From: Saprospiraceae bacterium | GTDB taxonomy: Bacteria > Bacteroidota > Bacteroidia > Chitinophagales > Saprospiraceae | DNA length: 40,720 nt | Reading direction: 5' to 3' | Assembly (NCBI GenBank): GCA_043748865.1 | Contig: JAYTNA010000065.1 | Span: 1-40,720 of the forward strand | Shown here: positions 1 through 40,720 of the stretch, in pieces | How the letters are laid out: every line of letters begins with the position of its first letter | How positions within the stretch are numbered: the stretch's first letter is position 1 | The notes under the pieces: model-generated | What the model saw: only the letters and a program-made list of their open reading frames with translations | What the model was told of the DNA's origin: nothing | Databases searched by the model: none | Translations under genes and position numbers: made by a program

Positions 1-651
1 GAGAGAAATTTAGAAATAAAAATTTTGGAACAAGATTTAGAAAATTTTTGGGTGAATGCCGATTTTAAAAACAATTTTAAAAATTCATCGCCTTATAAAA
101 ATTTAAAAATTAATTTAAGCGGCTCATATCAAGAAAAAAATATTGCTACCGTTTTGCAGAGTATTGAATTAATGAAGACTTTGCCGTTTTTTAAAAACAT
201 CGAACCCGAAATATGGCGCAACGGCATTGAAACCGGATTAGCAAATTTAAAATCGCTCACAAATTTTATTGGCAGGTGGCAGATTTTGCAACGCTCTCCA
301 CTTATCATCGGCGACTCCGCGCACAATGAAGCGGGGATAAAATATGTCACGCAACAATTAGCAACGCTTAAATACAATCAATTGCACATTGTAGTCGGTA
401 TGGTGCGCGATAAAGATATTACAAAAATGTTGGCTCTTTTTCCGAAAAATGCGATTTATTATTTCTGTAAAGCCAACATTCCGCGCGGTTTATCGGCAGC
501 TGATTTGAAAACGAAAGCACAGAGTTTTGGTTTAAAAGGAAAAAATTATTCATCCGTCAAACGCGCTTACGCTGCGGCAAAAAAATCCGGTAACGCCGAC
601 GATTTAATTTATGTAGGTGGAAGTATTTTTGTACTAGCGGAAGTACTTTAA
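1..651 (+). CDS. folC: Folylpolyglutamate synthase / dihydrofolate synthase (Mur ligase family), C-terminal part; the 5' end lies outside the window
   Basis: Frame 1 is open from nt 1 with no upstream stop. The translation has Mur-ligase C-domain motifs typical of FolC (LSGSYQEKNIATVLQSIE, IIGDSAHNEAGIKYV, HIVVGMVRDKD). TAA stop at 649-651. Confidence 0.85.
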   Translation, partial: ERNLEIKILEQDLENFWVNADFKNNFKNSSPYKNLKINLSGSYQEKNIATVLQSIELMKTLPFFKNIEPEIWRNGIETGLANLKSLTNFIGRWQILQRSPLIIGDSAHNEAGIKYVTQQLATLKYNQLHIVVGMVRDKDITKMLALFPKNAIYYFCKANIPRGLSAADLKTKAQSFGLKGKNYSSVKRAYAAAKKSGNADDLIYVGGSIFVLAEVL

Positions 652-708
652 TTTACTTTTCTTGAAAATTTAAAAAATTCAACTTATTTTTACCCGATAA
701 ATTTTTTT

Positions 709-1833
709 ATGAAAATCCACAACGTTTCAATAAATAATTTTAAGTCTATCCGTGAACTCAAAGATTTTGAGTTACGGGATATAAATGTTTTCATCGGCTC
801 GAACGGTGCGGGTAAATCTAATTTTATTTCTTTTTTTAAATTTTTACAACAAATTGTAACCCAAAACCTTCAATTTTATACAGCTAAAAAAGGTGGTGCC
901 GATAATTTTTTATATTTTGGAAGAAAGGTGTCGTCCTTGTTAGCTTTAAAAATAGTTTTTAATATCCATAAAGATCTTTGGAGTTCATACAACATAGAGT
1001 TGGAAGCCACTGATGATGATAAATTTATTTTAAAACAAGAAGTATCGAGTGTTAGAAAATTTCCGGGTGAATGGCAAGACCATAATTATAGAGTAGGGAT
1101 TTATGAAAGCTATTTAGGTATAGGCATGGAGCATGAAGCGCAATATAAAAATGGTTTTAAAATAGTCGAGTTAACTACTACACCGGCTCCAATAATAAAA
1201 CAAATAAAAATTTATCATTTTCACGATACAAGTGATAGTGCGTATGTTAAAGGTTTTACCGGTATTGAAGACAACCGCGAACTTCGAGAAGATGCATCTA
1301 ATTTAGCAGCCTTTTTATACATTTTGAAAAAAAATCATCTGCAACATTTTCTGCAAATTGAAAAAGCTATTCGTCGTATTGCACCATTTTTTGATCGGTT
1401 TAATTTGGAAGAGTCACAAACTTTAAAAGGTAAAATTAGAATCGAGTGGTTTGAACGCGGGTCAGACAAACAATTTACAGCACATCATCTTTCAGATGGA
1501 ACGTTGCGCATGATATGTTTAGCAACACTTTTGCTTCAACCCAAATTACCATATATAATTATAATTGATGAACCCGAACTTGGCTTACATCCTTCTGCAT
1601 TAGGTATATTAAGTGGTTTGATAAGTATTGCATCTCAATCATCTCAAATTATTATCGCCACGCAATCAACTTCTTTTGTAAGTCAATTTAATCCGGAACA
1701 TATTGTTGTTGTTGAACACGAAGATAACCAATCAACGTTTAAACGACTTGATGCAGCGTCTTTAGATGTTTGGCTTGAAGATTATACTTTAGGTGAAATT
1801 TGGGAAAAAAATCTTATAGGCGGCAGACCTTAA
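709..1833 (+). CDS. ABC-type (SMC/RecF-like, AAA_21/AAA_15-like) ATPase; first gene of the two-gene cassette
   Basis: Walker A GSNGAGKS (aa 30-37), ABC-signature-like LSDGT (aa 261-265), Walker B plus D-loop IIIIDEPELGLHP (aa 283-295). A long insertion of about 220 aa separates Walker A from the signature, as in OLD/AriA/AbiLi-type ATPases. TAA stop lies 8 nt before the next ATG. Confidence 0.85.
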   Translation: MKIHNVSINNFKSIRELKDFELRDINVFIGSNGAGKSNFISFFKFLQQIVTQNLQFYTAKKGGADNFLYFGRKVSSLLALKIVFNIHKDLWSSYNIELEATDDDKFILKQEVSSVRKFPGEWQDHNYRVGIYESYLGIGMEHEAQYKNGFKIVELTTTPAPIIKQIKIYHFHDTSDSAYVKGFTGIEDNRELREDASNLAAFLYILKKNHLQHFLQIEKAIRRIAPFFDRFNLEESQTLKGKIRIEWFERGSDKQFTAHHLSDGTLRMICLATLLLQPKLPYIIIIDEPELGLHPSALGILSGLISIASQSSQIIIATQSTSFVSQFNPEHIVVVEHEDNQSTFKRLDAASLDVWLEDYTLGEIWEKNLIGGRP

Positions 1834-1841
1834 ACTATAAT

Positions 1842-2510
1842 ATGGAGCATAAATTTGTAACTATTCTCGTAGAAGGACAAACCGAAGAAAGTTTTGTTAA
1901 AGAAGTTTTATATCCTTATCTTGAAAAATATAGAATTTGGGTGACTCCAGTTATAATTTACAGTAAAAACGATAATACTTTTGGTAAAAAACATAAAGGT
2001 GGTTCTGTTTCATTTGGTAAAGCTAACAATAATTTAAAAAAATTATTACAAGATACCTCAAAGGTAGTAACTACTTTTTTTGACTTCTATAGGCTTCCTA
2101 ACGATTTTCCTGAACATTCAAATTTGCCGACATCGGATAAACATATTTATGAGCGTGTTATTTTTTTAGAAAGGGCTTTTGAAAATGAAATTAATAATTC
2201 GCGTTTTAAAGCCTATATTCAACCGCATGAATTTGAAGCCTTATTGTTTTCGGATATTGTAGGTTTTACAAAAACATTTTCCGAAGAAGTAAAATCTCTT
2301 TCAAAAATTCAGAAAATTATTTATACTTTAGAACCCGAAGAAATCAATAATGGTGTTGATACTGCTCCTTCTAAACGCATTGAAAAACTATTCAAAAAAT
2401 ATAAGAAAGTTATACATGGTAAAGATATCGCCACAGAAATTGGCATTGAAAAAATGCTTGAAAAATGCCCGCACTTTCGAGAGTGGATAGATTGGATGAA
2501 AAATCTGTAA
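1842..2510 (+). CDS. DUF4276-family protein (putative Toprim-like effector); second gene of the cassette
   Basis: From the ATG at 1842 the protein begins MEHKFVTILVEGQTEESFVKE, the hallmark N-terminus of DUF4276 (hydrophobic strand plus VEGxTE). Other acidic or conserved patches: FFDFYRL, HEFEALLFSD, and CPHFREWIDW at the C-terminus. The ORF-track start at 1800 overlaps the ATPase and adds a non-conserved basic leader, so I prefer 1842. Confidence 0.75.
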   Translation: MEHKFVTILVEGQTEESFVKEVLYPYLEKYRIWVTPVIIYSKNDNTFGKKHKGGSVSFGKANNNLKKLLQDTSKVVTTFFDFYRLPNDFPEHSNLPTSDKHIYERVIFLERAFENEINNSRFKAYIQPHEFEALLFSDIVGFTKTFSEEVKSLSKIQKIIYTLEPEEINNGVDTAPSKRIEKLFKKYKKVIHGKDIATEIGIEKMLEKCPHFREWIDWMKNL

Positions 2511-2519
2511 TAAAAAAAA

Positions 2520-2546
2520 GCCTCGAAAGTTATTTACTTTCAAGGC
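2520..2546 (-). terminator. Rho-independent terminator downstream of topA; may also stop the convergent DUF4276 transcript
   Basis: Stem gcctcgaaagt / actttcaaggc (10 of 11 bp) with a 5-nt loop. An A8 run on the + strand gives a T-run after the hairpin on the - strand. Confidence 0.6.
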
Positions 2547-2709
2547 TTCAACTCAGTAATGCAAATTTAACCTAAACCAATTTTTTTCTCAAATTTGAAA
2601 TTTCTTTCGACACAAAGTTACAAGCATTACAAAGTGAAAACATTATTACAATGCGTATTTAACCTCACTTTAACGTGTGTAAAATGAGTGTCACACAATT
2701 TTTACAGTT

Positions 2710-5298
2710 TTATTTTTTCTTAAACGCTTTTCCGACGGGTGCTTTGCCGGTAGTTTTTGTTTCCGGTTTAGCAACCTGAACTTTCTTTTTAATGACAAAA
2801 GCATCAGGAAAATCAACTTCCACCATTTTTTTCACTTCTTCAAGTGTGAGTGATGCACATTCTTCCGGTGTTAATTTTTTTCCGTCGCGTTTTACATTTA
2901 TCATTTCTTTTCCGAAACGAATGAATGGTCCCCAACGTCCGTTTTCTACCGTCAATTTTTCCGCTTCCCAATTGTGAATATATCTGTTACCTTCTTTTTC
3001 TACTTTCGCTTCAATTAATTCTGTGGCTTGTTCCACAGAAATTGTTTCCGGATTATATTTTTTCGGAATCGGAATAAACATATCGTTCCATTTTATGAAT
3101 GGACCAAAGCGACCGGAGCCTTTCGTAATCGGCAAATCTTTATACGAAAACAAGGGTGCATTGGCGCGTTTATTTTCTTCGTACAACTCAATAGCACGTT
3201 CCAAACTAATATCTAACGGTGCTTCACCTTTCGGTAACGACACAAATTTATCGCCGGCTTTCAAATATGGACCGAATCTGCCAATACCGATTGTCAGAAT
3301 AGTATCGTCATATTCGCCCAAAGTTTTTGGTAATTCAAACAGTTTGAAAGCTTCTTCGAGCGTGATGGTTTCGATGGATTGATTTTTTTGCAAACTCGCG
3401 TATTGAGGTTTGTCTTCTTTACCGAGTTCTTCTGTTGTTCCGATTTGCGCCATTGCACCGAATTTACCCAAGCGCACCAAAATAGTTTTACCCGAAATCG
3501 GATCAACGCCGAGAATCCGTTCACCGCTCACCCGCTCTGCTTCATTCGCTGTTTTTTCAACTTCAGAATGAAAGGGGTGATAAAATTTGGAAAGCATATC
3601 CACCCAATTGCGTTTGCCTTCGGCGATGGAGTCGAATTGTTCCTCAATATCGGCAGTGAAATTATAATTCATCACATCATCGAAATGTTTGTCTAAAAAA
3701 TCTACGACCAACATACCGATATCTGTCGGCAGCAAATGATTTTTTAAAGCACCGGTCATTTCCGTTGATTTATTGCCCGTTATTTTTCCGATTTTATCCA
3801 ACAACATGACAGAAAATTCGCGTTGTGTGCCTTCTCTCGTTATTTTTTCAACGTAACCGCGATTTTCTTCCATGATTTTTGAAATTGTCGGTGCGTAAGT
3901 TGAAGGGCGACCGATGCCGCGTTCTTCCAATTCTTTTACCAAAGCTGCCTCCGTAAAACGCGATGGCGGACGCGTGAAACGTTCTGTCGCCGTCATTTTT
4001 TCAAAATTTAACTTCTGTCCGATTTTTAACGGCGGTAATGTACCGGCAACTTCGTCATCGTCATCATCTTTTGATTCGAGATAAACTTTTAAAAAGCCGT
4101 CAAATTTTATCACTTCACCTTCTGCATTTAAGCGCGCTTCGGGTTGAGTGGAGATATTTATGTTGACCGTGGTTTTTTCCAATTCGGCATCAGCCATTTG
4201 CGATGCGATGGTACGTTTCCAAATCAGTTCATATAATTTTTGTTGATCGCGGTCTTCCGTGACGTGGCGTTTTTCGATATAAGTAGGTCTGATAGCTTCG
4301 TGCGCTTCTTGTGCCGATTCTTTTCCGGTTTTAAATCTGCGCGTTTGCACATAATTTTTACCGAATGAAGTTTCAATTTCTGATGTAATCGCCGCAATCG
4401 CCGTTTCACTCAAATTTGTCGAATCGGTACGCATATACGATATGTGTCCGGCTTCGTACAAACGCTGTGCGTTTTGCATCGTGCGGTTTACAGAGAACCC
4501 TAATTTACGACTCGCTTCTTGTTGCAACGTTGAAGTAGTAAATGGTGCAGTTGGTTTGCGCTTCAACGGTTTAACTTCAATATTTTTTACGGTATAAATT
4601 GCACCGATACATTTTTTAAGAAAGTTTTCCGCCGCATTTTTTTCATCAATGCGATCCGGTGATTCAGCTTTCAGAATGACCGGTTTGTCGCCGGAATTTT
4701 TTTCTAAAAAATCCGCTTCAATTTTGAAAAACGGTGCGCTGTTAAATTTTTGAATCAATCGCTCGCGTTCCACCACAATTTTTACTGCAACGGATTGTAC
4801 ACGCCCGGCAGAAAGTCCGCCTTTAACTTTCTTCCACAGCAAACCCGACAATTCAAAACCCACTAATCTATCCAACACACGCCGCGCTTGTTGTGCATCC
4901 ACCAAACTCAAATCAACAGTGCGCGGATTTTGAACAGCTTTCAGAATCGCCGGTTTAGTGATTTCTCTAAACACGATGCGTTTTGTAGTGTGTTCATCCA
5001 AATTTAAAACTTTACACAAATGCCAAGAAATGGCTTCACCCTCGCGATCCTCATCCGTTGCCAACCAAACTTCTTCAGAGTTACGCGCTTCATCTTTCAG
5101 CGACTTCACTACTTTAATTTTATCGGGTGTAACGATGTAATTGGGTTTGAAGTTATTTTTTATATCCACACCCTCATCACCTTTTTCCAGGTCGCGAATA
5201 TGTCCGAAACTCGAAACCACTTTAAAGTCTGCACCTAGTATTTTTTCAATCGTTTTAGCTTTAGCCGGTGATTCTACTATCAATAAATTTTTTGCCAT
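2710..5298 (-). CDS. topA: DNA topoisomerase I (type IA)
   Basis: 862-aa ORF with an N-terminal Toprim region (LLIVESPAKAKTIEKILG, ATDEDREGEAISWH), an active-site region (HISYMRTDS) and C-terminal repeats of GRFGPY/GRWGPF type. Confidence 0.97.
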   Translation of the reverse strand: MAKNLLIVESPAKAKTIEKILGADFKVVSSFGHIRDLEKGDEGVDIKNNFKPNYIVTPDKIKVVKSLKDEARNSEEVWLATDEDREGEAISWHLCKVLNLDEHTTKRIVFREITKPAILKAVQNPRTVDLSLVDAQQARRVLDRLVGFELSGLLWKKVKGGLSAGRVQSVAVKIVVERERLIQKFNSAPFFKIEADFLEKNSGDKPVILKAESPDRIDEKNAAENFLKKCIGAIYTVKNIEVKPLKRKPTAPFTTSTLQQEASRKLGFSVNRTMQNAQRLYEAGHISYMRTDSTNLSETAIAAITSEIETSFGKNYVQTRRFKTGKESAQEAHEAIRPTYIEKRHVTEDRDQQKLYELIWKRTIASQMADAELEKTTVNINISTQPEARLNAEGEVIKFDGFLKVYLESKDDDDDEVAGTLPPLKIGQKLNFEKMTATERFTRPPSRFTEAALVKELEERGIGRPSTYAPTISKIMEENRGYVEKITREGTQREFSVMLLDKIGKITGNKSTEMTGALKNHLLPTDIGMLVVDFLDKHFDDVMNYNFTADIEEQFDSIAEGKRNWVDMLSKFYHPFHSEVEKTANEAERVSGERILGVDPISGKTILVRLGKFGAMAQIGTTEELGKEDKPQYASLQKNQSIETITLEEAFKLFELPKTLGEYDDTILTIGIGRFGPYLKAGDKFVSLPKGEAPLDISLERAIELYEENKRANAPLFSYKDLPITKGSGRFGPFIKWNDMFIPIPKKYNPETISVEQATELIEAKVEKEGNRYIHNWEAEKLTVENGRWGPFIRFGKEMINVKRDGKKLTPEECASLTLEEVKKMVEVDFPDAFVIKKKVQVAKPETKTTGKAPVGKAFKKK

Positions 5299-5367
5299 GT
5301 CATATTTTTTAGCTTCCCTTTGTTGTTTCTTTTTTGTGAATACAAAAATTTCGAGTGCAAAGGTTCT

Positions 5368-5545
5368 CTAAAAAAATCCAAATAAAAAAATAAAAATTTT
5401 TTTTAAAACAAAATAATTTTTATTTAAGAAAAAAAATAAAAAAAGTTTTTTGAAAAAATTGTTTTCTAAAAAAAATCCGGTAAAAAAATAAATTCTTTTT
5501 TAAAATAAAATTATTTTATTTAAAAAAAAAAATTAAAAAAAATCC
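5368..5545. repeat. Extreme A/T-tract block containing a roughly 98-bp tandem duplication, in the topA upstream region
   Basis: Two near-identical units start at 5368 and 5466 (ctaaaaaaatcc... and ctaaaaaaaatcc...). A third aaaaaaaatccc start lies near 5535. The block is almost entirely A/T, made of phased A-runs and T-runs. Confidence 0.7.
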
Positions 5546-5564
5546 CGACTCGCTAAAGTCGGGA
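5543..5564 (-). terminator. Rho-independent terminator of the glucosaminidase gene
   Basis: Stem tcccgact / agtcggga (8 bp) with loop cgctaa. On the - strand it is followed by a long T-run. Confidence 0.65.
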
Positions 5565-5604
5565 CTCACACAAACAAACACTTTATTGAAAACTCTATGC
5601 CTTT

Positions 5605-5700
5605 ACAATTGACAATTTGCAATGAAAAAAAATTGTCAATTCTATATTATCAACTGTCCGTTGCAATTGTCAATTATCCATTGTCCATTATCAACTAACC
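5605..5700. repeat. Heptamer-word hairpin or tract element at the 3' end of the glucosaminidase gene
   Basis: Perfect 11-bp inverted repeat aattgacaatt (5607-5617) / aattgtcaatt (5631-5641). A 7-nt periodic tract follows at 5651-5700 (caactgt ccgttgc aattgtc aattatc cattgtc cattatc) and runs into the CDS stop. Confidence 0.6.
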
Positions 5701-6581
5701 TCGTCTAATTTATACAACTGTAAATTCTCAATAATACGGATGAGTTTTTGTGCGTACTGTGCATCGGTCGCATAACCGGCAGATTGTAAACCTTTTGCCC
5801 AGCCTGCGTAATCCGTTTTGCTGAGATACTGTAATTGTTTATAGTTGTTTTGCATCAACAACTGACTGTGGTCTCGGAAACTTTCCCAAGCGTTATTGTA
5901 TTTTCTGAATTTATCGGTCGGCGTATCGTCTTTCATCACCACGTGCGGCACTTTTTTGTTGAAAGTTTTTACACCGAAATGATTATTTGCTACCTGCGTT
6001 AAGCGACTTTCACCGGCATCACTTTCCAATAACCCTTGTGCGAGTGTGATGCTGACAGGAATACCGAATTTTTCGCGCTCGGCTTTAGCAACAGTGACGA
6101 AACGGCGCACGTAATCCCAACATTTGTCTTTTTTAGTTTTCACTACTGCGGCATTTGCTTTTTCCGGTGCGATGAAAATAGAAACATTGTTAAAAACATT
6201 CGCTTCAGTCAAATCCGCATTATTAATTGATACGGATTTTAGTGCCGACATAGGTTTAGCCGGTAAAATTTCTACAATCGCATCGTCGTCTCCAATTTTT
6301 TTTGTGCCGACAGATGCAATCCTAATATTTTTTTTTGTACTTTCGGACGGTATTCCGATATGCGCCAGTATTACCGGTGATGCAGTTTCTTCTTTGTTCA
6401 TTGCTAAACTAACATAAAATTGTTTTGAAAAAAAAATGTACAACATGCCGCAAAGAATAAGTAAATTAAGTTTATTGTTTTTGACATGATAGACGAGTGA
6501 TTTTAAATCAATTGTGGCATTACCGTCGTAGTAACGGATAATTTTGTGACCGGGGTGGAAGGATGAATTGTCGGTAGACAT
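5691..6581 (-). CDS. Glucosaminidase-domain peptidoglycan hydrolase (mannosyl-glycoprotein endo-beta-N-acetylglucosaminidase / FlgJ-like), membrane anchored
   Basis: The C-terminal half carries the glucosaminidase signature (ITLAQGLLESDAGESRLT, NNHFGVK, WESFRDHSQLL, YATDAQYAQKL). There is an N-terminal hydrophobic helix. The TGA stop is followed immediately by in-frame TAA. Confidence 0.8.
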   Translation of the reverse strand: MSTDNSSFHPGHKIIRYYDGNATIDLKSLVYHVKNNKLNLLILCGMLYIFFSKQFYVSLAMNKEETASPVILAHIGIPSESTKKNIRIASVGTKKIGDDDAIVEILPAKPMSALKSVSINNADLTEANVFNNVSIFIAPEKANAAVVKTKKDKCWDYVRRFVTVAKAEREKFGIPVSITLAQGLLESDAGESRLTQVANNHFGVKTFNKKVPHVVMKDDTPTDKFRKYNNAWESFRDHSQLLMQNNYKQLQYLSKTDYAGWAKGLQSAGYATDAQYAQKLIRIIENLQLYKLDEVS

Positions 6582-6780
6582 GAATATAGTTTTTAGATTG
6601 TATTTAGAAAGACATTTTATTATTTAAACAGAATGCAAATTTTAAACAAATTGTTTTAATAACCAAATTTTTTTTAAAATTTTTTGTTTATTTTATTTTT
6701 TTTCTTTTGGCGAATGATTTTTTTATTAAAAAACCTTAGATAGTTTAAAACTAAAACTTAGTTTTGACGCTCTAAATTAA

Positions 6781-7647
6781 ATGTACCCGATTATGATAGT
6801 AATTGTTGATAGCGGCTCAACCAAAGCGGATTGGGAAATAATTCACGATGACGGTAAAAAAGAATTGGTGACAACGATGGGATTTAATCCGTATTTCGTT
6901 GACGAAGACCGCATTGAAAAGGAATTAAAAAAAGATTTCGTCAAAAAAGTAAAGGTGGATGCGGTTGATAAAGTTTATTTTTACGGCGCGGGATGTTCTG
7001 ATGTAGAGAAAAACGCTATTGTACAACGCGGTTTGGCGCGTATTTTTACAAATGCTTCGCTGATTGAAGTAGATCACGATTTGTTGGCGTGTGCGCGTGC
7101 CGTTTGCGGTACGCAGCCAGGAATTGCGTGTATAATCGGTACCGGATCGAATACTTGTCTATACGACGGGAAAAAAGTAATAGACAATGTAGCTAATCTC
7201 GGGTTTTTACTCGGAGACGAAGGCAGCGGTTCGCATCTCGGCAAATTATTGATTCAAGCATATTTTTATCGCGAATTGCCAAAAGATATAGAAGTTTTAT
7301 TTGAAAAAGAATATGGCAATAATAAGGTGGACATATCGAATCATATTTATGGCAAATCACCGAATGTTTATTTGGCATCATTCGCCAAGTTTTTTTCTCA
7401 AAATAAAAATCATTTTTATATTCAGAAATTGGTGAGCGATGCTTTCGATGCACTCATCACGCGCCATATTTTAAAATATAAAGATTGTCACAATATGCCG
7501 ATTAACTTTATTGGTTCTATTGCTTATCACTTTCAAGACATTTTAAAAATGGCGTTACAAGAACACGATTTAAAACTTGGTATCGTTGTTCAAAAACCCA
7601 TTGATAATTTGGTGGAGTTTCATTTAAAAAATATAGACACGTTATAA
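6781..7647 (+). CDS. BadF/BadG/BcrA/BcrD-type ATPase, N-acetylglucosamine kinase-like
   Basis: N-terminal phosphate-1 motif VDSGSTKADW, GTGSN and LGDEGSG motifs of the ASKHA sugar-kinase family. Divergent from the glucosaminidase gene. Confidence 0.8.
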   Translation: MYPIMIVIVDSGSTKADWEIIHDDGKKELVTTMGFNPYFVDEDRIEKELKKDFVKKVKVDAVDKVYFYGAGCSDVEKNAIVQRGLARIFTNASLIEVDHDLLACARAVCGTQPGIACIIGTGSNTCLYDGKKVIDNVANLGFLLGDEGSGSHLGKLLIQAYFYRELPKDIEVLFEKEYGNNKVDISNHIYGKSPNVYLASFAKFFSQNKNHFYIQKLVSDAFDALITRHILKYKDCHNMPINFIGSIAYHFQDILKMALQEHDLKLGIVVQKPIDNLVEFHLKNIDTL

Positions 7648-7734
7648 TGGTTATTGGTTATCGGTTATTAGTTATTGGTTACACATTTTTAAATGGATAA
7701 TCAATTAACCAATAACCGATAACCAATAACCATT
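7646..7734. repeat. Heptamer-word hairpin (ggttatt family) after the kinase gene; archetype of the family
   Basis: Left arm aatggttattggttatcggttatt(agttatt)ggtta starts inside the TAA stop. Right arm ttaaccaataaccgataaccaataaccatt spans 7705-7734. The stem is about 24 bp and perfect; the left arm carries one extra heptamer. Confidence 0.85.
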
Positions 7735-7744
7735 CATTTTAATT

Positions 7745-8734
7745 ATGACTACAGTAAAGAAAATAAAACGCATTGCAGTATTTACTTCCGGCGGAGATGC
7801 GCCCGGTATGAATGCAGCTATCAGAGCAGTAGTACGCACCGGCACCTATCATGGTTTACACGTGTACGGCATTGAACGCGGTTATGAGGGAATGATAAAC
7901 GGAAAAATAAAAAGGTTAGAAACAAATGATGTCGGTAATATCATTCATCGCGGCGGTACTATGCTGAAAACAGCGCGTTCGAAAGAGTTTATGACACCGG
8001 AAGGCAGAGCAAAAGCACATGAAGTTTTGAAAGCCAATGATATTGATGCGTGTATAGCCATCGGCGGGAATGGTACTTTTACCGGTGCCGATATTTTTTC
8101 GAAAGAATACGGTATGCCATTTATCGGCGTTCCCGGTACGATTGATAATGATTTATACGGTTCTGATTTAACCATCGGTTTTGATACGGCAATTAATACG
8201 GCAATGGAAGCCGCCGATAAAATTCGAGATACCGCCGACTCACACAACCGTTTATTTATTATCGAAGTGATGGGTCGCCATGCCGGTTTTATTGCTTTAC
8301 ATTCTGCCATCGGAAGCGGAGCAGGCGGTGTTTTAATTCCGGAAAGACCCGATGCTTTAGAAAATTTGATCGAAAATTTAAAAAAATCGGCTAAACGCGG
8401 CAAACATTTCAGTTTGGTAGTTGTAGCAGAAGGTAATCAATACGGCGGAGCAGATGCAGTTGCAAAAAAAATAAAAGAAAATTTTGATTACTACGACACC
8501 AAAATAGCTATCATCGGACACTTACAACGCGGCGGTTCTCCAACTTGTATTGATCGCGTTTTAGCTAGTCGTCTCGGTTATGAGGCTGTTGAAGTATTAC
8601 TTCGCGGCGAACAAAATGTGATGGTGGGTATTTTGAATAATCAAATTGAACTCACACCTTTACACGATGCGATTACAAAACACAAAGAAGTAAATAGCGA
8701 ACTTTTGCGCATGGCGCATATTTTAGCACTTTGA
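7745..8734 (+). CDS. pfkA: ATP-dependent 6-phosphofructokinase
   Basis: RIAVFTSGGDAPGMNAAIRAVVR, GGNGTF, PGTIDND, MGRHAGFIAL, GHLQRGG. Full length at 329 aa; TGA stop at the expected C-terminus. Confidence 0.95.
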   Translation: MTTVKKIKRIAVFTSGGDAPGMNAAIRAVVRTGTYHGLHVYGIERGYEGMINGKIKRLETNDVGNIIHRGGTMLKTARSKEFMTPEGRAKAHEVLKANDIDACIAIGGNGTFTGADIFSKEYGMPFIGVPGTIDNDLYGSDLTIGFDTAINTAMEAADKIRDTADSHNRLFIIEVMGRHAGFIALHSAIGSGAGGVLIPERPDALENLIENLKKSAKRGKHFSLVVVAEGNQYGGADAVAKKIKENFDYYDTKIAIIGHLQRGGSPTCIDRVLASRLGYEAVEVLLRGEQNVMVGILNNQIELTPLHDAITKHKEVNSELLRMAHILAL

Positions 8735-8795
8735 TTTATAAGTTAAGTAATTACCATAATTCATTTTTCATTATTTATAACCAACCTAATTTTTT

Positions 8796-10295
8796 ATGAA
8801 AACTACTAACATCCTTTTATGGTTGTGCTTGCTTTTGGTGTCATTAAATATGCCAGCGCAAAACAAAATCGGTATTTTCGATATCAATGAAGATATTGGT
8901 AAACCCGTTATTAAAGGCACCGCATCGTTCAATGAAGCAACACAAGAGTATACGATTGCCGGTGCCGGTTCAACGATGTGGTACAATGCCGATCAATTTC
9001 ATTTTCTTGCGAAAAAAATCACGGGTGATTTTACAGTTTCTGCAACCGTTCGATTTGTTGGTACAGGTGTTGAAGCACATCGCAAAATCGGTATCATGGC
9101 AAGAAATGCGCTGACCGGTAATTCTGCTTACGCCGATGCTTGCGAACACGGCAACGACTTAACGTCGTTACAATTTAGAACGACGGATACAAGCGGAACA
9201 GATGAAGTGGTGATTTCGTCTTTTCATCCTACTGAAATTGAATTACAGCGGATTGGTAATAAATTTATTTTTTCTGCCGCCACTTTCGGCGAAAATTACA
9301 AATCGGTCAGTAAAGAAATAAATTTGAACGATGAAGTATATGCGGGCTTTTTCATCTGTTCGCACAATGAAAAAGTTTTAGAAAAAGCTATTTTCAGTAA
9401 CGTGCGAATTACTATTCCGCCGCAAAAAAATTACAAACCCGGACAAGATTATATCGGCAGTCATCTCGAAATTATGAATGTTGAAACAGGTGTAAGAAAG
9501 ATAATTTACTCGGTACCTAATTCCATTCAAGCTCCGAATTGGACAAAAGACGGCAAGACCTTGGTATTTAATTCAGAAGGTAAAATTTTTAGTTTCGATT
9601 TAACAAAAAATACTGTCACGCAATTGAACACCGGCACAGTCATAAATAATAATAACGATCATGTGCTGTCGTTTGACGGGAAAAGATTGGGATTAAGTAG
9701 TTTTGAAAGCGCAAAAAGAACTTCTACCATATTGACAGTACCGATTGACGGTTCCGAAACTCCTACGATTATTTCATCCGTTGATTCCGGACATTCTTAT
9801 TTGCATGGTTGGTCGCCTGACGGAAAAAAATTGGTTTTTACCGGCGAACGCAACAAACAATTTAATATTTACGCTATTGACATCGCTACGAAAAAAGAAA
9901 CCCGATTGACAAATTTTCCGACACTTAGTGACGGTCCCGAATATACACCGGACGGAAAATATATTTATTTCAATTCGGTGCGCACCGGTACAATGAAAAT
10001 TTGGCGCATGCAACCGGATGGCAGCGCACAAGAGCAAATAAGTTTTGATGAGTATAACGATTGGTTTCCGCATATTTCACCCAACGGTAAGCAAATTGTA
10101 TATTTATCGTTTCCGAAAGAAATTAATCCTTCAGCACATCCTTGGTATCAAAAAGTCTATCTCCGATTAATGCCATCCGCCGGCGGTGTACCAAGAACTA
10201 TTGCTTATTTATTTGGTGGACAAGGTACTATTAATGTGCCGTCGTGGTCACCGGACAATAAATATATTGCATTTGTGAGCAATACAAAATTATAA
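8796..10295 (+). CDS. Secreted TolB-like beta-propeller (PD40 repeat) protein with an N-terminal jelly-roll-like domain
   Basis: Signal peptide (LLWLCLLLVSLNMPAQ). C-terminal repeats of type WSPDGKKLVF, YTPDGKYIYF, ISPNGKQIVY and WSPDNKYIAF are typical of PD40/TolB propellers. Confidence 0.75.
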   Translation: MKTTNILLWLCLLLVSLNMPAQNKIGIFDINEDIGKPVIKGTASFNEATQEYTIAGAGSTMWYNADQFHFLAKKITGDFTVSATVRFVGTGVEAHRKIGIMARNALTGNSAYADACEHGNDLTSLQFRTTDTSGTDEVVISSFHPTEIELQRIGNKFIFSAATFGENYKSVSKEINLNDEVYAGFFICSHNEKVLEKAIFSNVRITIPPQKNYKPGQDYIGSHLEIMNVETGVRKIIYSVPNSIQAPNWTKDGKTLVFNSEGKIFSFDLTKNTVTQLNTGTVINNNNDHVLSFDGKRLGLSSFESAKRTSTILTVPIDGSETPTIISSVDSGHSYLHGWSPDGKKLVFTGERNKQFNIYAIDIATKKETRLTNFPTLSDGPEYTPDGKYIYFNSVRTGTMKIWRMQPDGSAQEQISFDEYNDWFPHISPNGKQIVYLSFPKEINPSAHPWYQKVYLRLMPSAGGVPRTIAYLFGGQGTINVPSWSPDNKYIAFVSNTKL

Positions 10296-10489
10296 GAAAT
10301 GATAAAGAGATAAGTTCTCCCGGTAGGGTTAATTATTTTTTTGCCGGAATGCTTATCTTTTAAGGAGAATATCGGGTAATATTTAACGCAAAAGATAAGG
10401 ATTATGAACATAAAAGAATAAGGCTAACGGTGGAACTTATTTCTTTCTCATTCCTTACATTAAGATTAAAAAAAAATGACAAAAAAAGA

Positions 10490-10518
10490 TTGGCTTTTCA
10501 ATTCTTTTACTATTTTTG
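10490..10518 (+). promoter_or_regulatory. Candidate Bacteroidetes-type promoter for the susC-like gene
   Basis: TTG (10490-10492), 18 nt spacer, then TATTTTTG (10511-10518). This matches the TTTG / TAnnTTTG (-33/-7) architecture described for Bacteroides. It lies about 75 nt upstream of the ATG. Pattern match only. Confidence 0.3.
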
Positions 10519-10592
10519 TCCTGAATAAATTATGTGGCATTCGAAATTAATATTTTTTAAATAATCATTTTTTCATCAACCAAACTAACTGT

Positions 10593-13500
10593 ATGGAATT
10601 CAAATCCAACTTGAATTTAAAGGGAATAATAGTAAGTGTACTATTTCTCTTTCTCGGTCTCGTGTCAGGTTTTGCGCAACGTACCGTCACCGGTACGATT
10701 AGCGGAACAGACGGACCGATTATCGGTGCGAGTATCGTTGTAAAAGGTACAACAAGTGGTACCGTGACCGACGAAAACGGTAATTTTTCTTTAACAACTA
10801 AAGAAAGTAATCCGACACTCATTGTTTCTGCATTGAGTTATTCGACACAACAAATTGTAGTAGACGGCGCAACATCTGCTTACAATGTTTCTATGAAAGA
10901 AGACATTTCTCAACTCAGTGAGGTCGTCGTATCAGGTTACTACAACGAAACTAAACGCCAAACTACGGGTTCGGTATCTACAGTCAAATCGAAAGATTTA
11001 ACTGCTGTACCAACAAGTAACGTTGAGCAACAATTACAAGGTAAAGTTGCGGGTGTGACGGTAATCACAAGTGGTCAACCCGGTTCTTCAAGTATTATTC
11101 GTGTACGCGGTTTCGGTTCATTTGGTGGTAACAGTCCACTTTTTGTAGTGGATGGAGTACCCACCGGTAACATAGATTTTTTAAATCCGGACGATATTGA
11201 GTCAACAACTGTATTAAAAGATGCGGGTGCTGCTTCTATTTACGGTGTACGTTCCGCACCGGGTGTAATTGTATTCACGACTAAACACGCGAAAAAATCG
11301 GAGCGTAAATTATCTGTCTCCTATGACGCTATTTTCGGTGTCACTTCTCCCGGTACTGCACCCGGTATTTTAAATCCGCAAGAACAAGCAGATTGGACTT
11401 TTATTGCACAAAAAAATGCGGGTCAAGTACCAAGCCATCCGCAATATGGTTCAGGTGCTACTGCCGTATTACCGGATTATATTAATGTAGGCGGAAGATC
11501 AGGTGTTATAGGTACAGTTGATTTGGCTGCCGAGAAATTGAAATACAATGTTGATCCTGCAGCCGGTGCAGCATATCAAGTTGTAAAAGCGAATAAAGCG
11601 GGTACTGACTGGTATGGTGCTGTTACGCGCAACGCACCTATAATGCGCCAAAACCTTGGTTTTTCCGGTGCTACCGAAAGCAGCCGTTACTATATTGGTT
11701 TGGGCATGCAAAACCAAGCGGGTATTTTATTGAATAACGATTTTAGTCGTTATAATGCGCGCATCAATACCGAATTTGACATTTTTAAAGGTTTCCGTAT
11801 CGGTGAAAATTTGCAATTGACATACCTTAATGCTTCAGGACAAACCGGTGGCAGTGGTGGTATTGGTGCTGCGGGTGAAGAAAATGATATTCTATCAGCT
11901 TTCCGTATGCCTTCTATCATTCCGATTTACGATGAATTTGGTGGTTATGCAGGAACGGCTGCGAAAGGGTTTAACAACCCAAGAAATCCGGTGGCTGCTC
12001 GTGATGGGCTTAAAAACAATTCTCAATATTCCATCAATACTTTCGGTAATATTTATGCTGAACTCGATATCCTTCCCGGATTAACGCTACGCACAAGTAT
12101 GGGTGGCAGACATTACGATTTCGCCTATAATGGTACATCGCGTTTATCTTATGAAAACTCTGAAAACAATTCAAGTTTCGGTGTTTTCGAAGGTGCAGGA
12201 CATGGAACGGACTGGGTATTAACCAATACCGCAAATTACAAGAAAACATTCGGTGTTCATACTTTTGATGTTTTGGTGGGTCAAGAAGCCATAACTCAAA
12301 ATATTAGCAGATCTATTGCAGGTAACGGTATAAATCCGTTTTCAACCGATAATGTTTATGTAACGCTCAATACAGTATCCTCAGTTGGTAAAACGGTTGG
12401 CAGTAATTTATCCACGCCTTATACTTTTTCTTCATTCTTTGGACGTATTAATTACGGTTTTAACGATAAATATTATTTAACGGCTTTAGTACGTCGCGAC
12501 GGTTCCTCAGTTTTCGGTCCGGATACGCGTTACGGTATATTTCCGGCATTCTCTGCGGCTTGGCGCGTAACGGGCGAAGATTTTGCAAAAAACAGCTCTT
12601 GGTTGTCTGATCTTAAAATTCGCGGCGGTTGGGGTAGAATGGGTAATATAAACAATACTTCACCAACTAATCAATACAGTTTGTATGCTCAAAGTGTCGG
12701 TAATTCGTCTTATGATATTAACGGTTCAAAAACAAGTGCGACGGGTGGTTTCTATAGAAATGCTATTGGTAATCCGAATGGTAAATGGGAAACTGCTACG
12801 ACTACAAACATAGGTTTTGATGCGTCTCTTTTCAAAAATAAATTAGAAGTTATTTTTGATTTGTGGCAAAAACAAACGGACGACTTGCTTTTCCAAGTTG
12901 GCATTCCGGATGTGGTAGGTAGTTATGCTAATGCTCCTTCTGTTAATATTGCTACGATGTTGAATAAAGGTGTAGATATTCAAATCATCAATCGCGGTAA
13001 CATTGCAAAAGATTGGAGCTACGAAGCAAATTTAACAGCCGGTTTATTAGAAAATACAATTACAAAAGAAGCACCGCCTCAAACTTATTTTGATGCCGGC
13101 GGTACGCGAAACGGAAATGCGATACGTAATGCAGTTGGTCAAGGATTATCTACTTTCTTTGGTTATCAAGTTCAAAGTATTTTCCAATCAAAAGCAGAAG
13201 TGGATGCAGCACCGGCACAATCCGGCAAAGGCGTTGGTCGTTTTAGATATGCCGATGTAAATGGTGACGGCGTAATTGATGATAAAGACCGTACTTTCAT
13301 TGGCAGCCCTATACCTAAATTTTTAGGGGGATTGAATTTGAAATTAACTTTTAAAGATGTTTCAATAGAAACATACCTCTACACGTCCTTAGGTAATAAA
13401 ATTTATAATTTCTCTAAATGGTTCACGGATTTTTACGCTACATTCCCGGGTGCAGCAATTAGTTCTCGCGTTAAAACGGATACTTGGACGCCTACTAATA

Positions 13501-13817
13501 CCGGTGCTACAACACCTATTTTTGAAAATGTTGCTAATAATAGTACCAGTGGCGTAGCGAACTCATTTTATGTTGAAGACGGTTCTTATTTAAGAATGCA
13601 AAACATTTCATTGAGTTATCAATTGCCGCAAACTATGATTAAAGGCATATTGAAAAGAGCAAAAATTTATGCTTCTGTCAATAATATCTTTACCATCACT
13701 AAATATAAAGGTTTAGATCCGGGTGTTGGTGGTGCGGCTGATACAAACTTTGGTATTGATATCGGTAACTATCCGGTAACAAGATCTTACACTTTTGGTG
13801 TGAGTGTTGGGTTCTAA
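10593..13817 (+). CDS. SusC/RagA-family TonB-dependent outer-membrane transporter
   Basis: 1074 aa with a signal peptide, a carboxypeptidase-regulatory-like domain (TVTGTISGTDGPIIGASIVVKGTTSGTVTDENGNFSL), a plug domain (SEVVVSGY..., TVLKDAGAASIYG) and a C-terminal aromatic residue (VSVGF). Confidence 0.95.
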   Translation: MEFKSNLNLKGIIVSVLFLFLGLVSGFAQRTVTGTISGTDGPIIGASIVVKGTTSGTVTDENGNFSLTTKESNPTLIVSALSYSTQQIVVDGATSAYNVSMKEDISQLSEVVVSGYYNETKRQTTGSVSTVKSKDLTAVPTSNVEQQLQGKVAGVTVITSGQPGSSSIIRVRGFGSFGGNSPLFVVDGVPTGNIDFLNPDDIESTTVLKDAGAASIYGVRSAPGVIVFTTKHAKKSERKLSVSYDAIFGVTSPGTAPGILNPQEQADWTFIAQKNAGQVPSHPQYGSGATAVLPDYINVGGRSGVIGTVDLAAEKLKYNVDPAAGAAYQVVKANKAGTDWYGAVTRNAPIMRQNLGFSGATESSRYYIGLGMQNQAGILLNNDFSRYNARINTEFDIFKGFRIGENLQLTYLNASGQTGGSGGIGAAGEENDILSAFRMPSIIPIYDEFGGYAGTAAKGFNNPRNPVAARDGLKNNSQYSINTFGNIYAELDILPGLTLRTSMGGRHYDFAYNGTSRLSYENSENNSSFGVFEGAGHGTDWVLTNTANYKKTFGVHTFDVLVGQEAITQNISRSIAGNGINPFSTDNVYVTLNTVSSVGKTVGSNLSTPYTFSSFFGRINYGFNDKYYLTALVRRDGSSVFGPDTRYGIFPAFSAAWRVTGEDFAKNSSWLSDLKIRGGWGRMGNINNTSPTNQYSLYAQSVGNSSYDINGSKTSATGGFYRNAIGNPNGKWETATTTNIGFDASLFKNKLEVIFDLWQKQTDDLLFQVGIPDVVGSYANAPSVNIATMLNKGVDIQIINRGNIAKDWSYEANLTAGLLENTITKEAPPQTYFDAGGTRNGNAIRNAVGQGLSTFFGYQVQSIFQSKAEVDAAPAQSGKGVGRFRYADVNGDGVIDDKDRTFIGSPIPKFLGGLNLKLTFKDVSIETYLYTSLGNKIYNFSKWFTDFYATFPGAAISSRVKTDTWTPTNTGATTPIFENVANNSTSGVANSFYVEDGSYLRMQNISLSYQLPQTMIKGILKRAKIYASVNNIFTITKYKGLDPGVGGAADTNFGIDIGNYPVTRSYTFGVSVGF

Positions 13818-13922
13818 AAGAATTAAAAAATTTAAAACATTTTTATTCTTAATTCTTAAATTGTTTCTTTTATGTCAACTATTTTGATTTTATTTTGTTT
13901 GAAATCAAATTATCAGTAATAA

Positions 13923-14000
13923 ATTAGTCAATTAGTCGGATAGTCAGTTAGTGAAATTGTGAGTTAATTTATTTTGACTAACTGACTAACCGACTAATTG
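13923..14000. repeat. Heptamer-word hairpin (tagtcag family) between susC-like and susD-like genes
   Basis: Left arm attagtcaattagtcggatagtcagttagt; right arm gactaaactgactaaccgactaatt. The arms are largely complementary, with a loop of about 23 nt. Confidence 0.8.
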
Positions 14001-14042
14001 GCTAAAAAAATTTTCTTAAAATTTTTTAATAATTATTCATCA

Positions 14043-15788
14043 ATGAAAAAAATATTTAAAAACAAGCTATTAGTTTTTAGCGTCGTGCTGTCATCCATGA
14101 TACTGGTTTTTGCTTGTAAAGACAGCTTTTTAGAAGTTCCGCCCGCAGGACAATTAAGCGGCGGACAATTAGTAACAAAAGCGGGTATTGAAGGTTTACT
14201 TATCGGTTCTTATTCCTTGATAAATGGTAGAGGTACGTGGTATAGCAGTTCTTTCAACTGGGTACAAGGGGGCGTATTAGGTGGTGATGCCAATAAAGGT
14301 TCAAATAATGGTGACCAACAAGGTCTGCAACCTATTGAACGGTTTGAAGTAACACCTACAAATTTTGAATCAGGTTCGAAATGGAAAGCATGTTATGAAG
14401 GCATTAGTCGTTGTAATCAAGTATTACAGTATTTGGCTAAAGCGGACGCAAGTGTTTCTGCTGCCGATAAACAACGCATATCTGGTGAAGCGCGTTTTTT
14501 ACGTGGTCATTATTACTTTGAATTGAAAAAAGTATATAATAATACACCTTATGTGGATGAAACGCTTGACTATGGTACAGGTATAGAAAAGGTTCCAAAC
14601 AATGTAGATTTATGGCCTAAAATTGAAGCAGATTTTAAATATGCCGGCGACAATTTACCTGAAACTCAATCTGCTGCCGGTAGAGCAAACAGTTGGGCTG
14701 CAAAAACTTATTTAGCAAAAACGTTGCTTTATCAGAAAAAATTTGCGGATGCTAAAACACTTTTTACGACTGTAATCGCATCGGGTCAAACTACTAACGG
14801 AAAAAAATATGCTTTGGTAGCCAACTTTACTAACGAATTTAATGCGTCATTTAGTAACAGTTCCGAATCTGTATTTGCCAATCAAGCAGCTGCTAATACC
14901 GGTTCAACTAACAATGCAAACAATGATTTCGTTTTGAATTTTCCTTACAACACAGGTGCAAATGGTCCGGGAGGGTGTTGCGGGTTTAATCAACCGAGTT
15001 TCGATTTGGTTAACTCTTATCGCACAGATGCTAAAGGTTTACCCTTATTAGACGGTTCGTATAATTTACCGACTAATGCCGTTAAAAATGATCAAAATCT
15101 CCTTTCTAAAGATCCATTTACACCGGATGCCGGCAATTTGGATCCGCGTTTAGACTTTTCAGTAGGTCGTCGCGGTATTCCTTATTTAGATTGGCAAGAC
15201 CATCCGGGACAAGATTGGATTCGCGATCAAGCTTTCTCAGGTCCTTATGCGCCGAAAAAATTTGTGTACTATAAATCTCAAACAGGTACTTTAACGGACG
15301 GTAGCTCATGGACTCCTGGTTATACTGCCGTCAATTACGATGTCATTCGCTTTGCCGATGTGCTTTTAATGGCTGCTGAATGTGAAGTTGAAGTCGGCAG
15401 TTTAGAAACCGCACGTGCGTATGTTAATACTGTGCGTAAACGTGCTGCTAATCCGGCTGCTTTTGTAAGTAAAAATGGTAAAGCGGCTGCTAATTACGTC
15501 ATCGGCACTTATGATACACCTTTTACAGACCAATCTGTAGCACGTAACGCTGTGCGTTTTGAACGTCGCTTAGAATTGTCCGGTGAAGGTCAACGTTTCT
15601 TCGATTTAGTGCGTTGGGGTGTTGCTGCTCAAGTTGTAAATGCTTATTTACAATTTGAAGGTAAAATTTTATCTAACCAATTAGGCGGTACTAATTTCAC
15701 AGCCGGTAAAAACGAATATCTTCCGATACCTCAAGCTCAAATTGACTTGCAAGGGTCGGATATTTTGAAACAAAATCCGGGATACTAA
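14043..15788 (+). CDS. SusD/RagB-family nutrient-binding outer-membrane lipoprotein
   Basis: Starting at the internal Met gives MKKIFKNKLLVFSVVLSSMILVFAC, a lipoprotein signal with a lipobox Cys. SusD-like TPR region (EARFLRGHYYFEL, FERRLELSGEGQRFFDLVRWG). The track start at 13998 reads through the upstream repeat. Coordinate derived from the ORF-track arithmetic. Confidence 0.9.
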   Translation: MKKIFKNKLLVFSVVLSSMILVFACKDSFLEVPPAGQLSGGQLVTKAGIEGLLIGSYSLINGRGTWYSSSFNWVQGGVLGGDANKGSNNGDQQGLQPIERFEVTPTNFESGSKWKACYEGISRCNQVLQYLAKADASVSAADKQRISGEARFLRGHYYFELKKVYNNTPYVDETLDYGTGIEKVPNNVDLWPKIEADFKYAGDNLPETQSAAGRANSWAAKTYLAKTLLYQKKFADAKTLFTTVIASGQTTNGKKYALVANFTNEFNASFSNSSESVFANQAAANTGSTNNANNDFVLNFPYNTGANGPGGCCGFNQPSFDLVNSYRTDAKGLPLLDGSYNLPTNAVKNDQNLLSKDPFTPDAGNLDPRLDFSVGRRGIPYLDWQDHPGQDWIRDQAFSGPYAPKKFVYYKSQTGTLTDGSSWTPGYTAVNYDVIRFADVLLMAAECEVEVGSLETARAYVNTVRKRAANPAAFVSKNGKAAANYVIGTYDTPFTDQSVARNAVRFERRLELSGEGQRFFDLVRWGVAAQVVNAYLQFEGKILSNQLGGTNFTAGKNEYLPIPQAQIDLQGSDILKQNPGY

Positions 15789-15790
15789 TT

Positions 15791-15877
15791 TAATGGTTAA
15801 TGGTTAATGGTTAGTTGTTAATTTTTATAATTAACCGGTAACCATTAACAACTAACCATTATAAAAGACTTTTTTTC
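15791..15877 (+). repeat. Heptamer-word hairpin (taatggt/tagttgt family) with a following T-run; probable susD terminator
   Basis: Left arm taatggttaatggttaatggttagttgttaat (15791-15822). Right arm attaaccggtaaccattaacaactaaccatta (15830-15861). Then ...gacttttttt. Confidence 0.8.
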
Positions 15878-15907
15878 ATACATTTTAGTAATTTTTGAGG
15901 CAAGCAA

Positions 15908-16072
15908 TAATAGTTGTTAGTTGTTAGTTGTTAGTTGTTAATTTTATTATTGACTATTAATAATTATTCATTAAGAATTATTCATTGTTTGCCTTTTTTT
16001 ATTTCATAAAGTTTAATTTTACGGTTTCAAGAGAAAATTATTTCGACTCACAATTAATAACTAACAACTATT
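15908..16072. repeat. Tandem heptamer (tagttgt x4) with a distant inverted partner abutting the adh start codon
   Basis: tagttgt x4 occupies 15911-15938. The complementary attaataactaacaactatt occupies 16053-16072 and ends one nt before the ATG at 16073. Confidence 0.7.
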
Positions 16073-17116
16073 ATGACACCTGCAAAAGCTTACGCAGCAT
16101 TTAGTCCGACAGAAGATTTAAAACCATGGGATTTTACGCGCCGCCAAGTAGGCGCACACGATGTTCAATTTGATATTATGTACTGCGGCGTGTGTCACTC
16201 CGATTTACATCAAATTAGAAGTGAATGGTTTCCCGGTACTTATCCGATGGTTCCGGGTCATGAAATAGTAGGGCGCGTTACAAAAGTCGGTTCGCACGTA
16301 AAAAAATTTAAAGCCGGTGATTTAGCGGCTGTCGGTGTTTTAGTTGATTCTTGTCGCACTTGCCCGAATTGTAACAACGGATTGGAACAGTATTGCGAAA
16401 ATGGCAACTCGGGTACTTACAACGCTTTAGAACAAGATAAAAAAACACCCACTTACGGCGGCTATTCCAATGTGATTGTTACGCATGAAGATTTTGTTTT
16501 TAAAATTTCAGATAAATTATCTTTACCCGGTATTGCACCTTTGTTATGCGCAGGCATTACAACTTATTCGCCGTTGCGTCATTGGAAAATCGGTAAAGGA
16601 CATAAAGTTGCAGTTTTGGGTCTCGGTGGTTTAGGGCACATGGCAGTTAAATTTGCCGTAGCTTTTGGTGCGGAAGTCACGATGTTGAGTACATCGCCTT
16701 CAAAAGAAGCAGATGCACAACGTCTCGGGGCGCATCATTTTGTTTTAACTTCCGATAAAGCACAAGTAGCCGCCTGCAAAAATAGTTTCGATTTTATTAT
16801 TGATACTGTTTCAGCAGAGCATGATTATAATCAATATCTGAAATTATTGAAAACAAACGGTGTGCATATTTGCGTCGGTATTCCGCCGACACCTTTGCAA
16901 ATTGCCGGTTTCAGTTTACTTAACGGCAGAAAAAGTTTGGCAGGTTCTTCTATCGGCGGTTTGCCGGAAACGCAAGAAATGCTCGATTTTTGCGCCGAAC
17001 ACAATATCGTTGCAGATATTGAACTCATTAATATCAAAGATATTCACGCTGCCTATGACCGTATGTTGAAAGGCGATGTGAAATATCGTTTTGTTATTGA
17101 TATGGCAACATTGTAA
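16073..17116 (+). CDS. Zinc-dependent NAD(P) alcohol dehydrogenase (cinnamyl-alcohol dehydrogenase / YahK-like)
   Basis: GVCHSDLH and GHEIVG catalytic-zinc motifs. Structural zinc cysteines CRTCPNCNNGLEQYC. GLGGLGH Rossmann motif. Confidence 0.92.
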   Translation: MTPAKAYAAFSPTEDLKPWDFTRRQVGAHDVQFDIMYCGVCHSDLHQIRSEWFPGTYPMVPGHEIVGRVTKVGSHVKKFKAGDLAAVGVLVDSCRTCPNCNNGLEQYCENGNSGTYNALEQDKKTPTYGGYSNVIVTHEDFVFKISDKLSLPGIAPLLCAGITTYSPLRHWKIGKGHKVAVLGLGGLGHMAVKFAVAFGAEVTMLSTSPSKEADAQRLGAHHFVLTSDKAQVAACKNSFDFIIDTVSAEHDYNQYLKLLKTNGVHICVGIPPTPLQIAGFSLLNGRKSLAGSSIGGLPETQEMLDFCAEHNIVADIELINIKDIHAAYDRMLKGDVKYRFVIDMATL

Positions 17117-17118
17117 TT

Positions 17119-21021
<3,903 letters not shown>

Positions 21022-21131
21022 TTTTTTAAGGATATTGAGATAAAAAACAGCAAGGAATAAACCGGAATATTTTAAATTGATAACTTAATTATACACTCTC
21101 GTAATTTTTCCTAACATCAAATACAAAGAGA

Positions 21132-22187
21132 TCAAATCAAATTATACCAAGTGCCTTTCCCGATACCATTTCGTTGAATTTGATTATTTTTCACTAAACT
21201 TTCAAGGTGTTTTCGTAAGGTATTTCGATTATATTGTGTGAAAGTTGCCAATTCACTTATCGTAATGCGCCCATTTTCACGAATTAAATCCACAATTGTT
21301 TGCGACATATCCGGCAGTTGCGTTAGCAAAAGGCGTTCTCGTTTTATCTTAATATCTAAATTATCTTTTTGACGTTTCAGCGATTTTAGAAAAAACAAAA
21401 CCCACGGCGACCAATTGGGTTCGTCCTGATTGAGTGTTGTTTGAGTTTGGCGCAATGATCGGTAATATTCGGGCTTCTCCCGTTCAATCACCGCTTCAAG
21501 AGAACTGTATGCTACATAACGATAACCCGCTTTTAGCAATAAAAAAGTCGTCAAAACTCTTGAAAGCCGTCCATTCCCATCTTGAAAAGGATGAATTGCC
21601 AAAAAACTAACCGTAAAAAAAGCAATAATCAATAAAGGATGCCAGTCTCTTTTTTTCAGATTTTCGACTGCCCAATCCACTAATTCTTGCATTTTTATTG
21701 GTGTTTCCAAAGGTGTCGTTGTTTCAAAAACGACCCCAACAACTTGACCAAAAGGATCTGTTGCGACCACATGATTCGGGAATTTTTTATATTGTCCTTT
21801 ATGCCATTGGTCTTTTTCACTATACTTCATCAGGTAGTCGTGTAGCTGTTGAATGAAATTTTCAGACAATGGAATATCATTATAATTATCAAAAACTATC
21901 GTCATCAAATCTGCATATCCTGCCACTTCTTGCTCGTCTCGGGTTTCAAATTTTTGAATTTTGAGATCGGCAATCAATTTTTCTACTTGTTGGTCAGTCA
22001 ATAAACTGCCTTCGATACGGGTACTTGATGCAATACTTTCTATCGTTGCTACTTTTCTAAGTTGCAACAATCTGTCGGGTGCGATATTGCCTAAAGCCAA
22101 CCACGCTCCTTTAAATTCGTCAATTTCTGTCATCAGATTGACGATTTGTTTTGTCAATATCAAAAATTCTGTTTTTACCATACGCAC
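21132..22187 (-). CDS. Fic/DOC-family protein (putative AMPylase) with an N-terminal inhibitory motif and a C-terminal winged-helix domain
   Basis: Canonical Fic motif HPFQDGNGRLSR (aa 199-210, nt 21558-21593). S-x-x-x-E-G inhibitory-helix motif STRIEG (aa 55-60). C-terminal HTH-like region (ISELATFTQYNRNTLRKHLESLV). Confidence 0.92.
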   Translation of the reverse strand: MRMVKTEFLILTKQIVNLMTEIDEFKGAWLALGNIAPDRLLQLRKVATIESIASSTRIEGSLLTDQQVEKLIADLKIQKFETRDEQEVAGYADLMTIVFDNYNDIPLSENFIQQLHDYLMKYSEKDQWHKGQYKKFPNHVVATDPFGQVVGVVFETTTPLETPIKMQELVDWAVENLKKRDWHPLLIIAFFTVSFLAIHPFQDGNGRLSRVLTTFLLLKAGYRYVAYSSLEAVIEREKPEYYRSLRQTQTTLNQDEPNWSPWVLFFLKSLKRQKDNLDIKIKRERLLLTQLPDMSQTIVDLIRENGRITISELATFTQYNRNTLRKHLESLVKNNQIQRNGIGKGTWYNLI

Positions 22188-22326
22188 ATTTTATCCAAAA
22201 GTACGCATAAAAATCATGTCAACCTAATAAAAGCCTTTAAACCTTATTTTTTATCTAAAAATGTATCCGTAAATACGCATAAATTATTTGAAAGTATAAA
22301 ATCATGCTAAAATACCGTACTTTTGC

Positions 22327-22410
22327 AAAAAAAAATCGTGCGGAAAAATTTTTTTTTCTGCGCGATTTTTTTTTATTTTTTCCGAAAAAATTTTTTTTTA
22401 TCGCACCGCA
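22327..22410. repeat. A-run/T-run palindromes with short GC cores in the fic / DUF418 divergent intergenic region
   Basis: aaaaatcgtgcgg (22331-22343) pairs with ctgcgcgattttt (22358-22370), allowing two G-T wobbles. Similar tccgaaaaaa/ttttttttta/tcgcaccgc blocks follow. Confidence 0.5.
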
Positions 22411-22569
22411 AATAAATATTTTCGGACGGTAGTTTTTTCTTCAATATTTTTTATAATTTTGACAATGGCTTGGGAAGACGGAATACTAATTCACACCTGT
22501 AGCAAGCCCTGTTCGTTATCGGTCATTGTAAAGCAAACCTTAAACTAAAAATAAATTCATATCAAAGAC

Positions 22570-23784
22570 ATGCAAAATCTTACAATAAAAAGAATTGAAC
22601 AAATTGACGCATTACGAGGCTTTGCATTATTTGGTATAATAATGACACATATGTTTGAAGGCTATTTGGCAAGTATGACACTGCCTCAATATATGGGATT
22701 TAATATTCTATACCCTATAGACAGTTTTTCACAAGTTGTAATTCAAAACCTGTTTGTCGGAAAATTTTATGCAATATTCTCAATGTTATTTGGACTAAGT
22801 TTCTATTTAATATTAGACCAGAAAAAAGGCTCAAGTTCTTTGAAATTTATCTGGAGATTAGTGTTGTTATTTCTCATTGGCTTTATTCACCATGTACATT
22901 ATAGAGGTGATTTTTTGACCGTTTATGCGGTCTTTGGTTTTGCATTAGTGCTTTTCAGAAAAGTTCCTAATAAAATCATTTTGATTCTTGGGCTTTTTCT
23001 TGCTTTCAACGGGCCTTCTATAATAACGAATTCTATCTCATTAATTCAAAAATCAAGGCAGGATACAGTCCAAGTTATAAAAGAAACTAAAATCATACCT
23101 TTCGATAATTCAGCAGATAATCCTGTTACACAGGCAACTGCTTATTTTGATTTGATACTTAAAGGTGAATACCGAAAATTGCTTGTGTCTAATAGCACTA
23201 CCGGCTTTTACAATAAATACAATTACCTAAAATTTAGTGGCAGACTATGGGTTATTCCGGGATTGTTCTTGTTAGGACTTTGGATAGGTCGTAAAAAATG
23301 GCACGAACAAATAGACAAGATTCCATTGGTTAAAATAATTTCTTTTTCAGCTTTAATAGGTATACCGTTGATAATAATAAGTTATTATTTTTCACTACCA
23401 ACCAATACCGGATTTATTCGTTATGTTGGCTCTATTGCCAAAGATGCTTCCAATATTTTTATGCCTCTTTTATATATCACTATTTTACTTTCTCTTTTCA
23501 AACTAAGTAGCACAAATAAAATCGTCAGTCAATTGATCCCGGTAGGTAAAATGGGACTTACAACCTATGCGTTACAGTCTGCTTTTGGCATTTTTATATT
23601 TTATGGCTATGGACTTGGACTTTTATTAAAATTATCAGGAACTGCGGCACTTGGACTTGGATTGCTATTTTTTCTTTTACAAATAGTCTTTAGTAAGTGG
23701 TGGTTCAGCAAGTATAAGTTTGGTCCATTGGAGTGGCTTTGGAGGAGTGGGACAAATGGAAGCTGGCAAACTATAAAACTATGA
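22570..23784 (+). CDS. DUF418-domain integral membrane protein (YeiB-like)
   Basis: RIEQIDALRGFALFGII start, multiple hydrophobic helices, and the C-terminal GPLEWLWRS motif characteristic of DUF418. Confidence 0.85.
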   Translation: MQNLTIKRIEQIDALRGFALFGIIMTHMFEGYLASMTLPQYMGFNILYPIDSFSQVVIQNLFVGKFYAIFSMLFGLSFYLILDQKKGSSSLKFIWRLVLLFLIGFIHHVHYRGDFLTVYAVFGFALVLFRKVPNKIILILGLFLAFNGPSIITNSISLIQKSRQDTVQVIKETKIIPFDNSADNPVTQATAYFDLILKGEYRKLLVSNSTTGFYNKYNYLKFSGRLWVIPGLFLLGLWIGRKKWHEQIDKIPLVKIISFSALIGIPLIIISYYFSLPTNTGFIRYVGSIAKDASNIFMPLLYITILLSLFKLSSTNKIVSQLIPVGKMGLTTYALQSAFGIFIFYGYGLGLLLKLSGTAALGLGLLFFLLQIVFSKWWFSKYKFGPLEWLWRSGTNGSWQTIKL

Positions 23785-23957
23785 ATGATTGCGACATATT
23801 ATTCTTGCAACACGAAAAAGATACATGCACGCCCTCATAATCACATCTTTTAATAATTTTTTTTACAAAGATAGCATATTTTTTGCGTTATTTGTGTGTG
23901 CTTGGTAATAAAATGATACTATGCGTACTGAAATATCAATGCCGAAATAAAAAAATC

Positions 23958-25367
23958 ATGAGATACACATTTATATTTTTTTTGCTCCTAATTGCTCTCG
24001 CTTGTAAAGATACCAAACCCAAACCGGTTGTCGTCTTAAAACCTGACGTAGAGTATTTGCATGATGCCGAACAAAAACTCACCGACATCATCATCACCGA
24101 TATTTTCAATCCGCCGGTAGCGAGTCGCGTTTATGTGTATCCGCTTTTGGCAGCATATGAAGCGGGAAGATTTTCTTCAGCTATCAGCTATCAACTATCA
24201 GCTATCAGTAATCAATCGTCAGGTGGTAACAAAAACCATAAAGCTGATAGCTTAAAGCTGATAGCTGATAGCTATTCTTCTATCACTAATCAACTCAAAG
24301 GTTTTGATAAAATGCCGACACCCGAAGCGGGAAAAGATTATGATTATACTGTTGCTTCCATCAAAGCATTTTGTACAGTTGCACCGAAAGTTATTTTTTC
24401 AGTTAAAGTTATTGCCGATTTTGAAACACAAACCTTAAATGTACTCAAAACGCGCTCGACGGATGAAGTTTATAACCGCTCTGTCGCTTTCGGTCAACAA
24501 GTGGCGGATGTAATCATAAAACGATTAAGTATTGATAATTACAAAGAAACACGCGGTATGTCGCGCTTTGAAGTAAAAAATGATATTCCCGGTCGTTGGG
24601 TGCCGACGACGCCGGATTATGCGGATGGTATAGAAGCACATTGGGGAAAAATGAAAACGTTGGTAATGGATTCTGCATCGCAATGCAAACCGCCGCCGCC
24701 GCCTGCTTACAGTGAAGATAAAATGAGTGCGTTTTGGAAAGAGACGCAAGAAGTTTACAACATCAGTAAAACAATGACAGATGAGCAAGAAAATATCATT
24801 TCTTTTTGGGATGATAATCCGTTTGTTTCTCGACATAAAGGGCATTTGATGTTTCAAGATAAAAAAATGACGCCGGGCGGGCATTGGTTGGCGATAGCTC
24901 GATTGTTTTTAAAAGAAAAAAATGCCGATTTCTATACTTCTTTGAAAACTTACGCGCTCACATCCGTTGTACTTTATGAAGGTTTTATCAGTTGTTGGGA
25001 TGAAAAATATCGCAATCCTTGCGTGAGACCGGAAACTGTTATCAGTGCAAAAATAGATAGACAGTGGCATCCGAATTTAGTAACGCCGGCATTTCCTTCT
25101 TATACTTCCGGACACAGTACGATTTCTGCATCGGCGGCAGAAGTTTTGACTGCTTTGTTCGGCGATAATCAAAAATTTACGGATACAACAGAAAAAGAAT
25201 TTGGTTTGCCTGTTCGCTCTTTTACTTCCTTTCGCCAAGCGGCGAGAGAAGCGTCTATCAGCCGCGTTTATGCGGGTATTCATTTTCGTTCCGATTGTGA
25301 CAAAGGCAATGAACAAGGAAAAAAAGTGGGACAGTTAATCAATTCCAAATTACAAATTACGAATTAG
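23958..25367 (+). CDS. PAP2-superfamily / vanadium-dependent haloperoxidase-like lipoprotein
   Basis: Starting at the internal Met gives MRYTFIFFLLLIALAC, a lipoprotein signal. PAP2 motifs PSYTSGHS and SRVYAGIHFRSD are in the C-terminal part. The track start at 23883 adds a Cys-rich non-signal leader. Confidence 0.85.
   Translation: MRYTFIFFLLLIALACKDTKPKPVVVLKPDVEYLHDAEQKLTDIIITDIFNPPVASRVYVYPLLAAYEAGRFSSAISYQLSAISNQSSGGNKNHKADSLKLIADSYSSITNQLKGFDKMPTPEAGKDYDYTVASIKAFCTVAPKVIFSVKVIADFETQTLNVLKTRSTDEVYNRSVAFGQQVADVIIKRLSIDNYKETRGMSRFEVKNDIPGRWVPTTPDYADGIEAHWGKMKTLVMDSASQCKPPPPPAYSEDKMSAFWKETQEVYNISKTMTDEQENIISFWDDNPFVSRHKGHLMFQDKKMTPGGHWLAIARLFLKEKNADFYTSLKTYALTSVVLYEGFISCWDEKYRNPCVRPETVISAKIDRQWHPNLVTPAFPSYTSGHSTISASAAEVLTALFGDNQKFTDTTEKEFGLPVRSFTSFRQAAREASISRVYAGIHFRSDCDKGNEQGKKVGQLINSKLQITN
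24179..24274. repeat. 96-nt heptamer-word hairpin (cagctat family) in frame inside the haloperoxidase-like CDS
   Basis: Left arm agctatc agctatc aactatc agctatc agtaatc. Right arm aagctgatagcttaaagctgatagctgatagct. The outer 14 nt are perfectly complementary. Flanked by ttcttc at 24173-24178 and 24275-24280, which are 102 nt (34 codons) apart. Confidence 0.85.
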
Positions 25368-25407
25368 GAATGATGATTTTCAAACCGTAAATCGTAATTA
25401 TTTTTTT
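25347..25407 (+). repeat. Heptamer-word hairpin plus T-run at the 3' end of the haloperoxidase-like gene (probable terminator)
   Basis: Left arm aaattac aaattac gaatta lies inside the last codons (KLQITN stop). Right arm cgtaaatcgtaatt spans 25386-25399 and is followed by ttttttt. Confidence 0.6.
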
Positions 25408-25636
25408 CTCGTTGTCGTACAATTCAACCAAATACCATTTTTACAAGCAGAATTGGGTGAAGTAATATGCGATGTGAGAGAAGTAACACCATGTGTTTGA
25501 ATACTGTGTTGTAAACGATATTTTGCTGCTTCAATTATTAGGCAGAGAAACAGAAAAATTAATTGATTCTCGCTCATCAAAACAAATTTAAACTTTTCAA
25601 TAAAACTTTTTTGTTACCGAATTCGTTTTTTGTGAT

Positions 25637-26707
25637 ATGGATAATAAAGAATTGGCAAGTGCAAACAATCTTTCCGGCGAAATCGTTTGGAAAAGTCCGG
25701 CTAATATTGCGATTGTAAAATATTGGGGAAAATATGGCGTACAGTTACCGCGCAATCCGAATATCAGTTTTACTTTGCAAAAAGCTGTAACTAAAATGAT
25801 GTTACATTATTCTCAAAAGAAAAACTTAACCGATAATAATATTAGTTTAAAGTTTGAGTTCAGCGAAGCAGATAAATCCGAAAAATTCAGACAAAAAATG
25901 ATGGCTTTTATGTCTTCTGTTTTGAATGAATTTCCGTTCTTGACGCAGTTAGATATGCGTATCGAATCGGAAAATTCATTTCCGCACTCGGCGGGTATTG
26001 CATCGTCGGCATCGAGTATGAGCGCTTTAGCATTGTGTCTTTGTTCTTTGGAATGTCGGTTGAAAGGGAAATTAAAAGAAAATTCGCCGGCATTTTTTAA
26101 ACGCGCCTCATACATTGCGCGCTTAGCTTCCGGCAGTGCGTGTCGTTCCATTTATTCGGGTATGGCATTGTGGGGAAAAATGAAAGAAGTGAAAGGCAGT
26201 TCTAATATGTTCGCGATTGATTTTAACGCGCACATTCACCCGGTTTTTAAAACTTATCATGATGCGATTTTAATTGTGAGTACTGCCGAGAAAAATATTT
26301 CGAGTCGTATGGGGCATGGTTTGATGAATAATAATGCTTACGCTGCACCGCGTTACAAACAAGCGCATGAACGTATGACCGCACTTTTAGAAATTTTAAA
26401 ATCCGGTGACACACATGCTTTCGGACAAATTGCGGAAGATGAAGCGATGACTTTGCACGCTCTGATGATGACGAGTTCACCTTCATTCACTTTGCTAAAA
26501 CCAAATACCCTAAATATGATAGAAGTTTTGCGCGAATGGCGACAACAAACAAACATTCCCGCTTATTTCAGTTTAGATGCCGGTCCGAATTTGCATTTAC
26601 TTTATCCTGATGAATTTGCAGAGCAAACCAAAACATTTATCGAAACAGCATTAAAACCGTTTTGTGAAGGTGGAATGATAATTTATGATAAGGTAGCTGA
26701 TAATTAA
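25637..26707 (+). CDS. mvaD: Diphosphomevalonate decarboxylase (GHMP kinase family, mevalonate pathway)
   Basis: SPANIAIVKYWGK...NPNISFTL N-terminal signature and the FPHSAGIASSASSMSALA GHMP motif. Confidence 0.9.
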   Translation: MDNKELASANNLSGEIVWKSPANIAIVKYWGKYGVQLPRNPNISFTLQKAVTKMMLHYSQKKNLTDNNISLKFEFSEADKSEKFRQKMMAFMSSVLNEFPFLTQLDMRIESENSFPHSAGIASSASSMSALALCLCSLECRLKGKLKENSPAFFKRASYIARLASGSACRSIYSGMALWGKMKEVKGSSNMFAIDFNAHIHPVFKTYHDAILIVSTAEKNISSRMGHGLMNNNAYAAPRYKQAHERMTALLEILKSGDTHAFGQIAEDEAMTLHALMMTSSPSFTLLKPNTLNMIEVLREWRQQTNIPAYFSLDAGPNLHLLYPDEFAEQTKTFIETALKPFCEGGMIIYDKVADN

Positions 26708-26710
26708 AAT

Positions 26711-27346
26711 CTAACAACTAAACTGATAAATACTATCCTCCCAATCTTTGCTCGGCACGATTTCGCACACCGGTTTTATGATGCCGTCGTGCAAATCATA
26801 GACCCAACCGTGAATGTGCGGAAAATCATGTTGCAACCACGCTTTTTGAACGATATTTGTTTTCGATAAATTCAAAGCTTGTTCTTGAATGTTTAATTCG
26901 GTCAGTCTGTTCAATCGCACATTATTTTCTTCGGGCAGTGCCTCTAACTCTTTGCTGTGCAAGCGATACACATCTTTAATGTGCGTGAGCCAAAAATCAA
27001 TGACACCATTCATTTTATTCGACATGGCAGCCGTCACACCGCCGCAACCGTAGTGTCCGCAAATAATAATGTGTTTGATATTTAAAACTTCAACGGCGTA
27101 TTGCAACACGCTGATTAAATTCATATCGGTACTTATAACCAAATTCGCCACGTTGCGATGAATGAACATTTCGCCCGGTTTTGTTTGCGTGATTTCATTC
27201 GGCGGTACGCGACTGTCAGAGCAACCGATCCAAAGAAATTCCGGTTTTTGAACATTTACTAACCGTTCAAAATAATCCGGATCTTCTTTTATTTTTATTT
27301 TTGCCCAATGTTTGTTGTTTGAAAGTAGTTGCTCGTATGATGACAT
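26711..27346 (-). CDS. can: Beta-class carbonic anhydrase
   Basis: Collinear similarity to E. coli Can: FLWIGCSDSRVP, HRNVANLV, IIICGHYGCGG, IHGWVYDLHDG. Confidence 0.95.
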   Translation of the reverse strand: MSSYEQLLSNNKHWAKIKIKEDPDYFERLVNVQKPEFLWIGCSDSRVPPNEITQTKPGEMFIHRNVANLVISTDMNLISVLQYAVEVLNIKHIIICGHYGCGGVTAAMSNKMNGVIDFWLTHIKDVYRLHSKELEALPEENNVRLNRLTELNIQEQALNLSKTNIVQKAWLQHDFPHIHGWVYDLHDGIIKPVCEIVPSKDWEDSIYQFSC

Positions 27347-27347
27347 T

Positions 27348-27379
27348 GCGATTTTAGATTCCGATTTCAGATTTTAGAG
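27348..27379. repeat. Single-arm heptamer tract (gatttta family) upstream of can
   Basis: gatttta gattccg atttcag attttag shows 7-nt periodicity. I found no inverted partner nearby. Confidence 0.45.
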
Positions 27380-27432
27380 TGAAAAAGTTAAATTACTAAC
27401 GATAGGAATGGATTTATTAATAAAAAGCCGAT

Positions 27433-27468
27433 GTCAGTGAGTCTATTGTCCATTGTCAACTGTCAATT
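27433..27468. repeat. Heptamer tract (attgtcc/attgtca family) overlapping the MBL hydrolase stop codon
   Basis: gtcagtgagtctattgtccattgtcaactgtcaatt uses the same words as the tract at 5651-5700. Confidence 0.6.
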
Positions 27469-28095
27469 AATAAACGGATTACTTGCACGTTCTCTACCGA
27501 TTGTCGTTGCAGGACCATGCCCACTGTAAACTTTTATATCGTCGGGTAAAACCATTAAACGTGTTGTGATACTCGTCAATAATTGTTCGTGATTACCGCT
27601 CGGTAAGTCGGTGCGACCGATGCTGCCGTAAAATAAAACATCGCCGCCGATTAAATATTTTTCTTCGACATTATAAAAACAAATACTGCCGGGCGAATGT
27701 CCGGGTGCTAAAATAACGTTAAGTTTTGTATTTCCGAAATTGATTTCTTCATTATCATCAATGAAACGCGACGGTTCCGGTTGTTCAGGAATCGGAAATC
27801 CCCAACGCAAACCGGCTGCGACGGCATTTTTTAAAACCGACAAATCGTGCTTATGAATTTCTAAACCCACGCCGTATTTTTCAATCACTAACGGATTCCC
27901 GGTAACATGATCAAGATGACAATGTGTGTTGAGTAGTCGCACAATTTTCAATCGGTTTTGAGCAATGAAATCGGTGAGTTTTTTTTGTTCCGTCGCATCG
28001 TAACAACCCGGGTCTATGATGACGGCTTCTTTTGTCTCGTCATATAAAATGTATGTATTTTCGGAAAAAGCATTAAAAGTAAAAACCTTTATCAT
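27463..28095 (-). CDS. MBL-fold metallo-hydrolase (glyoxalase II-like)
   Basis: THCHLDHV metal-binding motif, with GHSPGS and GRTDLP downstream motifs. Confidence 0.9.
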   Translation of the reverse strand: MIKVFTFNAFSENTYILYDETKEAVIIDPGCYDATEQKKLTDFIAQNRLKIVRLLNTHCHLDHVTGNPLVIEKYGVGLEIHKHDLSVLKNAVAAGLRWGFPIPEQPEPSRFIDDNEEINFGNTKLNVILAPGHSPGSICFYNVEEKYLIGGDVLFYGSIGRTDLPSGNHEQLLTSITTRLMVLPDDIKVYSGHGPATTIGRERASNPFIN

Positions 28096-28119
28096 TTTGG
28101 ATTTTGAATTTTGAATTTA
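28096..28119. repeat. Heptamer tract (ttggatt/ttgaatt) directly abutting the MBL hydrolase start codon
   Basis: ttttggattttgaattttgaattt begins one nt beyond the start codon of the - strand gene. Confidence 0.6.
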
Positions 28120-28274
28120 CAGACTATAAGAACGGTTATTAATCCATAAATAAAACTAATTGTTGTTTAATTTCGTTAAGTGCTAACGATTAGTATCAAA
28201 AACAAAACAAAAGTAAATTAAAACAACGATAAAAATAAAGTATCTAAAAATTTTAAGATTAAATTTGCAAGTCA

Positions 28275-28338
28275 ATTTTGGATTTTGGATTTTATCTGCG
28301 TATAAATTGAAAAAATTTAAAATCCAAAATCCAAAATC
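28275..28338. repeat. Heptamer-word hairpin (ttggatt family) 6 nt upstream of the recN start
   Basis: Arms attttggattttggatttt (28275-28293) and aaaatccaaaatccaaaatc (28319-28338) are nearly perfectly complementary, with a 25-nt loop. Confidence 0.85.
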
Positions 28339-28344
28339 GTAAAT

Positions 28345-30018
28345 ATGATTCACAGACTTTTAATAAAAAATTACGCGCTCATAGAGCATCTCGATGTGGC
28401 TTTTGATGCCGGATTAACAATTATCACCGGTGAAACAGGTGCCGGTAAATCTATTTTATTGGGTGCACTCGGCATGATTTTGGGCAACAGAGCCGATGCG
28501 AAAGTATTGTATAATCAAGCAGAAAAATGTGTAATTGAAGGTTACTTTGATGTCTCTTCTTATGATTTAAAAGAATTTTTTGAAGAAAACGAAGTGGATT
28601 ACGATGTCAATACTGTCGTGCGACGCGAACTCACGCCGCAAGGAAAAACGCGCCAATTCATCAACGATACGCCCGTTAATTTGAATCAATTGCGTTCTTT
28701 TACCGGAAAATTAGTGGATTTGCATCAGCAATTTGATACAATGGAAATCAGCGACGCGAGTTTTCAATTGCAAATGATTGATGCTTTAGCAGATAATAAA
28801 GTACCGCTTGCCGAATACAAAAAAATATTTTCAACTTACCAATCAAACAAACGACAATTGTCGGATATGATTGAACAAAGTGCGCGATCAAGCAAAGAAA
28901 TAGGTTTCTGGAAATTTCAACTTGATGAACTCGAACAAGCAACACTCGTTGAAGGGGAACAAGAACAATACGAAACGAATTTAACGCGCCTGCAAAACGG
29001 AGAAAATATTAAACGACAACTCACGGCAGCTTTTCGCGCAGTGATTGACGATGAAAATGCGATTGTCGGACAAATGCGTTCGATTACGCAAGGGGTAGGA
29101 CAAGTAAAAAAATTTAATTCGGAAATAGCCAAACAGCACCAACGTTTAGAAAGTGTGATGCTCGAATTAGATGACATCGGTAACGAATTGGAACGCCTTT
29201 CAGAGGATACTGAATATAATCCGGAACAAATTCAAACCATACAAGCGCGTTTGGATGTAATTTATAAACTACAAAAAAAACACAACGTCAACTCAATTCC
29301 GGAATTATTGACGCTGCAAAATCAATTTCAAGCACAACTCGACGCGGTGGCGGATATGTCGGAAGGTATCGGAACTTTTAAAAAGCAGATTGCTGAACAA
29401 GAAATTACTTTAAACGCGCAAGCCGGCAACTTATCGCAACGCCGGCAAACTGTATCGCCGGGTTTTTCCGAAAAAGTATTACAGCGTTTGCGTTTGTTGG
29501 GCATGGAGCAATCACAAATGAATGTAACGTTCAAATCCGCTCCTGCACTTACAAATACCGGCATTGATGATGTACAATTTTTATTTGCCGCTAACAGAGG
29601 TTCGCGTTTGCTACCGATAAAAGATGTTGCTTCGGGCGGTGAATTAAGTAGGTTGGCTTTGTGTGCTAAATCTTTAGTAGCAGCCGCAATTCCGTTGCCG
29701 ACGATGATTTTCGATGAAATTGATAGTGGTGTATCCGGTGATATTGCTTTGAAAATGGGAAATATTTTGCAACAACTTGCTTCGCACCATCAAATTGTCG
29801 TCATTACGCACTCGCCGCAAGTGGCCGCAAAAGCCAATAAACATTATTTTGTTTATAAAACGCTTCAAGACGATCGCACTTTCACAAAAGTACGTTTGTT
29901 GGAGTATGACGAACGCGTTCGTGCAATTGCTACGATGTTGAGCCAAAATCCACCATCTAATTCTGCTTTGGAAAATGCGAAAGAATTGATGAGTGAAAAA
30001 ATATCAATAGGTAGTTAG
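28345..30018 (+). CDS. recN: DNA repair protein RecN (SMC-like ATPase)
   Basis: N-terminal LLIKNYALIEHLDV...GETGAGKSIL (Walker A), a long coiled-coil middle, and a C-terminal ASGGELSRLALC signature with MIFDEIDSGVSG Walker B. Confidence 0.95.
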   Translation: MIHRLLIKNYALIEHLDVAFDAGLTIITGETGAGKSILLGALGMILGNRADAKVLYNQAEKCVIEGYFDVSSYDLKEFFEENEVDYDVNTVVRRELTPQGKTRQFINDTPVNLNQLRSFTGKLVDLHQQFDTMEISDASFQLQMIDALADNKVPLAEYKKIFSTYQSNKRQLSDMIEQSARSSKEIGFWKFQLDELEQATLVEGEQEQYETNLTRLQNGENIKRQLTAAFRAVIDDENAIVGQMRSITQGVGQVKKFNSEIAKQHQRLESVMLELDDIGNELERLSEDTEYNPEQIQTIQARLDVIYKLQKKHNVNSIPELLTLQNQFQAQLDAVADMSEGIGTFKKQIAEQEITLNAQAGNLSQRRQTVSPGFSEKVLQRLRLLGMEQSQMNVTFKSAPALTNTGIDDVQFLFAANRGSRLLPIKDVASGGELSRLALCAKSLVAAAIPLPTMIFDEIDSGVSGDIALKMGNILQQLASHHQIVVITHSPQVAAKANKHYFVYKTLQDDRTFTKVRLLEYDERVRAIATMLSQNPPSNSALENAKELMSEKISIGS

Positions 30019-30094
30019 TTGATTGATTAGTACAGAATTAATTTTTAAATTTTAAAATAACGTAACTGCCCAAGTTTTTATTCGATAGTTAAAT

Positions 30095-30116
30095 AACCGC
30101 TTCGCGGTTGTTTTTC
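30095..30116 (+). terminator. Rho-independent terminator after recN
   Basis: aaccgc-ttc-gcggtt GC-rich hairpin followed by gttttt. Confidence 0.6.
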
Positions 30117-30152
30117 TTTAAAATTGTACATGAGTAGTTACAAAGTAACGAA

Positions 30153-30719
30153 ATGATAAACCAAAATTTCCTTGAAAGCTCAATGAAACTTTTCCAATAC
30201 TATAAAATATTGGGAGAAAAAGCCATTGCACAAGTACCCGAGACCGCATTATTTTGGCAAGCGAATGAAGACTCAAACAGTATCGCCATGATTGTAAAAC
30301 ATATTTCCGGCAATATGATTTCTCGGTGGACTGATTTTTTGACAACAGACGGTGAAAAATCCGAACGCGACCGCGATGCAGAATTTGAAAATGACGTAAC
30401 AACACGCACTGAAGTTTTAGAACTCTGGGAACGCGGTTGGGCGTGTTTGTTTTTTGCTTTAGAAAATTTAAAATCCACCGATTTAGAAAAAATAATTTAT
30501 ATCCGCAATCAAGTACATACTGTTTTGGAAGCCGTCAATAGACAATTAGCACATTATCCGCATCACGTCGGACAAATTGTTTTTATTGCAAAAATGAAAA
30601 CGGAACACGCTTGGCAAACTTTATCTATTGCCAAAAATAAATCACAAGATTTTAACTCGGAAAAATTTGGACAACCAAAAACACGCGGCAGTTTTTTAGC
30701 CGAAAATTTGAGCAAGTAG
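30153..30719 (+). CDS. DUF1572-family (DinB-like four-helix bundle) protein
   Basis: HISGNMISRWTDFLTTDGEKSERDRDAEF and HYPHHVGQIVF motifs are typical of DUF1572/DinB-fold proteins. Confidence 0.85.
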   Translation: MINQNFLESSMKLFQYYKILGEKAIAQVPETALFWQANEDSNSIAMIVKHISGNMISRWTDFLTTDGEKSERDRDAEFENDVTTRTEVLELWERGWACLFFALENLKSTDLEKIIYIRNQVHTVLEAVNRQLAHYPHHVGQIVFIAKMKTEHAWQTLSIAKNKSQDFNSEKFGQPKTRGSFLAENLSK

Positions 30720-30825
30720 TACATAGAACTGAAAAAAAAATTACTTTTGTTGAAAAAGTTGAATAATGGAGGTAAAATTATCAATCGGTATCCAAGTTTT
30801 TCGGAATTGCGTAACGGCAATTTCA

Positions 30826-31344
30826 TTAATACCGCTCCTTAATTACATTCCAATGATGCAATTGATGTCCTAAGACAATATTAATGAGTGCTGACACCGT
30901 AGTCGGTGTACCCGAAGTACTCACACCGCCACGTTTTAAATCATTTTTATCTAAAGTTTTAATAAAAGCGATAGATGAAGCGCGTTGCAAACGCATTTCT
31001 TCTAAAATACTTTTCATACTTCTGTCATTAGCGTGCGAAGCCGGGCCATAAGCGTTTCTATCGAAACCCGGTAACGGTGTTGTATCTTTTCGGGCATAAC
31101 GCAAAGCGCGATAAACAAAAATACGTTCCGCATCCGTTGAATGCACTAAAACTTCTTTTATTGTCCATTTACCTTCGGCATAACGATATTCATGTTTACT
31201 TTCGTGCAGCGATAAAATGTATTTTGCTAAAGCTTTTTGTGTTTCTTTCAAATGTTTAACCAATTGTCCGTCGTCGGGAACAAGTGCGATGTATTTCTCC
31301 ATAAATGCAGGATAGGTCCCTGAAGTCGGTTTTTTTATTTTCAT
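30826..31344 (-). CDS. DinB-family protein (DinB_2-like)
   Basis: WTIKEVLVHSTDAERIF and LGHQLHHWNVI histidine-triad-like motifs of the DinB fold. Confidence 0.85.
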   Translation of the reverse strand: MKIKKPTSGTYPAFMEKYIALVPDDGQLVKHLKETQKALAKYILSLHESKHEYRYAEGKWTIKEVLVHSTDAERIFVYRALRYARKDTTPLPGFDRNAYGPASHANDRSMKSILEEMRLQRASSIAFIKTLDKNDLKRGGVSTSGTPTTVSALINIVLGHQLHHWNVIKERY

Positions 31345-31430
31345 AAAAGCAATTATTATTTATTGATTATCGTTGTTCGTAAAAAATTATTTGACTAATA
31401 AATTATAATAAAGGTAAAATAAATTTTATT

Positions 31431-32666
31431 ATGATTCATACAATGCGTTGGTTCGGTCCTGATGATGATGTTTCATTAATGGATATTCGACAAGCAGGTT
31501 GCACAGGCGTTGTCACTGCTTTACATCAAATTCCCGTCGGAGAAATTTGGTCAGTTGAAGCCATTGAAGAAAGAAAAAAAATTATTGAAAAAGACAATCA
31601 AAAATATGTGCCGCTCTTATGGTTGGTTACAGAAAGTTTGCCCATACATGAAGACATTAAAAAAGGTTTGCCGAGTCGTGAAAAATATATAGCGAACTAT
31701 ATCGCATCGCTTAAAAATTTAGCAGACTGCGGCATCAAAACGGTTTGTTACAATTTTATGCCTGTTTTAGATTGGTCGCGCACCAATTTAAAATACGAAA
31801 TGCCTGATGGTTCACGCGCTTTGCGGTTTGTTTGGGAAGATTTTGCTGTTTTCGATTTATACATTTTGAAACGTCCGAATGCAGAAAAAGATTATTCGGA
31901 GGCAGTCTGCGTATCTTCAAAAGAAAAATTCAGTCGCCTGAATAAGCAACAAAAAACAACGTTAAAAAATACGATTCTGTTGGGTTTACCGGGTTCAAAA
32001 GAAGCGTTTAAGTTGAAAAATTTTCAAGAACTTTTGGATAATTATAAAAATATCGGAGATAAAGAATTGCGCGAAAATCTTTATTATTTTATTCAAAAAG
32101 TAGCACCGATTGCCGAAAACTTAGGTGTCAAACTTTGTATTCACCCTGACGATCCGCCTTTTTCTTTATTAGGTTTGCCGAGAGTGCTTAGTACAGAACA
32201 CGATATAGAACAATTGATGGAATCCTGCGATGTGCGTGCTAACGGATTAACTCTTTGTACCGGTTCTTTAGGCGTAAGGCCTGATAATAATATTGTTCAA
32301 ATCGCTCAAAAATTTGCCGACAGAATTCATTTTATTCATTTACGTACTACAAAACGCGAAGCAACCGATGTAAGAGATAATAAATTTGCTTTTCACGAAG
32401 CCGCACATCTCGAAGGTGATGTTGATATGGTTGAAACTATAAAAGCAATTATCATTGAAGAAAATAAACGTCGAGAAGAAAGCCGACCGGATAATCAAAT
32501 TCCAATGCGTCCGGATCACGGACATCAGATGTTGGATGATTTGAAAAAGAAAACTTATCCTGGATATTCCGCCATAGGTCGTTTGAAAGGTTTAGCGGAA
32601 TTGAGAGGTATTGAATTAGCCGTCAGTCGATTAGTTATTAGTCAGTATTCTAAAATTTTAGATTAA
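31431..32666 (+). CDS. uxuA: Mannonate dehydratase
   Basis: N-terminus MRWFGPDDDVSLMDIRQAGCTGVVTALH is collinear with UxuA. LCIHPDDPP and the RPDHGH metal-site region are present. The last roughly 15 aa are encoded by a repeat arm. Confidence 0.93.
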   Translation: MIHTMRWFGPDDDVSLMDIRQAGCTGVVTALHQIPVGEIWSVEAIEERKKIIEKDNQKYVPLLWLVTESLPIHEDIKKGLPSREKYIANYIASLKNLADCGIKTVCYNFMPVLDWSRTNLKYEMPDGSRALRFVWEDFAVFDLYILKRPNAEKDYSEAVCVSSKEKFSRLNKQQKTTLKNTILLGLPGSKEAFKLKNFQELLDNYKNIGDKELRENLYYFIQKVAPIAENLGVKLCIHPDDPPFSLLGLPRVLSTEHDIEQLMESCDVRANGLTLCTGSLGVRPDNNIVQIAQKFADRIHFIHLRTTKREATDVRDNKFAFHEAAHLEGDVDMVETIKAIIIEENKRREESRPDNQIPMRPDHGHQMLDDLKKKTYPGYSAIGRLKGLAELRGIELAVSRLVISQYSKILD

Positions 32667-32699
32667 ATGATTGACTAATCGACTTAACGACTAACTAAC
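32622..32699. repeat. Heptamer-word hairpin (tagtcag family) straddling the uxuA stop codon
   Basis: Left arm gtcagtcgattagttattagtcagtatt lies inside the CDS. Right arm attgactaatcgacttaacgactaactaac spans 32670-32699. Confidence 0.7.
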
Positions 32700-32710
32700 A
32701 AATAAATGAC

Positions 32711-33478
32711 ATGCAAATAAAAAATAAAAGTTTTCTCGTCACCGGCGGCGCATCCGGTTTGGGTTTCGGCACAGCTAAAATGATTGCAGAAAATAAAGGA
32801 AACGTCATCATTGCCGATATAAACGTTGAAAAAGGAGAAGCGGCTGCAAAAAGCCTCGGCAAATACGCTCACTTTGTTCAAACAGATGTAACAGATGAAG
32901 CGAGTGTGCAAAACGCGATTGATATAGGTTTGAAAAAATTTGGTGCTTTAGATGGTGCAATTAATTGCGCCGGTATAGCACCGGCAGAGCGTGTACTGAG
33001 TAAAACCGGCGTTCATGCTTTGTCGTCATTTTCAAAAGTGATTTCGATAAATCTTATTGGTTCATTCAATGTCATCAGATTAGCTGCCGATGCAATGCAA
33101 AAAAACGAACTTGGTGATGACGGTGAACGCGGCATTTTAATTTCAACTGCATCTGTTGCCGCATTCGACGGGCAGATCGGACAAGCGGCTTATTCGGCAT
33201 CGAAAGGCGGCATTGTTGCGATGACTTTACCGATTGCACGCGAGTTGGCGCGTTTCGGTATTCGCGTGATGGTGATTGCGCCGGGAATTTTTGAGACACC
33301 TTTACTCGCTTCAATGCCCGAAGATGTGCGCATTTCTCTCGGCAAACAAGTACCTTTCCCGTCGCGACTCGGACAACCGGACGAATACGCTTTCTTGGCA
33401 AAACATATCATCGAGAACGTGATGCTCAACGGTGAAGTTATACGGTTAGATGGTGCGATAAGAATGGGCGCAAAATAA
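32711..33478 (+). CDS. SDR-family oxidoreductase, 3-hydroxyacyl-CoA dehydrogenase type-2 (HSD17B10)-like
   Basis: TGGASGLG cofactor motif. Long collinear matches to HSD10-type enzymes ([64 protein letters not shown]). Confidence 0.9.
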
Positions 33479-33508
33479 AAATGAAAAATAAAAAAACAAT
33501 TAGTAAGT

Positions 33509-34189
33509 ATGATTTCAATAATAATACCAACTCTAAATGAAGAAAAAAATATCGAGAGTTTGGTGCGTTTCATGCTTGAGAATAAAGTCGAGCAGGTTTC
33601 TGAAATTATTGTTGTTGACGGCGGGAGTAGCGATAATACAATCGAAGTAGCACAAGCCGCGGGCGCAATAGTATTAGAGTCGCAAAAAAAAGGGCGTGCA
33701 GTGCAAATGAATTATGGTGCATCTGTGGCGAAAGGTACTATTTTATATTTTGTTCACGCCGATGTTTTACCGCCCAAATGCTTTCAAGACGACATTATAA
33801 AAGCACTCAAAAATAATTTCGATTGCGGCAGATTTTGTACGCAATTGGATTCCAAAAGACCTTCAATCAAACTCATGGCTTCTTTTTCGCGTTTTGATTG
33901 GTTGGCGTGCTACGGCGGGGATCAAACTTTTTTTATTACCCGAAAACTATTTGATGCTATTGGTGGATACAAAAATGATATGTGCATTATGGAAGATTAC
34001 GACATAACACAACGCGCAAAATTAATCGGGCGTTATACTGTCATTCCAAAAAAAGTTTTGGTATCTGCAAGAAAATACGAGAAGAATAGTTGGTACAAAG
34101 TGCAACGCGTGCATTATAAAGTTATGAAAATGTATCTCAAAGGTGCTGCACAAACCGAGTTAATGAGGGCTTACAAAACATTATTTTAA
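33509..34189 (+). CDS. Family 2 glycosyltransferase (TIGR04283-like)
   Basis: ISIIIPTLNEE, VVDGGSSDNT, GGDQTFFI, MEDYD and SARKYEKNSW are typical of this small GT2 clade, identified from memory of the family. Confidence 0.8.
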   Translation: MISIIIPTLNEEKNIESLVRFMLENKVEQVSEIIVVDGGSSDNTIEVAQAAGAIVLESQKKGRAVQMNYGASVAKGTILYFVHADVLPPKCFQDDIIKALKNNFDCGRFCTQLDSKRPSIKLMASFSRFDWLACYGGDQTFFITRKLFDAIGGYKNDMCIMEDYDITQRAKLIGRYTVIPKKVLVSARKYEKNSWYKVQRVHYKVMKMYLKGAAQTELMRAYKTLF

Positions 34190-34221
34190 TTGTTTTTGCA
34201 AAATAGTATTTAATCTTTTTG

Positions 34222-34270
34222 AAAAAAAATGTTCCGAATTTTCTAACAGGAAAATTCGGAACATTTTTTT
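34222..34270. terminator. Bidirectional rho-independent terminator between the convergent GT2 and leuC genes
   Basis: Perfect stem atgttccgaattttc / gaaaattcggaacat with loop taacag. It is flanked by an A8 run upstream and a T7 run downstream. Confidence 0.85.
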
Positions 34271-34290
34271 ATGTATTATTTGACAATTAA

Positions 34291-35682
34291 TTAAATCATT
34301 TCTCGCACATCCGTAATCTTTCCGGTAAGCGCAACAGCAGCAGCCGTGAGCGGACTTACCAAAAGTGTTCTTGCACCCGCTCCTTGTCGTCCTTCAAAAT
34401 TTCTGTTCGATGTGGAAACGCAATATTCTCCTCTCGGAATTTTATCCTCATTCATACCCAGACACGCAGAACAACCGGGTTGACGGAGTTCAAATCCCGC
34501 CGCTTCAAAAATTTTGTGCAAACCTTCGGCACGTGCCTGATTTTCCACTTGTTTCGATCCCGGTACGATAAAAACATTCACGCCTTCCGCTTTGTGTTTG
34601 CCTTTTACGGTTTGAGCAATCAAACGCAAATCTTCAATGCGCGAGTTGGTACAACTGCCGATAAAAACGTGTTGAACAGATTTTCCCAACAGTGATTCGC
34701 CCGGCACAAAACCCATGTATGCTAAAGATTTTTGAAAACCGGCGCGTTCAGCTTCAACAATATCCGCTAGTGCCGGTACTTGACCTTGAACACCGATACC
34801 CATACCCGGATTTGTGCCATAAGTAATCATCGGTTGAATATCTTCTGCTTTTATGTTAAGTTCTAAATCAAATTTTGCATCTGCATCAGTATATAATTCT
34901 TTCCACTCAGCCATTTTTTTTGTCCACTTCGTGCCTGTCGGTGCAAATTTTCTGTCTTTCATATAAGTAAATGTAGTTTCGTCGGGCGCGATAAATCCGC
35001 CACGTGCGCCCATTTCTATACTCATATTGCAAATCGTCATACGCGCTTCCATTGACAAAGCGCGAATAGCTGAACCGGCGTACTCAACAAAATAACCCGT
35101 CGCACCGCTTGCCGAAATTTGAGCAATGATGTGCAAAATAATATCTTTCGACAACACGCCTTTTGAAACTTCGCCCTCCACATTAATACGCATTTGTTTT
35201 GGTTTTGTCTGCAAAACGCATTGCGTTGCTAAAACCATTTCCACCTCTGATGTACCAATACCGAAGGCAATTGCACCAAACGCGCCATGTGTTGATGTAT
35301 GCGAATCGCCGCAAACAATTGTCATGCCCGGTTGCGTTACGCCAAGTTCCGGTCCAATCACGTGAACTATACCTTGAAACGGATGACCTAAACCGTAAAG
35401 TTCGATTTCATTTTCCGCACAATTTTCAATCAATTTTTCCACTTGAAAGCGCGATAACATATCTTTTATCGGTAAATGTTGATTGATTGTCGGCACATTG
35501 TGGTCGGCAGTAGCGACAATGCGATCTTTTCTAAAAACTTTCATACCCCGCTTTTTCAAGCCGTCAAATGCTTGCGGCGATGTGACTTCATGAATAAAAT
35601 GTTTATCAATAAACAATACACTCGGTCCGTCCGGAATTGTTTTGACGACATGTTTATCCCAGATTTTATCAAAAAGAGTCAT
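34291..35682 (-). CDS. leuC: 3-isopropylmalate dehydratase large subunit
   Basis: [13 protein letters not shown] start, aconitase-family Fe-S cysteines ([25 protein letters not shown]). Confidence 0.95.
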
Positions 35683-35687
35683 AATAA

Positions 35688-35833
35688 TTATTAGTTGTTA
35701 AGTGTTAATGATAAATGGTTAGTTGTTATCAATTAATCGTAAAGGATTGGTTAATATTCAATTCGTTTATGTAGGTTGATAACGAAAATCAACCATTAAC
35801 CGGTAACAATTAAATATTAACCATTAACAATTG
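35688..35833. repeat. Heptamer-word inverted repeat (tagttgt/taatggt family) filling the leuA-leuC intergenic region and overlapping the leuA stop
   Basis: Left arm ttattagttgttaagtgttaatgataaatggttagttgttatcaattaat. Right arm ttgataacgaaaatcaaccattaaccggtaacaattaaatattaaccattaacaattg. The leuA C-terminus QLLMVNI plus stop is read from the right arm. Confidence 0.7.
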
Positions 35834-36976
35834 AGTTTCCATCATTTCTTTCAAATGCCCTTCTTTCACTTCTTTTTCGCGGTCGGCGATAGAAATAAAC
35901 GCATCGTATATAATATTCAAATCAAAACCGGTCATTTTGTAGCCTAATTTTTCTAAACGATAACGCAATGCTGCACGACCACTCCGTGCCGTTAAAACAA
36001 TACTCGATTGTGCTACGCCTACATCGGCAGGATCAATAATTTCGTAGTTCGCACGGTTTTTTATCACGCCGTCTTGATGAATACCCGATGAATGTGCAAA
36101 CGCATTTGCTCCCACAATTGCTTTATTCGGTTGTACATCCATGTGCATTTTTTCGGACACCAACCTGCTTATCGGATACAGTTGTTGCGAATTAATACCG
36201 GTGTAGGCGCGTAGGCGCGCGTGTTGTTTTATTACCATCACGACCTCTTCTAACGAAGTATTTCCCGCGCGTTCACCGATACCATTCACCGTACATTCAA
36301 TTTGTCCGGCACCGTTTCTGATCGCGGCAATTGAATTGGCAGTGGCTAAACCCAAATCGTTATGGCAGTGCGCCGAAATAATCGCGCGGTCAATATTAGA
36401 AACATGATTAACTAAATATTTTATCAAACGACCGTATTGATCCGGCAAACAATAGCCCGTCGTGTCCGGAATATTTACCACCGTTGCGCCGGCTGTAATC
36501 ACGGCTTCCACTACTTGTGCTAAAAATTTGGCATCGCTGCGTCCGGCATCTTCGCAAAAAAATTCTACGTCTTCCACATATTTTTTGGCGTATTTCGTCG
36601 CAGCAATCGCGCGTTCAAGAATTTTTTCGCGCGTGGAGTTGAATTTATGTTTGATGTGAAAATCACTCGTGCCGATACCGGTATGAATCCTTGGACGTTT
36701 GGCGTACTTCAATGCACCCGCAGCGGCATCAATATCTTTTTCTACAGAGCGACTCAAAGCACAAATCGTCGCATTTTTTATGAGTTTAGAAATTGCCATC
36801 ACCGATTCAAAATCGCCCGGACTGCTGATAGGAAAACCGGCTTCGATAATATCTACGCCCAACTCTTCGAGTGCTTTAGCGATTTCTAATTTTTCGGGTA
36901 AATTAAGTTTGCAACCCGGCACTTGTTCGCCGTCGCGTAATGTTGTATCGAAAATATGAATTTTGTGCTTCATCAT
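35810..36976 (-). CDS. leuA: 2-isopropylmalate synthase, short form lacking the C-terminal LeuA regulatory domain (citramalate or homocitrate synthase not excluded)
   Basis: [11 protein letters not shown], the [12 protein letters not shown] metal site, and the HSSGIHQDG motif of the DRE-TIM HMGL-like fold. Only 388 aa. Confidence 0.88.
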
Positions 36977-37004
36977 TTATTTTTCCTTTTGTATATTTAT
37001 AATT

Positions 37005-37084
37005 GACTTACTAACTTACTGACGATAGACTTACTGATGCCAAACTTACTTTTCCAATGTCAGTAAGTCTATCGTGAGTAAGTC
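37005..37084. repeat. Long heptamer-word hairpin (gacttac family) 29 nt upstream of the leuA start
   Basis: Perfect 16-bp core acgatagacttactga (37022-37037) / tcagtaagtctatcgt (37060-37075). It extends to about 24 bp with one mismatch. Confidence 0.9.
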
Positions 37085-37543
37085 CAAATCAATAAACAAA
37101 TTTAGAAGTATAAAAATACACAGACTGTTCAGCCCGAGCAGATAAATTTTGAATTTGCTTTACAATGTGTAAGAGATAATTTTTAGTATCTAATAAATTG
37201 ATTTGGTGTTAATTGTAAAAATTTTAATTACGGTGGCTGAAATAATTTTTTAATATTATTTTACTAAGTACCAAAACCTAATTGGTATTGCTATTGTTCT
37301 GATGCAATTGATAGTATTTGCTTCTAGTTATTCCTTTGCTATGTGTTTGAAAATGCCTAAAAGATAATATTTCATTCTTAAACGACTCAAAAAAAAACGA
37401 CCGGAAAGACTTATCTTAAAGTCGTTTTAGTTTTCTAATTTTTCATTAATAATATCGCTTTTAACAAAATATTGTCAATATTACAATAAGATAATGATAC
37501 AAACGTCCTTTAGTATAATAGAATGAGTGAATTAAAACGAGTA

Positions 37544-37597
37544 AAAGTTGAAAATTGAAAATAAATTCAACTTTCAACTTTCAGCTTCAACTTTCAG
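37544..37597. repeat. Heptamer-word hairpin (caacttt family) just upstream of the ftsH start
   Basis: Left arm aaagttgaaaattgaaa; right arm ttcaactttcaactttcagcttcaactttcag. The ORF-track start at 37548 reads through this element. Confidence 0.75.
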
Positions 37598-37610
37598 TTA
37601 TAAAAAAATA

Positions 37611-39119
37611 ATGGATAATAATGATTTTGAAAGACCAAAAAGTTCAGGCAACGGCTACGGTTCGTGGTGGCTTTACGGTTTAATAGCTTTAGTGATAATT
37701 GCGGTGCAAATTTATAGTTTCGGTACGGTCGAAAAAAATCAATATACTTCAACTGATCTCGAAACTATGTTGCGCAATGATGACGTGGATAGATTGGTTT
37801 TATATAACGATGAATCGCTCGATATTTATCTGAAACCGGATAGATTGAAAGCGTGGAATATAACGCCGAGTAAAATTCCCAACCGTCCCAACGGTACGTT
37901 GCGTTTTCCGGGAAAATATTTTAATGAATTTTGGACGAAATTTTACGAAAAAAATCCGACGATTCAGAAACCACGCATGGAATACGACACTAGACCTAAC
38001 GTATTGCCGCAGATAATAAATTATTTGTTTTTAATTATTTTATTCGGCTTACTTTGGTATTTCGTTATTCGTCGTGTCGGTGGTGGTGCGGGTGGTCCTG
38101 GTTCTCAAATATTTAATATCGGACGCTCACGCGCTACTTTATTCGATCAAGGTGCAAAAGTAAAAGTAACTTTTGCGAATGTTGCCGGTTTAGATGAAGC
38201 CAAAGAAGAAGTGATGGAAGTCGTAGATTTTTTAAAAAATCCGAAAAAATACATGGCACTCGGCGGTAAAATCCCGAAAGGTGTGTTGCTCGTCGGTCCT
38301 CCGGGTACCGGTAAAACGCTTTTAGCAAAAGCGGTTGCAGGTGAAGCCGATGTACCTTTCTTTTCAATTTCAGGTTCCGATTTTGTAGAAATGTTTGTTG
38401 GGGTCGGCGCAAGTCGTGTACGTGATTTATTCCGTCAAGCGCGTGAAAAAGCACCATGCATTATTTTTATTGACGAAATTGATGCGATTGGTCGTTCACG
38501 CGGGAAAGGTGCGTTTCAAGGCGGTAATGATGAGCGCGAAAATACTTTGAATCAATTGCTTGTTGAGATGGACGGTTTTCCGACGGATAAAGCCGTAATA
38601 TTAATGGCGGCGACAAATCGTGCAGATGTTTTAGACAACGCACTTTTGCGTCCAGGACGTTTTGACAGACAAATCGGTATTGATGTGCCGGATTTAAGAG
38701 GTCGCGAACAAATTTTTGAAGTGCATCTGAAAGATATTAAAACAACCGAAGGCGTAAATCCTGCGGTCTTGGCAGAAATGACACCGGGTTTTGCCGGTGC
38801 CGACATCGCCAATATCTGTAATGAAGCCGCGCTGATTGCTGCGCGCAGAAATAAAACTGGTGTGGATATGGATGATTTCAATTACGCACTCGATAAAATC
38901 ATCGGCGGTTTGGAACGCAGAAGTAAAATCATTGCGCCGGAGGAAAAGAAAATTATTGCTTACCATGAAGCAGGTCACGCCGTTTGCGGTTGGTTTCTTG
39001 AACACGCGAGTCCGCTCGTGAAAGTGACAATTGTACCGCGCGGTATCGGAACGCTCGGGTACGCGCAGTATTTACCTAAAGATGAATACATCACGCGCAC
39101 TGAAGCCTTAAACGACTGA
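37611..39119 (+). CDS. ftsH: ATP-dependent zinc metalloprotease FtsH, N-terminal fragment (TM helices, AAA+ module, HEAGH), ending at an in-frame TGA
   Basis: [10 protein letters not shown] start followed by TM helices. GPPGTGKT Walker A, IIFIDEID Walker [30 protein letters not shown] zinc motif. TGA at 39117-39119. Confidence 0.9.
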
Positions 39120-39125
39120 ATTTGT

Positions 39126-39545
39126 ATGGCACTCGGCGGTCGCGCTGCCGAAGAAGTTATTTTCGGAAAAGTTTCTACGGGTGCACAAAGTGATTTAGAT
39201 AATATTACGCGCATTGCTTACAGCATGGTTGCGGTATATGGTATGAACGATAAAGTCGGCAACGTGTCGTATTACGGTATGTCGCAAGAAGGTTATAATC
39301 GGCCTTACTCGGATGTCACTGCTGCGATAATGGATAAAGAAGTACGCGAAATTATTGATATTCAATTCATTCGCGCCAAACAATTGCTTACTGAACGTCG
39401 GTTCGAATTAGAAACGCTTGCGGAACATTTGCTTGAAAAAGAAGTACTTGTGAAATCTGATGTAGAAAGACTGATAGGTAAGCGTCCGTTTGCGGAAAGT
39501 GAAAATGCGAGAATTGCGCACAGTGGATTTGAATCGCGGTCGTGA
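39126..39545 (+). CDS. ftsH: FtsH C-terminal fragment, same reading frame as the preceding ORF
   Basis: (IC)MALGGRAAEEVIFGKVSTGAQSDLDNITRIAYSMV is the conserved M41 protease segment that normally follows directly after the sequence preceding the TGA. 39126 and 37548 are in the same frame. Confidence 0.85.
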   Translation: MALGGRAAEEVIFGKVSTGAQSDLDNITRIAYSMVAVYGMNDKVGNVSYYGMSQEGYNRPYSDVTAAIMDKEVREIIDIQFIRAKQLLTERRFELETLAEHLLEKEVLVKSDVERLIGKRPFAESENARIAHSGFESRS

Positions 39546-39616
39546 TTTAGAAAGGATTAAGTTTAAAATCTAAAGTGCCAAAGTAGAATTACGGAATGAG
39601 AAACAAATAAATAAAA

Positions 39617-39657
39617 AATCGCACAGACAAATTAATTTATCTGTGTGATTTTTTTTA
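39617..39657 (+). terminator. Rho-independent terminator after ftsH
   Basis: Stem aatcgcacaga / tctgtgtgatt (one G-T pair) with a 12-nt loop, followed by a T-run of 8. Confidence 0.75.
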
Positions 39658-39749
39658 TGATTAAAGCACATCACTTGATCTGGCATCATTTCAAACAAAA
39701 AAAAATTAAAAAAAACAAACAAAAATTTTTTTATTCCAAACAAATGTTT

Positions 39750-39757
39750 TATTTTTG
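39750..39757 (+). promoter_or_regulatory. Candidate Bacteroidetes -7 box for recA
   Basis: TATTTTTG matches TAnnTTTG, 47 nt upstream of the recA ATG. No convincing -33 TTTG was seen. Confidence 0.3.
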
Positions 39758-39803
39758 TACAGTTTTTGAAACAATTAGTAAATAATAAAATAGAATTAAG
39801 ACA

Positions 39804-40720
39804 ATGGCGAACGAAAAAGATGCGAAAATGAAAATGCTACAAGTGGCAATTGACCGCTTGGACAAAACTTTTGGAAAAGGTACAGTCATGCGCCTCGGCG
39901 AAAAACAAGTTGAACACATTGAAACAATCCCGTCCGGTTCTATCGGCTTAGATATTGCTTTGGGCTGCGGTGGTTTTCCTAAAGGCAGGATTATTGAAAT
40001 ATACGGACCTGAATCATCGGGTAAAACAACACTTGCTATTCATGCCGTTGCAGAATGTCAAAAACAAGGCGGTATTGCTGCTATTGTTGACGCAGAACAC
40101 GCTTTCGATCGTTTTTACGCGCAACAACTCGGCGTTGACGTGGATAATCTTTTGATTTCTCAACCTGATAATGGAGAACAAGCACTCGAAATTGCCGAAA
40201 ATTTAATCCGTTCCGGTGCGGTTGATATTATTGTCATTGACTCGGTTGCTGCACTTACTCCAAAAGCCGAAATTGAGGGCGAAATGGGTGAATCTAAAAT
40301 GGGTTTGCATGCGCGTTTAATGTCGCAAGCTTTACGAAAACTCACAGCAGCTATCGGCAGAACAAATTGTTGCGTTATTTTTATCAATCAATTGCGCGAA
40401 AAAATCGGCGTGATGTTCGGTAATCCGGAAACAACTACGGGCGGTAATGCTTTGAAATTTTATGCTTCCGTGCGTCTCGATATTCGTAAATCCGGACAAG
40501 CGGTTAAAGATAAAGATGGTACGCTCACGGCTAATCACGTAAAAGTAAAAGTCGTAAAAAATAAATTAGCACCGCCTTTCCGCACAGCTGAATTTGATTT
40601 GGTTTACGGTACCGGTATTTCTAAATCGGGTGAAATTATTGATTTGGGTACGACACTCGAAGTAATTCAAAAATCCGGTTCATGGTACAGTTATAAAGGC
40701 ACTAAAATTGCTCAAGGTCG
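39804..40720 (+). CDS. recA: Recombinase RecA, 3' partial (runs off the window); not in the supplied ORF track
   Basis: Hand translation from the ATG at 39804 gives [33 protein letters not shown]..., [11 protein letters not shown] (Walker A), [55 protein letters not shown]. No stop before nt 40720. Confidence 0.97.

Follow-up and report, generated by a model that had tools for sequence, protein, structure and literature searches.

A stand-alone gene pair of the candidate anti-phage system HEC-01, very probably acquired by horizontal insertion between folC and topA in a Saprospiraceae genome

HEC-01 (Hma-embedded candidate 01) was found embedded in Hma systems by Payne et al. (bioRxiv 10.1101/2024.01.29.577857), who also reported an OLD-like metal site in HEC-01B, and whose HEC-01 representative failed to protect against any phage in their trials. 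When a cold-seep HEC-01 was cloned as a separate gene cluster, E. coli B gained protection from one or more of the phages T7, T5 and T4 (PMC12881386). The HEC-01 family is widespread, and the experimental reports on protection conflict. The ABC ATPase Mad3 and the DUF4276 homologue Mad4 are both needed for defence by MADS (10.1101/2023.03.30.534895; PMC12065111), an operon of eight genes in which the methylase gene mad5 can be deleted only when mad2 or mad3 is also removed. The 'MADS3-4' pair was grouped with the ABC ATPase plus Toprim systems by Burman et al. (PMC11464382). The view of DUF4276 as a Toprim domain, or of an ABC ATPase plus DUF4276 as an OLD/PARIS-like arrangement, is already present in Payne 2024, Burman 2024 and Menshen NAR 2025.

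The stretch of DNA analysed here (the window, 40,720 nucleotides of a Saprospiraceae genome) carries two co-oriented genes on the plus strand, with 8 nt between the stop codon of the first and the ATG of the second, as first annotated. ORF1 extends from an ATG at position 709 to position 1833 and encodes HEC-01A, a 374-aa ABC ATPase; ORF2, from 1842 to 2510, encodes HEC-01B (222 aa), a putative Toprim-like nuclease of the DUF4276 family. The ATG at 1842 was favoured over an upstream TTG at 1800 by the N-termini of homologues. ORF1 matched the PADLOC HEC-01A profile PDLC04175 at 6.6e-135 (residues 2-374 on profile positions 5-362 of 363), and ORF2 matched the HEC-01B profile PDLC04188 at 9.1e-77 (residues 5-222 on profile positions 14-226 of 230). 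PADLOC-DB v2 defines HEC-01 by a HEC-01A match with an adjacent HEC-01B match, and both were present. The cassette is regarded as a stand-alone, horizontally acquired member of this named candidate anti-phage system, its family identity being close to certain. The initial annotation had known of no named system built on DUF4276 and had put the pair forward as new; neither claim stands, as PADLOC-DB v2 names this pair HEC-01 (bioRxiv 10.1101/2024.01.29.577857) and assigns both proteins to it over their full length. The discovery value is accordingly small, since the pair is catalogued, the Toprim nature of the effector is published and the kinship with OLD and PARIS has already been drawn. The nearest database homologues of the cassette proteins were 57-67% identical, and the ORF2 protein was found unchanged in 5 independent assemblies.

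The placing of the first gene among the ABC ATPases of the OLD/AriA/GajA/PtuA-like group was borne out by Pfam (AAA_21 at 6e-29, with AAA_15 also matched), PADLOC and Foldseek alike. All of the motifs that had been quoted for it were present and conserved in the ATPase alignment, namely Walker A (residues G30-S37, nt 796-819), the signature LSDGT (residues 261-265, nt 1489-1503) and Walker B (D287/E288, nt 1567-1572). The alignment also contained YHFHDTSD (residues 169-176), GLHP (residues 292-295) and the H-loop position T318-Q319-S320 (nt 1660-1668), all on the plus strand. Walker A, signature, Walker B and D-loop were invariant, the motif set of an ABC ATPase of the SMC/Rad50/OLD clade. At the H-loop the histidine is replaced by a glutamine (Q319) that is invariant in the family alignment, and ATP may therefore be turned over differently than in OLD or AriA. 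The AlphaFold2 (AF2) model of HEC-01A (pLDDT 92.5) matched SMC and Rad50 heads in Foldseek with TM-scores of 0.58-0.60 and E-values of about 1e-12 to 1e-13; the OLD, PtuA and GajA ATPases were also matched at about 1e-12, together with retron ATPases.

The second gene encodes a full-length DUF4276 protein, as had been proposed for it, with a Pfam match of 5.2e-55; no NCBIfam model matched ORF2, and the sole NCBIfam match of ORF1 was to MAD3, below its threshold. The acidic motifs to which attention had been drawn are all present and conserved across homologues. In the DUF4276 alignment the invariant positions comprise E11 (nt 1872-1874) and E15 (nt 1884-1886) within VEGQTEE, G53-G54, D81 (nt 2082-2084), E130-F-E132 (nt 2229-2237) in the HEFE motif at residues 129-132, and PEE at 165-167, R179, K189, C209 and W215, with all the nucleotide positions on the plus strand. 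The AF2 model (pLDDT 93.2) has the order b1(4-10)-a1-b2(32-38)-a2-b3(75-81)-a3, which is the order of secondary structure elements in Toprim domains, with E11 after b1, the ExxxE pattern (E11/E15) behind strand 1 and D81 at the end of b3. The only significant PDB matches of this model in Foldseek (E≤1e-3) were to the catalytic region at the C-terminus of Xanthomonas OLD (6NJV, 6NJW and 6NJX), at an E-value of 6.6e-5 and a probability of 1.0 with a TM-score of just 0.42. The predicted model thus agrees with the Toprim-like nature that had been proposed for DUF4276. The link to OLD comes from fold comparison alone, as no PDB sequence was matched by the DUF4276 profile at an E-value under 1. The clustering of the acidic residues of HEC-01B was taken from Payne et al. 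(10.1101/2024.01.29.577857) and PMC12065111. Where the Toprim DxD is canonical, HEC-01B has D81-F-Y83, with Y83 nearly invariant, and the invariant E130-x-E132 may substitute for it. The H-loop glutamine, an invariant KGG loop (DUF4276 residues 39-57), the D-x-Y and E-x-E found for DxD, and the conserved C-terminal tail of the ATPase (residues 355-374) are targets for mutagenesis.

The cassette lies between two housekeeping genes, as described in the initial annotation. On its left is the 3' part of folC (25-651, plus strand), with Mur_ligase_M/C domains on the full-length gene in locus L001 and 79% DNA identity to the folC of contig L165; on its right is topA (2710-5298, minus strand), with Toprim, Topoisom_bac and Toprim_C_rpt domains and homologues named as Saprospiraceae type I topoisomerase. 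An empty site was found through a large protein database and contig look-ups. In the two closest relatives, L165 (TopA 88% identical) and L166 (89%), the cassette was absent and the gap between folC and topA was about 196-200 nt. In blastn, L165 11282-10735 corresponded to window positions 104-651, and L165 10739-7908 to 2506-5392. The cassette is therefore an insertion of 1859 bp (652-2510, plus strand), consisting of a 57-nt leader and the two genes, and its horizontal insertion into the gap between the convergent folC and topA genes is very probable. A foreign origin had been suspected from base composition and is upheld by the empty sites and by third-position G+C (GC3), which was 0.22 for the ATPase and 0.20 for the DUF4276 gene, below all of the 25 other ORFs of the window (0.345±0.041, minimum 0.266). 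The direction of the earlier G+C estimate was right and its size overstated: one quarter had been claimed, and the insert has 31.0% (ATPase 32.8%, DUF4276 29.6%) against 40.8% in topA and 37.5% in the window. Other searches for reference sites were uninformative. In a TopA scan of metagenome contigs, identity to the best relatives was 54-61%, and in none of these did topA adjoin folC, the ATPase or DUF4276. A more distant relative, P0249 (TopA 76% identical), having lost folC-topA synteny, was unusable as an empty-site reference.

A search of the junctions for mobile-element signatures gave only a T(T/G)TAA microhomology that falls on two stop codons; target-site duplications and inverted repeats were lacking, as were an integrase and a tRNA. 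With the filled and empty sites known and the boundaries placed to the base, and with neither recombinase nor repeats, this is a clean natural insertion, in which a minimal two-gene HEC-01 cassette landed between convergent core genes and upstream of their shared terminator. That terminator is the hairpin at 2517-2549 (minus strand in the terminator scan; a 14-bp stem, then a T-run on that strand), at which the two genes had been annotated as ending. The hairpin exists, but it belongs to the insertion site: it was found directly after the folC stop codon in cassette-free L165 and L166, and is therefore the native folC/topA terminator and part of the flanking context, which ruled it out as cassette cargo. 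The AT-rich leader of the insert (652-708, plus strand) contains, by consensus scan only, a sigma-70-like match of TTGAAA (662-667) and TATTTT (685-690) spaced by 17 nt. This candidate promoter might drive expression of the cassette, and read-through from folC could also occur, as the native folC terminator is located downstream of the insert.

The two genes stay side by side in other genomes, in answer to a check that had been suggested. Eighty genome loci were sampled, of which three were left out because they were cut by a contig end, and the ATPase was immediately 5' of DUF4276 on the same strand in all of the remaining loci (77/77), with a gap of 3-36 nt between the aligned regions. The distribution is patchy and covers Chloroflexota, Bacteroidota, Proteobacteria, Cyanobacteria, Bacillota, CPR and Chlamydiae; at least 574 loci were present in a one-genome-per-species collection, and the family comprises more than 6000 protein clusters. 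SNF2, type III Mod/Res, HsdR or RhuM genes were found within 10 kb in 17/80 loci, several of these copies being embedded in one operon with them, and some lay between SNF2 helicase and Mod/Res genes (e.g. L020, L067, L070, L073 and L076). Methylase and ResIII were the only recurrent families among the immediate neighbours, in a descriptive count without background correction. The other 63 loci (about 80%), including the Saprospiraceae copy, had no such defence partners within 10 kb. The Saprospiraceae copy lies outside any defence island, with housekeeping genes next to it and throughout the remainder of the 40-kb window, and its flanks bear no helicase, methylase or integrase, in line with the earlier description. 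Relatives were present on 5 of the 2.9 million viral contigs of IMG/VR, which ruled out a phage or satellite origin as a general rule.

The best overall explanation, held with reasonable but by no means full confidence, is that the cassette is a horizontally acquired, stand-alone HEC-01 that acts as an OLD-like nuclease defence pair. An anti-phage role as such is rated as somewhat probable. By analogy with OLD, Gabija and PARIS, HEC-01A would oligomerise and would hold HEC-01B, the nuclease, or regulate it. HEC-01B, a putative metal-dependent Toprim nuclease, would then be licensed to cut nucleic acid by a phage-derived cue combined with the binding or hydrolysis of ATP, and phage replication would stop, perhaps with the loss of the infected cell. 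This specific form, in which a sensor releases a nuclease, is put forward tentatively. DNA is favoured as the predicted substrate because the sole structural match of the effector is the DNA-nuclease region of OLD.

The alternative that survives best, although it is unlikely, is a PARIS-like mode of action, in which a HEC-01A cage would sense phage anti-restriction proteins and release HEC-01B, and host tRNA rather than DNA would be cleaved, leading to abortive infection. The split ATPase/Toprim layout is that of AriA/AriB, the DUF4276-containing MADS3-4 was placed in the ABC ATPase plus Toprim group by Burman et al. (PMC11464382), and the subset of HEC-01 copies inside type III-like, Hma-like and type I restriction operons would suit a guard. 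However, gene 2 matched neither the AriB nor the DUF4435 model at E≤0.1, its predicted structure matched OLD at E≤1e-3 with no AriB among the Foldseek matches listed, the AriA match of gene 1 is about 100 orders of magnitude under that of HEC-01A and looks like generic AAA_21 similarity, and relatives are on so few IMG/VR contigs. A rather improbable extension of the guard idea is that HEC-01 is an autonomous, PARIS-like guard of restriction systems, whose ATPase, with its glutamine H-loop, would hydrolyse slowly and act as a latch, keeping the DUF4276 nuclease sequestered until a phage anti-restriction or DNA-mimic protein binds. If true, this would account for the embedding in type III, Hma and MADS operons as well as for the frequent spread of stand-alone copies into gaps between core genes, for instance that of folC and topA; the inconsistent phage phenotypes would depend on the trigger, and the HEC-01 substrate would differ from those of OLD and AriB.

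Little credence is given to an accessory restriction module that requires a partner modification or helicase system, and whose stand-alone copy would be inert or weakly active. The work of mad3 and mad4 inside the eight-gene MADS operon, with the dependence of mad5 deletion on the loss of mad2 or mad3, the failure of HEC-01 alone to protect in Payne et al. (10.1101/2024.01.29.577857), and the copies between SNF2 helicase and Mod/Res genes are consistent with it. Yet the 63 partnerless loci retain all of the invariant residues and the tight gene coupling, the cold-seep HEC-01 was protective as its own gene cluster (PMC12881386), and ORF1 scores far under the MAD3 equivalog cut-off. A non-immune role, as a mobile pair of the selfish addiction or toxin-antitoxin-like type or as an OLD/RecF-like accessory of DNA repair, is very improbable: it would fit a small two-gene cassette between core genes with no recombinase, the mixed experimental defence data and the resemblance of the ATPase head to SMC/Rad50 repair ATPases, but it is opposed by the patchy distribution over many phyla and the absence from the closest relatives, by restriction-modification genes as the only recurrent neighbours, and by the match of both proteins to a defence-candidate family. 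That a transferred cassette is decaying here and has lost its function is scarcely credible, as nothing specific favours it beyond low G+C and an isolated position, whereas both ORFs are full length against the HMMs, every family-invariant residue is intact and several assemblies carry the identical ORF2 protein.

Among known systems, the parallel that had been drawn with OLD, PARIS and AbiL holds for the architecture, and does not extend to membership, which was ruled out for PARIS, AbiL, Gabija and MADS. AbiL shares the layout of two genes for an ABC ATPase plus a Toprim-superfamily effector, but the AbiLi match to ORF1 was partial and only 8e-24, and ORF2 had no RloB match. PARIS likewise has an ATPase of the AAA_15/AAA_21 families and a Toprim protein encoded by adjacent genes; the AriA models matched ORF1 at only 1.1e-28 and 3.3e-15, in keeping with generic similarity within those families, and, in contrast to PARIS, the HEC-01 pair is rare on viral contigs. 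The effector family is thus distinct from those of PARIS and AbiL, as had been suggested. MADS of P. aeruginosa also pairs an ABC ATPase with a DUF4276-type Toprim protein (Mad3-Mad4), but ORF1 reached 91.6 bits against a cut-off of 420 for the MAD3 equivalog NF047739 and matched the PADLOC mad3 model at just 1.1e-25, no mad4 model was matched, and the flanks, formed by folC and topA, contain neither the mandatory Mad6-8 nor the methylase. The fold of HEC-01A resembles OLD (6P74) and GajA, and HEC-01B matches the C-terminal Toprim and helical region of OLD proteins (class 1 P2 Old; class 2 Xanthomonas/Burkholderia). ATPase and Toprim domain are fused in OLD and Gabija and separate ORFs in the cassette, the GajA and Old HMM matches to ORF1 were partial (about 4e-19), and no GajB/UvrD helicase is near; OLD has DxD where HEC-01B has D81-x-Y83 and E130-x-E132, and an H-loop histidine where HEC-01A has glutamine. 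With HEC-01 the cassette shares gene order, tight spacing and the architecture of an ABC ATPase with a DUF4276 Toprim protein, and the copy in this uncultured Saprospiraceae genome differs in that it stands alone between housekeeping genes rather than embedded in an Hma system.

The two-gene cassette between folC and topA is HEC-01, a candidate system already named, published and partly tested. Two co-oriented ORFs were found exactly where the initial annotation had placed them, ORF1 at 709..1833 (plus strand, ATG start, 374 aa) and ORF2 at 1842..2510 (plus strand, ATG start, 222 aa), 8 nt past the ORF1 stop. A mechanical ORF list extended ORF2 upstream to a TTG at 1800; because its homologues start 1-3 residues ahead of the conserved V-x-I-L-V-E-G-Q-T-E-E block in the alignment, the ATG at 1842 is the real start. 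ORF1 matched the Pfam families AAA_21 (6e-29) and AAA_15, and ORF2 matched DUF4276 over the entire profile (5.2e-55). In PADLOC-DB v2, ORF1 matched HEC-01A (PDLC04175, 6.6e-135) and ORF2 matched HEC-01B (PDLC04188, 9.1e-77), both over their full length. The initial reading of an ABC ATPase adjacent to an OLD-like DUF4276 protein was essentially right, but its claim that no named system is built on DUF4276 fell, as an existing tool already names the pair.

TopA homologues placed the host in the Saprospiraceae. Its two nearest relatives, both lacking the cassette, were L165 (GCA_038226035.1, TopA 88% identical) and L166 (TopA 89% identical). In the window, the 3' portion of folC (25..651, plus strand) borders the cassette on the left and topA (2710..5298, minus strand) on the right, and a terminator scan found a hairpin with a 14-bp stem at 2517-2549, with its T-run on the minus strand. 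In L165, topA and folC are convergent with about 200 nt between them, and L166 has this folC end and this intergenic sequence as well, at a contig edge; in both, the hairpin and the intergenic sequence of window 2513-2709 directly follow the folC stop. By blastn, L165 aligned to window 104-651 and then jumped to 2506-5392, so the cassette is a 1859-bp insertion (652-2510), placed after the folC stop and ahead of the native terminator. Apart from a T(T/G)TAA microhomology, the junctions showed no target duplication, and inverted repeats, an integrase and a tRNA were all absent. As the insert is upstream of the folC terminator, folC read-through could express it, and the sole candidate for an internal promoter is a sigma-70-like match at 662-690. 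The foreign composition proposed initially was confirmed in direction, with a G+C of 31.0% in the insert versus 40.8% in topA and 37.5% in the window, but the deviation was weaker than claimed. GC3 was 0.22 and 0.20 in the cassette genes, compared with 0.345±0.041 (minimum 0.266) in the 25 other ORFs of the window.

The remaining genes of the window were housekeeping genes (SusC/D, dehydrogenase, FG-GAP, Fic, RecN, aconitase-family protein and FtsH), which places this copy outside any defence island. About 18.6 kb separate the cassette from the gene for the Fic/DOC-domain protein (351 aa, 21132-22187, minus strand); certain members of the Fic group count as defence candidates (SoFic). The RecN-like SMC_N/AAA_23 ATPase (557 aa, 28345-30018), which also has a weak AAA_21 match, is a normal repair gene with no relation to the cassette, although keyword-type scans could take it for a second defence ATPase. 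Genes for Uma2 proteins, which have a restriction-endonuclease-like fold, adjoin folC in the source contig (L001, 1967-2506) and flank topA on both sides in a more distant relative (L167/L168, 5508-6101 and 12188-12775); small genes of this kind apparently settle in the same gaps between core genes. The DNA from the cassette to the topA stop (2511-2709, minus strand) was conserved to a far higher degree than the genes on either side: two blocks, one of ~75 nt that takes in the hairpin and another at ~2660-2700, were near-invariant in the window, L165 and L166, against about 79% identity in coding DNA. On the minus strand it folds with z = -5.9 and ends in the hairpin and a U-run. An Rfam search of this segment gave no match; a structured 3'UTR of topA and a small RNA are both possible readings.

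The ORF1 model (pLDDT 92.5) resembled SMC/Rad50 heads (TM about 0.6), as well as the OLD, Septu PtuA, retron and Gabija ATPases. In the HEC-01A alignment, the Walker A, LSDGT, Walker B and GLHP motifs were invariant. The H-loop position, T318-Q319-S320 (1660-1668), aligned to TTHS of 9N69, a retron I-A ATPase, and the Gln in place of the switch His was invariant in all 50 aligned homologues; this change may alter or slow ATP hydrolysis. The C-terminal tail (residues 355-374, 1771-1830) carries an invariant or nearly invariant pattern, W355...Y359...G362..W365-E-K-N...G371-x-R-P374, with low model confidence over the last 10-15 residues, and may be a peptide by which the ATPase docks with its DUF4276 partner.

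The DUF4276 model was also confident (pLDDT 93.2, pTM 0.89), with the order β1-α1-β2-α2-β3-α3 and then a C-terminal half made of helices. The OLD likeness suspected initially was supported, the only PDB entries matched at E<=1e-3 being 6NJV, 6NJW and 6NJX, the C-terminal catalytic region of Xanthomonas OLD (E 6.6e-5, probability 1.0, TM 0.42). PDB sequence searches found no solved structure of the HEC-01A or HEC-01B family. Residues E11, G12, E15, G53, G54, D81, E130, F131, E132, P165, E166, P176, R179, K189, C209 and W215 were invariant among the ORF2 homologues. As in Toprim domains, a Glu (E11) follows β1 and an Asp (D81) ends β3, whereas a nearly invariant Tyr takes the place of the second Asp of the Toprim DxD; β4 is followed by an E-x-E that is itself invariant. 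For spatial clustering of the acidic residues we rely on Payne et al. (bioRxiv 10.1101/2024.01.29.577857), who reported the OLD metal-binding site as common to HEC-01B. Model confidence drops in a single loop (residues 39-57, 1956-2012, pLDDT about 50-75), where the motif K-G53-G54 is invariant; such conservation within a flexible segment suggests contact with a partner or a substrate.

In a collection with one genome per species, a scan gave at least 574 DUF4276 loci, of which 80 were retained. In 77 of these, the ATPase gene immediately preceded DUF4276 on the same strand, with 3-36 nt between aligned regions; in the other three, DUF4276 lay <100 nt from a contig end, so adjacency, a check proposed initially, held at 77/77 testable loci. 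These span Chloroflexota, Bacteroidota, Proteobacteria, Cyanobacteria, Bacillota, Chlamydiae and CPR. Only 5 IMG/VR contigs carried a relative. Neighbour clustering over the 80 loci yielded only five recurrent families, namely SNF2 helicase (DrmD/HmaA-like), type III methyltransferase, type III Res, HsdR and RhuM/PDC-S05, at least one of which lay within 10 kb at 17 loci. When the 117 immediate neighbours were sorted by Pfam family, only N6_N4_Mtase (7), ResIII (7) and SNF2 (4) recurred, the remainder being varied housekeeping genes. Restriction-type neighbours at HEC-01 loci are probably far above the level expected for a random gene. At L020, L067, L070, L073 and L076, for example, the pair is inside a co-directional helicase-[pair]-Mod-Res operon. 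A RhuM-family gene (PADLOC candidate PDC-S05) is embedded together with the HEC-01 pair in one SNF2-Mod-Res operon at three loci from Proteobacteria (L040 14228-15283, L076 14167-15255, L081 15225-16325), so one restriction-like operon can carry several embedded cassettes.

By analogy with OLD, Gabija and PARIS, an ATPase oligomer would sense infection and control a Toprim nuclease, which would cut nucleic acid in a metal-dependent manner. DNA is the preferred substrate on this analogy, because no structure other than OLD was matched; among rival mechanisms, the leading one is cleavage of tRNA in the manner of PARIS. HEC-01 might alternatively need a restriction system as its partner, on the model of MADS, where defence requires mad3 and mad4 (MADS preprint). 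The Menshen analysis equated Mad4 with DUF4276, and assigned DUF4276 and RloB to the Toprim superfamily (PMC12065111). A selfish or repair role is a further alternative. Defence data are mixed: an HEC-01 representative in E. coli protected against none of the tested phages (Payne et al., bioRxiv 10.1101/2024.01.29.577857), and in a 2026 cold-seep study an HEC-01 cluster shielded E. coli B from at least one of T7, T5 and T4 (PMC12881386). Decay of the cassette is the weakest alternative, and the conserved residues are intact in both proteins. The value of this cassette lies in its clean filled and empty sites, and in its membership of a very widespread family.

HEC-01 was defined as an ATPase and a TOPRIM protein embedded in Hma systems, the former an ABC ATPase by predicted structure (Payne et al., bioRxiv 10.1101/2024.01.29.577857), and the AAA15/21 tree of Burman et al. 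takes in DUF4276 (PMC11464382). Membership of PARIS, AbiL, Gabija, fused OLD or MADS was rejected: PADLOC-DB v2 matches to AriA, AbiLi, GajA, Old, PtuA and mad3 were weaker by at least 100 orders of magnitude, and ORF2 matched HEC-01B models only. In NCBIfam, ORF2 had no match and ORF1 reached 91.6 bits with MAD3, against a cut-off of 420, which sets the pair apart from MADS.

Follow-up and report, generated by a model that had tools for sequence, protein, structure and literature searches.

Repeats with a 7-nt unit have been known in bacteria since 1990, when the STRR (short tandemly repeated repetitive) sequences of heterocystous cyanobacteria were reportedly described by Mazel; Vioque (1997, a reference listed in PMC2858038) is said to have found such repeats within helix P12 of the RNase P RNA, and Jackman and Mulligan are said to have encountered 'highly variable but structured' nif intergenic regions (in 1995). 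Since 2007 they have also been known among long simple sequence repeats, heptamers being over-represented among those of many bacteria (Mrazek, Guo and Shah 2007, as cited in PMC4679880 and PMC4692102). Direct repeats of TAACTGA and of other heptamers were reported in five Bacteroidetes (MacGregor 2015, PMC4679880), and as of 2015 there was stated to be no detailed literature on heptameric repeats (PMC4692102).

In the window, by which is meant the whole 40.7-kb stretch of DNA analysed, a reading made from the letters alone (the sequence-only reading) had noticed hairpins with arms of tandem heptamers. The observation itself was confirmed by repeat scans, pairing and folding, and the interpretation put on it is supported in part. 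Its remark that it was aware of no equivalent description for Bacteroidota has to be qualified in view of the direct repeats of five Bacteroidetes (PMC4679880), which were however reported neither as hairpins nor from Chitinophagales; literature searches covering Chitinophagales, Saprospiraceae and Flavobacteria found no report of heptamer hairpins. Why is the unit 7 nt, and what do the repeats do? The facts from this lineage, namely a link between period and pairing, a G-first order of the arms, fast turnover of words at fixed positions and invasion of coding loops, narrow the answers, and since cultured carriers exist (Pinibacter aurantiacus, Pinibacter soli, Niastella and Chitinophagaceae 26-R-25) both questions are experimentally testable. 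The sites are probably STRR-like palindromic microsatellites, made and reshaped where they stand as units slip and one arm is copied from the other, and not MITEs or terminators. Palindromic microsatellite seems the apt description for what appears to be an inverted pair of short tandem arrays with 7-nt, sometimes 8-nt, units.

Period-7 arrays and their inverted partners

TRF returned about 30 rows with period 7 for the window. Our own scan for perfect arrays of at least 2.5 copies found 12 with period 7 against 0.0 expected from a first-order Markov model of the window, and none in the window at periods 6 and 8-15; the arrays exceed the length that composition-based chance would give, which is what marks long simple repeats with units of 5-11 nt. 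With mismatches tolerated there are 21 period-7 arrays in the window, 14 of them with an exact reverse-complement 10-mer within 200 nt, and none of the window's 12 arrays of period 5 or 6 has such a partner. Autocorrelation at lag 7, a check that the sequence-only reading had itself proposed, is present in the intergenic DNA with z=5.0, and lags 14 and 21 give z=5.2 and z=3.0.

Pairing by period was also counted in a pooled sample consisting of the window and about 2.1 Mb of other loci. A reverse-complement partner accompanies 68 of the 163 period-7 arrays (42%) and 16 of the 37 with period 8 (43%), the level being 2-3% for period 5 (2 of 112) and period 6 (6 of 225). The control pairings of period-7 arrays gave 15 of 163 for complement-only and 1 of 163 for reverse-only. 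Inverted pairing is concentrated in loci labelled as Chitinophagales, and the local density of arrays is 52 per 100 kb in the window versus 9.3 in other Chitinophagales loci. A metagenome scan with the ADH protein, aimed at copy-number polymorphism in close relatives, had a best match that was only 76% identical, and so the loci it yielded serve solely as a background set. No Rfam family matched the window at gathering thresholds, and a scan of the window for tRNA and tmRNA found neither.

That the arrays are no artefact of assembly is indicated by the agreement of two independent assemblies, L081 and L082, each with one mismatch to the window and otherwise identical, together with the presence of the same structures in genomes of cultured strains. 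L081 and L082 came from an exact-protein look-up for other assemblies of the same strain, and between them and the window no within-population variation in copy number was found. The hairpins do, though, break short-read assemblies, L082 ending inside two arrays.

At least 17 hairpin sites had been claimed and 19 were listed, which divide as follows.

Hairpins with periodic arms (15): 5605 (weak), 7646, 13923, 15791, 15908/16046, 17119/17319, 18844, 19148, 24179, 25347 (weak), 28275, 32622, 35688 (degenerate), 37005 and 37544
Arrays without a hairpin of their own (by TRF, inverted-repeat search and folding): 20758, 27348, 27433 and 28096

Most sites do have arms of heptamers, but the period is 8 at 13923, 7 or 8 at 32622 and 15 at 37005, and the last four sites are unpaired. 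What had been put forward as STRR-like arrays with a new 7-nt word at nearly every site holds up well beyond the window: 127 arrays from a wider sample fall into 84 classes independent of rotation and strand, with the window alone having at least 16 different words. A common core was sought among the words and there was mild enrichment of GTT/AAC, AACG and GTTG only, with no motif. Recurrence of words, also claimed, is real for the TTAGTC family (13923, 32622 and 8894-8981 of L001) and for CAATTGW (5631, 27441 and L084).

Sites between genes and within them

The hairpin from which the analysis set out is:

7646-7734, hairpin with left arm (GGTTATY)n and right arm (RATAACC)n

Its arms (7646-7674 and 7706-7734) are of 29 nt and 97% complementary, and 7644-7736 folds with an MFE of -46.6 kcal/mol (z=-11.9). 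Direct reading against the right arm's reverse complement bears out the extra AGTTATT unit that had been noted in the left arm. The TAA stop at 7645-7647, which belongs to a 288-aa gene, is part of the stem, and 10 nt separate the stem's end from the pfkA ATG (7745). The hairpin is present with 3 substitutions in the close relative L084 and absent from four more distant relatives: in L001 the two genes overlap at the empty site as ATGA, and in L002, L003 and L007 there is little or no spacer. At the edges of the hairpin direct reading gives a possible duplication of TTATRA, a weak sign from a single filled and empty pair that selection keeping both genes intact could also explain.

The other sites at gene boundaries are these.

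5602-5700, degenerate heptamer arrays ACAATTG / AATTGTC (TRF), beginning at the stop (5691-5693) of a minus-strand glucosaminidase gene
13923-14005, period-8 hairpin (TRF period 8) with arms NNTTAGTC / GACTAANN, between susC-like and susD-like genes
15791-15861, hairpin of (TAATGGT)3 TAGTTGT and its complement, starting 2 nt past the susD-like stop; MFE -29.7 kcal/mol, z=-7.9
15908-16074, (TAGTTGT)4.3 array at 15911-15940 (TRF 100% matches), which can pair with 16046-16074
17119-17350, outer pair of ATGAATG x3 at 17119-17138 (2 nt past the ADH stop) and ATTCATC x4.6 at 17319-17350
25347-25399, weak hairpin AAATTAC / GTAATT spanning the PAP2-like stop and then a run of 7 T; MFE -11.8 kcal/mol
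27348-27379, unpaired weak array of GATTTCA type (TRF), directly upstream of the carbonic anhydrase start (27346, minus strand)
27433-27468, unpaired array ATTGTCM (TRF; z=0.6), overlapping the stop of a metallo-beta-lactamase-fold gene (minus strand)
28096-28119, array ATTTTGR (TRF 94% matches), adjoining the start codon (28095, minus strand) of a metallo-beta-lactamase-fold gene
28275-28338, perfect hairpin (ATTTTGG)2.7 / (AAAATCC)2.9, ending 6 nt before the recN-like ATG at 28345
32622-32699, TTAGTC-family hairpin with its left arm in the uxuA 3' end and its right arm ending 11 nt before the ATG at 32711
35688-35833, degenerate heptamer hairpin (TRF AACCATT x6, 71% matches) filling the leuA-like/leuC-like spacer (both genes on the minus strand)
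37005-37084, hairpin of period 15 (7+8; ACTTACTGACGATAG), located upstream of the start of the leuA-like gene
37544-37597, hairpin AAAGTTG / TTCAACT just upstream of ftsH, the sole terminator-like fit (minus strand)

The arms at 13923-14005 are of 33 nt and 91% complementary (MFE -44.5 kcal/mol, z=-11.5), those at 28275-28338 of 20 nt and 100% complementary (MFE -22.3 kcal/mol, z=-5.8) and those at 37005-37084 of 24 nt and 96% complementary, this being one of two C-first exceptions. The fold of 35688-35833 has an MFE of -38.5 kcal/mol on the plus strand and of -28.2 kcal/mol on the minus, which is the sense strand (z=-4.1). The hairpin at 5602-5700 is weak (MFE -16/-20 kcal/mol, z=-1.8); past it is a classical terminator on the minus strand, and at the orthologous position L001 has a hairpin with another word, TTATGAG. 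For 27348-27379 there is no significant fold (z=-0.3). The array at 15911-15940 has an alternative partner in the right arm of the preceding hairpin (15826-15862), 16046-16074 overlaps the ADH ATG at 16073, and the outer pair 17119/17319 surrounds a hairpin at 17153-17233 that is not built of heptamers.

Missed by the sequence-only reading was that five of its listed sites (17319, 18844, 19148, 20758 and 24179) are arrays or hairpins in frame inside two real genes. The array at 17319-17350 is in the signal-peptide-coding part of the FG-GAP/ASPIC gene, and the others are:

18844-18920, plus strand, in-frame hairpin in the FG-GAP/ASPIC gene with a perfect right arm (AGCTCAA)5 (TRF 100% matches)
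19148-19282, plus strand, in-frame hairpin in the FG-GAP/ASPIC gene with arms of TATTGGG type (left) and CCCAATA/CCTAATA (right)
20758-20799, plus strand, unpaired in-frame array (TCAGCAA)6 encoding SAISNQQSAISNQQ (TRF 97% matches)
24179-24274, plus strand, in-frame hairpin AGCTATC / GATAGCT in the PAP2/VCPO-like gene

At 18844-18920 the left arm is degenerate (CTGAGCC, ATTAGCA, TTGAGAC, GCGAGCC) and the reading frame remains open; homologues at about 65% identity are without this insert of about 24 aa, and the orthologues L085 and L086 have heptamer hairpins with other words in the loop matching it. In-frame stops would follow from a perfect CCTAATA array at 19148-19282, where units 1 and 4 are actually CCCAATA. 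At 24179-24274 (arms of 30 nt, 90% complementary; MFE -42.8 kcal/mol, z=-8.8) unit 2 of the right arm is altered exactly where an in-frame TGA would fall, and the same position has an unrelated 52-nt segment in L083 and CAGCAGT x2 in L085. Selection to preserve frame and avoid stops is visible in these coding-loop arrays, which, adding 10-25 residues to proteins, will confuse orthology and annotation.

Word turnover, arm polarity and RNA folding

In alignment with a relative about 94% identical, identity outside the sites is 94.2% for coding and 94.5% for intergenic sequence, as against 73-82%, with many indels in addition, inside them. The turnover of words at fixed positions is about 4-5 times that of the neutral sequence next to them, and the sites inflate measured intergenic divergence. 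Between window and relative TAATGGT is exchanged for CAATTGA at 15791 (with a right arm of 11 units in the relative), TAGTTGT for TAATGGT at 15908 (x4 in the relative) and ATTCATC for TTCATTT at 17319. The hairpin at 13923-14005 is heavily remodelled in L084, 39% of columns being changed. In the relative about 94% identical the version of 25347-25399 is 41 nt longer, the right half of 27433-27468 is replaced, and at 20758-20799 it has an array of equal length that is degenerate and 31% different. At 28096-28119 window and relative do not differ.

These changes are in one arm only and are not compensatory. Arms do differ by whole heptamers, as had been said, with differences of 7 and 14 nt; the unit steps are clean at 7646, 37005 and 35688 and many other sites are messy, gap placement in the alignment of left arm with reverse complement of right arm being ambiguous in periodic sequence. 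On direct reading unit variants are in mirrored order across both arms at 7646, 13923 and 8894-8981 of L001. A register-shift test of mirroring gave 0.77 versus 0.67 with a bias from choice of the best diagonal, on account of which the result is suggestive and not proof.

Whole hairpins come and go in both directions, that at 7646 being missing in L001 and that at 8894-8981 of L001 being missing in the window. Might the sites then be small mobile palindromic elements, similar to MITEs or to Rickettsia palindromic elements, that inserted at gene boundaries and in frame and then decayed? Filled and empty sites would be expected of them, the weak TTATRA sign at 7646 and the TTAGTC period-8 family (13923, 32622 and L001 8894) can be counted on that side, and the in-frame protein insertions recall the Rickettsia elements. 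However, the 84 word classes among 127 arrays, the unit-step length differences and the changing of words at fixed positions are hard to reconcile with insertion of an element. When the TTAGTC-family copies (13923, 32622 and L001 8894-8981), the most similar ones available, were aligned in search of a MITE consensus, they proved to have the word alone in common, and not loops, ends or flanks; the copies in the window have no consensus with terminal inverted repeats, just as the sequence-only reading had anticipated. Among Pfam hits in the window there is no transposase, RAYT or similar gene, the Y1-transposase included. We regard a mobile origin as improbable and retain palindromic microsatellites remodelled in place.

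Binding of a repeat-recognising protein to the DNA or RNA, as proposed for the TAACTGA of Beggiatoaceae and for Nostoc heptamer repeats, is another conceivable function. Arrays adjoin start codons here as they do there (PMC4679880), TAACTGA is contained in the right arm at 13975, and regulatory effects were reported on deletion of the Nostoc repeats (preprint 10.1101/2022.06.06.494920). But with no word in common to the sites, at least 16 words in the window and different words at orthologous sites of close relatives, one sequence-specific binder cannot read them all, and such a role is highly improbable.

In 46 of 51 hairpins the G-rich arm is the 5' arm, and this G-first rule holds on both strands. 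Next to stop codons the ratio of G-first to C-first is 27:0, and away from them it is 19:5, so that the seeding of words by stop codons, considered as a source of the rule, is insufficient. The notion that 5' arms serve as a source of stop triplets for every frame was discarded too, the word GGTTATT containing none.

A terminator role had been implied, but of all the sites only 37542-37583, on the minus strand, has the G+C-rich stem, 3-8-nt loop and directly following T-run of an intrinsic terminator. Classical terminators are present in the window as well (5567-5540, 22327-22374, 30091-30113, 34223-34270 and 39622-39645, the last two of which had been pointed out). Most hairpins are between co-directional genes or within coding sequence, and 29 of 54 begin within 12 nt of a stop codon. 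This placement favours the idea of selected RNA structures, whose intercistronic stem-loops would gate or couple downstream translation, shield upstream mRNA from 3' exonucleases or be cut by RNase III, with sequence free to change provided the stem survives, and heptamer slippage only supplying the variation. At 20-39 bp the stems have the length that RNase III requires. Stems adjoin or include stops and end 0-11 nt before starts (7646, 16046-16074, 28275, 32622 and 35688), and under the G-first rule the arm beside the start codon is G-poor; both upstream adenines and the structure of the mRNA close to the start codon tune initiation in Bacteroidetes (PMC6847099). Moreover the word can change and the hairpin potential stay (5605 versus L001; 15791 versus L084), retention while sequence turns over being also a classical signature of selected structure. 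On the other side, sense and antisense folds are equally stable, and the absence of asymmetry between them in folding energy or G-U pairs counts against selection on one RNA strand; at three coding sites the antisense fold is even the better. There are no compensatory double changes with respect to the close relative, hairpins are also found within coding sequence, a place in which a stem in the mRNA serves no evident purpose, presence and absence vary among close relatives, and the 7646 hairpin replaced an ATGA overlap that already coupled both genes. Selected RNA structure is, for us, an unlikely explanation of the sites as a whole.

Proposed remodelling in place and the position of the sites among known repeats

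For palindromic microsatellites the proposal is that each locus would grow in place and be reshaped there as replication slips by whole units, and because a variant unit could spread through an array, its word would drift and come to differ from site to site. The second arm would be made, and kept roughly mirrored, by copying from the other, perhaps through a template switch, fold-back or intrastrand, like that in quasi-palindrome correction. Such a process would be independent of the word and dependent on the period, and would act on DNA. Selection would merely set limits, with the structures persisting where tolerated, in stop-to-start spacers and in permissive protein segments (signal peptide, inter-domain loops), where length would stay a multiple of three and stop-forming units would be removed. 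The likely consequence would be very stable mRNA stem-loops bridging upstream stop and downstream start codons, which should alter translational coupling, initiation and mRNA processing and should not terminate transcription.

In several words the unit differs at two or more positions between genomes whose divergence is only about 6%, which exceeds what simple concerted evolution predicts. A further process is therefore required, for which a locally raised mutation rate, re-insertion and ectopic conversion among neighbouring arrays are candidates. The model leaves the 7-nt unit length unexplained, and the G-first rule is outside what plain slippage predicts and points to a polar mechanism or to selection. 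There is a bolder extension, quite unlikely as things stand, in which Chitinophagales, and perhaps the STRR cyanobacteria, would have a polar writer of palindromic 7-nt microsatellites that always puts the G-rich array first and its C-rich copy on the 3' side, with the hairpins being exploited as rapidly evolving, tunable couplers of stop to start. The mechanism could be a property of the replisome or of repair, or a dedicated enzyme. If that were true, the G-first rule and the fixed 7-nt step would be signatures of mechanism and not by-products of generic slippage.

How do the sites stand among repeats already described? Like REP/BIME sequences they are palindromic, intergenic and between co-transcribed genes, but those have a consensus per family and a dedicated RAYT transposase, whereas here the arms are periodic with no consensus. 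Rickettsia palindromic elements are likewise in frame within protein-coding genes (as here at 17319, 18844, 19148, 20758 and 24179), each family with a consensus of about 100-150 nt, unlike the orthologous inserts with different words found here. The TAACTGA repeats of Beggiatoaceae, Cyanobacteria and five Bacteroidetes are also intergenic heptamers that often end a few nt before a start codon (PMC4679880), yet they are of one word and almost all direct (1 inverted among 170 sets, PMC4679880), in contrast to many words paired as hairpins. With long simple sequence repeats are shared the over-representation of period 7, the proposal of slippage and a mostly non-coding location (PMC4679880, PMC4692102); those are direct arrays, and in the summaries given of them by these two papers an inverted partner, word turnover at fixed sites and coding insertions are not described. 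The resemblance to cyanobacterial STRR extends to tandem 7-nt units (a minority of sites here having period 8 or 15), to dense and mostly intergenic occurrence with the ability to form stem-loops, to variation of copy number and sequence between close strains and to the possibility of being embedded in a functional gene product. STRR, however, reuse three canonical words (STRR1-3) in heterocyst-forming hosts, whereas dozens of words with no small fixed vocabulary are found here in Chitinophagales (the closest genomes being Chitinophagales and Saprospiraceae MAGs), with inverted pairing measured as the rule (42%), in-frame protein-coding occurrence and G-first arms. We are inclined to see in these sites the Chitinophagales counterpart both of cyanobacterial STRR and of those long simple sequence repeats that have heptamer units.

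Heptamer arrays and their partners

The period-7 hairpin feature is real and non-random. TRF returns about 30 period-7 rows for the window; a strict scan for perfect arrays (2.5 copies or more) gives 12 at period 7, with a Markov model expectation of 0.0, and none at periods 6 and 8–15, and the autocorrelation of intergenic DNA has peaks at lag 7 (z = 5.0), lag 14 (z = 5.2) and lag 21 (z = 3.0). The array count and the lag-7 peak bear out the window-wide heptamer periodicity proposed in a sequence-only reading. A scan that tolerates mismatches counts 21 period-7 arrays, of which 14 have a reverse-complement partner at most 200 nt away, and no partner within that distance was found for the period-5 and period-6 arrays of the window. 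Among the 19 sites listed in that reading (named here by start coordinate), 15 proved to be hairpins with periodic arms, while four, 20758, 27348, 27433 and 28096, are unpaired arrays; the period is 8 nt at 13923, mixed 7/8 nt at 32622 and 15 nt at 37005. Independent assemblies of the same strain (L081, L082) are identical to the window save one mismatch each, which rules out assembly artefact, and L082 ends within two arrays, so that the arrays break short-read assemblies.

The hairpin-array phenomenon is general in the order Chitinophagales. In the window pooled with about 2.1 Mb of other loci, reverse-complement partners accompany 68 of 163 period-7 arrays (42%) and 16 of 37 period-8 arrays (43%), the counts at periods 5 and 6 being 2/112 and 6/225; as controls, the 163 period-7 arrays have 15 complement-only partners and 1 reverse-only. 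Array density per 100 kb is 52 in the window, 9.3 in Chitinophagales-labelled loci and 1.0 in those of Cytophagales, and the same structures occur in cultured strains, including Pinibacter aurantiacus (locus L022) and Chitinophagaceae bacterium 26-R-25 (L015). When rotation and strand are disregarded, the words, or repeated units, of 127 arrays form 84 classes, with no motif common to them. For lack of a consensus among copies MITEs do not fit the data, and the single MITE consensus that had been entertained as the alternative did not emerge; nor do the data fit sites for one sequence-specific binder. These two cultured Chitinophagaceae also have long unpaired TCTCAAC/TTTCAAC arrays of up to 16 units (L015 8600–8712, L022 13229–13269), and both share the word class AAAATTG/TTTCAAC with L029 and with window site 37544.

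The focal hairpin and word turnover

By direct reading the hairpin preceding pfkA consists of left arm AATGGTTATTGGTTATCGGTTATTAGTTATTGGTTA, a loop and right arm TAACCAATAACCGATAACCAATAACCATT; the repeat finder gives arms of 29 nt each (7646–7674 / 7706–7734), 97% complementary, and the fold of 7644–7736 reaches −46.6 kcal/mol (z = −11.9). The left arm does carry the extra AGTTATT previously remarked upon, one unit more. In L001, a Chitinophagales MAG and the nearest genome locus (PFK 89% identical, ~80% nucleotide identity), there is no focal hairpin and the two flanking genes overlap as ATGA; the spacer is also missing in L002, L003 and L007, which makes 7646–7734 a derived state of the window lineage.

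A closer relative, ~94% identical (L083/L084), covers window 7306–33471. Alignment to it gives an identity of 94.2% for coding and 94.5% for intergenic DNA outside the sites, against 73–82% with many indels inside them, and at fixed positions the words differ.

Site-by-site differences, window versus relative
15791: (TAATGGT)3 in the window, CAATTGA-type array in the relative, right arm 11 units
15911: TAGTTGT x4 in the window, TAATGGT x4 in the relative
17319: ATTCATC in the window, TTCATTT in the relative
13923: unit-by-unit remodelling in the relative

Sites 28096 and 28275 are identical in the two. Changes at sites affect one arm only, and no compensatory change pairs between arms were seen in this comparison. 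At the position of site 5605 L001 has a hairpin with another word, TTATGAG, and a TTAGTC-type hairpin of 82 nt in L001 has no counterpart in the window. At 7646, 13923 and L001 8894–8981 the unit variants of one arm recur in mirrored order in the other, which indicates that in several hairpins one arm is probably a copy of the other.

Larger differences from L083 were also noted. At 7302–7751 it has ~450 nt extra relative to window 25536/25537, in the spacer between the PAP2-like and mevalonate decarboxylase genes, and it lacks a ~2.9-kb island (21022–23950) with genes for Fic/DOC (PADLOC SoFic, E=5.5e-47) and DUF418, its ASPIC gene being followed directly by the PAP2-like gene. Arrays of similar words, TCAGCAA (20758) and TCAGCTA (24177), flank the island.

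Gene context and polarity

The gene map is one of ordinary housekeeping (Pfam), and homologues of the large FG-GAP/ASPIC protein carry Saprospiraceae or Lewinellaceae labels. At 709–2510 an AAA_21 ATPase gene lies next to a DUF4276 gene, and the pair matches HEC-01, a candidate defence system in PADLOC (HEC-01A, E=6.6e-135; HEC-01B, E=3e-77). A single in-frame TGA at 39117–39119 interrupts ftsH (37548–39545; …GAA GCC TTA AAC GAC TGA ATT TGT ATG GCA…), with the Peptidase_M41 domain resuming in the same frame past it; this could be pseudogene, sequencing error or recoding, and no other window gene has a comparable break. The hairpins lie mostly in spacers separating co-directional genes, often with the upstream stop codon inside and often ending 0–11 nt 5′ of the next start codon.

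Spacers with hairpins, and classical terminators away from them
Hairpin: 288-aa gene to pfkA
Hairpins: susC-like to susD-like to ADH to ASPIC
Hairpin: uxuA to SDR
Hairpin: leuA-like to leuC-like
Terminators: 5567–5540 (minus strand), 22327–22374, 30091–30113, 34223–34270, 39622–39645

A terminator function does not fit the data: just one heptamer hairpin in the window passes the terminator pattern, and the classical terminators are elsewhere. Four segments at 15791–16074 have alternative pairings available (15791–15823/15829–15861, 15826–15862/15910–15946 and 15907–15935/16046–16074, the last spanning the ADH start codon), a layout which resembles an attenuator and may just follow from words in common. 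Two further structures are of other kinds. A strong non-heptamer hairpin at 17153–17233 (35-nt arms, 89% complementary, −34 kcal/mol) lies within an outer ATGAATG/ATTCATC pair, in a spacer largely different throughout in the close relative, and upstream of topA a 97-nt unit is tandemly duplicated (1.8 copies, 84% matches) in the extremely A/T-rich 5363–5541, which also has inverted repeats of 38 nt.

Some occurrences are coding and in frame: 17319 (signal peptide), 18844, 19148 and 20758 within the intact 1237-aa FG-GAP/ASPIC gene, and 24179 within the PAP2/VCPO-like gene. Homologues ~65% identical lack these 10–25-residue segments, and in the L085 and L086 orthologues the same loop holds heptamer hairpins of other words, down to −51.8 kcal/mol. 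Because 7 leaves a remainder of 1 when divided by 3, successive units of an array fall into all three reading frames; perfect coding arrays have words without stop triplets (AGCTCAA, TCAGCAA, AGCTATC, ATTCATC), and the two coding arms whose word has one deviate exactly where an in-frame stop would fall. This gene family also has a palindromic insertion of a different sort, the G+C-rich, non-periodic, in-frame hairpin at L086 ~9990–10110 (ASPIC orthologue; −45 kcal/mol), which adds 18 residues, VPLWSPSNQRRPQGCAPT.

Polarity is marked, 14 of 16 window hairpins being ‘G-first’ (5′ arm G>C, 3′ arm C>G). Other loci give 44 G-first versus 6 C-first, and the non-redundant set from the window and loci L001–L166 gives 46 versus 5 (46/51), split as 27 versus 0 where the hairpin starts at a stop codon and 19 versus 5 elsewhere. 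Reverse complementation leaves the G-first property as it is, so neither transcription of one strand nor the leading/lagging distinction can be its cause. Three of the five classical terminators (5567–5540, 30091–30113, 39622–39645) have the opposite polarity. The polarity could come from a fold-back step that is itself polar, from selection favouring a G-poor arm beside start codons, or from avoidance of early exposure of the C-rich arm; local structure and upstream adenines matter in Bacteroidetes initiation (PMC6847099), which bears on the second.

Formation and known counterparts

The data fit DNA-level palindromic microsatellites made in place. Each arm would change by slippage in whole units and by homogenisation, and one of the two would be a copy of its partner, with limits set by selection on gene ends and on reading frames. 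Word replacement is faster than simple concerted evolution, a gap in this slippage and copying model. The hairpins may in addition be selected as RNA, for coupling of translation or for processing, and this would be compatible with the model; their position, the G-first rule and the fact that foldability is conserved speak for such a role, whereas the lack of strand asymmetry and of compensatory changes, and the presence of hairpins inside coding sequence as well, speak against.

In the searchable literature no description was found of hairpin pairing that depends on the period, of G-first polarity, of word turnover at fixed sites or of Chitinophagales hairpins lying in frame within genes. Nearest among known repeats are the cyanobacterial STRR, to which the sequence-only reading had likened the sites, long simple sequence repeats of the heptamer class (Mrazek 2007, as relayed in PMC4679880 and PMC4692102) and the TAACTGA repeats, found among others in five Bacteroidetes (PMC4679880). 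Unit length and a dense, largely intergenic distribution are shared with the window arrays; a fixed vocabulary and the taxon are not.

Follow-up and report, generated by a model that had tools for sequence, protein, structure and literature searches.

A heptanucleotide-repeat hairpin in frame within a haloperoxidase-like gene of a Saprospiraceae bacterium: probable local origin in an insertion-tolerant loop

How does a long palindrome come to lie in frame inside the gene for a conserved enzyme, between two identical hexamers? The question is raised by a 40,720-nt stretch of DNA from a Saprospiraceae bacterium (assembly GCA_043748865.1, contig JAYTNA010000065.1; the whole stretch is called the window here), in which a strong imperfect hairpin of 95 nt (24179-24273) lies in frame within a haloperoxidase-like gene (Table 1). 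A preliminary description took the hairpin for an inserted palindromic element with a duplicated target site and likened it to the palindromic elements of Rickettsia. Our analysis points elsewhere: the segment is probably a heptanucleotide-repeat hairpin that formed and lengthened in place, within a linker tolerant of insertions, in a lineage that makes and remodels such hairpins. Studies over several decades have recorded heptanucleotide repeats, and the hairpins that they build, in cyanobacteria (STRR sequences, the P6b region of the trnL intron) and in Beggiatoaceae; we know of no accepted mechanism for them.

The hairpin itself, given earlier as 96 nt long (24179-24274), is real; by direct reading it begins agctatc agctatc aactatc agctatc agtaatc ... 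aagctgatagcttaaagctgatagctgatagct. Read in the frame of the gene, the segment between the TTCTTC hexamers encodes SSAISYQLSAISNQSSGGNKNHKADSLKLIADSY. RNA folding of the hairpin gave a minimum free energy of −46.3 kcal/mol compared with −20.5 ± 3.0 kcal/mol for 200 shuffled sequences (z = −8.5), none of which equaled it; the two arms pair with each other and a small stem forms at the apex. Both arms consist of tandem heptamers, (AGCTATC)n on the left and (GATAGCT)n on the right, and Tandem Repeats Finder (TRF) reports a period-7 array in each, although the perfect repeat run amounts to only about two units per arm. In TCA phase, the left arm reads as seven degenerate units (24177-24225). The single interruption of the right arm, GCTTAAAGC, is shared by the window and a relative that carries a homologous insert (L001). 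An Rfam search at a permissive threshold found no family for the hairpin; its subthreshold matches were plant microRNA-precursor hairpins, which we rejected. A simple terminator scan did not flag it, but this is uninformative because the scan is blind to stems with long loops. In a protein search, the insert peptide (41 aa) yielded 13 word-sharing candidates, none with E ≤ 10.

Table 1. Coordinates of the in-gene hairpin, its host gene, and other heptamer-built elements of the window
Feature	Coordinates	Strand	Description and basis
Host gene: predicted vanadium-dependent haloperoxidase (iodoperoxidase-like), PAP2-superfamily lipoprotein	23958..25367	+	469 aa, intact; ORF and translation, Pfam PAP2 match
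Left TTCTTC hexamer	24173..24178	+	Codons of F-S-S; direct reading
Left arm	24179..24209	+	AGCTATC AGCTATC AACTATC AGCTATC AGT; fold; TRF period 7, 4.6 copies
Apical region	24210..24242	+	5-bp stem, 24223-24227 with 24235-24239; fold
Right arm	24243..24273	+	(GATAGCT)n with one interruption; fold, TRF period 7
Stop-avoiding codons TTA AAG	24252..24257	+	TGA TAG expected if the array were perfect or the arm fully complementary to the left one
Right TTCTTC hexamer	24275..24280	+	Codons of Y-S-S; direct reading
Second in-gene heptamer hairpin	19147..19274	+	(GATATTG)n ... (ACCTAAT)n, inside FG-GAP/ASPIC gene 17248-21021; folds
Intergenic heptamer hairpin	15790..15861	+	(TTAATGG)n/(ATTAACC)n, directly 3′ of SusD-like stop codon
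Heptamer array (TAGTTGT)4	15911..15990	+	Within terminator-like stem GAGGCAAGCAAT...ATTGTTTGCCTTTTTTT
Intergenic hairpin of 8-mers	13922..14005	+	(AATTAGTC)n/(GACTAAYT)n
Intergenic hairpin	7648..7732	+	(TGGTTAT)5/(ATAACCA)5, directly 3′ of stop codon; −48 kcal/mol
Intergenic hairpin	28275..28338	+	(ATTTTGG)n/(AAAATCC)n; kept in L002
Heptamer hairpin over host-gene stop codon	25341..25400	+	(AATTACR)n/(CGTAATT)n; L003 version longer

The arms differ in their coding potential. The left arm translates as SAISYQLSAIS, and its heptamer unit is free of stops in all three reading frames. The right arm translates as ADSLKLIADS; when the actual arm and an idealized one were translated, the TTA AAG codons accounted for the two mismatches between the arms, which keep the frame open and form the internal loop of the hairpin.

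The host protein, first described simply as haloperoxidase-like, can be refined to vanadium-dependent iodoperoxidase-like: it is 42% identical to 4CIT/4USZ (Foldseek E = 1e-26; phmmer E = 1e-117) and has about 6000 homologues, the nearest named ones being from Saprospiraceae. All invariant columns of the catalytic motifs are present (K350, R357, P358, S384-G385-H386, S435-R436, H442, and D446). With the motifs KX6RP, PSGH, and SRX5HX3D and the vanadium-dependent haloperoxidase fold, the protein is predicted from its sequence to be an enzyme of this class.

The loop that holds the insert has 13 residues in all 64 measured insert-free orthologues, compared with 42 in the window. Across the 75 measured orthologues, loop lengths were 13 (64 proteins), 14 (3 proteins), 18 (2 proteins), 25 (3 proteins), 26, 35, and 36 residues, so the in-frame segment is missing from most orthologues, as the preliminary description anticipated. 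Its figure of 34 inserted codons needs correction, however: relative to the 13-residue loop of the 64 orthologues, the net gain is 29 codons (87 nt). In 4CIT the insert would fall between chain residues 76 and 81, where there are about four residues, and in an AlphaFold2 model of the host the segment is a low-confidence protrusion (pLDDT 54-69). The insertion site is most likely an insertion-tolerant linker between two helices of the lipoprotein. The 29 added residues would most likely lie on the protein surface as a neutral passenger.

About ten heptamer-built hairpins with differing units are found in the window, most of them just 3′ of genes and a few inside genes. Arrays of period 7 number 11, compared with none of period 5, 6, 8, 9, or 10 and 0.04 in Markov resamples; a double-heptamer pattern had 13 matches in the window versus 0.07 expected. 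The elements that start at 19147, 15790, 15911, 13922, 7648, and 28275 are of the same class as the haloperoxidase hairpin.

This excess of heptamer arrays is specific to the lineage. A syntenic relative (L002; 94% identical DNA) has nine period-7 arrays in 15.8 kb, whereas 39 metagenome loci encoding relatives of the host protein (39-69% identical; about 480 kb, mostly of similar G+C) have two in total, and the closer relatives L004 and L125 have none. The 39 loci came from a metagenome scan for host-protein relatives, which returned proteins at most 69% identical, and were used as a negative control for heptamer richness. The heptamer-hairpin lineage is probably a genus within Saprospiraceae, and its tendency to make and remodel such hairpins is most likely genome-wide.

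Between close relatives, the hairpin sites are fixed and their sequences hypervariable relative to the flanks: 8 of 14 repeat segments show 21-78% identity to the relative, whereas their own flanks (±60 nt) are 62-95% identical and the remainder of the alignment 94.3%. Without a change of site, one unit is exchanged wholesale for another, TAGTTGT for TAATGGT and ATTCATC for ATTTTTC, with all units of an array changing in concert, and the intergenic hairpins are still hairpins in the relative, with 5 to 10 compensatory pairs. Directly 3′ of the SusD-like gene, for example, relative L003 has (TTGACAA/TTGATAA)n with (TTGTCAA/TTATCAA)n between ±60-nt flanks that are ∼95% identical; at the 15911 array it has (TAATGGT)4, and its right arm there, (AACAACT)3, complements the TAGTTGT unit of the window. 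The hairpin of 8-mers is 62% identical to its L003 counterpart (flanks, 95%), with five compensatory pairs, and the L003 counterpart of the second in-gene hairpin has a more perfect left arm, (GGGTATT)3, and folds at −46 kcal/mol. Unit numbers also differ between relatives (the haloperoxidase insert compared with L001, the post-SusD hairpin, and the hairpin at 25341); in the array at 20758-20799, the unit sequence changed at constant length. Wholesale replacement of units between well-conserved flanks is hard to obtain by slippage alone.

The haloperoxidase loop has a history of its own. The BLAST alignment of the window with L003 (∼92%) breaks exactly at 24175/24279; L003 lacks the hairpin and has a +12-aa architecture like that of the outgroups. 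In L004 and L125 the insert adds 12 aa and consists of degenerate TCAGCAG arrays; the apical region of the window hairpin looks homologous to the 3′ part of this insert (GTGGTAACAAAAACCATAA versus GTGGCAAGGCAAAACTTAA in an alignment read by eye). The hairpin and its stop-removing substitutions are common to the window and L001 (∼80% nucleotide identity), in which the hairpin is decayed. Because it is present in L001 but absent from the closer L003, L003 would have to have undergone replacement, or a short patch would have to have passed between lineages; a recombination-tract test of the window against L001 around the insert found higher identity only across the right arm and the native bases just after it (∼60 alignment columns), which is within noise. 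Judged from these sequences, the in-gene hairpin is evolutionarily transient: L001 has a decayed version, and in the closest relative it is missing or another sequence has taken its place. A 60%-identical relative (L126) carries a heptamer hairpin of its own at this loop, in which (GAGTTGA)n pairs with (TCAACTC)n and the fold reaches −40.5 kcal/mol; its first unit, GAGTGGA, corresponds to native K-S-G codons, and it is an independent second case in the haloperoxidase loop. Different inserts in different lineages at one site, including an independent heptamer hairpin, fit recurrent local generation.

The heptamer of the window hairpin is itself widespread: (AGCTATC)3 occurs at no fewer than 120 loci spread over many phyla, with examples in Moorena, Trichodesmium, Vibrio, and Pseudoalteromonas, and AGCTATC arrays are also present on a GC-rich Gemmatimonadaceae contig. 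One locus (L117) was considered as a second in-gene hairpin of this unit and rejected; it lies between genes, high G+C accounts for its open frames, and no frame of its right arm is free of stops. Because AGCTATC arrays occur in so many phyla, something more specific than random local slippage is hinted at.

The flanking hexamers lie where they were first described, 102 nt apart. Only 0.14% of random placements give such a match with strict adjacency and 1.2% with lenient adjacency; the match is probably not due to chance, though its meaning differs from that first proposed, and because of this rarity a mechanism that leaves short direct repeats may apply. The right TTCTTC is the start of the native stretch TTCTTCTATCACTAATCAACTC (SSITNQL), itself similar to the left arm, TTCTTC..CTATCAGTAATCAATCG; local alignment of the left arm with the native downstream codons scored 14.5 (P = 0.0015 when compared with shuffled sequences, 0.005 when compared with real segments of the window). 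The hexamer is the head of this longer, degenerate direct similarity. A target-site duplication is not supported: removing 96 + 6 nt (the exact empty site would read ...GATTTTCTTCTATCAC...) leaves an 8-residue loop, while none of the 75 measured orthologues has fewer than 13 residues, and the homologous insert of L001 has TTCATC, not TTCTTC, on its right side. Nor does the duplication recur, as direct repeats of 6 nt or more flank none of 10 other heptamer hairpins, two other in-gene ones included.

These results bear on the proposal that a miniature palindromic mobile element, similar to Rickettsia palindromic elements (RPEs) or MITEs, inserted in frame and duplicated a 6-nt TTCTTC target. 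Such an event would account for the hexamers that bound the hairpin almost exactly, for the many orthologues without an insert, and for its place in a permissive linker. RPEs, said to have been described by Ogata et al. in 2000, are likewise palindromic segments of ∼100 nt that lie in frame in conserved genes, where they lengthen the protein by a peptide at a permissive position and leave the gene intact. Mobile elements linked to heptameric repeats were reportedly proposed in Nostoc by Elhai et al. in 2008, with small dispersed repeats nested in heptamer arrays. We nevertheless consider a mobile element unlikely at this site. The 40.7-kb window contains no second copy, although copies could exist elsewhere in the genome; in ∼1.3 Mb of fetched loci, the 94%-identical relative included, there were no matches of 40 nt or more, the hairpin loop yielded a single 13-nt word at chance level, and bare heptamer arrays are all that these loci share with the element. 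Its interior resembles the adjacent native sequence, and its arms are tandem repeats of a kind whose units vary among hairpins. No transposase gene was noticed in the list of (unannotated) ORFs of the window. RPEs (mentioned in PMC10969869 and PMC1779305) form dispersed families of many similar copies with a consensus, whereas we found no other copy of this hairpin and no shared consensus; its arms are heptamer tandems and its host taxon is unrelated. Of the earlier comparison with RPEs, what still stands is the effect on the protein, which resembles that of an RPE in a coding sequence: an in-frame, hairpin-forming segment that most orthologues lack. The window hairpins share with MITEs and REP/REPIN sequences a small, hairpin-forming, noncoding character, many members of the class being intergenic, but they lack terminal inverted repeats around a unique core, a recurrent target-site duplication, and sequence conserved between copies; from direct reading there are no GTAG/CGTC-type heads as in REPs, and no associated transposase was identified. 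Integron attC sites, REP/RAYT systems, a CRISPR array, and a diversity-generating retroelement were also rejected, given the tandem-heptamer arms, the lack of conserved cores, and the syntenic, housekeeping-type neighbors.

Local origin of a heptanucleotide-repeat hairpin, the reading we favor, can be laid out in four steps, whose order we infer along with a mechanism of slippage and template switching. An ancestor of the clade would have gained a short, degenerate TCAGCWG-type heptamer array that added 12 aa after residues FS. In the lineage of the window and L001, this array would then have been expanded and homogenized by slippage in the 7-nt register. An inverted copy of the array may have been added 3′ of it, by intrastrand or fork template switching or by short-patch conversion, overwriting about five native codons and leaving a degenerate direct repeat of which TTCTTC would be the best-preserved part. 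Finally, stop-free variants alone would have survived, the TAGCTGA-sense arm having acquired just those two substitutions by which TGA TAG is lost.

Alternatively, a dedicated, lineage-specific system might write, convert, or replace heptamer-hairpin cassettes at defined sites, with the in-gene hairpin as a product made off target or tolerated. A templated polymerase could do so, as could a nuclease or recombinase specific for hairpins or single strands. Such hairpins occur in the window lineage but hardly at all in the other fetched loci that encode relatives of the host protein, most of similar G+C; whole cassettes are exchanged and their units change in concert between ∼95%-identical flanks; a given type of unit is met again at other loci and in neighboring hairpins; and one heptamer, AGCTATC, forms arrays in many phyla. 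Whole P6b regions of Nostoc are replaced in an analogous way, repeatedly and without explanation (PMC4476775). However, we identified no candidate gene, repeated contraction and reexpansion by slippage can also yield concerted change, selection for termination can maintain hairpins, and the comparison covers two genomes of the lineage; we regard such a system as rather doubtful. A further possibility is that the hairpin is functional in this gene. It could act as a regulatory RNA (through translational pausing, RNase III cleavage, or premature termination) or as a contingency locus that switches frame by one 7-nt unit, since the transcript would have a stem of high stability (−46 kcal/mol) with AUUCUUCU after it, 7 nt is not a multiple of 3 so that slippage by a single unit would shift the frame, and heptamer repeats have been discussed as phase-variation devices (PMC4679880). 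A function of either kind seems highly unlikely in view of the decay of the hairpin in L001 and its absence from L003, the runs of about two perfect units per arm, which are short for frequent slippage, and the lack of an Rfam family. Palindromes are also typical sites of assembly or sequencing artifacts such as fold-back chimeras, and an identical partial protein (P0003, from a 1127-nt contig) lacks the residues upstream of the hairpin, as if its assembly had ended at or downstream of it. An artifact is nonetheless extremely improbable: a homologous insert whose right arm is the same is found in L001, an independent assembly; the reading frame is unbroken, with stops specifically avoided; and the window shares many similar hairpins with the independent assemblies L002 and L003.

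The closest known counterparts are heptanucleotide simple-sequence repeats (SSRs) and the P6b stem-loop of the Nostoc trnL intron. In the tRNA-Leu(UAA) group I intron of Nostoc, P6b is a stem-loop of 7-nt repeats (Class I, TDNGATT; Class II, NNTGAGT) that has repeatedly been replaced whole by a different motif among close relatives (PMC4476775, PMC3488679). Like the haloperoxidase hairpin, P6b has arms of degenerate, mutually pairing 7-nt repeats and occupies a fixed site inside a functional gene; its length varies by whole units, as that of the present hairpins may do. Whole-region motif replacement has its parallel at the post-SusD, 15911, and haloperoxidase sites when the window is compared with L003, and by our own reading the window hairpin at 28275, as (TTGGATT)n, fits the Class I motif. 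Unlike P6b, which belongs to Cyanobacteria and forms a stem within the fold of a noncoding intron RNA, the haloperoxidase hairpin is in Bacteroidota, is translated, has one arm that shed its stop codons, and is not conserved in its gene.

As for SSRs, heptanucleotide units are the commonest class of long SSRs in most genomes surveyed, with polymerase slippage as the proposed cause, according to the account of Mrazek (2007) given in PMC4679880. TAACTGA repeats occur in Beggiatoaceae, Cyanobacteria, and some Bacteroidetes (MacGregor 2015, PMC4679880). The window resembles genomes with long 7-nt SSRs, including cyanobacterial STRR and TAACTGA repeats, in the strong overrepresentation of heptamers relative to other unit lengths; as with those repeats, its arrays are mostly intergenic and near gene ends, and those in ORFs have only the stop-free orientation. 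Its unit TAGCTGA/TCAGCTA is one base off TAACTGA; in MacGregor's table this unit yields LIADS and SAISYQL (PMC4679880), and both peptides are seen in the insert. STRR and TAACTGA-type repeats, however, are mainly described as direct arrays (among the 170 of BOGUAY, one set is inverted), whereas in the window paired inverted arrays that form long hairpins are the rule, many units occur within 40 kb, and one hairpin lies wholly inside a conserved enzyme gene. Tandem repeats of Borgs, which create new disordered protein segments (PMC9879509), are similar in arising de novo and locally in ORFs, in adding a low-complexity peptide, and in changing fast between relatives; their in-gene repeats are direct, with units that are multiples of 3 nt, in contrast to the 7-nt units of the present hairpin, whose three frames are read in turn and whose arrays are arranged as a palindrome.

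The heptamer-hairpin phenomenon thus extends to a lineage of Bacteroidota whose near relatives lack such arrays. The window provides clear evidence that heptamer hairpins can get into the coding sequence of a conserved enzyme and be retained there, with two independent cases in one loop and further in-gene hairpins in a neighboring gene, and the signature expected of selection is visible in the repair of stop codons on the arm that bears them. Noncoding repeat dynamics thereby offer a concrete route to new protein segments. On a practical level, a heptamer-hairpin insert can pass for a mobile element flanked by a target-site duplication. The window and GCA_043732145.1 (94% identity) make a pair of genomes close enough for cassette swaps to be watched between well-conserved flanks. 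We tentatively entertain the possibility that this lineage of Saprospiraceae, and by extension heptamer-rich Nostocales, Moorena, and Beggiatoaceae, carries an active mechanism that generates and overwrites 7-nt-repeat hairpins at defined sites. If so, the in-gene cases would be the same process inventing peptide segments of enzymes, with selection merely removing the stops, and this pair of genomes would be a tractable system for the puzzle of heptanucleotide repeats and P6b replacement.

The TTCTTC hexamers at 24173-24178 and 24275-24280 lie 102 nt apart and enclose an imperfect palindrome of 95 to 96 nt, which is translated in the frame of the 469-codon haloperoxidase-like gene (23958-25367, + strand) as SSAISYQLSAISNQSSGGNKNHKADSLKLIADSY; the sequence thus reads as the preliminary description had it. 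The arms are tandem heptamer arrays with a small apical stem folded between them. RNA folding of 24165-24290 gave −46.3 kcal/mol; 200 dinucleotide shuffles gave −20.5 ± 3.0 (z = −8.5), and not one of them folded as well. The window contains the double heptamer pattern 13 times versus 0.07 expected. While (AGCTATC)n has no stop codon in any of the three frames, (GATAGCT)n has TGA TAG once per three units in every frame. At 24252-24257 in the right arm, where a perfect array or the complement of the left arm would give TGA TAG, the codons are TTA AAG, and the two changes involved also give the hairpin its internal loop. Selection on the reading frame against stop codons, taken jointly with a local origin of the hairpin, is the best explanation, and we hold it with somewhat better than even confidence.

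Coordinates of the hairpin arms, other repeat hairpins, and neighboring genes in the window
Feature	Position	Strand	Remark
Hairpin left arm	24179-24209	+	fold; tandem heptamer (AGCTATC)n
Hairpin right arm	24243-24273	+	fold; tandem heptamer (GATAGCT)n
Hairpin, unit TGGTTAT	7648-7732		
Hairpin, 8-mer AATTAGTC	13922-14005		
Hairpin, unit TTAATGG	15790-15861		directly after SusD-like gene
Hairpin, unit TAGTTGT	15911-15990		
Hairpin, GATATTG/ACCTAAT	19147-19274		128 nt, in FG-GAP/ASPIC reading frame
Hairpin, unit AATTACG	25341-25400		(AATTACR)n/(CGTAATT)n
Hairpin, unit ATTTTGG	28275-28338		
Gene with Fic-type motif HPFQDGNGR	21132-22187	minus	
Multi-pass membrane protein gene	22570-23784		

The host protein has a PAP2 Pfam match and ~6000 homologues, the nearest named being [quoted passage not shown] The Zobellia vanadium-dependent iodoperoxidase 4USZ/4CIT is matched both by the AlphaFold2 model of the protein (pLDDT 78.7, pTM 0.82; E = 1e-26, 42% identity) and by its sequence (E = 1e-117). 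All invariant catalytic-motif columns are kept, so the gene looks functional. Among the 120 best homologues, the loop that carries the hairpin could be measured, from the AAYEAG motif to the LKGF motif, in 75: it has 13 residues in 64 (for example, KFS-KPDAP-SITAQ) and 14 (three proteins), 18 (two), 25 (three), 26, 35, or 36 in the remainder. The window loop has 42. Most homologues therefore lack the insert, as anticipated, but the net excess is 29 residues (87 nt) rather than 34 codons. Query residues 70-102 have no counterpart in the solved structure, where their place is between chain residues 76 and 81; the model shows them as a pair of short helices at low confidence (pLDDT 54-69). Homologous proteins have different inserts in the same loop (P0001, +12; P0002, +23; P0004, +12; P0005, +12; P0007, +5; P0019, +5; P0021, +13; P0064, +22), and the loop is an insertion hot spot.

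A syntenic relative, known from two independent assemblies (L002, GCA_043732145.1; L003, an ENA metagenome), shares 94.3% DNA identity with the window outside repeats. Its alignment (L003) breaks exactly at 24175/24279, where an unrelated 52 nt, encoding MKIKEVNVESSPPPPAQ, take the place of ~103 nt of the window. That segment includes a 14-nt exact copy (CCGCCGCCACCTGC) of a polyproline-coding stretch that lies 470 nt further downstream in this gene (L003 10253-10266 and 10685-10698; E = 0.2 in that small search); templated repair may have left it, or it may be chance. The related gene of L001 (~80% nucleotide identity) has a homologous insert with a nearly identical right arm, including GCTTAAAGC, a decayed left arm, and TTCATC as right flank. 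In L004 and L125 (~75 to 80%), the +12-aa insert is a degenerate (TCAGCAG)n array, whose 3′ part, as we read the alignment, matches up with the apical region of the hairpin in the window. The L001 insert and these degenerate arrays argue for a history in which an older heptamer array grew and was remodeled. At one step, the hairpin would have been replaced in L003, or else a short patch would have passed between the lineages of the window and of L001; a recombination tract between these two was not detectable around the insert. The 60%-identical protein P0064 (L126, GCA_965192945.1) represents an independent second case: a few residues further along the loop, L126 5254-5340 forms an in-frame hairpin (GAGTGGA GAGTTGA GAATTGA GAGTGGA ... 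TTCTCAA TCCTCAA CTCTCAA TCCTCAA, i.e., (GAGTTGA)n/(TCAACTC)n; −40.5 kcal/mol). Its first unit corresponds to native K-S-G codons, which points to seeding from local sequence.

The preliminary description had taken TTCTTC for a target-site-duplication-like scar and the hairpin for an insertion like the Rickettsia palindromic elements. The hexamer match is indeed rare by chance (0.14% under strict rules, 1.2% under lenient rules). Target-site duplication is disfavored because the empty site it predicts, an 8-residue loop, occurs in none of the 75 measured homologues; because none of 10 other hairpins of the heptamer class has a flanking repeat of ≥6 nt; and because similarity extends past the hexamer, left-arm CTATCAGTAATCAA (AISNQ) resembling native downstream CTATCACTAATCAA (SITNQ; p = 0.0015 to 0.005). 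The most plausible reading of TTCTTC is that it belongs to a degenerate duplicate of native codons, of which it is the best-preserved portion. In ~1.3 Mb of fetched DNA, the loop of the hairpin was unmatched beyond one 13-nt chance-level word, and no match of ≥40 nt to the element was found; the hairpin does not appear to be a member of a dispersed family. The mobile-element reading finds partial support as to consequences and none as to mechanism: the likeness to the Rickettsia elements is one of outcome only, a palindrome translated in frame within a protein.

By one fixed criterion, the window contains 11 period-7 tandem arrays, compared with 0.04 in first-order Markov resamples, and none of period 5, 6, 8, 9, or 10. 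Many pair with an inverted array into long hairpins, each with its own unit; the majority of the heptamer hairpins lie directly 3′ of stop codons, and several lie within genes. L002 has 9 period-7 arrays in 15.8 kb, whereas 39 metagenome loci encoding haloperoxidase relatives (39 to 69% identical, ~480 kb, mostly of similar G+C) have 2 in total and the closer relatives L004 and L125 none; heptamer-array richness is therefore specific to the window lineage. An AATTGTC/TTGACAA unit family occurs at three loci of the lineage (window 5602-5694 and 27441-27468; L003 4712-4830), and AATGGTT recurs at window 15790 and 35791 and at L003 4874, which suggests a limited unit repertoire or copying between loci. 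An A/T-rich 97-nt unit is tandemly duplicated (1.8 copies; TRF score 263) at 5363-5541, in the intergenic region beside a heptamer hairpin.

The sites of these repeats are fixed and their content changes fast: 8 of 14 repeat segments are 21 to 78% identical between the window and its relative, versus 62 to 95% for the ±60-nt flanks and 94.3% for the rest of the alignment. Directly after the SusD-like gene, between flanks (±60 nt) of ~95% identity, the window has (TTAATGG)n/(ATTAACC)n and L003 has (TTGACAA/TTGATAA)n with (TTGTCAA/TTATCAA)n. At the next hairpin, the four units all differ in concert (TAGTTGT in the window, TAATGGT in L003), and the L003 right arm, (AACAACT)3, complements the left arm of the window rather than its own. 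The intergenic hairpins are still hairpins in both genomes, with 5 to 10 compensatory pairs. Within the FG-GAP gene, (ATTCATC)4.6 corresponds to (ATTTTTC)5 in L003, and the perfect (TCAGCAA)6 at 20758-20799 to an equal-length degenerate TCAGCYR array.

The first of these arrays (window 17319-17350, L003 6276-6310) encodes the hydrophobic core of the FG-GAP/ASPIC lipoprotein signal peptide, RFIIHHSSFII from (ATTCATC)4.6 and FFIFHFSFFI from (TTTTCAT)5, each unit differing at two constant positions. The gene also has a perfect (AGCTCAA)5 at 18886-18920; gain or loss of one unit there or in (TCAGCAA)6 would shift the frame, a possible on/off switch. In L004, the 20758-20799 array reads YQLSAIS, the unit family of the haloperoxidase hairpin. 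L003 also has the in-frame FG-GAP/ASPIC hairpin, and its left arm is closer to perfect there (−46 kcal/mol); the BLAST alignment to L004 is interrupted at the hairpin segment. The haloperoxidase stop codon and last residues lie inside the AATTACG hairpin, which is longer in L003 (~11340-11440), where the C terminus is ...RNTF instead of ...QITN. Gene content differs nearby as well. The ~2.9 kb at 21022-23957, two genes between the FG-GAP and haloperoxidase genes, looks like a lineage-specific insertion, the flanking genes being adjacent in L002 and L003 (5702 to 5734). L003 and L002 have ~450 bases that the window lacks, with a called ORF of 63 aa, separating the haloperoxidase gene from the mevalonate-decarboxylase-like gene (window 25400-25640 versus L003 11440-12120).

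Among scanned genome contigs, bare (AGCTATC)3 or longer occurs at no fewer than 120 loci (L005-L124) in many phyla; the matches listed include Moorena and Trichodesmium (cyanobacteria), Chitinophagales, "Ca. Opimibacter," Gemmatimonadota, Chloroflexota, Planctomycetota, Acidobacteriota, Vibrio, and Pseudoalteromonas. Among these listed matches there are 338 period-7 arrays, with 98 different units, versus 5 to 13 for each other period. Of 129 listed AGCTATC-unit arrays, 17 fall within long open frames, each of them in the AGCTATC sense, and for 30 an inverted partner lies no more than 250 nt away; none of the partnered arrays is convincingly inside a gene, which makes a heptamer hairpin within a gene the unusual configuration. 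One GC-rich Gemmatimonadaceae contig (L117, 169-345) has a 180-nt hairpin with AT-rich AGCTATC-type arms. Some of the taxa (Moorena, Pseudoalteromonas) are also among those reported for TAACTGA/LSVISYQ.

Heptanucleotide units are, according to Mrazek 2007 as cited in PMC4679880, the commonest class of long simple sequence repeats in most genomes surveyed, and a 7-nt polymerase contact favoring slippage is the cause proposed there. TAACTGA repeats are documented in Beggiatoaceae, cyanobacteria, and a few Bacteroidetes, and TAGCTGA is tabulated as encoding LIADS and SAISYQL (PMC4679880). The window hairpin has its closest analogue in P6b, a stem-loop of the Nostoc trnL intron whose repeats follow one or the other of two 7-nt motifs and which has undergone repeated replacement of the whole region by an unknown mechanism (PMC4476775, PMC3488679). 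We favor, with reasonable though far from full confidence, a heptanucleotide-repeat hairpin that was generated and remodeled locally, in a linker permissive enough to tolerate it, with stop codons filtered out. That a dedicated system writes or replaces heptamer hairpins is rather unlikely, at perhaps one chance in four or five; if true, it would be the interesting outcome.
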